The notes beneath the pieces were generated by a model. It was not told the origin of the DNA, did not search any database, and saw only the letters and a program-made list of their open reading frames with translations. From assembly GCF_006345805.1 (NCBI RefSeq), contig NC_043004.1, positions 83,018,001 to 83,082,000 on the forward strand: DNA of 64,000 nucleotides, in the 5' to 3' direction. Both the position numbers and the translations under genes were made by a program. This DNA comes from Octopus sinensis. Its lineage: Eukaryota. Below are positions 1 through 64,000 of the stretch, piece after piece (positions within the stretch are counted from its first letter, which is position 1; each line of letters starts with the position of its first letter).

Positions 1-31
<31 letters not shown>

Positions 32-199
32 TAGAATAAATGTACGTATCTTAAATTATACTAATCAAATAAATATTGAAAATACGTGTATTAACTATAA
101 ATAATCGAAAAACATTTCACAATATTTCTCAAAATAAAAGGATAACTTATCTTATCGAAGGATTTGTGTTAGCTAAAAATTTAAACTTAATACGTAGAA

Positions 200-1975
200 C
201 TTAGCGTTTATAAGAAATATATTGCGTGAAAATATGGAGAAAATAAAAATTATAGAATAAATTGATAAAAATATGTATTTAAGCTATTAAAATTACAAAA
301 TGTATTTTAGCTGTGAGAATAAGAAAAAAAAACACTTTAATATACCATTTACTGGAAAATTTGTAAAGTCTAAATGATTTATAACTAAAATATGTAAAAT
401 ACGCAATATACATAAAGTAAGCTGAATTTCTATAATTTAATCTATTTTCATTAATTAATTAACTTATTTAATAAACATTTAAGTTTTATCTAATTCTAAT
501 TATGTAATTTACACTATATAATCTTGTACTAATTTATACACATTTTACTACTACAAATTATTACTACAACAATTAGTAACATAAAACAGGGTTTATATAT
601 ACACTCAAATTAGCTAAATGAATTATATAAGTAATTTAACTTATGTCTACATTTAATTTTTCGTTCGTCTAGTAATTAAACAATTTTTATATTGTTTAAT
701 AATAACTCCTTAAATTCATCAGTACATAATAAACAATAAATACTACCTATTCGATATCATTTTGCCGTACAAACTATCACCCAATTTAAATTGCACGTAA
801 TATTTTAGATTTTAGTTCCCATATAAATTTTCTAAGGCCAGTATAATTAATCAAATTTCTTTTCTTAAAAGAATTCATGTAGTGAGTCACCCGTAATTCA
901 ATTTTATTAAGAAGTCGGCATGATGTAAATCACATTTAAATTATCAACATTCCTATTATTATCCTCAATCAAAGTTACTACACATTTACATACTACATTA
1001 TCCAAATTACATTTCTTATTAAAATTACATGTCGTTTTATCTCTACATGTAGAATTAATTATATCCTGGTCTATACTATCATTATTGGAATAATTATTTG
1101 ATTTGTTTTTGTAAAACTTATTCAGCTTAAATTTGTTAAAAGAAGAAATAATGTTACCAACATTATTAGTAGTAGAATAACCAACCCCAAAATTATTACT
1201 AGAAAAAATGATATTATATTACTTATTATCTCTAATGAATACTTCCATTATGTTTAAAATCTATTTAATAATGCTTGTTTTAACTTGAGCACCATAAAGA
1301 ATAATTAACCAAATTTTATTCTTATTATTAATATTATTATACTTAATTTTTATATTATTAAATTTATTATTATCATTAAATGAATTAAATTTAATCTTAT
1401 TTTGTGGACTATTATTATAGTTATGTTTTGCATTAGCTTAATACATATTGATAATACCATAATTAGCTAAATAAATTTTATAATTTTTAATGTTAGTTTT
1501 ATTGTTATAAAATGTAGGAATCACTCATATTATAATCTTTTATATTACAATCATATTTAGAATTATTAAGGAATTGAATATTATTATTATAGCTCACCTC
1601 CCACAGGGCTTCATTATAATAAGGTGCGTGTTTTTGGAATATCTCCAAATTAGAAGAAAGCAACGATATTCTTTTACCTATATTATCTGTCAATGATTTC
1701 TTAATTCAGGGTGGATGATTACTATTGGCATTAATATATCTAAGGTTTTCATTAATTTTATGGAATGGTTTTAGCCTTTTTCACATTGCTGGATTGAATG
1801 GTACGGTCCACGTGTCGAAAACATAATGATATCCGTGGGTCAGCTTATATGCTGGATTGTTGGTATGGGTGTGGAATCGTTTTATAACGAACCCTTTTAT
1901 AAATAATATAGTTGTCACCTAAATGGGACAGTCCCATAAAAGACGACGCTGCTCCATAGAGCACATCACCCCCAG
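200..1975 (-). mobile_element. Degenerate Penelope-like retroelement (same family as 61483-64000)
   Basis: ORF 1505..1693 KRISLLSSNLEIFQKHAPYYNEAL matches the RT thumb of the 62223..63854 ORF (RISKLSSNFNIFNSHSGHYNEAL); boundaries approximate. Confidence 0.6.
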
Positions 1976-2238
1976 CTAGTTAATGACACACTGTCTGTGT
2001 CCGACCAGTATTCGCGACGGGAAATCATATATATAAAGTTAATCCAAACAAGAAAGCACAAAAAAAACACAACAACGCGAGGACGTGGAACAAATATAGT
2101 ATTATTGGACGCTCAGGAAAGAAGGAAAGAGGGAGGGTTTAAGGTTTTGAGCGGAGCTCTTCGTCAGAAATATAGGAGAAGGAAAGATCCAGAGAAGGGA
2201 AGACAGAGGGAAAAAAATCGCCAACGGTACACACGCGG

Positions 2239-2281
<43 letters not shown>

Positions 2282-2749
2282 TTAATTATATATATATATA
2301 TTTAAATAGGTGAATGAATTATCCTATGTTTATCGTCAGCATGGAAAATTCGTTGAACCGAAACCAGGGTAGCAAATTCTCGTCAGAAACACGGTTGAAG
2401 CGACCTGTCCAAGAGTAGAAACTCCGGGTTCATGTGCAGAAATTTGAGTGTTGTATATGAATAAATGAAAGAATGGAGTCGAACGAAGTTGTTAACAAAA
2501 TTCCTTTACTCTCGACATATGTTTCGAAGACAACATGGTTTCAGTCCAAAGGAATAAAGGGTGAATTATGCAATCTTCTCATCAGGAAAGAAAGGGAGCC
2601 TCTCTCGACAAGACAAACAAAAACTTCGATGACTGCCTACATGGTAAACAAAACGATAATGAGTGTTTTTAAAAAAACTGTTAGAAGAATTGACGTCAAA
2701 AATAGATAGTAGGAAGAGAAGAGTTAAAGGAATAATAGATAGGGAACAA

Positions 2750-4500
2750 GTGGTGAGGGAAGGGTACGTTGATTAAAAAAGAATGTTCGAAGGCTTAGGA
2801 AATTATTTCGCTATTGAAGTGGAGTGCAAGTTAAGCTAATTGTTCAAGCCACAGTGACTATCGTTACCATTTATATGAGTAGAAAGTATGTTTCTGCCAG
2901 TGTTTACATTTGTACGATTTCTCTATGAGTGTATTTACAAGGGGAACCTTAGAGAAGAGAATATGGAAGAGTTCAGAGTTGCAAATGTTACAAAATCTCC
3001 TGCCCTTATCGAAAAGAAAGGGTACAGACAGTATGAACAAATCTAACTTGAAATTTATATTGTTGTCTTTAAGACGCCAAACTCATTTACTTAGCCCTGT
3101 ACTATGTAGATTTTTACTATCCCTGAATGTTGAATAATGGTTTGTAATTCTCTTGGATAACTGGGAAGTGGACGCTCCTATATAGAAGAAGACATCGGTA
3201 CCGGAAGAAATTCTACACTGGTAAATATAATTCTTAATCTTAGAATTACTAGACAAAATTTAATTCTGTTGGGGTTGTCCTCCGAGATCGAAACGAAGTT
3301 TCTATTGCTATGATTTTTGTTACTATTATTATTAGCGCCAACAACTACACTATTTCTATTATTATTAGTATTATTAATGGTAATGCAACCAGTAATACCA
3401 CGAACAATAATACCGTTATTGTTATTACCATCAACATTAACATTGTTATTAACACGACTAATACTATTATTAATATTATCATTGTTAACACTATCGCTGC
3501 TACCAATACTATTACTATTAATACTATTCCTATTATTATGATTGTATGATGGGTTGGAATTAGCAAGATTAGTGTTGGAACTCCCGGGTGAAAAATCTTT
3601 GTTTAGCAGCTTGGTATTTTGAGAAGATATAATTTGCGAAAGATTTCTAGTGTTAGAGAAAGCGATTCTAACTATGTGGGAATTGATAATAGAATGATAT
3701 CTGGAATTTCTGGGAAAGTTCCTTGCAACGGCTTCACGGAACTGCAAGGGAAGGTTCAATTTAATTTGTTTTCCGAAAGGTATTACGAACCAGATACAGT
3801 TTTTGTGGCCTTTGAATTGTACTTAGTGTTATTTGTGAAAGGAAGGGGAACATTTCTGGGTTGGAAATTTGGGGTTGAATGGCGCTTACCTCCCCTAGTC
3901 CGTAAAGAATTTATTTTATGTACAGGGTTGCTGGCACTATTAGAATTGAAATCACTATTCCTATTACGAGTAACTTTTCTATCTGGAGAAGCAGCTGTTG
4001 GTTTAGAATGAGCTGAATCGATGTATGATACATTCTCCTTATAACCGGCTTTTAACAAGGCGGCTATATAGAAGTCGACATTGGCATATAATTTAGACAG
4101 TCTCAAGGATACGTTTTTGACTAAATTATCGGTAACTGGCCTGGCATGATTACTGTAAATGCTAATATACTTAAGATTTGTGGAAAGTTTATGATAAGGG
4201 AAGTATGAGTTATTCTGCAAAATGAGGGTAATGTCTAAGAAGTTGGCTTTAGTTAATTCATCGTCAAAACGATGCGCAAGCCCATTCTACTAATCTGTTC
4301 TTAACCTTCTGTATTTTTTTATTCGAAACGTTTTGGAGGTAAAGCAGACAATCGTCGCGATAAAGACCTCCACAGATGTCCGGGAATTGGTCGGCCATTT
4401 CATAAAGAATATAAATTCCGACCAAATCGGCTATCTGGACGCTGTCTGTACTTCCCATTAGTACATCAAACGCATTAGGAGTATCTCTACGGACCCACAA
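2750..4500 (-). mobile_element. Penelope-like retroelement fragment (RT core, Asn-rich linker, decayed GIY-YIG)
   Basis: 4264..4500 LMGSTDSVQIADLVG...GGLYRDD; 3783..4220 YFPYHK..Y....SNH; 3178..3759 ARNFPRNSRYHSIIN..VRIAFS; interrupted by stops and frameshifts. Confidence 0.8.
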
Positions 4501-4569
4501 CTTGCTATCGAACTGGATGAAAAATTTCCTAATATATATTTATATATTCATATATGTATATATATAATA

Positions 4570-4600
<31 letters not shown>

Positions 4601-4650
4601 ATTATATATGTATGTATATATACATTTCTTTATATATATATATTTATATA

Positions 4651-4747
<97 letters not shown>

Positions 4748-5529
4748 GCAAATAGTTCATATCCAGTTTAAGGAAGAAAAGAAAATTAAGATAAGGAAGT
4801 TCACACTTATTTGTCATTAACCAACTAATCTTCTTACAGCCCTTTAATTACAATTTAGTACATTATATTTGCATTTATGTGACATGATCATAATTTCATC
4901 AGAGGAAAGAAAAGAGATATAGCTTTGAGATGTTATATGTGAACCTAACAATTCCTTTTAGTCGTCTGCTTCAATGAATTGATAGCTCCCCATATACCAT
5001 CACAAGGTTACATCTGCTTTTTTCCTCTGAAGAAATTATGCTCATGTCACAGAAGTGCAAATTAAAGCACTGATTTGTAATTAGATTATTGAGTATTAAT
5101 CGAAATAGCTGTAGAAGCAAAGATGGCTAACATATTAATAAAAAATAGTGAACTTCCTTCTATCCATTATCTTTTCTGCTTTTAACCGTTTGCGTATACG
5201 TATGTATGAATGTATGTATGTATATATATATATATATATATAATATATATATATATTATATATATATATTATATATATATATATATATAATATATATACA
5301 TATATCAACTCTTGTGTTACTTTCCAACCTTCTACATACATATTAATACATACAAGCATGCATACATACATACGTACATACGTGGGAGTTCTGTCTGAAA
5401 AGTAACGGGAGAGAGCGTGATGTGGGAGCTCTGGGTAAAAGGGGTATAAGTGGATAGAGTTGTATAAAACTGTACCCTTACATTTCTGCAACCATCGCAT
5501 GTTATTTCATAAGTTTCGTTTATACCTCT

Positions 5530-6250
5530 TCGTTTTCAGGTCGTTCATCTGAGCACTGAGGAACAAACGATGAACACCGAGCAACGAATAAAAAGGAACT
5601 GTTTTGTTCAGTTTCGGAAAACTCCTTCACAAGCACTTGATATGCCTCAGTCATTGTATGGAGATTACAATCTGTCTCGTACCGATAGTTTTAGTGGCGC
5701 AAGAGATTCAAAGAGAAGCACGAGGATGTGAAATATGAATCCAGAAGCAGAGATACTTTCAAAAGCAGGACTGAGAACAACATCCATCGGTCAGTTAATA
5801 AACTACAGAGAGATTCAGCGTTATTCAGTGTGTGAGAAGAGACGAGAATTGTGGCAGAACAAATAAAGCCTACTATACAGGAACAATGCACCTACTCACA
5901 ACGCCCTGAACATCTAGAAGTACAAGGCAAGAAGAACATCGCCGTTCCCGAACAACCTTCCTATTCACCTGATCTTACTTCGTGTGAAGATTTTCTTTCA
6001 CTAAATATCAATAGGATCATGAAAGGGGGCCGTTTTGAAAACATAAAATCCAACATGAAAGATTTAACGAATGAGCTGAGGGACAGCTCAGATGAATCTA
6101 TCCAGCAGTAAATAGAAGCGTGGCAGGGAGGGATGGAAAAGGGCATTAGATTCAAGAGAGATTACATTCAAAAGGAAACTACGAAGATTATTGAAATTGA
6201 AAAAAATTGTTTGTGAAATCAGTCCATCAGTCCTTACACCTTTCAAACAG
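5530..6250 (+). mobile_element. Internally deleted mariner remnant
   Basis: N-terminal MNTEQRIK..FV.F.K..SQAL at about 5570; 5851..6111 P.QPSYSPDL...F..I...MKGGRF. Confidence 0.7.
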
Positions 6251-6287
6251 TCTTCGTCTACATATGAACATAGTGTACCGATGCGTA

Positions 6288-6329
<42 letters not shown>

Positions 6330-6825
6330 GGGAGAGTGGGGAGTGAGGAGTATCAATATCTATAAATCTGAAATGAGAAAGTTTGTGTTTGTCTAGTTTT
6401 GGCATTGGAACGGGTTAAAGGGTACTAGATCCGGTGGGATTGATTCCAAAATTTACAGGGACATGTAAAATGAGGTGAGGATGTGAGTGGGCTAGGTTAG
6501 AAATCCCTATCTTAAAAGGTGTCGTTACTAGGGCAAAAAGCGCACACTTTGACAAGTCTTCTCACGTTCTTTTATCTGCCTGTCTTCCTTCGTCTCTCTC
6601 TGTCGCTTTCCTCCCTTCCTTTCACATTCTCACTATAACATCATTTGACAGCGTCTACTAGCTTTCCCACACCGCCTTCGCCAGCGCTGTTACTCTCTCT
6701 CTCTATCTACATCTGTCTGTATTCATAGAGAGAATTATCGTCGCCACAACCATCACACGATCATGAGAACAAATATTATGAATCATATTTATTGGGTTAA
6801 TTTATATATGTGTGTGTGTTTGTTC

Positions 6826-6873
<48 letters not shown>

Positions 6874-6952
6874 TTGTATACATTTGTATATATAATGCGT
6901 ACACACACACATACATATATATATAATGCGTATATATGTACATATATATACG

Positions 6953-7000
<48 letters not shown>

Positions 7001-8132
7001 ATATATAATGTGTGCATTAGGTGGACGGTTGAGCTGAAAATATGCATACCTGCGTTAAAAGTGCTGGCGAGTTTGCATGGCAAATATTTTTTCCTCAAAT
7101 GAAAGGCGTGACCTCTAGGACAAAATTCCTCATCTTATAAAATGTTGCCCGAGAAGACCCGAATGAAATCGGGTTATATTAACCAAAATGTGAAAAAATG
7201 TCTAAACGGGGCTGGAAGGGGTTTTAAATTTACAGGAGCGGGTGTTTAGGAATTCTCTGTTACATCAAACTAAAAAAATTGCGCCAGCCTTTAAATCGTC
7301 AATGTATTGCCGTCCACGATGAAGATGTTTTGAATGCTTGCCATGGTGAGTCTACTGTCGTGAGAAAGTATCACTTCAAAACTTCGTGGTTAGGAACTTT
7401 CTTTTACATCAAGTTCAAAATTTTACGCCAGCCGTTAAACTGCCAATATGTTGATGTCCGTCGTTAAGAAATGCAAGCCATGGTGACTCTACTATCCTCA
7501 GATTCTATCCCTTCAAACTTTGGTTTCCAATATTAAAAAAATTTTATTCAGCTTGCAAGTTCGTCTGTCCCTTTTAAATGTTAGTGTGTTGCTGTCTGCC
7601 TTGAAGGAGAGCTTTCCGTTGTCACTGCCTGATATTTATGATTGATCTTTCAAAATATTTTCTTTCTCAACTTACTCAAGATCCTTTGTTGTTTATAAAT
7701 GGGAGAGAGATAGATAAAGATAGAGAAAGTGAGGGAGAGTCCGATAGAAATGAAGAGTAAGAGAGTGGGAAAGTGAGAGAGAAAGGAGAGAGAATCAAGT
7801 GGGAGAATGCGGTGATAAAAAACGGAAAGGAAGCAACAGAAAGTAACAACCACACTCTTACCCACGCGTAGAGCCGGTCACCTTAAGCTAGTATATATAT
7901 ATAAAACACATGAGATCGAGAGGATCCTTATGTAGAAGAAATTTTGTGGTGCCCGAAAGATCGGAACTTACAACCCTTAATTCTCTAACAAAGCACGAGT
8001 TAGCGGGATAATGAGATGCTATAAGGGGAATCCAAGTGAGCAGATATGGAGATGATCATGGAAATAGACGGGAAAATAACACCTTTGTTTTCAAAGAATT
8101 TCGCATTAAAAATACAGAAAACAGATACTTAC

Positions 8133-9185
8133 AGACGAATTAAACACCAGTCCTCTGTATATCAGATATGAAAAATATACTCCAGACGTTATTCCTGAAA
8201 CAACTTGTAGTACGTAGCCTTTCTGATTGACTAAGTCAGTTGCTATTTCATATGCTATAATACACCAGTTAAAAGTGAATATAAATGCCATCAACCCATT
8301 AGAAAACTGAAATAGTGAGTTAATTCTTTTCGTCAATTGACTCAGTCTAGTATGATGGTTAATTATTTGTGTTAATATTTCATTAAGATTTCTATGTCTC
8401 TCAGAGATTCTTCTGTTCGAATGTTGAATTTCCTGTATGGACTTTTTAAGTTTATCTGATAAATAATTAAATTCTTTTGTGAATATTGATGTTAATGCTT
8501 CATATAATCTGTCAGGTGACAAAATAAGGATAGCATTCCATATATCTGTTGAGAAATTTAATATCAACATAAACCCAAAAAACTTATTTTCTCGTGTTAA
8601 TGGAAATCCTAACACTTCCAAAAAATATTCCGGATCAACTAAAGTTGCCGGTAAAATAATTTGGCATATAGCGGCTATGACAAAATAAACTTGTATATAA
8701 ATTAAAACAGTACATGCTCCAAATTTGTTGTACCGTTTCATCAATATATTATTTGGACATATTGGAATATAAGTTTGGAAATCATCGATTAATCCGTAGA
8801 TGTGATTCCGTTTCCAGATAACGGTTAGTGATAATAAAGTTGGAAAAACCTTCGTCATGAGCATGTACAATTCCCCTAATATATATTTATTCTTGTTTGA
8901 TGTATAACGTGCAACAATAAGCCATATCAAGCGTACAATATCAATTGAGGAGATTAAATAGAGTAAAGGGAGACATAAACACAGAATTCGTGTTTTCACA
9001 CCAGATCTTTTCCACATTTCTAAACTTATTTTAGAAGGAATAGAAGATACAACTGCAAGACGTCTGATTTTCTCCAGGTATTCATTGAAGGTGCTCTCAC
9101 TTACGGGTTTTGGAGAGTTGTCGTCCATTCTTATATAAACCGAATGTGATTCAGATATTTTGGTGCCTGATTCATATGATTCCAT
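8133..9185 (-). CDS. GRL variable exon V1 (TM1-TM6, 351 aa, intact)
   Basis: ORF 8106..9185 has six hydrophobic segments and the GR-type KEFNYLSDKL...IINHHTRLSQLTKRINSLF segment; ends FNSS|GTAAGT in phase 0; acceptor TTTGCATTCAG at 9240. Confidence 0.85.
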
Positions 9186-10047
9186 GAGTTACTTAGATTT
9201 TGATATAGTTGCAAAAAATATTAGTATAATCATATTCACCTGAATGCAAAACTGAACAGAATATTAATATGTATATCTTTGATTGGGGTTTCTCGCTTGC
9301 TGTTAGTTTCTTTGTAATCGTTTAACAACCCACTTTAATGCATTCATTAATATATTATAACATGTGATTGGGTATACACTTATCATAAAATATAACCACA
9401 CCCCTTATTGTAACATATACACTGTATGCAGTCAATTTCTATTAACTACTGTTTACTCTAAAGTGAAACTGATTATGGTATCGATATTATCTGTTAGTAA
9501 TTGCTTGTCTGATGAATAATGGATCTTTCTGGAAATGAAAGAGTTAACGTTAATGCTGTCGAGCCATACTGACTCATAAGTACCGGTTTCCAGGATTTAT
9601 GGCGTATATATATTCCCTAACTGGACGTGACGTTGCAGGGTTACACACTTTTGCCAACTGAACTGACTGAGAGATATGAAATGAGGTGTTTTGTTGAAGT
9701 AAACAATGCCAACATACGAATAAAATTATCCTCTGACAGTTCCTACCTTTTCCTTCCCCTCGTTCCGTATATATATATATGTATTTCTATACTACCCACA
9801 AGGGGCTAAACATAGAGAGGACAAACAAAGACAGACAAAGAGATTAACTTGATTACATCGACCCCAGTGCGTAACTGGTACTTAATTTATCGACCCCGAA
9901 AGGATAAAAGGCAAAGTCGACCTCGGCGGAATTTGAACTCAGAACGTAGCGGCGGTCGAAATACGGGTACGCACTTCGCCCGACGTGATAACGGTTCTAC
10001 CAGCTCTCCTTATATATATATATATGTATATATATGGAGGGGGTGCG

Positions 10048-10115
<68 letters not shown>

Positions 10116-10160
10116 ATAAATATTGACACATATGAATATTTAAAAAAGATATTTATAAGG

Positions 10161-10436
10161 TATACTGTTTTGTCTGGGGAAAGTCATTTTCTTTTTGTGC
10201 CTTTTAGTGTAACACACGCACCAGTAAAATTACCACTTTTTTCTTATTTTTATTTTCCTAAATTTTCGTTGCGTCTTGCAACCTTTTGAATCGTCTTGAC
10301 TCTCTTGAAAAGTTTGCAAGACGCAACGAAAAGTTTAAGAAAATAAAAATAAGGAATAAGTGGAAATTTCACCGGTGAGTGTGTTACATTATAAGACACA
10401 AAACGAAAATGACTCTCCCCAGACTCAACAGAATAT
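10161..10436. repeat. Imperfect palindrome / MITE-like foldback
   Basis: TTTTCGTTGCGTCTTGCAA vs TTGCAAGACGCAACGAAAA; GTCTGGGGAAAGTCATTTTC vs GAAAATGACTCTCCCCAGAC. Confidence 0.75.
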
Positions 10437-11272
10437 GCTTCAACACAAGAACTCAAATAAAGAATCTTGCAAACCAAATCGAAAACGAATTATAAGATAT
10501 AAATAAATACATAAATATATATAAAAATGCATGTAAACAAAACCCATGTGGGATACATATGGAAGGAAGGGTGAGGAAAAGAGAAACGTAATATAAATAG
10601 ATTTGTTCAAGAATATAACGCGTCTCTTGGTCCACGAATCGATACCACACTGTTACATTCGTCAGTCTGCCACCCTAAACACTAATCCACGCGCCTCCAA
10701 ATTTCAGCAAATGCATTTAATATAAAGATAATACATACATGCATTAGTCTAGACATGTACTCACACATTTCTCTCATAATAAAAATTATGTTAATCTATG
10801 TATAGTTATTTGCAATAATTTGCTTCCTTCTCAATTTCCAATGTACCAAATCCTTCTCGAACCATACATCTCTCTAATATGTTCTCAATTTATGGGACGA
10901 AATGAAAAAGGCTATGGACGTTTTTATGTACGTGTGTTAAAAATCGGGAGCGAGTGAGTGAGACAGTGACAAAGCAAGAGAGTGAATTACAGACACAACA
11001 TGAGAGTGATGTTTTGTGTATAAACTACCTTATTTATTTCAGTAATGTCGTTGTTCAGCGTGGAATATTGGCATACTAAACGTTAGTAAAGCCAGCAACG
11101 TAGTGACGCAAGTCATGTATAACATATAGTACACGGATGAGATCCAAAGATCCTCAGTCTAGAAGACACTGAATAGTACAGTTCTATACTTAAGAGACGA
11201 GGAATTATGTACATTATTTACATTTGACAGGTATTTGTGCTCATCTTGTTTGTTGTTATATACCCTCCAGCC

Positions 11273-11353
<81 letters not shown>

Positions 11354-11354
<1 letters not shown>

Positions 11355-13087
11355 TATGTTTGACTTTTGCTTTATATTTGTACAAGTTGGCTCCAAGTCT
11401 CACCCAGAGACCTCAAGAGACAACAGGGTTGGAAGTTCATGTTGTTGTTATGCCTAGTGTGCCATATATTTGGGGGGTGGGGATGTTTTGTACTAATGAA
11501 TGTCTAAAAAAAAAAAGTTTTTTTTTTTGTTTTTTTTTAAACCGAAAATTATGGTTGTTTTAAACCTTGAGGTTACATAGAGAGTATTTTGCGTAGGATA
11601 TGAGCAGTTCCCATGAGCACTATCTTTTGAACTTCTGCCATTTTTGGGTTTCCTGGTATCTGAGTTAGGTAGCTATCAGCCCCTTTTGCTATCATTCCCA
11701 GGGCACCTATGACAACAGGTATTGTTTAGTCTTCAGCTTCCACATTTTGCTGATTTCTATTTCAAGATCTTTATATTGCTCAGTTTTTGGTAGGTCCTGA
11801 CAGATACGTTTATATCGATGGGACAGTCATATCAATGAGGAGGCATGTTCTTTGTTTGAAGTCTTTCAATATGATGTCTGGCCTATTTGCATCTATCTTC
11901 CTGTCAGTTTGAATGGTGAAGTTCCAGAGGAGTGAGATGTGGTCATTTTCAAGCACTGGGGGTGTTTTGTGTTCCCACCAGTTTTTTCATGGGGCAAATC
12001 CAGGTTTTTACAGATTACCCAGTGAATATATGTGCAGCTCTATCGTGCCTGTTGAGATACTCTGTAGGCGCTAGAAGACTGCACTTGGAGACCACATGGT
12101 CAATGGTTTCATTTTGTTGCTTGCATACACGACACGTTGGACTGCTTCTGATGTTTAATATGTTGGCCTGGTAGTTTCTTGTTGGTAGGCATTGATCTTG
12201 AGCTGCTATGATAAACCCCTCTGTTTCAGATTTTAAGCCAGAGGCCATTAGCCATTGATGGGTCAGGGCTTTGTCGATATCTGCATTATTCGCTCTCTTT
12301 GGGTATTTGCCATAGAGAGGTTTTTCTTGCCATTTATTATTCAGAATATCTAAGGCCGCAGTTTTGGCACGGGTTTCATGCGCCTAGCTTTTTCTGTGCT
12401 TGTTTCTCGTATGTCTATCTCTAATTCCGAAATTGGTTGTATTCGGAATTCACTTAGATATTCCTTTGCCTGTTTTGTGACTGAGTATGATGCTTTCTTG
12501 TTTTCATGTTTTGAGACAAGTTTTAACATCCAGTCCTCAGAGTTTTTCAGGTAGGTGTCTAGGCCAATTGTAGCAATCTTCATTGTTATTGCCAGTTGCA
12601 AAAGACCACGGCCTCCCTCTTTTCTTGGCAGATAGAGTCGTTCTGTATCTGCCTTAGGGTGGTGCATTCTATGCATTGTCAACAGTTTCCTTATTTTTCT
12701 GTCGAGCTGACATATTTCAGTAATTGACCAGTTAACAATATTGAAACTGTAAGTCACGACTGGTATAGCTAATGCATTGATTGCTTCGATCCTGTTTCTT
12801 GCATTCAGCTCTGTCTTGAGTATTGCTCTCACTCTTCGATAGCATTCTCTCCTGATCCTTTCTTCATCTCTGAATGCCTTATTCCGTTCCCTTCAATTAC
12901 CCCTAGGTACTTGTAGCTCTCCGCTGGGTCTAGTTCTTTTATGACATTCTGTTGGTCAAGGTTAACGTTAGATGTTTCTGTCATTTTTCCTTTGATAAAG
13001 GTAGCCTTTGCACATTTATCGAGGCCGAATTCATTCTGATGTCGTCACTGAATTGTTTGACTATCGCTAGTAAGCCCTTGAGTTGTT
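11354..13087 (-). mobile_element. 5'-truncated Dong/R4-type LINE copy
   Basis: Near-identical to the 3' half of 43847-47800 (CRVC..ETIDHVVSKC, RPDIILKD); both ends in (ATT)n. Confidence 0.85.
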
Positions 13088-13112
13088 GATATTATTATTA
13101 TTATTATTATTA

Positions 13113-13149
<37 letters not shown>

Positions 13150-13155
<6 letters not shown>

Positions 13156-13290
13156 ATCAATGCCTGGAATCGAACTCCATATGCCCGTGGGCCAATGGTG
13201 TAGTCGTTAAGAGCGCGGGCTACTAACCTCAAGATTTCGAGTTCGATTCCAAGCAGTGACCTGATTAATAATAATAATAATAATAATAAC

Positions 13291-13368
<78 letters not shown>

Positions 13369-13605
13369 AAGAAGAAGAAAAAGAAGAAGAAGAAGAAGAA
13401 GAAGAAGAAGAAGAAGAAGAAGAAGAAGAAGAAGAACAACAACAACAACAACAACAACAACATCGTAAAATACCTTAGGAATGAGAACCCAGGTTCGAAA
13501 TTTCCTGAAAGCCCCTGATGAAGGCTGGAGTGTATATCAGCCGAAACGTTGTGTTAACAAACAAGATGAGGACAAATATCCGTCAAATATAAATAATGTA
13601 AATAA
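13150..13605 (+). mobile_element. tRNA-derived SINE with internal (AAT)n/(GAA)n and Penelope-like tail
   Basis: Head GGCCAATGGTGTAGTCGTTAAG...GAGTTCGATTCC with A/B-box-like sequence; tail CTGATGAAGGCTG...CAGCCGAAACG; inverted partial copy at about 11213-11280. Confidence 0.65.
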
Positions 13606-13796
13606 TGGACACTGAATAGTGTTCATGAGATTCAAACTTTACAGGGAATCATTCGCCAAACTAAAGAAAATCTATATACACAGTATATGTATTCGACAAT
13701 AACATTTACCATCCAACATCTAGTAACATCCTCTAAAATTAAAAACTATTCTTCTAAATAATCTCATTTAATTAACCTTCGGTGGTATGAAGATAA

Positions 13797-14101
13797 TCTT
13801 TATATATAAAACTGAAGTTGTGTGTGTGAGTCTGTCTTCTCCGATTTAGATTCCTAACTACTCCCACATTTTGCGGTGCAGTTTAACCAAAAGCGGGTAT
13901 CCTATAGTCGTGATTCATATCGAGCCCTTCTGGGTATTAGCGCGCGTCTACGATGAGTCTACGATTTAAAAAAAATTACCATCATTTTTTCGCATTTTCA
14001 ATGCATTTTTTGCTCGGTTTATATAAGGGAAGTAACTCTCTAAATATGCTTATATAGTTATTTCCCTTACAAAACCGAGCAACGCCGGACGATACTGCTA
14101 G
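13797..14101 (+). mobile_element. Non-autonomous Helitron-like element
   Basis: Inserted at A|T, begins TC(T)TTATATATAAAA, has subterminal hairpin AAGGGAAGTAACT...AGTTATTTCCCTT, ends GCAACGCCGG..CTAG; second copy at 52338. Confidence 0.65.
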
Positions 14102-14384
14102 TTACTTATAAAAACCCTTCCATCCACTAGGGCCAGAGGTTACCTCTGGGTTCTTAGGTTTTGTCATCGTCTGCATCTGTAACTTTGCTTTTTTCTCTGT
14201 AGAGGCTTTGTCTATAAGCAAACTCATTTTCAACGCTAGAAACATGTGGTTCATATTAATCCTGCCTTTATTAGTTGTCCTGCCCCGCTTGTGTGACACT
14301 AATGTTTCTCAACTTCATTGAAGCAAACGAGAGACCACACCGCAAGTACCGTGTTTTTCGGTGTGATAATATTAATCATCATAT

Positions 14385-14835
14385 ATTTACGTTCTGTGTT
14401 CAAATTCCGCCGAGGTCGACTTTGCCTTTCATCATTTTGGGGTCGATAAATTAGGTACCAGTTGCCTACAGCAGAAACAAATATGAATCATCATATAATA
14501 AACCTATTACCTTGCTTATAGTGGTGCCTAAGAAACTTAATTTAAAAAAAAATATCGGCGTAATATGTAAATTCTGAATGACGGTTTCAAAACTGAATCA
14601 CAAAATAGATGTTGGATTCAAGATCTGCTAATATTTTCTACTGTAGGCACAAGGCCCGAAATTTTGGGGGAGGGGCTAGTCGATTAGATTGACCGCAGTA
14701 CGCAACTGGTACTTAATACATCCACCCCAAAAGAATGAAAGGCAAAGTTGACATCGGCGGAATTTGAACGTAAAGTCAGACGAAATCCTGCTAAGCATTT
14801 GCCCGGTATGCTAACGTTTCTGCCAGCTCGCCGCC
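14385..14835. mobile_element. SINE family copies (also about 9790-10010, 50960-51100, 54500-55110)
   Basis: Recurrent AACTGGTACTTAATTTATCGACCCC.AAAGGATGAAAGGCAAAGTCGACCTCGGCGGAATTTGAAC. Confidence 0.7.
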
Positions 14836-15099
14836 TATCAGCGCAAGAAATAATACGACAAAAATGTTATGACCGAATTTTAGACCCTTTTAAAATTTAG
14901 TGTAAATTAACCACCCTATTTCTTGTTTCTTCAATTGGATTAAAAATTGGTATGTACTAATTAAAGACACTGTTTTTGTTAATAATCTATGGAATTTAGC
15001 CGATAATTACATCTGAGGCATGAACCAAATTAAATCTAGATCAGGAGCGTGAACTCTCTACAAAAACATTATAACATAAACTAATGCATTTTTGTTACA

Positions 15100-15700
15100 A
15101 TACTCTTTTACTCTTTTACTTGTTTCAGTCATTTGACTGCGGCCATGCCGGAGCACCGCCTTTAATCGAGCAACTCGACACCGGGACTTATTCTTTTGTA
15201 AGCCCAGTACTTATTCTATCGGTCTCTATTGCCGAACCGCAAAGTAACGGGGACTTAAACACACCAGCATCGGTTGTCAAGCAATGCTAGGGGGACAGAG
15301 ACACACACGCATGCATATATATATACATATATACGACGGGCTTTCAGTTTCCATTTACCAAATCCACTCAGAAGGCTTTGGTCGGCCCGAGGCTATAGTA
15401 GAAGACACTTTCCCAAGGTGCCACGCAGTGGGACTGAACCAAGAACCGTGTGGTTGGTAAACAAGCTACTTACCACACAGCCACTCCTGGGCCTGTTCAT
15501 AGCCTTAAAATATTATGCAATTATATCCTTAAAATATTATGCAGGAGTGGCTGTGTCGTAAGCAGCTTGTTTACCAACCACATGGTTCCGGGTTCAGTCC
15601 CACTGCGTGGCACCTTGGGCAAGTGTCTTCTACTATATCCTCGGGCCGACCAAAGCCTTGTGAGTGGATTTGGTAGACGGAAACTGAAAAGAAGCCCGTC
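15100..15700. mobile_element. Cluster of Octopus-type SINEs (related copies at about 24405-24830, 29300-29480, 32490-32645, 33050-33310, 33370-33790)
   Basis: Recurrent units GGAGTGGCTGTGTGG...GGTTCAGTCCCACTGCGTGGCACCTTGGGCAAGTGTCTTCTACTATAG and TTGTTTCAGTCATTTGACTGCGGCCATGCTGG. Confidence 0.75.
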
Positions 15701-15756
<56 letters not shown>

Positions 15757-15759
<3 letters not shown>

Positions 15760-16559
15760 TATTGAGATTTATAGGATTCTGAAAGAGTCCATAGTCTTTA
15801 TATTCCTGCATGTAGATTCCAAACTTGTGTGATAAATATTTAAATTCTTCTATACCAGTTATCAATATTATAGTGGAAAATGTGAGACATGGTACTACAT
15901 ATATCCTATTGCATACATCGGTAAAGAAATTCAGTATTAAAATGAAATTCTTCTCACGTGACACTGGAAAGAATGCCACGTCTAAAGAATATTCCAGATC
16001 AAGAAGAACTATTGGCAAAATAATTTGGATTATAGCAGATATTACAACAGAAATAGCTATTTGAATTGCGATGAAATGTGAATTAAATTTAATATATCTC
16101 TACATCAATATATCCCTTGGGCATATTAGAATATAAGTTTTAGCATTGCTGATCATTTCGTTGAGGTGTACTCGCTTCCAGACAAGGATTAGTGATAGTA
16201 TTCCTTGGTATATTTTCATCAGAAAGAAAAAAACATTTTCCTAAAAGATATTTCTCATTCGATGAGGAACTTTCTACAATAAACCATATGAAGCGCAAAA
16301 TATCATACGCTGAGATTAAATAAATGAAAGGGAAATATAGATAAAGAATGCATGTTTTCAACTCAGTTCTTTTCCAAATGTCTGAGCTCATTTTAGAAGG
16401 AATAGAACAAACACTTTTAAAACGTCTGATTTTCTCCAGATATTCAAAGAGTGCCGTTTCATTTGCTGTTTTTGGAGAGACGTTTATGTTTATCTGAACG
16501 GAATGTGATTTCCGAATATTAGTTAATGTTTCAGATGTTTCCGTAACTGAAACAGCCAT
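15757..16559 (-). pseudogene. GRL variable exon V2, degenerate
   Basis: Closest to V1 (SHSV, LEKIRR, SIPSK.S, WKR). Frameshift near 16225, in-frame TAG near 16098, and homology stops after TM4 at a (TA)n/SINE block; no TM5-TM6 or donor found. Confidence 0.8.
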
Positions 16560-17513
16560 AATTGATAGACCTTGCAAAGTTATTACAAATTTTGAATATC
16601 TAAATTCTCCTGAAAGCAGACTAGGCAGAAGATTTATATTTGAACTTAAGTTCAATGATTACATGTGAACTACAGCGGAACGTTTTCAAACCCGTTTTTA
16701 CTGCGTTAGTGGATGTAAAATAAATGCTATTATCCATGAATGCAATTTCCATAAAAATATTGTCACGCCTTTATTTACGCTACCACTTTCCATCTATGTA
16801 ACATGCTTCATTTACTTTAGCGTATAATCGATAATTAATCTAAGTAACCAGGTTTCTTTCAGCAAATACAATTAAAAAGTATAAATATACATAGGTCTAC
16901 ACAGAGAAGCACATTTCGCTTCGTAATTAAGGTGATACTAGTCAATGCATATCTACATATGTACTGTATATCTATCATTTATACGTGGCTATGGGTGTAT
17001 ATATTCAAGAGTTCTCAAAAGCTACTGTGAGTTCCAGTGAGGAACAAATGTTAAGTAACCCACAGAATTGACGTTGATTCAAGATATTAAAGGCATTTTT
17101 AAAGACGCCTCTGCAATTATTGTGTTTAAATGCAAAAAGACCATTGGCAAGAATCTTACGGTGTAAATCTCGTTCAAACATATCAGTTACAAAAATGGGG
17201 TGTGGTTTTATTTCTTGAATGAGAATATTTTTTTAACGTTAAGATATTAGCTTTTATAAATATAGTATCTGTTGCAAATGTTCACATAGCTTAATGGCAC
17301 ATAGTGCTTAGCCGAAGTTTCAAAGGCACAAGACTTGAATCACTTGTTCGGCACATTATTCAATTTTCTATGGGTATTTAGCCGATGTTGTATATAGTTT
17401 TGACAACAATTCTCCTTATGGATTTGCTTCATTTCCCCTAACGTACTAATTCAGTCAGTGTTTCAAAGGTTCGTTACATAAACATGCATACACACATACA
17501 CATACATACATAC

Positions 17514-17615
<102 letters not shown>

Positions 17616-18189
17616 AAGTTTAACAATTAAGGATAACCTCTTAATAAGGGATCTTAACAAGAAATTATCGGGTAGTTAGCGTGAAAACCTCATAAAAGAA
17701 AAGAATTCGAAAATAATTTTTTCTTTTAAAGATATAATTATATATATATATATATACATATATATATTACGGAGATGTACTTGCATAGAGAGTGACTTGA
17801 TTTGAGATCGTGTGCAGGAACGAAAACAACTGCAGCGTGGAAGGTGTTTATAAGCCATTTCAGAAACACGCAAAACCGTTAGACTCACTTCAACATTTAA
17901 ATATAATTTGTCAAAATAGTTTCGTCGTTTTGAGACCGCGACCTGTTCACTGACAAAGCTTACTGTTGCATCTGTTTATATATATATATATATCCATTCG
18001 CCATGATAAATCGTTAGCCACTAAGCCTTACGTTAACAGACTTTCTCACTTACCGAGCGTTAAACTAATGCATATGTTTGTTGTTTACACACCCGTCTTC
18101 GTCTTCTTTTCTTTTGTAAATTCTCACTATATATATAGTAAGATCAGCAAATCCATATTAGATAGATTCATCCCAGTTATAAGAGAATA

Positions 18190-19700
18190 GACAATGCTCC
18201 CCTTATGGGAATCTACCAATGACGTTATATATTGGTTACACACACTAAGATATAATGAGTCATCTTCGCTTATTCAATTTGATATATCCAATTACTATAC
18301 TCGATCTCCCCCATCTTATGAAATAGAGCAATTATTTTCGCCCGGAATTATGTGGAAATATCGGGTTTAGATATTGACATTATCCAAGCAGCTAGAATGA
18401 CCCTTATAAATTACGGAAAACTGCACTGGTGTACATCAGATTCTTTTAACTTCTTCAATATTACTATAGGATCCCCGGAATCGGCACAAATAACGGATAT
18501 CGTTGGATTATTTCTATTGGACAAGATTAAGCGGCATTTCCATCTCTCGCTGGAAGGATTTATAGTGATGATACATCGTTTATTGTCTCTAATCATTCGA
18601 ATCCTCAGATTGAAAGATTGAATAAAGAGCTAAGGGAGTTTTTGAAAGACTTTCATAATCTGAACATTCTATTCGAGAAAAATCCTAAAGTAACAGTTTG
18701 TAGGGATATCACTCTTGATCTTAATACTAACCTATACTACCCTTTTCGAAAACCAAACCAAGCGTTCCAGTACATCAATGTATCCTCCAATCATCCTAAA
18801 TCAACCATCAATAGCATTATAACTGTAATATCCATTAGGTTTTCAAAGCTGTCAGCTAATGAAAACATTTTTAATCAATACGTCTCTATCTAGAATAACG
18901 CTTTAAAATAAAGCGGGTTTATTAATAATATTAGATATACACACAAAACAAAATTAAAAACAAAACTGGCCAGCATCATGGATGATAAGAAACAGATCTC
19001 AGGTAGCAGAAACTCTCTATTCGATCCCCTAGGAGCTAACATCAAATCAATAACGACCAATATTAGTGCAGATAAAATGAAGTTTAACAATGATAGGAAT
19101 AAAGGAGATAAAGTTGAAAATGAAAGTAATAATAATAATAACAACAACAACAACAACAACAACAACAATAATAATAATAATAATAATAATAACAACAACA
19201 ACAACAATAATAGTACCGATGTGGAGACCGAGGATGATGAGGATGATAATAGACATACAGATGACAGTAATAAGAATAGTAAATATGAACAGAATTATAA
19301 AGTTAGGTTTATGTTGAATGAAGGTGGAAATAAGTATGAAAATAAAAATAAAAATGTAAATATAAATAAACTCGGGAATAGCTTTACATATGGCAAACTA
19401 AGTCAAACAGCATATCGTAAGCCCACTTTTGATACAAAATCTTGGATTCGTCAGGCAATTTCGTTCGCCCCCCCCCCCTCCCTTTTAGCTAAGAATGAAA
19501 GGTCTACCAAGATTATTCTTTAAATTATTGAGAGAAAACTTCTCCAAACATCATAAATATTACTCAATGTGCAACAAATCTAGCTTATTCGGTCACTCCC
19601 AACCCAATCTCGGGTCTATTATCGCTTTAATGAACAGGAATAAAATATGATACCGTAATGATAAAAATGATTATAATAATTTTGGTAAGAACATTAAAAC
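18190..19700 (+). mobile_element. Penelope-like retroelement fragment
   Basis: 18352..18621 FNITIGSPESAQITDIVG; 18618..18893 DITLDLNTNLYYPFRKPN..YINVSSNHP; Asn-rich linker 18978..19523. Confidence 0.8.
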
Positions 19701-20051
19701 TGATAATGGGAATTTTGTTTCACTATTGCTGAAGTGTCGAATTCAGAGAAAAGATGTTAAAAAGCTTTATCAATGACAAAGAAAATCAAGTCAGAATTTT
19801 ATTAATGATTTCAATTTTATACAGCTTTGAATAGGGCAGGAAATGTCCACTGGCAGTATATTGGGAGTAAACAATATCATATTGATAATAATTGTGTCTA
19901 GCTATCGAACAAAAGCTGCGGAAAGTGAAACTGATAGTGTTTGGAGAAATTGGGGTAGAAACGAATTTCTGAAATTATTCATCAATTTTGTGTGATTTTG
20001 TGCTTCATATTTTTTGCTTTATACATCGACACACAAGCATAAGCACATATG

Positions 20052-20084
<33 letters not shown>

Positions 20085-20409
20085 CACACACACACACACA
20101 CACACACTTAAATACACACGTTCACACATATTTATACTTATATAAACAAGGGAGTCTGCCGTCGAAGACGACGTATGAGTATTCAGTTTTTGCGGAACGA
20201 CCTGCATAATAATTTAGTTATTGTGGTCAAAAGAGTTGCACGGTGTACGACACGTAAGGTGTCCAAGTGATCGCAGAGCAACGTGAGATGATTTTATTCT
20301 GCTAACGTGAGGAACGCAAGTCACCATTATTTCGACGGACTTAAACCGCGATCTTGCTATCGTAATTTCAACACTCTAAACATGGCCTAAACACTCTAAA
20401 TATGGCTCG

Positions 20410-20725
20410 ATATAAGTGTGTGTGAGTGTGTGAGAGTGTGTGTATGTGTTTGTATGCGTGGGCGTGTACGTTTGTGCGTGCAAGTACGCATGCGAGTTCG
20501 TGCGTGTATGTGTGTACGTGTGCGTGCGTGTGTGGGTGTCCATGTCAGTGTGTGCGTGTGTGTGCGTGGGTGTGCATGGGTGGGTGTGCATATCAGTGTG
20601 TGCGTGTGCATGTATTATTGTGCGTGTACGTGTATGTGTTTGTGTGTATGTGCGTGTGTGTACATGTGTGAGCCAGTATGCGTGCGTGTGCGCATGTGCA
20701 TGTAAGTGTGTGTGTATGTGTGTCT
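20410..20725. repeat. Degenerate (TG)n microsatellite (one of many TA, CA, AAT and GAA tracts)
   Basis: Directly visible; similar tracts at about 4540-4745, 38245-38380, 43495-43630, 47960-48060 and 48900-49500. Confidence 0.9.
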
Positions 20726-21714
20726 ACGTTGCTTCATGTAGGGTGAACGTGAAACGAATGATCTGTCATGTTACAGATCCGCCATGTTACAGATCCGTCA
20801 TGTTACACAAGGATGTGATTCAGACACGCGACTCGAATAGCGTACCACTAACTCTTTGTGGAGGTGTCGTAAGGAACAGAAACCTGTGGTCACACATAGC
20901 ATTCCAGCTGCAACCCTCACCGACCAGGCATCAACACACCACCCAGCAGCTTCACATAGCAGTGTAAGTGAAGCTAAGTTCAATTCAAATATATAGGGCA
21001 TCATCACATGATCTTCACCGTAGGCACTTACAAAAACTATCACGGTTTCTGTTTCTTTACGATACGTGTGACATTTCAAGAATTGTAGGCAAGTCTCCTT
21101 GTACTTTGCGTTTTGTCTAACAGGTCTTGGCATAAATCCTTCTGATCTGGGAAAAGCATATAATCAACAGCTCAGCAGGGTGCATCAGCAGTTTCAGGAG
21201 GTTCTTTGCCTTCATCAAAGGGCCTTCTTTGTACTTGACTGTCAGAATATGTCCCCTTGACCCCTTCTACGAGTAATAGCGAAGGTCTGCGTTCTGACAA
21301 ATCCCGCATCCATCTCTCTCACGAATATCACAATACCATTGCTCGGATCTTCCCGTGTGTATTTTTCCACGGGTTTGTTATGGAAAACTCTTGAAGAAAT
21401 AGAACCTATGAAGAACCTGAATTTAGAGTATATATCTAAATATTGAGTATGTAATAATCACGGAACGTGTTATTACGATTCACAAAATAATATGAGGTTA
21501 TGTTTCGAAACAAGCTTCAAACGTAACTTCAAGTTTTTGCTCTACTCAATCAACAATACGTTGTTAAGCGTTGGGCGTTTAAATAGGTACAGTAACAACT
21601 CACACTAACATCACTAAACACAAATGACGAGTAATACCTGAATTTAAACCGCGTTTCTAAACGAATAGGCATTTAATATAACTGAAGCGGAAAATTTGAA
21701 AACCAAATACTTAC

Positions 21715-22760
21715 ATTGAAATTGAGCTGAAGACCTTTAGATATCATTAGGAAACTAGATGATGCTAGTCCCATTCCAAAAATCAGTTGGATTATATATC
21801 CTTTCTGATTTATTAATCCATTGGAGATTTCATGAGCTAGTACACAACAAGTAATAATGGACAGAAAAAATGTAATGGCGACCGTAACATAAGACGCTTT
21901 GTTGTTAATCTTAAGTAAGCGACAAAGTTTACGATGCTGCTTAATTATCTTATCTAATATATCAATGCAAGGAGTTTGGGTGGGAGATATATTTGTATGA
22001 TCGTCTTGGTTTTCGGGAAAATAAACTTGGAGTGTCTGTGATAAAACTTTAAACTCATCTATCATGATTAACAGTAATCCAACGAGTAAGATAAAGTTTG
22101 GTGCAATGAAAATTGTCACCAATGAATTTATCATCCAATTAATTACCAAACTAATTAAAATAATTCGCTCCCACGTAATATCGGGAAAGCCATGACATCA
22201 AAGAAGAAATCTGGATCTGCCAGTGTCATAGGTATAATGATGTAGAGAGCAAAATTCACCACGACAATACAGCATGCGTTATAAACGATAAAATATGTAC
22301 CCATGGTGTTATATCGAGCCATATATTTAGCATTTTGGTTTATTGGAATGTAGGTACCGAACTCGTGGATTAACCTGTTGATATTAAATCTGTTCCAAAA
22401 CATGTTTATTGAAATTATACATGGATATGCCTTCAGCAAAAGGAGGAAACTTTTCCCAAAGAGTGGCCCAAGCTTTTCCTTCGAATAGTTTTTTATGATA
22501 AACCAAGGCAAACGTATAATATCAATCATAGAAATTAAATACACAAATGGGATTAATATATAAAGTATTCGTGTCTTTATTCCAGAAACTTTCCACGTTT
22601 CTACATTTATCGCATAAGGAAAGTATCCCATAATGGAAATCTTTTTAATTTTTAGCAGAAATGAATTCAGAATAGTATCTTTAATCGCATTTGATTTAGA
22701 ATGATCGGTAATTATATTGTACGAGCCACATACTTCCACATTTGAATGTAATAATTCCAT
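21715..22760 (-). CDS. GRL variable exon V3 (TM1-TM6) with one 1-nt frameshift near 22155-22160
   Basis: ORFs 22155..22796 and 21673..22149 join into one paralogue if one T is added to TTATTTTAATT; ends LNFN|GTAAGT in phase 0; acceptor TTAAGCAG at 22809, ATG at 22760. Confidence 0.8.
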
Positions 22761-25749
22761 GTTTGAAACAATTCTTGGTAAAGATGGTAAGGCCAAAAAT
22801 ATTGGTATCTGCTTAAACTGAATTATCTCATCATAGATTTTGTAGGACTAAGCGTCCGAATATTAGCTTAACATTTAATCCTGCGGCAAATAATGAAAGT
22901 AATTTTTGATTCAACATAAATTCTGGTTGTATGTATACTAATGCTTACCGCGCCCTAATGTATTCTTCCAATATTTTTAATGGATGTCATTTAGAATCAG
23001 TTGGCTTTTAATATAATGCGCTTGTGAATAGTGAAGTTCATGTGTGAATGTTTTATCAGTATGATGTCCTTTATACATACATTCAATACAATTCGCTAAT
23101 GGTATGATTTTATTAAAGATTAATTAGTGTTCCTTGTCAATCTATAAATGAATAGCTTATATTCAAACATGATTGTAAGTGATTTCATACACACAATCAC
23201 GTTTATAAAACTAACAATTATGTTTATATTTACACATACACATAATTTTATGTATATATATATATATATATCTACCATCCGATTGTGGCCGTTGCCAGCC
23301 TCGTCTGGACCCCGTGCCGGTGGTACGTAAAAAGCATCATCCGATCGTGGCCGTTTGCCAGCCTCGTCTGGCACCTGTGCAGGTGGCACGTAAAAAGCAC
23401 CCACTACACTCACGGAGTGGTTGGCGTTAGGAAGGGCATCCAGCTGTAGAAACACTGCCAGATCAGACTGGGCCTGGCGCAGCCTTCTGGTATCCCAGAC
23501 CCCAGTTGAACCGTCCAACCCATGGAAAACAGACGTTAAACGATGATGATATCTCTCTATATAAATCTGAGTTTATATCCATATGTACATACGTGTTTAT
23601 TTATATGTATGTATATTTGTGCATGCCTGAATGTCTTTGTGTGTCTGTCTGTGTGTGTCTGGGTGTGTGTGAGTGAGTGTGAGTGCGTGTATATGTTTGT
23701 GTGTGTATACAAATGAAAAAATACTTTTCATATGTTATTTCTAAAGAGCTCCATTTTCCAGTGCTCAGAATTGCTCGTTTCCAAATATCAACTGAAAACA
23801 GAGTCCAGCTTGAATTTGAAATGTTTATTGTTTGACTATTTTTCTTTAAAAATGAAATGAAAGTTTGAAAGAAACTCTAAACAACATGGTCTTTTCTTGA
23901 AAAAAGAATTGTGAAGGGCACTTTTAAAGAAAGCTTCTTCAAGCTCAAGATTTTGGCTTGATTTGTGTTTCTTGAGTTAAGCAGCATAGGAGCGTCAAGG
24001 CATTTGAATTGTGTCCTGTAATTTAACACTTCTGTTGAAGCAAGGGATGTTAAAGTATTCAATAATTATAAAGGTAGAAACGATGGAGACTGTTACATCC
24101 TGAAAATTCGACGTGGACTTCGTCACAGTTTCCAATTTCGTTCAAATTGTTTTCAAATTTGCTATACAGATTAAGTTATGTATATTAATTATGAAAATAA
24201 AATTTATTTCCCCCATAAATCTATAGTTAAAATGTTCTTAGCCATAACAATTTGTAAACTTTGGTTATTTTAGCCAATCAGAAGCAAGAATTTAATACAT
24301 TATCGTGGCGAATAGCTCTGATTCCATAGTACGCAAAGATGCTGCGCATGCGCACCATGAGGGGAAGGGGAAACGAGAAAGATAATCTTTCTTACTATAG
24401 GAGTGGCTGTGTGGCAAGTAGCTTGCTTACCAACCACATGGTTCCTGATTCAGTCCCACTGCGTGGCACCTTGGGCAAATGTCTTCTACTATAGCCTCGG
24501 GCCAACTAAAGCCTTTTGAGTGGATTTGGTAGACGGAAACTGAAAGAAGCCTGTCGTATATATGTATATATGTATATATATGTATATATATGTGTGTGTG
24601 TGTGTTTGTGTGTCTGTGTTTGTCCCCCACAACATCGCTTGACAACCGATGCTGGTGTGTTTATGTCCCCGTTACTTAGCGGTTTGGTAAAAGAGACCGA
24701 TAGTATAAGTACTGGGCTTACAAAAGAATAAGTCCCGGGGTTAAATTGCTCGATTAAAGGCGGTGATCCAGCATGGCCGCAGTCAAATGACTGAAACAAG
24801 TAAGAGAGTAAAGAGTAAAGAGAGTAATAGTCTTGTGTTTTCCTGTCATAACATATGAATGAGAAAAGAAGGGGTGATAGATGAATGAGAAGGGAAAGGG
24901 TGATAGATGAATGAAAAAGGAAGGGGTGATAGATGAATAAGGAAGGAACGTGTAATGGCAAATAGTGTGCGAATGTTAGATGTGAGCGTGTGAGCGTGTG
25001 CGACGAGCATTAGAAGTGAGATAGCGAACGCTCAACTCTGTGTTAGTACAGTGTGCGTGTACAAGCGAAGTAGCAATGTTTTGACATGCCGATGTTCCCC
25101 ACAGCCCCGTTGGTGGAAGAAGCAGCGAACGCGTTGCGTTCTGATTGGCTGAAATTTTAAAAGTTTTTTTCTTGCATAATCGATTCAATTTCATTATGCG
25201 GAAAACAGAATCGAAAGAATTTTGTAAAAATTCGTGAAAATAGTTACGATATGAGGGGTTTTAGCATAATTTCGTCTATGAATGTATGTGTACATAATCT
25301 ATAGTTTGGCCCAGTCTTCAGTTCTTGTTAAAGTGCCCAAATATATTATATGAATGTATGTATACATAAGATCCGTAAAAACTCATGGTGAATCTACTTG
25401 CAGGTCATTGGTGTCATCCCAGTTACCACGATCTCATCTTCTAGCTGCGTTTACTGACCTGGAAAATGTCTCCATCGTTGTTTCTATTCGCCTAGACACT
25501 CTATTTCCTTAAATACACATGACTTCGCTTGGACTTTGCTACTGCACTATTTATTGACCGTAAAATACTCCCCACCTAAATTCAATCATTGACACAGTGT
25601 TTTTTTTTCATTGCTAAACGCTTGCTGTCCGGCTCAACCGTGTTCTGCATATTTTAGTGTTATTGTATTTAAATCGCTGAAACTATCACATTTACCAGGA
25701 CTCATAAAAGCAAGTTTGTTTATAAAACTTTGATCTGTATATATAGGTG

Positions 25750-27560
25750 AACAGTAGCGTGATTTTATCGAGAAAACTGTGGCATCATCGTTTAGGAAAA
25801 AAGTGCAGACAATACAACATCGATTATTTGCAGTTTAGATTCATTCCATCACCGTCTAACCACTTGTCACCAATGCATATAGTCTGCAAGAAGTCTTTTT
25901 CTAATGAGACGATGAAACCATCACGTTTGAAATGGCGCTTCGATTTGAAGCATCCCGATAAGTAAGATAAGGACTTGCAGTATTTTCACTCCCTAAAAGA
26001 AGATTATTTCAACAAAACAATGTTTTTATCTTCAGCATTTTCTCAGGTTAATGCGTCTAATGTTTACGGACTTATTTCATCTTATAATATTTTCGCGAAG
26101 TGCGGTAAACCCCATTCCACAGGTGAATTATTGTTGGTTCCTGTCATCAGTGAGGTTCTTTCAACTGTACTTCATCAGAATCCCGTACAGACCATTAAAC
26201 GTATTCCTTTGAATAATGACTCAATAAATAGACGAATAGATGAAATGGCGGATAACGTGGAACAAAAGTTATGCAGCATTTTAAAATCAACAGTTTGCTC
26301 TACAAATTCATGAGATAACACTCTGCGGAAACTAGTCTCTGCTGTTTAGAAATATCAGGTTCTTCCATCAACACGAATTGCTCAAGGAGCTGCGTTTTGC
26401 TTTGAATCTGCCTAGACATCTATGAGGTTACAACATTTAACTCAGTCAGCGCATAATTCTAAGAAAATGCTTTGCCCCTCAACAATATTGTTCTTTGCGC
26501 TACGCATGACGTAAGAGCAATGGTCAGTCAACATAAGGTGTTCATTTCTCTTCTGAAAAAAGAAAATCCATCTGTTTTTGCTGTGCATTGTCTGATTCAC
26601 TGACAGAATCTGACTGCGAAGAAACTCAGGGAATCGTTCAGCAAGTCTTTGCCGGTGGCAATCAATGTTATCAATTTTATTAAGCGCCATGCCCTCAGTG
26701 AGCGAGTTTTTCGGCAGCTCTGACAGTATAATGACGATAAGTTCGTACAATTACTTCTTCATACTGAAGTGAAGTGGCTTTCAAAGGGAAAGTATTTTCC
26801 TTTTTGACTCTATAATTGAGTTTCTACAAGGACGAAATGAAAATTGGTATGAGAAAACCTTCGAAGTAAGATGAAGACTGTGTCTACCTTGCCAATATTT
26901 TTAACAAATGCAACACTCATACTGGTTTTACAGGGGACGAATATCAGTTTTCATAAAGCTATGAGTGCTATTACAGCATTCTTGGCCAAGTTGAACTTCT
27001 TCGAGAGGAATCTTTGTCGAAGGGAATTTTATAATTCTTTAAGCGTTATAAATGTTAAGAAAATAATTAGCAATAAGCATCGCCAAATTTATGCCGCACA
27101 CCTTCGGGCATTACAAGCAGACATGAGAGAACACTTTGCAGATATTGTACAAATGGATATCCCGATTTGGACTGCTGATCCATTCATTGCTAACGTCTAT
27201 GACGTGGACATTAAAATCCAGGAAGAATTTATGGAGCCTGAAACAGATGATTAAATGAAAATTCGATTTCAAAAAATAGGCGAATTCCTGTTTTGGATCC
27301 AAGAGGACGTTCAGCGTAGGTTTTCTCTTCTGTACGCAGAGGCTAAAATATTTTCCCTGTCATTTCCAAGTTCATACCTCGTCAAGATGGACTTTGGTAC
27401 CGTTGCCAGACTGCAAAACAAGGTTTGCAACCGTTTTGATGTAATTTCGCGTGGAGGTCTCCGATTACACATTACGATGATCAAGCCTGACTCCCTGAAG
27501 ATTAAGGTTTTCATTCAAATAGGAGCCAAACTAAAGGTGAGTATTTTTCTCCTAAGATCG
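25750..27560 (+). mobile_element. Degenerate hAT transposase (Buster/ZBED8/SCAND3-like)
   Basis: RQYNIDYLQF.F, SNETMKPSRL...KHP, CGKPHSTGELL, IPLNNDSINRRIDEMA, LLHTEVKWLSKG, FPSSYLV..DF; many stops and frameshifts. Confidence 0.8.
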
Positions 27561-28299
27561 ATATACTATTTCCAATACAGCATATTTGCTATTTTTCCTT
27601 CGTTGGTAAAACAGCACTTGCAGCTCGAAGCCAGCCACTAATACTTACTATTCAGCTGAAGTACAGAAATCTACTTAGTTTGAGTCACAAAATCAGCCCC
27701 CTTTCATTTTGCACAGATTGATATCAAATTTGGGATGGAGTTTGGAATTTTTATTACACTCAACCAATTGCTTCATGGCGTAAATTCAAGAATCTGTTGT
27801 TATTTAGAATTAAAATTGTAAAATTTGTGTAATTTTAGCCAATCAACAGACAGCAAGGTATTAACAGCTAGTTACCATAGCAACATATGACAACTTATAT
27901 GTTCTATTAATGTCACGCTGTGGTGAATCTTCTCTGCAGGCGGTCTCTCTGTACATTCTTCGATTTCGTTATTTTTGCGAAAACTTTACAAAACGTACAT
28001 TACCTATGCTTATATGAATTAAAATTTTATTTTAGGTATTTTCCTAAATTTTTGTAGTATTTTACACATATGTTGCGAGGTTTTTCTGTGTTTTTATAAT
28101 TTTTCGCCTTTCATGAACTTTTTCTGTGTTTGTTTACGTTTTGAAGCTGACAAAAGCCTAGGATGGCTGCATCCAAGTCATTTAACTGTACCAGTCTGAA
28201 GGAGTGGAGGCACATGGCATAGTGGTTAGAGCAGCGGACTCGCAGTCGAGAGATCGCGGGTTCGAATCTCAGACCGGGCGATGTGTGTGTTTATGAGCA

Positions 28300-28570
28300 A
28301 TACATCTCCCCTAAAATCCGACCACCAAACTCCCCACACTGCAATCCCCTTGACTATTATGTGTGGGGTGCAGTTCTGGGAGAGTTCAGCAAAACCCCTT
28401 GTAACACAAAAGAGGAACTGAAGACAAGTCTTGTGGAACATTAACCAACGTAAAGAAGCAGACCGTCCAGAAGCGTTACAAGATATTCCGAAGTCCTCTG
28501 GCGGCCGTGGTTGAAGCCAATGGTGATTTTATATGCGTGACAGTGTCGACAGTTTACTGACCACACCCTG
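28300..28570 (+). mobile_element. Tc1/mariner transposase 3' fragment
   Basis: Encodes RPPNSPHCNPLDYYVWGAV (WPPNSPDLNPLDY motif). Confidence 0.65.
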
Positions 28571-28597
28571 TATGTATGTATATATATATATATATAT

Positions 28598-29161
28598 ATT
28601 AGAGGTAAAACCACCATTAGGCAAATCAAACAGTGAAAAATATAAACCAAAACATAGAAATAAAATTAATGAATATAATATACTAAATATATAAAAAAGT
28701 TCAAAATTTAAATTATTTGAATTTAAAGTTAAAAATTTTAAATTATTAATTTATATTTATAAATTTATAAATATATATATAAATATATGTATATATATAC
28801 ATTTTTTATTTATTTTATATTTATTTTTTTAAAAATTAAATATATATAACTATCAAAAAGTATTGAAAAGTTTAATATAAGATAAAAAGTAAAAAATAAA
28901 AATACTTTTTATCTTATATTAAACTTTTTAATACTTTTTGATAGTTATATATATTTAATTTAGAAAAATAAATAAATATATATATATATATAAATTATAA
29001 ATATAAATTAATAATTAAAAATTTTTAACTTTAAATTTAAATAATTTAAATTTTGAAATTTTTTAAATATGTCTTGTATATTATATTAATTAATTTTATT
29101 TCTATGTTTTGCTTTATATTTTTCACTGTTTGATTTGCCTAATGGTGGGTTTATCTCTAAT
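28598..29161. repeat. AT-rich foldback palindrome (about 270-bp arms)
   Basis: CCACCATTAGGCAAATCAAACAGTGAAAAATAT on the left mirrors ATATTTTTCACTGTTTGATTTGCCTAATGGTGG on the right; symmetry continues to a centre near 28880. Confidence 0.85.
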
Positions 29162-29570
29162 TTATATTTATACTGTAAAATTAGATTTAATCCTAAATCT
29201 AATTTTTCCCTGTAAGTTTGGACTTACTCCCTAATATTATTATATATATATATATATATATATATTCACACGGACACTAGCACACATACACACAAACACG
29301 TGTGTGTTTTTGTCATGGATTTTACAAAGATTTTCATCTACCAAATCTACGCACAAGGAATTGGTCAGCATGAGGCTACAGTATAAAAAAAAACTTGACC
29401 AATGCACCTCAGTATGAGAGTGAAGCTGAAATCACGTTATCGCTGAGCGGGATACTCAACAAAACAGACATGTCTGCGAATATCCTTAAATATACATGCT
29501 TTATAAAATAGAGAAGATATTTAATCATTAAAAAATTACTCATTAGAAAATACTACAAAGTAATACTTAC

Positions 29571-30626
29571 ACTGTCATTAATCTTAATTCCTGAATAGAG
29601 CCGACATACACAAAATGTTGCACTCATTGCAGCAGGAGCAATTTGGAATGTATAGCTTTTTGCAGTGACTAGGTTATTTGAAAGTTCATATGCTATCGCA
29701 CAGAGGTTTATCATGTGCAGAAATAAAATCACAGCAGTGAGAAACTGAAATACCTTATTTGCAATATTTAATAATCGACAGAGTTTTGCATGTTGGTTAA
29801 TTAGTTCAATTAATCCTTCACTGCGATTTGCATGTTCTTCGAGCATATGTTTCCGATTACCTTGTTGGTGTATGAAGTTTCTGAATATCTCTGACAAATA
29901 ATTATATTCATCAATGAAAAATGATTCAAATATACCTTCTATAGCTATATAAGGAAGATAAATAAATAGGCTGAATATAGAGGATAGAAAACTTATGATC
30001 AACATAAGCAAATATAAATTGCTGTCTCTTAATACAGGGAAAGTTAAGATGTCCAGTAAATAAAGGGGGTCCTGGAAAACTACGGGAAAAATAAGTTGAA
30101 ATACAAAACAGGACAGAAAATTTAAACAGACATTAGATTTGAGGTAACGCATTCCAAATTTGTAGTATTTCTCCATAAATCTTTCATCCTGATGTAGTGG
30201 TACATAGTCTTCATATTCCTGGAGTAAGTGATTTATATCATCTCGTTTCCAGATAATGATTAGAGCAGTTGTAGTTGAGAACAATTTTATAAACATAACC
30301 AGAAATTTTGCTAAAGCATCTCCACCATCATTTGATAAAAGATGTTCTACTATAAACCACGCAATACGGAAATTATCAATTAATGGAACCAAATATAATC
30401 CAAGAAGACAGAGATACAACATTCGTGTTTTCAGGGTAGAATTTTTCCAGATTTCTAGGTTAAATTTTGAAGGAACATAGCGTACAATTGCTACATGTTT
30501 CAATTTCTGTATATATTCATTTAGACTGGTTTCCTTTACTGCTTTTAGCAATAGAGAGGTGTTTTCCATATCTATACTACATGAACTTGTCTTCCACGTT
30601 TTGTTTACTTCATTTGGTGATTCCAT
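29571..30626 (-). CDS. GRL variable exon V4 (TM1-TM6, 352 aa, intact)
   Basis: ORF 29553..30626 is paralogous to V1 (WK.S..KTR.L, IIWKR, DP.Y.L..L.FP, EYNYLS, LINQHAKLCRLL); ends INDS|GTAAGT in phase 0; acceptor TTTACAAG at 30650. Confidence 0.85.
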
Positions 30627-33071
30627 AGATTAAACAGTGAGTGATAAACCTTGTAAATGTGAATCAACAATGATAAATAAATGCTTATTCTTGTACAAAG
30701 ATTCACATACTCTCCTGCATATGTACGACTGTTTGCAAGTGCTTTGTATAAACTTTATGTGTCCGTTTTGTGATTGTGCAACTGCTTCTAATAAATATTT
30801 ACCCACTACTCTTTCGCAGAAACCGTTAACTTCTAATCGTTAATATCTGGGAGTGTACTAGTAATAACACGCCTATCATTAATAGATATGTTATCACTTT
30901 CCTATTGGCTTAAATACTACTTGACATAATGTAAAATATAATTCTAGATAGATATTTTTATCATAATAATCATACTGGATTAATCAATCAACAAAACCGT
31001 CCGGACATACTTTATCACAGACACATTTATACTGTATGTATATACAACTATAAGCAACAGAACTTCTAATCGAATTTCGTCTCACCGAATACTAAACGAT
31101 AATAAACTATAACTTGATATTCAGCAACCACTGTGTTTGTGTGTGTACATGATTAAGTATGTGTGAATGTTTAAGGATTTTGAAAGAGCTATTCGTTTCC
31201 GTCGTTGCATAGCCATTAAGATGCTGCCAAAATATAAATCCTCATCTCGGTGTTAAAAACAGATATCTAGGCAAAGTAATAACCCTCAAATCATAGCATG
31301 CCACCCAACATAACGGTTGTATTGTAAATTAATAACTTGTTACGTGAATAAATTTTTGTGGTGGGCTAGAATAGAACGCCATTTAGTTAAGTATATTCAG
31401 TCATGACTTATCTTGTGCTGAATAACTACGCTACATCAAAGAATGAAAGCTGTGTTGTCACTCGATACACCATAATTTGGAACCTAATTACGAAGTGTCT
31501 CCCGTTGTTGTAAGAATATACGTAGCACGTGTATACTGTAGCGGTATTTATGCGTAGCTTTAATACTGCGATTGAAAGTTAGGGTCTAATCAAAGTAGCC
31601 TTCATAGTTTTATTCAATTATGTGCATATTTCACCATAAAAGGAAACTGTTACTATCGATCTATTTTATTCAGAGTAGACACTACCTACATTACCTAACC
31701 AAGCGGCACGTCCTTGAAATGTATATTATATAGTCAGGTGATGTATCAATGTAGGTCGAGAGAAAGAACGAATAAGTTTGCGAACTATTGATAGCTAGAA
31801 TAGTTATTTATCCCTATCATATCATGAACATGTGTACTCGAGTCTGTGGTTACATCTTCTGTCTAGGAGCATCTCTTGACTAAGATTTTATCACACAATA
31901 AAATGCAGACAGTTTACTCTTAACTTAAATGGAAAACTTCTAGCAATACATAATACGGAGGTGCACTTTTAATTATGGATCAAATAACACTATTTTTAAA
32001 AATTCCATCTTCCTCTTGTCTCCATAGGAAGCATGCTTATGAGGTTAACTGTTACACATCAATTCAACTGGAAGAAGCTACATCGTTACGATATCGAATT
32101 CTGAAGGAAACTCCGCAGCTGCCCCAAAATACTCTTACACACCTCCCTTGGCACGCACTGTATATTTGTTTCTTATGATACGATGCATGCACTGGATTTG
32201 TAGAGTAGTTACTCTTTCGTCAGTAAAGGTACAATTTCTCTTTTAGTCCTCTATTTACAGTGCCCCTATTCTTTATGCTTCTTTCCATCCCTAGTATTTC
32301 CTCTATCACTTTTCTTTTGGGATCCTAAATATCTTTCGTTAAGTTCATCGCTGTTGTTACGGATATTATGAACATTAGAATTTTCAATGCATATACTGTC
32401 AGCAGTATTATTCTTGTATTTTCTTATACTAATAACGCCGTTGTAATTATTAGAGCATACACGACTTTCCTTCTTTATTGTCAAAGTTCGTGGGTATGCG
32501 GTAAGTAGTTTGCTTACGAACCACATGGTTCCGGATTCAGTCCCACTGTGTGGCACCTTGGGCAAGTGTCTTCTACTATAGTCTCGGGTCGACCAAAGCC
32601 ATGTGAGTGGGTTTCGTTGACAGAAACTGAAAGAAGTCCGTCATATATATGTATATATATATATATATATATGTATAAGGATGAAAAGGAACATACGTGT
32701 TGGTATATATGGGGAAAAAAGTCAAGATAGAAAATGCTAAAATGATTTTATAAAGACCATTTCAGTACCGGTTAATGTCATTGAGACTTTTTCAACTGTA
32801 ACAATTAAATAATTAAATTTAGATAAAATAAAAGACGTTTTTTTTAAAGAAGAATATTTGTATAGTGTACAAATACAAGTGGCATTTTCCTTGTTTCTGC
32901 TCAGGCAGAAATATTCTTTTTTAAAAACACTTTTCTTTTAATTTATCTAAATTTAATTATTTAATTATTATAGTTGAAAAAGTCTCAATGACTGAAACCG
33001 GTACTGAAATGTTTTTTATAAAATTATTTTACCATTCTATCTTGACTTTTGTTCCATATATATATATATGT

Positions 33072-33118
<47 letters not shown>

Positions 33119-33925
33119 TGTGATTGTCTCCCAGCATCGCTTGACAACCGAAGCTGGTGTGTTTACGTCCCCGTAACTTAGCGGTTCGGCAAAGGAGACC
33201 GATAGAATAAGTACTAGGTTTACAAACAATAAGTCCTGCGGGCGATTTGCTCGACTAAAGGCGGTGCTCCAGCATGGCCACAATCAAATAACTGAAGCAA
33301 GTAAAAGAGTAAAATAGTTCCTTTTGTTGTTCCTTCGCTAATTGTTATTTATTTTCTGGCTTAATTTCTTATTATTTTATCCTTCTACTTATTTCAGCCA
33401 TTCGACTGCAACCATTCTAGAGCTTGGCTTGAAGGGCTTTAGACCAACAAATCGACGCCGGGACTTATTTTTTAAAGCCTAGTACTTATTCTATCGAACT
33501 ACTAACTTACGGAGACCTAATCACACCTACACTGATTGACAAGCGGTAATGGGGGAGGGGGAAGAAACAAAGACACAAGGACACGCATACATATATGCAT
33601 ACATACACGCTCGCATACACACACGCGCGCGCACACATATACATATACGAACAGACAGCTTTCATTTTCCGTCTAACAAATCCACTCATAAGGATTTGGT
33701 CGGTTCGAGGCTATAGCAGAAGAAAAATGCACAAGGTGCCACGCAGTGGGACTAAACCCTAGACCATGTGGCTGGGAAAGAACTTCGTAACACATTAGTT
33801 TTATTAATTTTCCAGCGGTATATACTTCCATACAATTCTTGACATGAAGTAGCCGAGTACTCTGAACGGTCTTTAAACAGCATATAAGTTTTATGACCAC
33901 ATATATTAATACATTATTACCATAT

Positions 33926-34003
<78 letters not shown>

Positions 34004-34049
34004 AAAAAATGAAGTTCGAAAATGCTGCTATATTATACAATTTTTAATT

Positions 34050-37000
34050 TTTATATATACATTATAACATGTTTCAGTTCCTGAAATGAACCTTATCAAA
34101 AAAAGTTATATATAAAAAAAGACAGCTCATGCCGTCAAACACAAGAAATTCATTTACAATTCACAACGGAGTCAGACATCTTAAAGTTCATATATAGTTT
34201 GAAGTAAGTTCATTCATGCTATATGTTTAAAGTGTTCGATGCAGTGGCCCACGGTGGCGATACGTATTCAATATAAAAAACAGATCAAAGTGGTGGAAAG
34301 CAGTCAATACAGAAGATTGATGTTCCCGAAAGAGCGAGGAATTCATTTTTACCTTGAGCAATTGTGATGACCCATGGTGGGTGTTCGCTGGGTGATTCTG
34401 GTGAGTCTTGTGAATTGTTCGGGTTTTATAATGCCTGTCAGGTGGTCAGTCCAGCGTAGCGTGACGTCATCAACGTTTTGACCAATCGTTTCGTTAGGTG
34501 GCTTTAGTCAAGCAGAACGGGACGTCATCAAGATTCTGACCAATCGTGACCTATCGCTGTATTATAACTGCCTCTTGTCTGTATCCTGTTTTGACCAGTC
34601 GTTTCGTTAGGTGGCTTAGTCAAGCAGAACGGGACGTCATCAAGATTCTGACCAATCACGACTTATATCTGTATTAGATCTGCCCCTTTTCGTTAGGTGG
34701 CTTAGTCAAGCAGAACGGGATGTCATCAACATTCTGACCAATCGTGACCTATCGCTGTATTATAACTGCCTCTTGTCTGTATCCGGTTTTGACCAGTCGT
34801 TTCGTTAGGTGGCTTAGTCAAGCAGAACGGGACGTCATCAAGATTCTGCCCAATCACGACTTATAGCTGCATTAGGTCTGCCCCCTGTCTGTTTCTTGTT
34901 AGGTGACTAGTCAAGCAGAAAAGGACGTCATCAATATTCTGACTAATCTCTGCCCCCTGTTTGTATCCTGTCCATTCTAGCAGAACTAGACGTCATCAAC
35001 GTGTTGACCAATCAGAATCGTGTCTGACCCTTAGCTGTATCGTATGTGGTCAGTCCATCAGGGTCAGATTTGCACGAAAAAATTTTTTTCCTTTTTTACT
35101 AAGGCATATTTCCGTCAGTGCGAGTGACTGTTTAAGGTAGCGGCCGTGGTGGAATTTTGCTTCTCCTTTTCGGAGGACTTATCTTTTGTTTTAATATTCC
35201 TGGCCCAGGGTGTTTAAACTTGGTCTAAATTTTTTTATGAAATACAGTTCTTTATTTTGGCGTTGTGTGCAGGTTGCGTTGTCACTGAATTTATAGAGCG
35301 GGTTAGTTGTAAATTTCGGATTTACATTTGCAGCACATCTATCTATGTGTCCGCTGACCGGTATTTTGCGGTAATCAGGGTTTCTAATTTGTGATTTATG
35401 CACCGCCATCCTGTTACGTAAGCTATTTTTTGTATGGCCTATATACTGCCTATTGCAGCCTGCGCATGTTATGACGTAAATTAAGTTTTCTGATGCGCAG
35501 GTGAAGTTTGTTCTAATGGTGAACTGGTGGCCTTGTTCCAGTATAAATTCTGATCCTTCTTTCAGGATGACACAGATTCCGCAGTTGGGCCTTCCACATT
35601 TTCTAACTGCTGGTTTTGTGGTTGATGTTGAGTGCAGTGTAGCTTGGGTTAAAATCCTTTTCAAGGATTTTGGTTGCCGTTTACTTTTAATGATGGTGTG
35701 TGTTTCGAGGATCCGGTTCATCTTTGGGTCTCCCTTTAGTAGGGCTGTGCTTTGTAGTATGGTGTTGAAGGCCTCATTGTTGAGTGGGTTGTGTGTAGAG
35801 ATGTAGGGAAGGGTTTTTAATTGTTCTTTCTTTTTTGGTTTTGTTTGTCTCAGGTCTTCTATACTTAATTTAAGTACCCGTTGGATTGCACTGTCTATTA
35901 GGGGCTGTGGATAGTTTCTATTTGTGAGTGTGTTCTAAGTTCCTGGAGACGTGTGTGTCGGGTGTTTGTGTTTGATATTATGGTGCAAATCCTTCTAGCT
36001 AAACAAAAAGGGACATTCATTCTAGTGTGTCGTGGGTGGCATGAATCAAAGGGTAGGTACTGTTTAGAGTCTGTCGGTTTATAGTAGATATCTGTCTCTA
36101 TTTTGTTGCCGGTTTTCTTAATGAGGATGTCTAAAAATGGTAATTCTTTTTCGTTGTGGTCCATCGTGAATTGTATATTGTCATTTATTCCATTTAATAG
36201 TATTTTAAATTCCTCAAGTTTCTCTATACCTTTGTCCCAGATGATGAAACAGTCATCGAGGTATCTTTTCCAGTTGTTATGGATATAGGTGGCGAAGGTG
36301 TTTCCATATTTCTCGAGTGTTATCCGGTATAGTATTTTCTCGAGGTATCCCATCACTAGGTTGGCAAAAGATGGTGCAGTACGCGTGCCCATCGCTGTTC
36401 CCGATCTTTGTCTGTAGAAATCATTGTCAAAAATAAAATAATTGTTCTCTAAAATGAATCTAAGTCCTTCTATTATAAGGTCTTTGTTTATGCGAGTTGG
36501 GAGTTCAAAGGGGTAGTTATTCAGCCAGAAGGTGATCGCTTCTATTCCTAGGTTGTGAGGGATGTTAGAATAAAGATTAACTACGTCGAATGATACTAGA
36601 AGGGTTTTCTCATTGACTGTTTTAGGGAGGTGGTTGAGCATATCTATATCGTCTCTTACGTAGCTTTTGATGTGTTTTAGGAAAGGTTTAAGAAGTGTGT
36701 CTAAGAAATTGCTGAGGCGGTGAGTTTCACATGCTGGCCCTGCTATTATCGGTCTTAGTTTAAGATCATTTGGTGAAGGGATTTTGATGAGTGTGTCGGT
36801 GGATGTTTTGCACGTTTCTCTAATTATTTAGCTTTTGTGTACCTTAGGGATACCATAGAACAAACTCGATTTGCATTTGAAGTTAGTGATGTATTCATAC
36901 TCCTTGTTCGTGAGTCCTTCTTGGTATGTGTTGATTAATGTCCTAAGGTTATGCATTATTTTTTTCCTGATTATACTGTTGGGCCCTTTCATAATACGTT

Positions 37001-37700
37001 TCATCTCTTAATAGGGATAGCACTAAATTTTTATAATCGTTTGTATTCATTATTACTATCGCGTTGCCCTTATCTGCCTCCTTAATTGTTATTGTTTTGT
37101 CTTCTCTTAGTTTGATGAGGTCGTTCCATTCTCTTTTGTTGAAGTTAGGGCTGTGTTTTTGTTTCTTGATGAATTGAAACGGGAAATTAGTTATGTAGTC
37201 ACAATAGCGGTCTAAGGCTTTATTCTTTCCCTTGGTGGGGGTGTAATTGCTCTTGTTTCTAGCTATTGAGTCCTCCTCTATTTGTTTGTCTTGAAATGCC
37301 TCGGTGAGTCTTAGTTTTCTGCAAAATTCCGAAATATCATCTTTCATTTCATAGTAATTAGAACGTTGTGGGGTAGGTGTAAATTTAAGTCCTTTGGAGA
37401 GTATGCTTATTTCGTTAGGTGTAAGTTCTTTGTTTGAGAGATTGATTATCTTAATTACCTGAGGTTTCTTTTGTTTGTCCTTTGCCATCGTGTGTCCCTG
37501 TTCCTGTGTGTAAGGTCTAAAAAATGGTTGGTGTAGTTATGTTCAAAGCTACTATTTATCTGTCTCATGTTGTTATAATTGTCAGAGTGAGTTTGTGGTG
37601 CTCTGTTCTGGAGTGTGTTGTTGTACCTAGTGTTCCGTCTTAGTTCATCAGGTATATTGTGTTGGTAGTTGTTTCCTCCGTAGTGCATTTGTTATATATA
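34050..37700 (-). mobile_element. Penelope-like element, Neptune-like; RT and GIY-YIG with several disruptions
   Basis: 36949..37488 NLS...LSKGLKF..TP and IKEADKG; 35898..36641 GTAMGT..AP.FANL, RYLDD; 35191..35721 CGRPNCGIC linker, LIYVITCAGCNRQYIG. Confidence 0.85.
34460..35015. repeat. Tandem array (about 7 units, roughly 80-110 bp) of GACGTCATCAA...TGACCAATC in the 3' region of the Neptune-like element
   Basis: Unit CGTTAGGTGGCTTAGTCAAGCAGAACGGGACGTCATCAAGATTCTGACCAATC starts near 34490, 34601, 34691, 34799 and 34897; perfect TGACGTCA at 34462-34469. Confidence 0.85.
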
Positions 37701-37852
37701 TTTGGCATCCTTTTTGTCTCGGGAGTCAATGGAGTTGCGCCTTTTACATTTCATGTCCTAATACATTTCCTGCTGTGGCTATGTAGTCCTATCCTGGGCA
37801 AACACTCCTTCAGGCAGGTGCCGCATATGTAGCGAAGACTGTTCCTGGTAAG

Positions 37853-37887
<35 letters not shown>

Positions 37888-37889
<2 letters not shown>

Positions 37890-38196
37890 TCATATAAAAT
37901 ACAGTGTTTATTTAAACACATTAAGAGGTTTCCATCATAGGAATCCCTTACGCTCGAAGGAACGGCTAAAGTCCAAACCACTAATTAGGGATAAATTCTT
38001 GAAGCGAATGAAAATTAATAAACATTTACCATCTATGGTAAATCTATGGTAGATTGTAAATTTTTTTATTTTTCCTTCCCTTCGAGAATTTATCCCTAAC
38101 TAGTGGTTTGGAGTTTAGCTGTTCTTTCTAGCGTAAGGGATTCCTATAATGAAAACTTCTTAATGTGTTTAAATGTACACTGTATTTTATATGAAT
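37888..38196. repeat. Imperfect palindrome / MITE-like foldback
   Basis: ATTCATATAAAATACAGTG...AAACACATTAAGA...GGAATCCCTTACGCT mirrored by AGCGTAAGGGATTCC...TCTTAATGTGTTT...CACTGTATTTTATATGAAT; flanked by TA-rich sequence. Confidence 0.8.
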
Positions 38197-38285
38197 AATA
38201 TGTAGTCTATTGGCTAATTTTTCTGTATTTTATACACTGTATATATGTGTGTATATATATATATATATATGTGTATATATATATA

Positions 38286-38355
<70 letters not shown>

Positions 38356-40104
38356 ATATATATATCTATATATATATATATGATGTAGATAGGGTTAGAA
38401 TCGAAGTTGTGTCGTCTTCGGTTGAATCTCCTTATTCCAGTGGTCCAGACTTTTATGCAGGTATATCTGTGCGATTTATGCATAAGGATTGAAAAATAGC
38501 CGAAAATATTTTTTCAGATAATTACATATCAAAACAGGAGATTGGAAAACATTTTAGATATTACTTATTTAACATGACATGTGTTGCATTTGCTAATAGC
38601 AGATACGAAATTGTACATGTTGCAGAAGCATGGGATATATTTCATTTAAGAAATTCTCCATACAGAGAGACAGATTGTACAAAATTTTAATTTGTGTAAA
38701 CTCTTTATTTATAGTCGGTAGTCAGGAGGCCTCTAGATAGATGGATAGGAAAACATAGAACGAAGCTAGTAATGGAGAAAGAGAGGGAGAGAGAGAGGGG
38801 GAGTGAAAGAGAGTTAGAGATTGTGTAATGAGTGTACACAGATACGCATTCACCTCTCTCCGTCTCTCTCACTCTCTCTCCCTCGGTATATATATATATA
38901 TATATATATATATCTGCATACACACAGAGAGGCATATATGCGTATATATATATACAAGTATATGTTAATATACACACACATATATACTTCTACATTCATG
39001 CATGCAATACACACGTATATTCAGATGCACTCAACCATCAACACGCATATGCACACAAATACATACATGCACGAAATGCATAGATACATAAAAACTCACA
39101 CACGCACGCACACACACACACACACACGCACACCCAAACATACGCATATATATTTTTTCCATAAGATTTTAAAATATTCCTATGAACACAGAATAAAACC
39201 CTTTCAGATTTAGAGATTAGCAGCGTTCTTCTAGAAAATAAAATCAAAAATAATTTCACAGAACAAAGAAAGGAGAACCTGTTACCAATCCGATAACCCA
39301 GGGCTGTCCCTAAAATGCTCATTTTAATATAGAACGTCTTATTATTACTTTTAAGAGTAAAGAAGGCTTATTTCTATTCCTAAAGGAATCGTTGTTATTC
39401 GAGGACACAGTTTTAATATAATTAGCAGAAGAACCAATATAAAAGGAATCATGACCCCAAGAAATAATTTTAGCTTCATAAACTATCCTAGATTTTTAAA
39501 AGAAATTATCAAAGAAACAATTTTCTTTGTTTCTACAATTATAAATGGTATTTTCACCCTTACATGAACCGTCAACAATTGAATTATCATTAAGTGAAAT
39601 TTTTTCTTAATTATTATGAAATTTTAATTACATGTACAATTGTAGAAGTAAAGAGAACATCGATAAGTTAACTAGCAGGACTCCAGTAGGTAATTGGTGC
39701 TCTATTGTACTGATACCTAATCGATGAAAAGCAAAGTTGATAAAAACGGATTATGAAGGGCCAAATCCTAGAAATCGTTTTATCTTATTCATTTCTGATT
39801 TTCTCTGGTCACCATTTAATTGATGATGGTTAGAACAGCAGTTGCAGGAATGGCATCAGTAGCTGCAGCAGTAGCGGCCGTGGCAACAGCAAAGCTGGAT
39901 ACATTGACAATGGCAATACTAATAACGATAGCTCTAAGTTTAATATTATACCATATTATAATATCTAATTAAATTATCCCAAATACTAAGATCGTAATGA
40001 GATTCTGTATTATATAACTATTTAGGAAAATGGTTGACAATAATATCATCTTAAGGGAATGAAACTACCACAACTTTGTGCTTATATATATATATATATA
40101 TAGT

Positions 40105-40310
40105 TAATCCAAACATGAAAACACGAAGAGAAAACACAACGCGAGGACGTGGAAAAAATATAGTATTATTGGACGCTCAGGAAAAGAAAGAAAGAAGGAG
40201 GGTTTAACGTTTCGAGCGGAGCTCTTCGTCAGAAACATAGGAAAAGGAAAGATCCAAAGAAGGGAAGACGGAGGAAAAAAGTTGCCAACGGTACACACGC
40301 AGTCATGTAT
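40105..40310 (-). mobile_element. Short interspersed repeat carrying a hammerhead ribozyme core (second copy about 2020-2240)
   Basis: Near-identical ACAACGCGAGGACGTGGAA...GGACGCTCAGGAAA...GAGCGGAGCTCTTCGTCAGAAA at both sites, each adjoining (TA)n. Confidence 0.75.
40202..40236 (-). ncRNA. Minimal type I hammerhead ribozyme motif (Penelope type)
   Basis: Minus strand GTTT-CTGACGA-A-GAGC-TCC-GCTC-GAAAC-GTT-AAAC: conserved core, stem II GAGC/GCTC, stem I GTTT/AAAC, loopless palindromic stem III (AACGTT). Confidence 0.6.
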
Positions 40311-40335
40311 ATATACATATATGTGTGTGTGTATG

Positions 40336-40383
<48 letters not shown>

Positions 40384-40394
40384 ATATATACACA

Positions 40395-40428
<34 letters not shown>

Positions 40429-40619
40429 CATACATACATACATGCATATGCATACGTGATATAAAAGCGCATATTAAAATATATACACATGCTCATATGT
40501 ACGTAAAGTATACACACATTCATACACACAGACATTCATATATGTACATTGAACCACAAAACAAATGCGAGACGTGTGTGACTGTGAAATATCTTTTAAT
40601 TTCGTTGTCAGATAAAATT

Positions 40620-41150
40620 TTGATAAATCTGATGTAGTCTATTTCTTGGATGTACTTTGACCACAGTCTATGTGTGGTTGTCATGTGTTCTGGTAGTGGG
40701 CGGATCAAGCACATCGAGAATTTAGGGCGTGACATGTTCAATAGCGTCTATGCCCTCCCCTGGTGTTCAAAACGGCCATACATCGTCGGTACATGGAGTG
40801 CATAATACAGTTCACAAAAGCCATTGACCCCTGTTGGCACCACACCCTGAGGAAAGCTGCCTCCAATTCCGCCTTGAAAGCACCTGGTTCAACCGTCTCT
40901 GGATTTCATCCCATATGTGTTCAATTGGGTTCAAATCCAGGCTGAGAACCGGTCATGTCATGGTTCCGATGTCGTGCTGATGCAAGAAGTGGATGGTGAC
41001 TCTGGCCGTGATGGAGGGAGAAATGTCATGCCGGGACATGTGGCTATGGTGAGGCGCGAAGAAGGACACAGCATGAGGTCTTAGGATCTAGTCAACGTAA
41101 CGTTGTGCTATGATGTCATTCACTCTGCCTACACTAACATTTTGGTACAT
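40620..41150 (-). mobile_element. Tc1-like transposase 3' fragment
   Basis: Minus strand near 40890-40950 reads SLDLNPIEHIWDEIQRRL. Confidence 0.6.
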
Positions 41151-41194
41151 ATGGACCTAGTTCTCTGATTCAGGCCTGTATCATCTCAAATCAT

Positions 41195-41500
41195 TGTGGA
41201 GGCACATGGCCTAGTGGTTAGGGCAGCGGACTCGCAGTCGAGGGATCGCGGGTTCAAATCTCAGATCGGGGCGATGTGTGTGTTTATGAGCTAAACACCA
41301 AAGCTTCACGCGGCTCCGCCAGAAGGTAATGGCGAACTTCTACTGACTCTTTCGTCACAACTTTCTCTCACTCTTTCCTCTTGCATCTTGCAGCTCACCT
41401 GCGACGGAACGGCGTCCCGTCCAGGTAGGGAACCTATACGCCAAGGAAACCGGGAAACCAGCCCTTTTGAACCAGCGATGGCTCGAGAAGGAAACAAACA
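41195..41500 (+). mobile_element. tRNA-derived SINE (head also at about 28205-28290)
   Basis: GGAGGCACATGGCCTAGTGGTTAGGGCAGCGGACTCGCAGTCGAGGGATCGCGGGTTCAAATC with A- and B-box-like motifs. Confidence 0.7.
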
Positions 41501-42338
41501 AAACTTCAAACCATGATACTTTGGTCACACCACGTGTCTGTGTTCATGACACATGCGTTTGTAGCGTTCACCTCTCCTACGTCACACATTCACTCTGCCA
41601 TCCGAGGGAGTAACAGAGTATCAGCTCTCGTCAGAAGAGACTGTCGATCTCTATTGTTGATGCCACCAATGTCGATGCTGTAGCCGTGTCTGACGGTGAA
41701 GGGCGGTGAGGACAGGCACTCGAACAGGTCAACAGACAGACAGACAAGGGGAAAGATAGATGGATAGATAAATATATACATACATGCACTCATACATAGA
41801 GAGACAGACAGATATTAATGAGTATTAGTGTACATTTATGACACAAATTTTCAACTTTCTCTCCCTCTCCTGTATTATCAAATATCTATAAATTTAACCA
41901 TCATGTAAATGTAAATCTTTTAACTCATATTAGCAAATGAAACACGTGTAATGGTGAAGAAATAATACGAAAAATATTTCCCAGTAAATTGCTGTGCTGG
42001 GCATTGGTTTATAAATTTAGGGTTAGGGTTAGGGTGACGAAAAATGAATTGAACAAGAAAAGGCGAGTGAATAACAAATCAATTTACGATTAGATTATAT
42101 TTTAATATCATTCTACTTTCTAAAGTGGTGAGTTTGGAAAAATCATTTGCACGTCGAACAAAATGCTTAGGGCCATCTCGTCCGTCCTTACTTTCATAAA
42201 AATAATTCAACTTTCAAATTACAAGTCGATAAAATAAGTAGTACTAGTTGAGCACTGGAGTGGACATCATCGATTTATCCCGTCCCTCTAGAACAGTATT
42301 ATTCAGCATATTAAATCCTCAACCAATTATCAAGAGCT

Positions 42339-42404
42339 TCAAGAATCTGTGGGCCTTTTGGTCTGTAGAACAACAATCACGTAAGTGAACAGGCTGCCAA
42401 ATAT
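42339..42404 (-). CDS. GRL-A terminal exon (IFGSLFTYVIVVLQTKRPTDS*)
   Basis: TTCACTTGTTTTATAG acceptor; TYVIVVLQ is the TM7 signature of GR/GRL proteins; TGA at 42339-42341. Confidence 0.85.
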   Translation of the reverse strand: MFGSLFTYVIVVLQTKRPTDS

Positions 42405-42533
42405 CTATAAAACAAGTGAAACGAAAAGAAAATGTAACAGCTGAAATACGAAGTTTTTCAATGCGAATATTTGTAATTTTCGTAGCAGTAAATACATACG
42501 ACGCTATTATTATTTGCTATTATTTTTATTGTT

Positions 42534-42568
<35 letters not shown>

Positions 42569-42842
42569 TCTATGTTTGACTTTTGCTTTATATTTGTACA
42601 AGTTGGCTCCAAGTTTCACAAAGAGACTTCATGAGACAACAGGTTGGAAGTTCATGTTATTATGTCTAGTGTGCCATATATTTTTCTTTGTGTTGTACTA
42701 ATGAATATCTAAAAAAAACCCCGAAAATTATGTTTGTTTTAAACCCTGCGATTACATAGACAGTATTTTCCGTAGGATATGAGTAGTTCCCATGAGCACT
42801 ATCTTTTGAATTTTTGCCATTTTTGGGTTTCCTGGTGTCTGA

Positions 42843-42878
<36 letters not shown>

Positions 42879-43504
42879 GTTATTATTATTATTGTTGTTG
42901 TTGTTGTTGTCATTATTATTATTACTATTATTATTTTTATTAGTATTACTATCATTATTATTATTATTCAAATTATTAATTTTAATACATTTAATCTGTT
43001 GCTGTCGCTTTGTTTTATATAAGTTGTTCCTTGAAGTACCCAGGGCCCTCAAGAAGCAGAAAATGTGTTGCTTTACTCTGGAAGTTCTTTATGGTAGTAA
43101 TTTTTTATTTCACAGAATGGAAACCAAGTACTCATAATTAAGCTCTCTTAGAAGCTTGCTGTAATATTTCCGACTTTTAAAAGACATCTGAGAATATCTG
43201 ATTATTATGGTCTCCATATATTTAGCCATAATATTTCCGAACGCCCGACTAATATCACAAAAGCTTTGATGGTCACAGGTACACCTGTTTTACTATTTAC
43301 CTTTTTATTTTATTATTTTTTTATGTCACATCTCTGAGATTTTGGATTTCAATGTTCATTGATTCACTTATCCCATCATATCATTTTTACAAAAGCCTTA
43401 CGAACTGGTGAGGCTGTCATATGTGCATGCATCATGGTTTACGAATGTGCTGATTTTTAGTGGGGTGACGGAGCAGGGAAACATTACTGTTTCTATTATT
43501 ATTA

Positions 43505-43584
<80 letters not shown>

Positions 43585-46500
43585 GTTGTTGTTGTTATCA
43601 TTATTATTATTATTATTATTATTGTTATTATTATCATTTATAATTTCCTTTCATTATAATTTTATTTCAGCTGCCTTAGTACCAGGCATCCTCCCGAGGA
43701 CAAGATTAGCAAAGACACTTTTGTTTCGCTATGCGTGCTAAAATTATCACCACATTTATTCCACTTAAGATAGAGAGGGCTTTCTATAGTATATGGACTG
43801 TACCTATCAAGTTTATCTTTTGTAGTTCACATTATTATTATTATTATATGTTTGACTTTTGCTTTATATTTGTACAAGTTGGCTCCAAGTCTCACCCGGA
43901 GACCTTAACAGACAACAGGTTGGAAGGCCACGTTGTTGTTATGCCTAGTGTGCCATATATTTGGTTGTTTTTTGTGTTGTACTGGTGGATGTCTAAAAAA
44001 AATGTTTGTTTTAAACCTTGAGATTACATAGAAAGTATTTTGCGTAGGATATGAGCAGTTCCCATGAGCACTATCTTTTGAATTTCTGCTATTTTGGGGT
44101 TTCCTGGTATCTGAGTTAGGTAGCAATCAGCCCCTTTTGCTATCATTCCCAGGGCACCTATGACAACAGGTATTGTTTTAGTCTTCAGGTTCCACATTTT
44201 GCTGATTTCTATTTCAAGATCTTTATATTTGCTGAGTTTTTGATAGGTCTTGACAGATACGTTTATATCGATTGGGACAGTCATATCAATGAGAAGGAAT
44301 GTTCTTTGTTTGAAGTCTTTCAATATGATGTCTGGCCTATTTGCATCTATCTTTCTGTCAGTTTTCAAGCACTGGGGGTGGTTTGTGTTCCCACCATTTT
44401 TTTTCATGGGGCAAATCCAGGTTTTTGCAGATTACCCAGTGAATATATTGTGCAGCTCTATGATGCCTGTTGAGATACTCTGTAGGCGCTAGAATACTGC
44501 ACTTGGAGACCACATGATCGATGGCTTCATTTTGTTGCTGGCATACACGACGCGTTGGGCTACTGCCAATTTTTAATATGTTGGCCTGGTAGTTTCTTGT
44601 TGGTAGGCATTAATCTTGAGCTGCTATGATAAACCCCTCTGTTTCAGATTTTAAGCCAGAGGCCATTAGCCATTGATGGGTCAGGGCTTTGTCAACATCT
44701 GCATTATTCGCTCTCTTTGGGTATTTGCCATAGAGAGGTTTTTCTTGCCATTTATCATTCAGAATATCTAAGGCCGCAGATTTAGCACCGGTTTTCATGC
44801 GCTTAGCTTTTTCTATGCCTGTTTCTTGTATGTCTCTCTCTAAATCCGAAATTTGTTGTATTCGGAATTCACTTAGATAATCCTTTGCCTGTTTTGTTAC
44901 TGAGTATGATGTTTTCTTGTTTTCATGTTTTGAGACAAGTTTTAACATCCAGTCCTCAGAGTTTTTCAGGTAGGTGTCTAGGCCAATTGTAGCAATCTTC
45001 ATTGTTATTGCCAGTTGTAAAAGTCCACGGCCTCCCTCTTTTCTTGGCAGATAAAGTCGTTCTGTATCTGCCTTAGGGTGGTGCATTCTATGCATTGTCA
45101 ACAGTTTTCGTATTTTTCTGTCAAGATTACATATTTCAGTAATTGACCAGTTAACGATATTGAAACTGTAAGTCACGACTGGTATAGCTAATGCATTGAT
45201 CGCTTCAATCCTGTTTCTCGCATTCAGCTGTCTTGAGTATTGCTCTTACTCTGCGATAACATTCTCTCCTGATCCATTCCTTCAACTCTGAATGCCTTAT
45301 TCCGTCTCCTTCAACTACCCCTAGATACTTGGAGTTCTCCGCTGGGTCTAATTCTTTTATGACATTCTGCTGGTCAAGGTAAACGTTAGATGTTTCTGTC
45401 ATTTTTCCTTTGATAAAGGTAGCTTTTGCACACTTATCGAGGCCAAATTGCATTCTGATGTCATCACTGAATTGTTTGACAATCGCTAGTAAGCCCTTGA
45501 GTTGTTAGTCATTTTTTGCAAAGAGCTTTAAATCATCCATGTAAATGAGATGATTTATATTTTTATTAAACATTTTATATCGGTGCTGCGCGTCATTGAG
45601 CAGTTTTGAGAGAGGTATTAAGGCTAAACAAAAGAGGAGTGGTGATAGTGAGTCACCTTGGAAAATTCCACTCAATTTTTACATCACCAGCATTTAGGGA
45701 TTCATTGTCACTGTTCAAAGTTAGTGTGGTTCTCCATGATCTCATACCTACAGACAAAAGGTTTCGCAGAGTAGGTGCTATCTTATACATTTCTAGGCAT
45801 TTCTTAATCCAGCTATGTGGTAGGCTATCAAAAGCCTTTTTATAGTCTATCCAGGCTATTGATAAGTTTTTGTGTCGTTTGTGACCATCTTCTAAGATCA
45901 TCTTATTGGTGAGTAGTTGATCTTTACAACCGTAGGATCCACGTTTACATCTTTTCTGTTCATTAGGGAATATGCTGCTGTCTGTCAAAAAACTATAGGT
46001 ATATTCCGTCAGGACAGATGTTAGTGTTTTATACGTAGTTGTTAAGCAGGTTATGGGTCTATAGTTTTTTGGTTCATTTGTTTCTTCACTTTTTGGAGGC
46101 AGGAATGTTAACCCATTAACTAGCCAAGGAGGCATCCTACTAGGGTGTTGCAAAACATCATTGTAAAGTTCTGTTAGCAGTTCATGGCTCTCTGGGAAGG
46201 CATTCAACCAGAAGTTAGGGATTTTATCCTTTCCTGGAGACTTCCATTTGCTTGACCTCCTGAGAGCAGATCTTATATCTTCTACCTTGACACCCTCCCA
46301 CTTTTGCTCTTCTAACGAGTCCAGTTCTTTAGATATTCTATCAATCCAGGGGGCCTTTTCGCTGTATGTTTTTTCTTCTGCCCAAATTTTATTCCAAAAT
46401 CCCTGCACTTCTTCTTTTGATGGTACAGACTTTACAGTAACTGGAGTTTTTCCTATCTTCCTGTAAAAATTTTTGGGGTTATTTTTGAATCTAACACGCT

Positions 46501-47956
46501 TTTCATACCTAGCTATGCGGGCAGCTTTAGCAGATACCTTTTGCTTGATGGTTTCTAGGGTGGCATCAATATCAAGTATAATTTCCATATTATATTTTTT
46601 CATTAGTTTTTGGGTTTTTGTAGGTTTGGAAGTCTTATGAACCGTAAGGTTTTTCAAATATTCAATGTCAGATCTAAATAGTTTAATTTGTTGTTGCAAA
46701 CGCTCTTGCCAAGAAGGCTTTTTGTGGAAATGTTGCCGCTTTCTAATCTTTACACCACATAGGATCGTTGAGATTTTCACGGATGCATAGTATAGGTGGT
46801 TGAGATCTGTGATATCAACATCATTAGCTGAAATTATGTCCTTAAATGCAAGCCGGGTTTTATCAATTATTTTCATGTTTTGGTTAGAGTTGCGGATTTT
46901 AGGGAGTGTATCACATTCATCCATACTGGTTTCTTTAATTTTCAGCCATTCAATCATGATTTGACTTTTTAGCTCATATAGTTCTGTCGGGTCAATATTT
47001 GTGTGACTTTCTTCATCTATCTGATGTTCATCTGTCTTAGTGTTTATTTTGGTTCAGGGAGTATTTCACTTTGGCTATCACTTATACTAACTCTTTCAAT
47101 CCTTACTTCGTTTTTATCAGCTCTGGGCTGGTCTATAATTATTTCCTCTGTATTATCTTCTCTAGCTGCAGCTTCGTTCATTCTATCCGTTACTGCTTGT
47201 CTAATTTGATCAATCTCTACTTCAGTCAGAAATTTTTTAATAATGTTTCTTCTGACGTTGGCAAGTTTGTTACTGTCTAAGTAGGGTCTTGCTTCAGGGT
47301 GTTTCTGTCTCCAGTTTATGTAGGTTTGTATAGTGTTCGATTTATCTGTGGGGAAATATATGGCATGGTAGAAGGCCGCAAGAACTTCTTTATTATCTTC
47401 CCTAGTGCATTTTTCCTTCTTTTTCTTTTGAGTGTTTGGTGACGAGCATGGATGGCCATCTGTTGGGATATTCCAGTTGTGGGGTACGTCCAGCTCCTGT
47501 GTGTCGAGAAGATTTGATCCAGTAGCTGATTTTTCAATCAGACTTTGGTTCAATTTTCGGGTACGTGGTCTTTTGTAATCCGCTCGCCGACCATCGCGGT
47601 TTTTAGTTTGTTTTGTTGACATTGAAGCATGACGAACTTCGACTCTTACATTAAGAGACGGATCTGTCAGTTTAGGATTCTCTGCACGTAAACATTGTTC
47701 GTAGCGCAGCTTCTTAAGACTAGCAGATCTGTATTCGTCGTGTATTTTTTTTGTTGATAGATTTATCTCCGGGCATAGTTTTCCCGTTTTTTTTCGTTTT
47801 TTTTTAAAAACTTATGAAAGGTTCACTCTGCCTGTATTAGTTCGAAACAATGAGAATAAAATACGCGAAAAAAAAAAGAAAAATTATCATTACCACTATC
47901 ATCACCGTCATCATCATCATCAATGTTAGTTTCTTATGTGTAGTCACAGCGGTAGC

Positions 47957-47987
<31 letters not shown>

Positions 47988-47998
47988 CATTATTATTA

Positions 47999-48048
<50 letters not shown>

Positions 48049-48898
48049 CACTATCACCATCGCCTCGGTAAAGAGGTCATGTTCTATAGGTCTATAAATA
48101 GATTCAGCAGATGGTGGACTGGTCAGCCAAATAGACAAAGGACATTTTGGGTCAGGGAAGGTCAAACCTGTTTACAAGCAACAGCGTTATCTTGACAAGC
48201 AATTCAGCTTGTTATATTTGTAATTAATGGTAGGAAGAGAAAAAAAACTATATATATATATATGTATATACCCATACACATATGTATATGTATATTCACA
48301 CACGCATATTTTCTGATAGTCACGTCGATGATTTTTTAAATTTCTGAGTTCAATTGTGTTGTTGCAATAAAAGTTACGTGTTTACGTGTTTGGGTAATAT
48401 ATTAAAGTTTTTAAGTATACTTGAGAGGTCCATTTGGAAAAAGCAATAAGATTTTTGCAATGGGAAGAATGTTTACATTTTCGAATGCTCAGAAAAAAAA
48501 ATGCTCAGAAAAAGAAAATGCTCAGAAATCTTTCTTTTCTTTTTTGTAGTTGTGAAGTGTATATATATTGGCAGGTGCTTACTTCCATAGTTTTTTTATC
48601 GTGCATTTAATTGTGTTGTTACAATAAAAGGCAAAGAAGGGACGACAAACTGTTCACACAAAATTGGAGATATTTATGATTCTAAACTTTTTTAGGTGTT
48701 CGCTTGTATGTCCAAAGCTGTAGATATGTAAGTTCCTTATTTGAGGGAAATTCAAATTACTCACAGAAAACAGAAGATCTTCCAGTTTTTTACAGATGTT
48801 CTTTTCAGTTGTCCCGCTAGGTTGGTCAGAGCAGCGAAAAACACGTCCAGCTTCTATCACGTACAGCCGCCTTCCTCTATCACGTCCAGCCGCCTTCC

Positions 48899-48993
<95 letters not shown>

Positions 48994-49207
48994 TATTATT
49001 ATTATTATATCGTCGAGAGCCACTAAGGGACATGCTCAACTTGTTAAGGTCAAACAACTGTCAAGCAAATGTGTGGTATTGAGCAAAATATTTGCTGTAG
49101 CCTATCTTTTATACCAAGACAAAACATTGTAAATAACACTTCCAATTAGTTAAGATCAGAAGCCACGAGAGCCACTGCTTGGTACTACATCAGGCCATTT
49201 ATTATTA

Positions 49208-49300
<93 letters not shown>

Positions 49301-49372
49301 CCCAGAAGAAGATTGATTTAAAATTTTGGAACAAGGCTAATGATTTCTGGGTAGGGAGTGAGACGAAGAATG

Positions 49373-49411
<39 letters not shown>

Positions 49412-49419
49412 TAATAATG

Positions 49420-49481
<62 letters not shown>

Positions 49482-52400
49482 GTAATAATAATAATAAATA
49501 ATAAACAATAGAGGCAACTCGGTTAAATGTAAATTTAATATCTACATAGAATTAAACAAATTATGAAAATGAATACAAATCCTTGCTATTATGTTAACTG
49601 GCGAATGTCCAAATTTGGCCAAATTTGTTTGTCTTCGAAATTTACTTTTGCTTGCAATAGTCATCTCTTTTGTTCAAACTTTCGCATCTCCAGCTACTTC
49701 AGAAGCCAACATGTAAGAAAGTGTGAAAGTCTAGTACAACAGTTATGTTATGGAAAGGTGAAACTACTTCTCCGTTTTCTGAAAAAGGATCGTTTTTGGA
49801 CTTACGACACTTTTGCATGATAGCAACGAAATGTATATGAATTGGAAGGGTCGATAATTATATTTACCGTTAGGATAGAAGATGGTCTTATAACAAAGAA
49901 GCCTCCAACGCTTATACCACTTGGGGTTGTGTTTAATCTATCGAGAAATAATGTCAACTGTAAATAGAGGTATGAAAGAATTTAGCAAAAATACTTTTAA
50001 TATCACCTGATGGTATTTTATACCAGGTCATAATAAGTATTTCCTTGGAATGTTCTTTGTGATAGAAATTTGCTTCATGAAACACTGCAGGATAGTTATT
50101 CAAGAATACAGAAAGGAATAAATTATTTACTAGGAACAAGTCTGTTAGCTTTAAATTTCATATTTGTATAAATTTTACAATATATATTAACGGTTGTCTG
50201 CTTCAAACGCTTCAATGGCATGCTCACTTTTCATATTTTGTCTAAAGGTGAAATTTAAAAAAAATGTTTTTGTAAAGAATGTTAAATTTTGCGTATAAGA
50301 GAGCTTTTTAATAGTAACTTTATAGGAAGAAAGTACATTGCCTTAATTTTGTTATACAGTGGTCAGGATTAGTACATCCTTTAAGCATTTCTATTATATC
50401 ATTAGTTTTTGAAAACAGACAGCAAATATATTAATGATATATATATATAAAAGAAAGCATATTATTAAAATATAAAGCAATATAATACATTGATATTACA
50501 AAATTTTATATATACTCATTAACACCAACAATACTAAATTGAGTCTTTATGTAGAGGCTTATAATGTTAAAAAATGCAGCTCAAATATCTTTCATATTAC
50601 ATCTTTCTTTATGAAACAATATAATCTTATATTTGCGGAAACTAGTAGGTGGACAAGATTTTTGTACTAGGGACAACTTTAATAATTGATCCCAATAAAT
50701 GCTACTTTGCGCTGAACAACAAGCTCATTTTATGTTTCATTAACTTTTTTGAATCGCATTTCTTATTATCAGTCCACTGAAGGACAAGGGCTCAGTATAT
50801 TATCTCCGCCGAACACGGTCCAATATGGAAGCCATGGATTTGAGCTTGGATCATACTGGTATGATGAGCCTACTTGCCACTCTGGTTCCACATGGCTTGT
50901 CATAGAGGAGCAGTTTTTTTACTCTTACCCAGGAATAGGGAAGTCGATTACATCAATCTCAGTCCTCGACTGGTACTTAATTTATAGATTCCGAAAGGAT
51001 GAAAGCAATATCGACCTCAAGGTACTTGAACTCAGAAGGTAAGGACGAACGAAATACCGCTAAGCATTTCGCCCGGCGTGTTGACGATCTTCCAGCTCGT
51101 CTTAAACGACCGAAATCAGGATATGTTTGTTTCACTTCTCCCCGACTAAATTACTGAAATATATAAATTGGTATCAAATAGGAACTAAAGTAAAATAAGA
51201 CTAAAAATCACCCAACCAAGTATCAGAAACATTAAAGCTACATTTTCTGCAGTTCTACCATATTTTAAGTGTGATTGCAACATCTAAAGAATGAAGCTCT
51301 TCATAAAAGTACTCGCTTCTGTAACAAAACGGGACACCAAAGTATACTCATTAGTGTATTCAGTATATTACAATTGTGTTTAAGACATTTTTCTCGAGTA
51401 CAGTTTTCCTTTACGCGATATGTATTTATATAAATTTACATAAATGCATATACGTGGTCTGATGATTAATTATCAGCACTGTTGCCATAGTAAAGAAGCT
51501 AAAGCACACAGAGTGAAGCCGCATGGCAAAGATAGATCGTCAACTCTGTTCTGATGTTAAAACTAAGTTTTAACATTCTAGCTCACTTCCTCTGTTGAAA
51601 GCAGTGCTTGGAAGGAAGGTGTGTAGCGTGTGATCGTCGCATTGAAGATGACAGAGAAAGCTGAGCGCAGATTCCACATCAAATTTGTCAAAAGCTTGGC
51701 GATACCTGCTCAGAGACCTACGCAATGTTTCCATAAAATCTTCATCGTTCTCGACAGAGTTAAGGATATCTTGTGAAACTGAACCCCGACCTTTCTTTGG
51801 TTTGCTGAAAGCAGTTTTGGCACAAACTTGGAAGACAGAGGTTTCTCATAACCAAATCGTCAGTGATAATGGACTGAACTGAACTGTAACTAATCTGCAC
51901 ATCCTCTGGTAACACACGATTTGTGATTCGACAGCTTTCCTTCAAAGTTGCACGCACATCAGCGATGTCTTTCTCAGCTCTGCTGGTTGCGGGTCTCCTA
52001 CAAGTTTCATTAAAAACGATATTTTTTCGGCCATCTTCGAAATGTCTGAACCACTCGTACACTTGTATGCGGCTCATACATGCACTTTCTGCAATTTGTG
52101 CCTCTGAACAGGTATCGCTATGGCAACGTTCTCTGTCATGGTCAATGTGCCGATCACACGTTACACACTCTCCTTCCAAGCACTGCTGCAAACAGTGGGA
52201 GCGAACTAGAATGTTAAAATTTGGTGCACATGTACAACCGCTTCGTTACTATGGCAACTGTTCTGATACTTATTGATCAGATCTCACATTTTTTCTGTCT
52301 TTTCATGAGATTAACCATTGCCTCGTTTTGCAAGAAATCTATATATATAAAACTGTAGTTGTGTGAGTGTCTGTCTCCTACGATTTAGATTCCTAACTCC

Positions 52401-53486
52401 TCCCACATTTTGCGGTGCAGTTTAACCAAATTCGGGTATCTTATAGTCGTGATTAATATCGAGCCCGTCTGGCTATTAACGCGCGTCTACGACGAGTCTA
52501 CGATTTTAAAAATAATTTAACATCATTTTTTATTCCATTTTAATGCATAATTTTTCGTGTGTCGATGGCGGCGGAGTTGGCGTCCACGCTCAAACACCTG
52601 CACCTGTGTTTGCTTCTCCCCCTTCTTCCCTCCCTCGTGAAGCTGTGGGGAAGGGAGTTTAAGGAAATCAACGTCGTAATGCGTTGTCAAGGAGACCAGC
52701 GTTCTTTTAGAACAACGACTTGAAGACACCAAAACAGAAATGGCTAAGAAAGTCCGAATTGGCATCTATAAAGGAAGTAACTCTCTAAAAATGCTTATAT
52801 AGTTATTTCCCTTACAAACCCGAGCAACGCCGGGCGATACTGCTAGTATATAAATAACATCAAAATGCATATTTCTTTAATTTTATAGCTCTGTACATAT
52901 TATCTTACAATTTAATTTCCCATATTTTACTCAATCAGATTGAAAATCATTGAATATATACCTTCATTCTGGTTTCAGTTGACAAACCTTTAAAATTCAT
53001 GGCGTACAGATCTTCGACGATATCATGGATCTATGATATCAAAATAAGGTGAGACATTTAGGTTAATAGATATGTCATGGCTTACTAAAAAGTATTACAT
53101 ATTGTAACAATGAAACAATGTGTATTGAAGCCTTATTAAACACAACGTAAGGAAATATTCCATGAGATAATCGAGAGATAATTTTCACCTAACATCAATG
53201 TTTATAATTTGGACATTAAATGCCATCTCAAATCGTGGAATTCGTATCACCGGTTTACTTGCCCAGTTTACATGGCGTATAAGAGACCGAGATCACTACA
53301 TTTTTCTTTGGACAAGAAACGATGACGATGATTGGGAATGTGAATGTGATGATGATGATTATGATGATGATGATGACGACGACAATGATGAAGATACCTC
53401 AACATTGGGCTGCGTCATCGGATCTTCTGTTGTCATACTTATAACATCTCATTAACGTATATATATATATATATATATATATATGC

Positions 53487-53518
<32 letters not shown>

Positions 53519-53520
53519 GT

Positions 53521-53551
<31 letters not shown>

Positions 53552-53884
53552 CAAAACAGTTTGATTCAAATTTCTATAGTAATTTAAGTTTCAGAGCGTG
53601 TTGCTAATTCTCAGCTCTAATTTATAATGCCAGAGAATTAACATCTAACTTTGAAATTGGAAGTAATAAAGGAATTTGACTCAAAATGTTTTGATCCATA
53701 CTTATCGCTCCCAATAACTGTGTTGAGTGTCCTTCCTTCGTTCTTCCACTTACTCGCGTATATATATAAGTTCAGTAAAATTTAGATTCAGTTGAATGTG
53801 GTACTTAAGTTAAAGGCGCCAGAATTTAGTAGGGTATTATTCATATAATTCAAAATGCGGTGATTACAATCAAAATAAGCAACT

Positions 53885-53932
<48 letters not shown>

Positions 53933-56856
53933 AATATATGTACAGCTTCGCAACCAGATGGTGTATAAAATGAATGCAAGAGCTCCTATCTATAATAGCT
54001 CTAATACCTTTCATAAACCCTGTCGCTTTTAAAAGTGTGGGCTCTACCCGTAATAGGATTCGTGTTTTCATATAGCGATAGATCAGTCGCACATTCAGAG
54101 TAAGATCCTTGATCCTGAGTTCACATCCTTCGTATACTGCAAAAGATTCTGCATTGATTTCATTCGCATTGCTGTTACCGTTGTTGCTGAACGCTGCTAC
54201 TGCCACACGCTTCTACTGCCGCACGCTGTTGCTGCTGCACGCTGCTTCTATTGTTGAGACTGAGGCGTTGCTCTAAGTTGGGGTGCTCCTTACCTAATGT
54301 TTTAAGGCAGAAATCTATGAAGTGGCTTATTACATCACATAAGTGGCATCCTTACTTCTTACCCTCAATCACACCTCTGCTCCTCTGAGCAAATAGATTA
54401 TTTCTGGGATCTTTTCCACCTCCTATCCCGGGTTGGACACCCGATGGAAGATATCTACTGTAATCCAAACCAATCCACCACCACCATTATCACCGTCGTC
54501 ATCAGAGAAGGTACTAGTCGAATTCATCGTCCCCCAGTGCTTAACTGGTACTTATTTCCTTGAATCTAAACTTATGAAAGGCAAAATCAACTGCGGGGGA
54601 ATTTGAACGCAGAACGTAAAGACGGACTTATGACGCTAATTTTTTTGTGCGTAGTGCTAACAATCTTTTAAGTTCTCTGCCTTAATCATAATCAATTTTA
54701 TGCTTTCTATTACAGGTGCTAGGTCTGAAATTTCGGCTACGGAAACTTGTTGTTTACATCGACCCAACCCCCGATTGGTACTTATTTTATTATCTTCGCA
54801 AGAATGAAAGGTGAAGTCGACCTCGACGTAATTTGAAATCACAACGCAAAAACGACCAAAATACCGGTGTTCTAAGAATACACGCACCTTGTCGCTTTAA
54901 TGGTAACAATCCTTTCTCATATTGTCACAAAGAACTGAAGATTTGTGGAGTGGGTGTCAATCGATTACATCGACACCAGTACTCGACTGATACTTATTTA
55001 ATAAAACCCGAAATAATAAAAGGTAAAGTCGCTCTCGGCTGAATTTGAGCTCAGAACATGAAAACGGACAAAATACTGCTAAGCATTTTCTCAGGCCCGC
55101 TACCAATTCTGCAAGGGCACCGAGTTAATAATAATAACAAGGGAAAAGCTTCACTTATTGGCCCACGACATTCACCATACATACATGGGTTGTTACGAAA
55201 ATACTATGTATTGGAAATCGTTTCACTTCATGCAAAATTATGTTATTCAATATTAGCCAATCATCAACGAATGATGCTTTTTCATATGATACTGGTAGCT
55301 TGCTAAACACATAAAATACACTAAATAAAACATTTCACCATGTATAATAATTTTATGTTATCAGCATTAATTCTTCATGTGGTACTTTGCAGTCTTGCTT
55401 AAAAAGAACTCCTAGTTAATAACCGGATGCTGAATACTGATAGGATGTACATTAAGTATTAAAATCAGTTACTATTTAACCAGGCCATATCTGGCTCAAT
55501 ATAGTACAGGTGGTATGATGCTATGATGAAACTGGCCAGATCCGATTTCTCACAACTACCCTACAAAATCATCCTAAAAGTAAACACTCAAATCACCGAA
55601 ATCTCGATGACTAATTCAAAGCAATTTGAATATATAAGAATTACATTTAACAGAGTAATCTGAATGCGGAATGTTTAGAAAAGTTTAGCACTTCGCTGTG
55701 AGAAAAACTTTTTGCATAGCTGCTTTATTATTTATCAACTTATGATGGATTAAATTAATTTGGATCATTATCTAAACAGATGCATTCTTTTATTAACTTT
55801 ATATTTGGTTATTTGCAAATAAGTTTAAAATGTTATAATACTTGCATTTTGATGAAGCTTCATTCCTCTGTAAAGCACCCATCCGGCTATCAGGGAAAGT
55901 ATTATCGGTAAAATACATACAATTAGCAGCTCATTACTTTTCAAGAAATCATTCACAAATCCATAAAATAAGGTACACAATCCTAGTATCATGTTCATTA
56001 TCAATGATGACGTGTTATGTTGCAATGCTTTATCTGTCTCATCCAATAAACTACACATTTCTTCATGTTTTGTGCAATAATACATGATCATTTCGTTTCT
56101 CTGCATCCACTCATTGCTGAATTGCTTACTGGCGTCTGCATTTAAAACGTCCCGATATTTCTCCCTCAGAACACCAAATTCTATAATTAAATGTTCTACT
56201 ATAACCCAACACAAGTTAAGTTGGGGCAAAATTTGCAGAATAACGAACGTAAATATAATCCAGCCTAACAAAAGAGGCACAAAAATATAAACACTATTAG
56301 AGGGAATAGGATAATAAAATAATTCAAAAATACTAAGTTGATTGTAGGACAATATTGGTAACACAACCGTTAGACATGGGTATAAAATAAACGCTAATAT
56401 AAGTTGAAAGATGATTCTAACTTGGTCAATTTTCAACAGAATGTCGCGCTTAAAATCACAATTATCACATACACACACAAGTGTACTATTTCTAAATGCT
56501 TCCTTTAGCATTTCATAGGTTCCAGATTTATATAGTATGATGATAGAGTATAAAAAATAACAAAATTTCCATTCTACCAGCATACAGATAGTCAATGGAC
56601 TTGAAGATTTTTTACAGATCATTATCCAGAAGGCACACACCGAAAATCTGAAACAATCAAAGATAGCCAAAAAGAAGAACATGCAATGCAAAATGTATTT
56701 CAATCTTTCCTTGTAATTTGACGACGAAAAGGTAGATAAGGAAACCTTCTGATGGAAAATAAAGAATTTCTCCCGTAATACAATTCCATTTTTCAGTTTA
56801 CTTCGTTTAATGATTTCTTCTCTCACTGCACTGAATTTCTTGTGATTTTCTGTCAT
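42339..56856 (-). CDS. GRL-A: gustatory-receptor-like 7TM chemoreceptor (7tm_7 / insect GR-OR superfamily), 4 coding exons, about 411 aa
   Basis: Hand-assembled exons 55846-56856 (337 aa, six hydrophobic segments), 52962-53030, 49868-49957, 42339-42404; all introns phase 0 and AG-terminated. C-terminus reads IHDIVEDLYAMNFKGLSTETRMK|LTLFLDRLNTTPSGISVGGFFVIRPSSILT|IFGSLFTYVIVVLQTKRPTDS*, matching the GR/GRL pattern F..L.....i..gGfF.i and TYhhhhhQ in TM7. Confidence 0.85.
42570..42846 (-). mobile_element. Short 3' fragment of the same Dong/R4-type LINE
   Basis: EIQKIVLMGT.HILRKILSM* terminus plus 3' UTR shared with the other two copies; flanked by (ATT)n on both sides. Confidence 0.85.
43847..47800 (-). 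mobile_element. Near full-length Dong/R4-clade non-LTR retrotransposon (RT, zinc knuckle, restriction-like endonuclease), disrupted
   Basis: YRPITCL, WIDYKKAFDSLPH, YMDDLKLF (about 45510-45545), QFGLDKC, RPDIILKD..LIDMTVP, KLSKYKDL; N-terminal KLAN.RRNI segment. 3' end abuts (TAA)n. In the last intron of GRL-A. Confidence 0.85.
49868..49957 (-). CDS. GRL-A coding exon 3 (LTLFLDRLNTTPSGISVGGFFVIRPSSILT)
   Basis: TTCTTTCATACCTCTATTTACAG acceptor, 90 nt phase 0-0, ACG|GTAAAT donor; typical GR pre-TM7 exon with GGFF motif. Confidence 0.85.
51453..52288. mobile_element. Mariner-derived element made of two 5' ends in inverted orientation
   Basis: About 40-bp terminal inverted repeats (TTGCCATAGTAA / TTACTATGGCAA core). 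The + arm encodes MTEKAERRFHIKFVKSL; the - arm encodes the HTH region (VYEWFRHFEDGR, RPATSR). Confidence 0.7.
52338..52846 (+). mobile_element. Non-autonomous Helitron-like element, second copy with about 200-bp extra internal segment
   Basis: Same termini and body as 13797-14101; inserted at A|T. Confidence 0.65.
52962..53030 (-). CDS. GRL-A coding exon 2 (IHDIVEDLYAMNFKGLSTETRMK)
   Basis: TTTTGATATCATAG acceptor, 69 nt open phase 0-0, AAG|GTATAT donor; fits the intracellular loop after TM6. Confidence 0.7.
55846..56856 (-). CDS. GRL-A coding exon 1 (TM1-TM6)
   Basis: ORF 55825..56892; acceptor TATATTTTTGCAG at 56868 precedes ATG (MTENHKK). Contains the GR-type IEFGVLREKY...H..MCSLLDETDKAL segment. 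Ends LHQN at a GCAAGT donor homologous in position to the GTAAGT donors of V1, V3 and V4. Confidence 0.85.
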
Positions 56857-57033
56857 TTTTGTTGAATCTGCAAAAATATATGTGTTAATCACTATGTAGT
56901 AGAGTGATAAATAAGTTACGCATTTTGTTGTTTGAATGTAATAATGATTATGTTGTCGCTAATTTGTTCATGAACAACATTGAACATCCTAAATCATAGC
57001 AAATACTATTTATTCATAGAACGATGTATTTAC

Positions 57034-57129
57034 CAAAGCCATGTTATATAAAATGCTTTGGTTATCGATCCCCCTAGATTTTCTCCTTCTTTATTCATCG
57101 CTTAACCCTAACAACCCCAAGAAAGTAAC
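57034..57129 (-). other. Probable non-coding 5' UTR exon of GRL-A
   Basis: ATTATTTTTATCTTGCAG acceptor (57130) and TTG|GTAAAT donor (57033); leaves a 166-nt intron to the acceptor at 56868. Confidence 0.45.
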
Positions 57130-57377
57130 CTGCAAGATAAAAATAATACTATGAATAGATATGGATTAAGCGACGGAACGTATCCATATGAACCGAAAAC
57201 CGCAAGCATGAACATTAAAGTTCACATCAAATTTAATAACGAACCCCACAGTCAGGCTCCTTTGCTCCTCCAAGTATATCTCAGACATTCTGGGGAAGCT
57301 GCTGATGATGTTGGTAATATCTGCCACACTGTTATAATATAAGCGGCATTTTCCTACCACAAGTTAGACATTTGGTA

Positions 57378-57418
<41 letters not shown>

Positions 57419-58119
57419 TATATATATATTCAGTAAAAATGTTGATTCAGTACTTAAGTTAAAGGCACCAGAATTAAGTATGGTATTATCAATATAATTC
57501 AAAATGGGTGTGATTATAATCAAAATAAGCAACAAGGATATCAGCGGTAATGCAGTATGATCGTTTCATGCGACTCCATTTAATTAAACAATGCAACTAT
57601 TACATCAGTTTTAAAATGTAGAGCAATCTTCAGCTGCATATAAATATAGAATTTTGGTAAATTTAAAAGATTCATTTTCATAGTTATTCCATCCACCAAC
57701 ATCACAAAGAGGGTAAGTAGGTAGACAGAGAAACAAGTTTCATCAACAAAAACATGGTAGTAATTAATATTTTTTCATGGAGACACTGCTTATCATTGAT
57801 TTTACTTTGCTATCATTCAAGCATCCTTTCTCATAAACTGAGTGTATGTTACGATTCGCTTCGGCTGCAGAGTTTCCATTTTTGTACTCATAAAGCATTA
57901 TGTGCTTCAAATTGTCTTTGGATACTTCCATGTTAGAAAAGGGTTTTAATCAAAGAAACTTTAATTCTATTATTCTAATATTAATAATATTCAATTAGTT
58001 TAAATGTACACAAATGCATAAAAATAATTCTAAATTCCTTTACACACTCTAAAATACTATTAAATCTTTCATTCAATTAAAAAAAAAGGTAAAATCGGAC
58101 AGAACTTATGGGATAACTT

Positions 58120-58187
<68 letters not shown>

Positions 58188-59089
58188 AACATTTAAATTT
58201 CGTTTAGAAAACAGAATTCGCTTTCTGCTAACGATATTGTTCTTCTGTTACTACAAATCACTTAAATGACTGGACGTTGTTTGAAATCGTTCAGGTTGTA
58301 ATTATAATAAATTGAGAATCTTCAGCATTTTAAAAACAAACAGAGGATGTAAGTAATGAAGTATATGAACCAAAGTGTAAAGAAAAATACTATATAATCA
58401 TAAACGTACTATATTAGTATATCAATTCTTTTTGCAAGATTTCTGATGTGAAATCGTGTGTTGAAACAGATATTGTTGTATTTCAGGGTGGTCATTTTAG
58501 ATCTTTATTATATAATAAATAAAATGACCAACCCTAAATGCAACAATATATTAGTATAGTTCTTTATATACAAATAACATATAGAGAAACAAATATGTAT
58601 GCCATATTTAATGTGTTTTTATGTACAACCATAAATACATATACATATATATATATACATGTGTGTGTTTGTGTGTGTGTATTGAATATAATTACATACA
58701 CACACTTGTAAGGTTTTAAAGGAATATTAGATACAGCTGATTCCGGAAATGTTTCAAAAATCACAAATTGTTCTATATGCGAATGTGTACCTCCCATACG
58801 TAATTTTTATTGCAGTCGGTTATTTTCTCTACCGTAAATTCTCACTTTCTCTTCAGTTGTAGTGTTACCGTAATTGTTTGCATTGGATACACTAATCCGT
58901 TTCGAAATAGGAACGGTAATTTTATAGTACTTTATAATATATTGTTTGATTGCTTTAAATATTACGGGCAATTTACAAAGAGTGTTTGCTCTTGGGTATA
59001 TCCTTCTGAAAACTGAATGACTTCTAATATGCTTTCCATGCTCTGATTCATGGTGGATGTCCAACAATGGTGAAAACTGGACGTGTGTA

Positions 59090-59139
<50 letters not shown>

Positions 59140-59208
59140 CGTGTCTGTGTTTGAATGTAAATCGAGATTGTCGGCTAGCTCGGTAGTTATAATACAATAT
59201 ATATATAT

Positions 59209-59244
<36 letters not shown>

Positions 59245-60077
59245 CAGGGAGAGAGAGAAGAGAGAGAGAGAGAGACAGAGAGACATACAGACAGACAAGT
59301 AGGTAAGTAGGAGAAAAATGCAAATTGATACCACGTATTAGATTAAAATTCAAAGACAGAAAAATCTAGATAGAATGATTCGCTTCAGTTTATATACCTT
59401 TGTTGATTCCGTAATAGTTTTCATCCATCTGAAAAATATCTAGGAAGTATTTTATATTATATATCTTCCTACAGTCTTCTTCATTGTGAAAAGAAGCATT
59501 AAAATATGACTTGCTTAGATACGTAAATATATTTATTAACATATACATATTGACGCACGTGTATATAATTATATGCTCGTGTGTGCACAAAAAATTACAC
59601 ATGCATTTACATTCAAACATGACAAGCTTGTGTGTATATATATATACATATATATGTGTGTATGTATGTACATATATATGTATGTAAATATATATATATG
59701 TTTGTATACATGCATGTATGTGAGTGAATGCTTATATGGCTTATATGCAAAGTTGATTATACTGATTGGAAATCAATCAAGTTTATACATAGGAATATTT
59801 ACTGATGGTGGGACATTTTTACTAATGAGTGTGTATGTGTTTTGGACTTATCTATAATATAAGGGCTGATCTTGTGTGCGTAAGTATTTATATGCACATC
59901 TATATATTGTAATAACATGTTTCTTTGAAAGCTACTGAAGCAAATGTTATAGACATAATACAAGCCCGCTTAACAAATATTTTGTAACAGCAATTTCAAC
60001 AAATCGAAACCTACAGTGTAAACTGTTGTGCTTGATGTATATATATATATATATACACACACATATATATACATATA

Positions 60078-60113
<36 letters not shown>

Positions 60114-60329
60114 TGTATGTGTGTATATATATATATATAATATATATAGGAAACAAGCAACAAGAATGGATTAAAATCTCGGTACGATCGTTTCGTACGA
60201 GGACATCTTTAATAAGCTACAAAAAATGCAGTGAAAACAGATGGCTCGTACTCGTCAGCCGAAAAAACATCAGACAATTCCCAAACATCAAAAGGGGTAG
60301 ATACAAAAGAGGTTGTAAGATTAGCTGCA

Positions 60330-60780
60330 TTGAAGAAAGTTCGATTCGTGGAGATCCGATGAAAGGTTTTAAACCTATAGAATTTATGCATGTCTACATA
60401 TAGCTCATATTGAATATTTGATCAAGTTGTGTGAAGAAATTTTCGGATACAGTCATGCAAAATTTCTGAAAATCCGAGTAAGAGGCAAAGTGACTGCCAT
60501 ATCATGTAGAGGAAAGTCTGAGTAAAAGCAAAGTGACTGTCATATCGTGTAGAGGAACAGATTGTTATTAAAACTTAGAAGAATCGCAGATAAGTTCGAT
60601 TTTTTGGAGATCCGATGAAAAAGTCTTGAACTTACAAAAAATGTGTATGTCCTTATAGTTCATAATCCAGCTTTGTGAAGAGATTTCGGGTACAATCATG
60701 CAAAAAATATCAGGGAATCCGAATGAGAAGCAAAATGACAGTCTTATATTGTAGCGGTTCAGGTTGTTAATGAATTTATC
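60330..60780 (+). repeat. Diverged tandem repeat, period about 254 bp
   Basis: AAGTTCGATT..TGGAGATCCGATGAAA at about 60338 and 60593; TGTGAAGA.ATTT.CGG.TACA.TCATGCAAAA in both units. Confidence 0.7.
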
Positions 60781-61482
60781 AAGAATCACAGAAAGAGGAG
60801 GAAGGAGGTAGAAATTTAATCAGTTACTGCTATTTAAACTGTCAAAGAGAAAGGAAAGGGGAAGCTAAGGGGATGGGCACAAGTTGATACTAACAGAAAA
60901 GTCTAAGTTTGTTTAGAACAAAATTCGAACTGAGGTCAACAATTTATTTCTTTATTTATAAATGTTACTATTAATAGATTGTCAGGTTACAAAAAGGTCA
61001 TTAGAAAGGAAAGAAAAATGGGGTTGTTTTTAAATGAAATTAAACAATTATATTATTATTATACTATACTATAATACACTACACTATATTATATTATATT
61101 ATTTTGATATATTATATCACATCACAATACACTACGATAGGTCTGGAATTAGCAGAATTAATTTTTAGTGTAAAAGAAATTAAGAGATTTAACTAACTAA
61201 TATTTGTAATGGGTTAAAAAATAGACTAAGAAATGGAGATAAAAATAGAGCAAAATTTAATTTATTAATAATATGGTCCAAAAGAAATAAATCAAATAAT
61301 TTAAGTCAATAAGTATTAAATAGTACCATCAGAGAGAGAAAAAATTATAATCATAGCTAGTTAGATCTTATCTTTCTAGTTAAATATATAATATACTATG
61401 TAGGAGTGATATGTAAGTCGAAATGAATTTTATGCAAAATGATTCCAGTATACAGTTATCAATTGAGATATGATTTAAAATA

Positions 61483-64000
61483 TCATTTAAAATATTTAAG
61501 AGTCTTAACCCGAGCATGTATACAAGATTTTCCAAGTTCAATTCTGCTGTTTAATTGAATTTCTCCATTATTTCTATACATTAGTATTTCAAATGCTTCC
61601 ATGGAGCAAAGTTGGCAGCCTACTCTGCTATTTTTATAGGGTTTTGCTCTTCTGACTAATTCCCAATTAAGGTTATATTTGATATTATTGTTTTTTAGTT
61701 CCCAAATTTTACTAGAAAGAGTGGTGCTATCAGCCTTATGACGTAATTTAAAGGATGAGAGATAGTTATTCAATCTCTGTTTAAAATTTACAGTGCATCC
61801 AACATAAGAGAACTTATTATTATCTGTGGTTACGGAGCACTTATAGATTATGTTAATTAACCCGCATAAATCAGGGGCCGGGCATTTTGATTTAATTCTG
61901 CAATTACATCTAGGGGCATTATAATTAGAGGTGGAATACCTTGAGGATAGAAGTTTTATATTACTGTTGCTCGAAGCAGAGCGGGTAAATTTATCATGAT
62001 TTTGATTATTGTTATTATCTAAAAAAAACTCTATCATTATTGTAGTTAATATTATTATCTAAAATAGTATTATCATTTATAGGTATTCTTACATTTTCAT
62101 TTGGTTCTAAAGCCCTACTTTCATTATTATTATTATTGGTGCTGCAATCTAAAATAATGTTATCATTATTGCAGTTGATGTTATCTCCTAAAGTAGTATT
62201 ATCATTTGTCGGCATTCCTACACTATCGTTTGTCTATAACTCTACTATCATTGCTGATATTGTTGATGCTATTAGTATTGATGTCGATATTGTTTTCCAG
62301 ATGTGTAGTGTTGTTGCTGATAATGTTGTTACTCTCATTCACTGTACTTACATTCATGGCATTATTCCTATTACTAACATAATCATTCCTATTTATGTTA
62401 TTATTGTTATTAACAATTCCATGGCTTTTGGTTATATTTATTTTATGACATTCATTATTGTTATTATTATTATTATTGTTGCAATTATTACTTTCCGTAC
62501 TGTTATTACAATTTTCCGTTGTATTTTTATTTTTATTTATTAAATTATTTCTGGCTAGTTTTATGTTATTATTATTGATCTTAGCTATTAAAGTGGACAT
62601 ATTTGGGAGAGTTGAATAAGAACTTCTGACTGTTTTTTTAGAAATAATTTTATGATATCTATGAGAGGATGGGACATTTTTTTCTAGAATTGTTTTGAAT
62701 CTACCCTGAATATCTGATGAAACCGCGCAGTTAAAAGGGATGTTTAGCCATATTATGTCTTTCTTATTAAATTTCTTCGAATTAGAGTTAGGGCTGCTAG
62801 AATTTTTCCCACTAGAGTTAGGGTTATTAGAATTAATCGTACCATCATCAGATTCTTTGTATTTATTAATGTTCCCGTTAGCATGTTTGCTAGTTTTATC
62901 CAAGTTTATTTTACCCTTATTATAAGTATTCTCTGTTATGTTTTTATTAATATTCTTAATATCATTAGGGTACTTTGCCGCTGTAAATCTATTTCTACTA
63001 TCCTTTCTGGTATGGTCATTATTGTTGTCTACGTTACTAATAGTGTGTTTCTTAGTTTTAATTTTATTTAAGGTTGCCTTATCAGGGCTATCTATGTTAT
63101 GGTCTATGTATTTATCCTTATACTTATCATTACGATTAGATGTTGTATTAGATCCACATCTATGTATCTTTTCGACTTTATCATTTTTGTTGTTTATGTG
63201 GTTATTGCTGTTTAATTTACTTAAATTATTATGATGAGTTCCTAGGTTTTCCATATTTTCAAATGTAATTTTCTGGTTATATCCTGCTCTAGATAACGCC
63301 TCATTGTAATGTCCTGAGTGTGAGTTAAATATATTAAAATTAGATGATAATTTGGATATTCTTATGGAAATATTTCTAACTAAGGAATTTATTATATTTG
63401 GGGGATGATTAGATAATTTATTTACGTAACTAGTGATTTCACCTTCCTTTCTAAATGGATAATGTAGTTTGGAGTTAAGGTCTAAAGTAATATCTAGAAA
63501 ATTAGCTATTTTAATGTTTGGTTCGTAGGTTATGCTAAGGTTGAAATCTTTAAAGAACCTATTAATCTTCTTTTTAATTCTTTCTATGTGTGATTTATTA
63601 TTGGTATTTACAACAAACAAAGCATCATCTCTATATAGACCACCTTGCAATTCAGGGATCTCTTTATTAATGCATTTCAGTAGATATGCTCCTACTAAAT
63701 TGGTTACCTCAGCCGAATCACTTGAGCCCATAGGAATATCGAAAAAGTTAGGGGTATCAGCTCTGGTCCATAATTTTCCCTCAAACTCAATAAATGTTTT
63801 TCTAGCTAAAAGTACAATGTCTATTTCTTCTCTAGATATGAGGGAGCGATTCATCGCGAATATAAGCGATTTATTTAATAGGATAGGGGAAATGCTAGAG
63901 TAGTAGTTATTTAATGAAGGTTAAATTATTCGTATTAGTTAGGGAATTAAACCATTTAAGGACCTCATCGGTATTTATCCACAGGCTTAAGGGAAGAAGT
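61483..64000 (-). mobile_element. Penelope-like element, RT plus C-terminal GIY-YIG, probably Hydra clade; 5' part beyond window
   Basis: 62223..63854 RT (PMGSSDSAEVTNLVG, GGLYRDD). 61483..62037 has CxCx5Cx5C, IIY...YVG and a C-terminal CQLC, with no CxxC between the GIY and YIG motifs. One frameshift in the Asn-rich linker. Confidence 0.85.

What the first reader, a model, noticed from the sequence alone, without database searches (positions are those of the whole stretch)
42339..56856. Complete insect-GR-like 7TM ion-channel chemoreceptor gene in a probable octopus genome
Seen: a 411-aa model with six N-terminal TMs, a long loop after TM4, a GGFF motif and TM7 TYVIVVLQ, interrupted by three phase-0 introns near the C-terminus. 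Established: insect GRs and non-insect GRLs share C-terminal phase-0 introns and a TYhhhhhQF motif, and are ligand-gated channels unrelated to GPCRs. The well-known octopus chemotactile receptors are nicotinic-receptor-derived, a different family. Inference: a tandemly expanded GRL family could be a little-studied second chemosensory system. Tiny exons spread over 14 kb of repeats are easily missed by annotation.
Basis: partly seen in the sequence, partly recalled or inferred. Interest (0 to 1): 0.82.

Follow-up and report, generated by a model that had tools for sequence, protein, structure and literature searches.

The report
Octopus taste-receptor-like gene, alternative first exon
The stretch encodes a genuine insect-type "gustatory receptor-like" ion-channel protein in Octopus sinensis. 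It is not a stand-alone gene: it is one unannotated alternative first exon, with an unusual GC splice donor, sharing three tiny end exons with a neighbouring annotated gene, inside a 1-Mb cluster built the way insect taste-receptor loci are.

Summary
The 411-aa model is real. Minus-strand exons 56856-55846, 53030-52962, 49957-49868 and 42404-42339 join in frame, and all three introns are phase 0.

It belongs to the GR/GRL family. A profile of it and its mollusc relatives hits Drosophila Gr64a at E=5e-23. The AlphaFold model (pLDDT 87) matches only insect OR/Orco/GR structures (TM about 0.7), and no GPCR.

The window is Octopus sinensis chromosome C8. RefSeq XP_036361416.1 (LOC118764606) uses exactly these three C-terminal exons, but with a different first exon 13 kb upstream. 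No other C-terminal exon set lies between the two first exons. An O. bimaculoides protein named "Gustatory receptor" (90% identical) spans all three junctions.

One caveat: this exon alone has a GCAAGT donor. The 17 neighbouring first exons, and an orthologue from another sequencing run, have GT.

The family forms arrays: about 48 intact first exons against 11 constant-exon sets within about 1 Mb. Four more first exons lie in this window.

Chemosensory function and expression are untested. I class it as a new member of a known kind, of moderate interest.

The parts
55846..56856 (-). Variable first exon 'B' of LOC118764606: ATG at 56856, 337 codons, helices S0-S6 (six TM segments).
   Evidence: Open frame. 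HMM of GRL first exons 243.8 bits. Orthologue L039 at 71% aa, dN/dS 0.40. Not present in any O. sinensis protein record.
55840..55845 (-). 5' splice donor of intron 1, GCAAGT (GC-AG type), phase 0.
   Evidence: All 17 other first exons in the 264 kb examined have GTAAGT, GTGAGT or GTAAGA at the homologous site. The orthologue L039 has AAT|GTAAGT.
52962..53030 (-). Constant exon 2 (23 codons; end of S6 and start of S7a).
   Evidence: Identical in RefSeq XP_036361416.1. HMM 27.2 bits, the only copy between the two first exons.
49868..49957 (-). Constant exon 3 (30 codons; S7a, beta-hairpin with GGFF, start of S7b).
   Evidence: HMM 48.9 bits. DSSP shows strands at 376-382.
42339..42404 (-). Constant exon 4 (21 codons plus TGA): pore helix S7b with TYVIVVLQT.
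   Evidence: HMM 33.1 bits.
44024..47811 (-). Retroelement remnant inside intron 3 (reverse-transcriptase ORF 45653-47053), flanked by (TTA)n microsatellites. It is filler, not part of the receptor.
   Evidence: Pfam RVT_1 36.1 bits. Tandem repeats.
29571..30569 (-). First exon of the next locus downstream (LOC118764605 isoform X2). Its constant exons lie about 156 kb away, at C8:82891552-82886329.
   Evidence: P0079 is 100% identical. Constant exons located. GTAAGT donor.
21718..22760 (-). Degenerate first exon of the LOC118764605 array (one frameshift).
15752..16523 (-). Fragmented pseudo first exon of the same array.
8133..9185 (-). Intact, unannotated first exon of the LOC118764605 array (351 codons, GTAAGT donor).
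   Evidence: No O. sinensis protein holds it. Pfam 7tm_6 30.9 bits, above cut-off.

Best explanation
The finding is one isoform of an Octopus sinensis gustatory-receptor-like (GRL) locus, RefSeq LOC118764606, which belongs to the insect GR/OR '7TM ion channel' superfamily.

**Locus layout.** Two tandem long first exons each carry their own ATG and encode helices S0-S6. Exon A lies 13 kb upstream, outside the window, and is the annotated one. Both are followed by one shared block of three short phase-0 exons (53030-52962, 49957-49868, 42404-42339). These encode the end of S6, S7a, a beta-hairpin and the pore helix S7b.

**How the isoforms arise (inferred).** By analogy with Drosophila Gr39a/Gr28b and cockroach Gr60a-m, transcription starts at one first exon. 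Its donor is spliced to the first available acceptor, at constant exon 2, so any downstream first exon is removed as intron. The result is two receptors with different ligand-sensing bodies and an identical pore helix.

**The protein (inferred).** It should assemble as a tetrameric ligand-gated cation channel, with N-terminus inside and C-terminus outside.

**Doubt about isoform B.** Its donor is GCAAGT instead of GTAAGT, so it may be spliced inefficiently or not at all in this animal.

**Wider context.** The same architecture repeats across a 1-Mb cluster: about 48 intact first exons against 11 constant sets.

**Shown versus inferred.** Shown here: the gene structure, family membership, fold, exon sharing and cluster layout. 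Inferred: splicing of isoform B, promoter choice, channel function and a chemosensory role.
For: **Gene model**
- The exons join in frame and all three introns are phase 0.

**Family and fold**
- Pfam 7tm_7 gives E=6.8e-5 for the protein alone.
- 45 of 49 aligned homologues hit 7tm_7, and 27 hit Trehalose_recp.
- The family profile hits DmGr64a (8jme) at E=4.6e-23 over nearly full length. It also hits Orco, MhOR5, Gr43a and BmGr9.
- The AF2 model has pLDDT 87.2 and pTM 0.86, with a split S7 and a hairpin.
- The top 22 Foldseek PDB hits are all insect OR/Orco/GR (8v02_A E=6e-8, TM 0.69-0.72). The next hits have E>0.1, and none of the hits listed is a GPCR.

**Exon sharing**
- The last 74 residues of XP_036361416.1 are identical to the window's exons 2-4.
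- Its first 334 residues are encoded at C8:83087121-83088122.
- tblastn and exon HMMs find no other exon 2/3/4 copy between the two first exons.
- The two first exons are sister in the tree, with 100/100 support.

**Splicing of exon B to the constant exons**
- O. bimaculoides A0A0L8FL56 (224 aa, 90% identical) spans all three junctions.

**Constraint**
- dN/dS is 0.40 against an orthologue from another sequencing run.

**Same architecture elsewhere in the cluster**
-. LOC118764605 and LOC118764607 carry isoform labels in RefSeq.

**Insect precedent**
- PMC2204066 (Gr39a) and PMC6175461 (cockroach Gr60a-m, 13 first exons into three shared short exons).
Against: - No transcript data were available, so no junction is directly confirmed for O. 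sinensis.
- Exon B's donor is GC with a T at position -1. It is the only one of 18 first exons examined without GT. RefSeq did not model this isoform.
- The single protein scores below Pfam's 7tm_7 cut-off (22.8 against 26.6 bits).
- The last position of the TM7 motif is T, not F/L/M, so the canonical hydrophobic gate residue is missing.
- A pyrimidine-CAG lies 11 nt upstream of the ATG. This leaves open that the first exons are internal cassette exons fed from an upstream non-coding exon, rather than promoter-linked first exons.
- The basis of the O. bimaculoides gene model (transcript or ab initio) is unknown.
Confidence: 0.8

Rival explanations
1. Stand-alone complete gene: exon 1 plus exons 2-4 are a private four-exon gene, and the upstream first exon belongs to a different gene.
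For: The four exons make a complete ORF. The O. bimaculoides model joins the orthologous exon to the same 3' exons.
Against: RefSeq XP_036361416.1 uses these same 3' exons with the upstream first exon. No other C-terminal exon set exists in the 12 kb between the two first exons. The nearest other sets are at C8:83.108-83.102 Mb and 82.892-82.886 Mb. Without sharing, the intact upstream exon would lack a TM7.
Confidence: 0.08
2. Exon B is a recently disabled pseudo-exon. The GT>GC change at its donor prevents productive splicing in O. sinensis, so only isoform A is made. Unspliced transcripts would end 6 codons into the intron and lack TM7.
For: It is the only GC donor among 18 first exons, and the orthologue has GT. 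There is a T at -1, so two mismatches to U1. It is absent from RefSeq models. Several neighbouring first exons are clearly degenerate, so exon death is common here.
Against: The 337-codon frame is intact and dN/dS is 0.40. The remaining donor positions match the GC-AG consensus (GCAAGT). From general knowledge, GC-AG introns are spliced by the major spliceosome and are often linked to alternative splicing. The base could also be a polymorphism or an assembly error.
Confidence: 0.3
3. The protein is a GRL channel but not an external chemoreceptor. It could serve development, or internal, light or temperature sensing, as known for some GR/GRL members.
For: Reviews note non-gustatory roles: Gr28b in warmth sensing and a cnidarian GRL in body patterning (PMC11526382; cited in PMC7746228). 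No expression data link octopus GRLs to suckers. The literature searches found no octopus GRL study.
Against: A lineage-specific expansion to about 48 divergent variable exons, with frequent pseudo-exons and moderate dN/dS, is the typical signature of environmental chemoreceptor families.
Confidence: 0.3
4. The RefSeq isoform A is a prediction artefact. The upstream first exon is an orphan that lost its own 3' exons, and only exon B truly uses the window's constant exons.
For: Gnomon models can be ab initio, and I could not see transcript support.
Against: The upstream exon is an intact 334-codon frame with a perfect AAT|GTAAGT donor. The many-first-exons-to-one-constant-set pattern recurs at at least three other places in the cluster, including 13 intact exons upstream of one set.
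Confidence: 0.07

Closest known systems
Drosophila Gr39a / Gr28b / Gr23a and cockroach BgerGr60a-m (alternatively spliced insect GR loci)
   Same: Tandem long first exons each encode six TM helices, with their own ATG and 5' donor. They are spliced to three short shared exons that encode TM7. Degenerate first exons are interspersed (PMC2204066, PMC6175461). The protein superfamily and fold are the same.
   Different: This is a mollusc, at about 12-16% identity to the insect structures. The introns are very large (3-156 kb) and filled with retroelements. Neighbouring octopus arrays reach 13 or more intact first exons. The TM7 motif ends in Q-T instead of Q-F. This particular exon has a GC donor. 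Whether the architecture is inherited or convergent is unknown.
Octopus sinensis XP_036361416.1 (LOC118764606, 'uncharacterized protein')
   Same: Same locus. The last 74 residues, encoded by window exons 2-4, are identical.
   Different: It has a different first exon at C8:83087121-83088122, which is 44% identical. The window's isoform is not annotated.
Octopus bimaculoides A0A0L8FL56 ('Gustatory receptor', 224 aa)
   Same: Orthologue of the window isoform: 90% identical over residues 191-411, with the same three junctions.
   Different: It is a partial model that starts at an internal Met, and it comes from another species.
Mollusc GRLs (Haliotis, Patella, Argopecten, Sinanodonta; the family of Robertson 2015)
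   Same: 7tm_7 family with the same C-terminal block LxxFxxRLxxxxIGxxxxGLFxIxxxxxLTxxGxxxTYxxVxxQ.
   Different: The octopod sequences form their own clade (99/93 support). They replace the terminal F of the motif with T.
Clustered protocadherins / UGT1A (variable first exons plus constant exons)
   Same: Formal gene architecture: an array of variable first exons, each a complete ligand-facing module, joined to shared 3' exons.
   Different: Unrelated proteins. Promoter choice at each variable exon is established there and only conjectured here. I found no shared upstream motif across the octopus first exons.
Octopus chemotactile receptors (CRs, nicotinic-receptor-like)
   Same: Candidate contact chemoreceptors that are ion channels and are expanded in octopus.
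   Different: Unrelated fold (pentameric Cys-loop). The window protein matches only OR/GR structures.

Membership tests
GR/GRL family (Pfam 7tm_7; insect chemoreceptor / 7TMIC superfamily) | Significant sequence similarity to GR family profiles and to bona fide GRs | tested here: met
   The single protein gives 7tm_7 E=6.8e-5, 22.8 bits, below the 26.6-bit cut-off. At family level, 45 of 49 homologues hit 7tm_7. The profile hits DmGr64a at E=4.6e-23 over positions 21-377 of 391, and also Orco, MhOR5, Gr43a and BmGr9. The sister isoform P0003 carries a precomputed PF08395 hit.
GR/GRL family (Pfam 7tm_7; insect chemoreceptor / 7TMIC superfamily) | OR/GR fold: seven helices, long S4-S6 forming a cytoplasmic anchor, S7 split into S7a and S7b by a beta-hairpin | tested here: met
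   AF2 model with pLDDT 87.2 and pTM 0.86; helices and the 376-382 hairpin. The top 22 Foldseek hits are all OR/Orco/GR, with TM up to 0.72.
GR/GRL family (Pfam 7tm_7; insect chemoreceptor / 7TMIC superfamily) | TM7 motif (T/S)Yhhhhh(Q/K/E)(F/L/M) (PMC7746228, PMC12635824) | tested here: inconclusive
   T397-Y398-VIVVL-Q404-T405: three of four positions are met, and the gate position is T. The cited papers call the motif diagnostic but not definitive.
GR/GRL family (Pfam 7tm_7; insect chemoreceptor / 7TMIC superfamily) | [quoted passage not shown] | tested here: met
   There are three phase-0 introns. The RefSeq C-termini of two paralogous loci divide in the same register, with the 30-aa exon 3 found at matching genomic positions. 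Residue-level homology to insect intron positions was not tested.
GR/GRL family (Pfam 7tm_7; insect chemoreceptor / 7TMIC superfamily) | Intracellular N-terminus and extracellular C-terminus | not testable with these tools
   Inferred only from the full-length structural alignment to receptors of known topology.
GR/GRL family (Pfam 7tm_7; insect chemoreceptor / 7TMIC superfamily) | Tetrameric ligand-gated cation channel | not testable with these tools
   Needs electrophysiology or cryo-EM.
Alternatively spliced GR locus (Gr39a/Gr28b/BgerGr60 type) | Two or more tandem long first exons, each with its own ATG, six TM segments and a 5' donor | tested here: met
   Exon A (C8:83088122-83087121) and exon B (window 56856-55846) both have intact frames.
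Alternatively spliced GR locus (Gr39a/Gr28b/BgerGr60 type) | One shared block of three short 3' exons encoding TM7, with no private copies | tested here: met
   The RefSeq isoform A ends in the window's exons 2-4. No other copies lie between the first exons.
Alternatively spliced GR locus (Gr39a/Gr28b/BgerGr60 type) | A usable 5' splice donor on this large exon | tested here: inconclusive
   The donor is GCAAGT rather than GT. It is in frame and at the homologous site, but it is the only one of 18 first exons with GC.
Alternatively spliced GR locus (Gr39a/Gr28b/BgerGr60 type) | Transcripts showing mutually exclusive use of the first exons | not testable with these tools
   No RNA-seq was available. 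There are only gene models (XP_036361416.1 and A0A0L8FL56).
G-protein-coupled receptors | GPCR 7TM fold | tested here: not met
   There is no GPCR among the Foldseek matches with E<=0.001, nor among the 50 listed, and no GPCR Pfam family.
Octopus chemotactile receptors (Cys-loop / nicotinic-like) | Pentameric ligand-gated channel domains | tested here: not met
   No Cys-loop family appears in the Pfam scan. The fold matches are only OR/GR.

The most novel reading that the evidence does not exclude
The 1-Mb octopus GRL supercluster may work like clustered protocadherins. Each of the roughly 48 variable first exons would have its own promoter. Individual sensory cells would choose one or a few of them, giving a large repertoire of channels with different ligand-binding bodies on a handful of common pore helices that carry an unusual Q-T gate. 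This repertoire would be a second chemotactile or olfactory receptor system in cephalopods, alongside the nicotinic-like CRs. The variable-exon design may also be ancestral to protostome GR loci rather than an insect invention.
Probability: 0.15. Interest if true: 0.7.

Novelty: new member of a known kind. Interest (0 to 1): 0.42.

Why it matters
**Correction to the catalogue.** Octopus chemosensation is currently explained mainly by nicotinic-like chemotactile receptors and GPCRs. This locus shows that O. sinensis also has a large, mostly unannotated repertoire of insect-type GR-like channels. There are about 48 intact variable exons, and only a few are represented in RefSeq. Gene counts based on annotation therefore underestimate the family by several-fold.

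**Evolutionary question.** The 'many first exons, three shared TM7 exons' design is so far described for insect GR/OR loci. Finding it in a cephalopod raises the question of whether it is ancient or convergent.

**Experimental handle.** A single probe to a constant exon reports a whole array.

**Limits.** For this individual gene the result is modest. It is a correct family assignment, a corrected gene structure, and a doubtful splice donor.

Tried and rejected
- **Single-sequence search of PDB chains:** no hits. A family profile was needed.
- **Pfam 7tm_7 run over the whole genome:** gave only weak scattered hits and was not useful for a census.
- **Fetching the rest of the cluster:** Architecture outside C8:82.908-83.172 Mb therefore rests on search coordinates only.
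- **Look-up of the RefSeq protein's contig:** withheld.
- **A common promoter motif upstream of the first exons:** k-mer sharing only follows recent duplicates, so there is no protocadherin-like conserved element.
- **The alternative GT donor 5 nt downstream (55841-55840):** it would shift the frame into TGA in exon 2, so I rejected it.
- **Exact look-ups of the full and Met-truncated isoform B:** none is in the 15-billion-protein collection.
- **Literature searches for octopus or cephalopod GRLs:** nothing specific in the held library.
- **Rfam and tRNA scans of the window:** empty.

Full report
**1. Where the window comes from**

The window is G000:C8:83018001-83082000 of a 2.72-Gb, 13,516-contig genome. 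Contig C8 is 107,269,306 bp long. That is exactly the contig length recorded for Octopus sinensis RefSeq proteins that map here. One such protein is encoded letter for letter in the flanking DNA.

**2.

On the minus strand a 377-codon open frame contains the proposed exon 1. I joined 56856-55846, 53030-52962, 49957-49868 and 42404-42339. This gives a 1236-nt ORF and the 411-aa protein.

- All three introns are phase 0.
- All three acceptors are pyrimidine tracts ending in AG.
- The donors of introns 2 and 3 are GT.
- The only nearby GT, 5 nt further on, would shift the frame into a TGA in exon 2. The GC site is therefore the only productive donor.

GGFF is present in exon 3. T397-Y-VIVVL-Q404-T405 is present in exon 4. 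Hydropathy gives six hydrophobic segments in exon 1 and one in exon 4.

**3. Family and fold**

- Alone, the protein hits Pfam 7tm_7 at E=6.8e-5. At 22.8 bits this is below the 26.6-bit curated cut-off. It hits no PDB sequence.
- An exhaustive HMMER search found 73 relatives. Those I looked up are molluscan: Haliotis, Patella, Argopecten, Sinanodonta and Acanthosepion. Several are named 'Gustatory receptor' by their sources.
- Of 49 aligned members, 45 hit 7tm_7, 27 hit Trehalose_recp and 7 hit 7tm_6.
- A profile of that alignment hits Drosophila Gr64a (8jme) at E=4.6e-23 across nearly its whole length. It then hits Orco, MhOR5, Gr43a and BmGr9.
- AlphaFold2 with this alignment gives a confident model (pLDDT 87.2, pTM 0.86). 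It has long S4-S6 helices and an S7a, beta-hairpin, S7b arrangement. This is the layout described for GR structures (PMC12635824).
- The first 22 Foldseek PDB hits are all insect OR, Orco or GR chains, with TM-scores up to 0.72. The next hits have E>0.1, and none of the hits listed is a GPCR.

The family assignment stands.

The TM7 motif, as defined in PMC7746228, is (T/S)Yhhhhh(Q/K/E)(F/L/M). The protein matches three of the four positions. The last position forms the hydrophobic gate in insect GRs (PMC12635824), and here it is T. The three other octopus constant-exon sets whose exon 4 I read, and a cuttlefish sequence, also read Q-T. Most other molluscs read Q-F.

**4. It is not a stand-alone gene**

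- The best annotated relative is O. sinensis XP_036361416.1 (LOC118764606, 408 aa). It is 54% identical overall, but its last 74 residues are identical to the window's exons 2-4.
- Its first 334 residues are encoded by an intact open frame at C8:83087121-83088122.
- tblastn with the three small exons finds no other copy between the two first exons. HMMs built from each small exon give the same result.
- The two first exons are 44% identical and are sister to each other in a maximum-likelihood tree (100/100 support).

[quoted passage not shown] **5. Evidence for and against isoform B**

Against:
- No O. sinensis protein containing exon B exists in the 5.8-billion-cluster collection, either full length or started from any internal Met.
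- Among the 18 first exons I could read in 264 kb, exon B is the only one whose donor is GC. The others have GTAAGT, GTGAGT or GTAAGA at the homologous phase-0 site.
- The orthologous exon from sequencing run SRR11869385 has AAT|GTAAGT where the window has AAT|GCAAGT.

For:
- O. bimaculoides A0A0L8FL56 ('Gustatory receptor', 224 aa) is 90% identical over residues 191-411.
- The exon-B frame is intact. Nei-Gojobori dN/dS against the SRR11869385 orthologue is 0.40 (dN 0.165, dS 0.408), which indicates constraint.

From general knowledge, GC-AG introns are spliced by the major spliceosome when the rest of the site is strong. I therefore rate productive splicing of B in O. sinensis as somewhat better than even, and unproven.

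**6. The wider cluster**

Searches of the genome with four different first exons and two C-terminal peptides place every significant first-exon match except one weak partial hit (on C5) on C8 between 82.46 and 83.52 Mb.

- I count about 48 first exons with intact frames, plus at least 25 degenerate ones.
- Against these there are 11 constant-exon sets.
- In the 264 kb that I could read base by base, the order on the minus strand is as follows. Three intact first exons and one decayed one come first, then a constant set at 83.108-83.102 Mb. Exons A and B follow, then the window's constant set. After that, about 13 intact and about 6 degenerate first exons run from window 30569 down to C8:82.895 Mb, with no constant exons among them. 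Last comes a constant set at 82.8916-82.8863 Mb.
- RefSeq joins the first of those exons (window 29571-30569) to that distant set as 'LOC118764605 isoform X2'.
- Another intact exon of the array, window 8133-9185, is in no O. sinensis protein record.
- A plus-strand array of about 16 or more intact first exons at 82.50-82.78 Mb precedes the first plus-strand constant set, at 82.785-82.788 Mb.
- In the tree, all 23 O. sinensis first exons plus three octopod ORFs from sequencing runs form one clade apart from other mollusc GRLs (99/93 support). Each array is monophyletic. The family therefore grew by tandem duplication of first exons within octopods or cephalopods.

**7. Mechanism**

Shown: the gene structure, exon sharing, family, predicted fold and cluster layout.

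Inferred from the insect loci: transcription begins at one first exon. Its donor pairs with the first acceptor available, at constant exon 2, and any intervening first exons are removed as intron. Each isoform thus combines a private S1-S6 ligand-sensing body with a common S7 pore helix.

Inferred from GR structures: the protein forms a tetrameric cation channel gated at the outer end of S7b. With T in place of the gate F, neighbouring hydrophobic residues may provide the gate, as a valine does in MhOr5 (PMC12635824).

A conserved stretch of about 100 nt lies upstream of the ATG, and a pyrimidine-CAG lies 11 nt before it. These leave open whether each exon has its own promoter or receives an upstream non-coding exon.

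**8. Surroundings**

The 14.5 kb span is mostly intron. Intron 3 holds a retroelement remnant with an RVT_1 domain, flanked by (TTA)n microsatellites. No RNA genes were found.

**9. Novelty**

- GRLs in molluscs are established (Robertson 2015, as cited in PMC7746228).
- The O. bimaculoides orthologue already bears the name 'Gustatory receptor'.
- The alternative-first-exon design is well known in insects.
- New here are the unannotated isoform, its GC donor, and the recognition that the octopus family is organised as large variable-exon arrays that annotation largely misses.
- I found no paper in the held library that describes octopus GRLs. That library omits most subscription journals, so this is weak evidence of novelty.

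**10. Verdict**

This is a new member of a known kind, of moderate interest. The chemosensory role remains to be tested.

Noticed in passing
window 8133-9185 (-): Intact 351-codon GRL first exon with a GTAAGT donor. It belongs to the LOC118764605 array and is absent from all O. sinensis protein records. On its own it scores above Pfam's cut-off for 7tm_6 (odorant receptor), at 30.9 bits.
   Followed up: partly
window 29571-30569 (-): First exon of RefSeq LOC118764605 isoform X2. Its three constant exons are about 156 kb downstream, at C8:82891552-82886329, so the first intron skips about a dozen other first exons.
   Followed up: yes
window 21718-22760 (-) and 15752-16523 (-): Decayed GRL first exons, one with a single frameshift and one in fragments. 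Exon death is common inside the array.
   Followed up: partly
window 56857-56960 (-), L039:1-104, L002 upstream of the ATG: About 100 nt upstream of the start codon is conserved between the window exon, its orthologue and partly its paralogue. The conserved part includes TGATTAAC and a pyrimidine-CAG 11 nt before the ATG. It could be a promoter or 5'UTR element, or an acceptor for an upstream non-coding exon.
   Followed up: partly
window 42339-42404 (-); C8:83101843-83101890, 83171912-83171965, 82886329-82886469: All four octopus constant sets whose exon 4 I read end the TM7 motif in Q-T, not Q-F. They therefore lack the phenylalanine that forms the hydrophobic gate in insect GR structures. 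A cuttlefish homologue does the same, whereas most other molluscs keep Q-F.
   Followed up: partly
window 45653-47053 (-), 35901-36827 (-), 62226-63920 (-): Retroelement remnants. Two ORFs have Pfam RVT_1. The third is a 565-codon ORF with a YRDD motif and a long asparagine-rich tail, and it has no Pfam match.
   Followed up: partly
window 42844-49504: Six (TTA)n/(TAT)n/(AAT)n microsatellites of 74-145 bp surround the intron-3 retroelement. They produce the long poly-I/L/N/Y pseudo-ORFs seen on both strands.
   Followed up: no
C8:82504809-82781091 (+), outside the window: A plus-strand array of about 16 intact and many degenerate GRL first exons spans about 280 kb before the first detectable plus-strand constant set, at 82785443-82788356. 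If all of them share that set, it would be larger than any insect GR locus quoted in the papers I read.
   Followed up: partly
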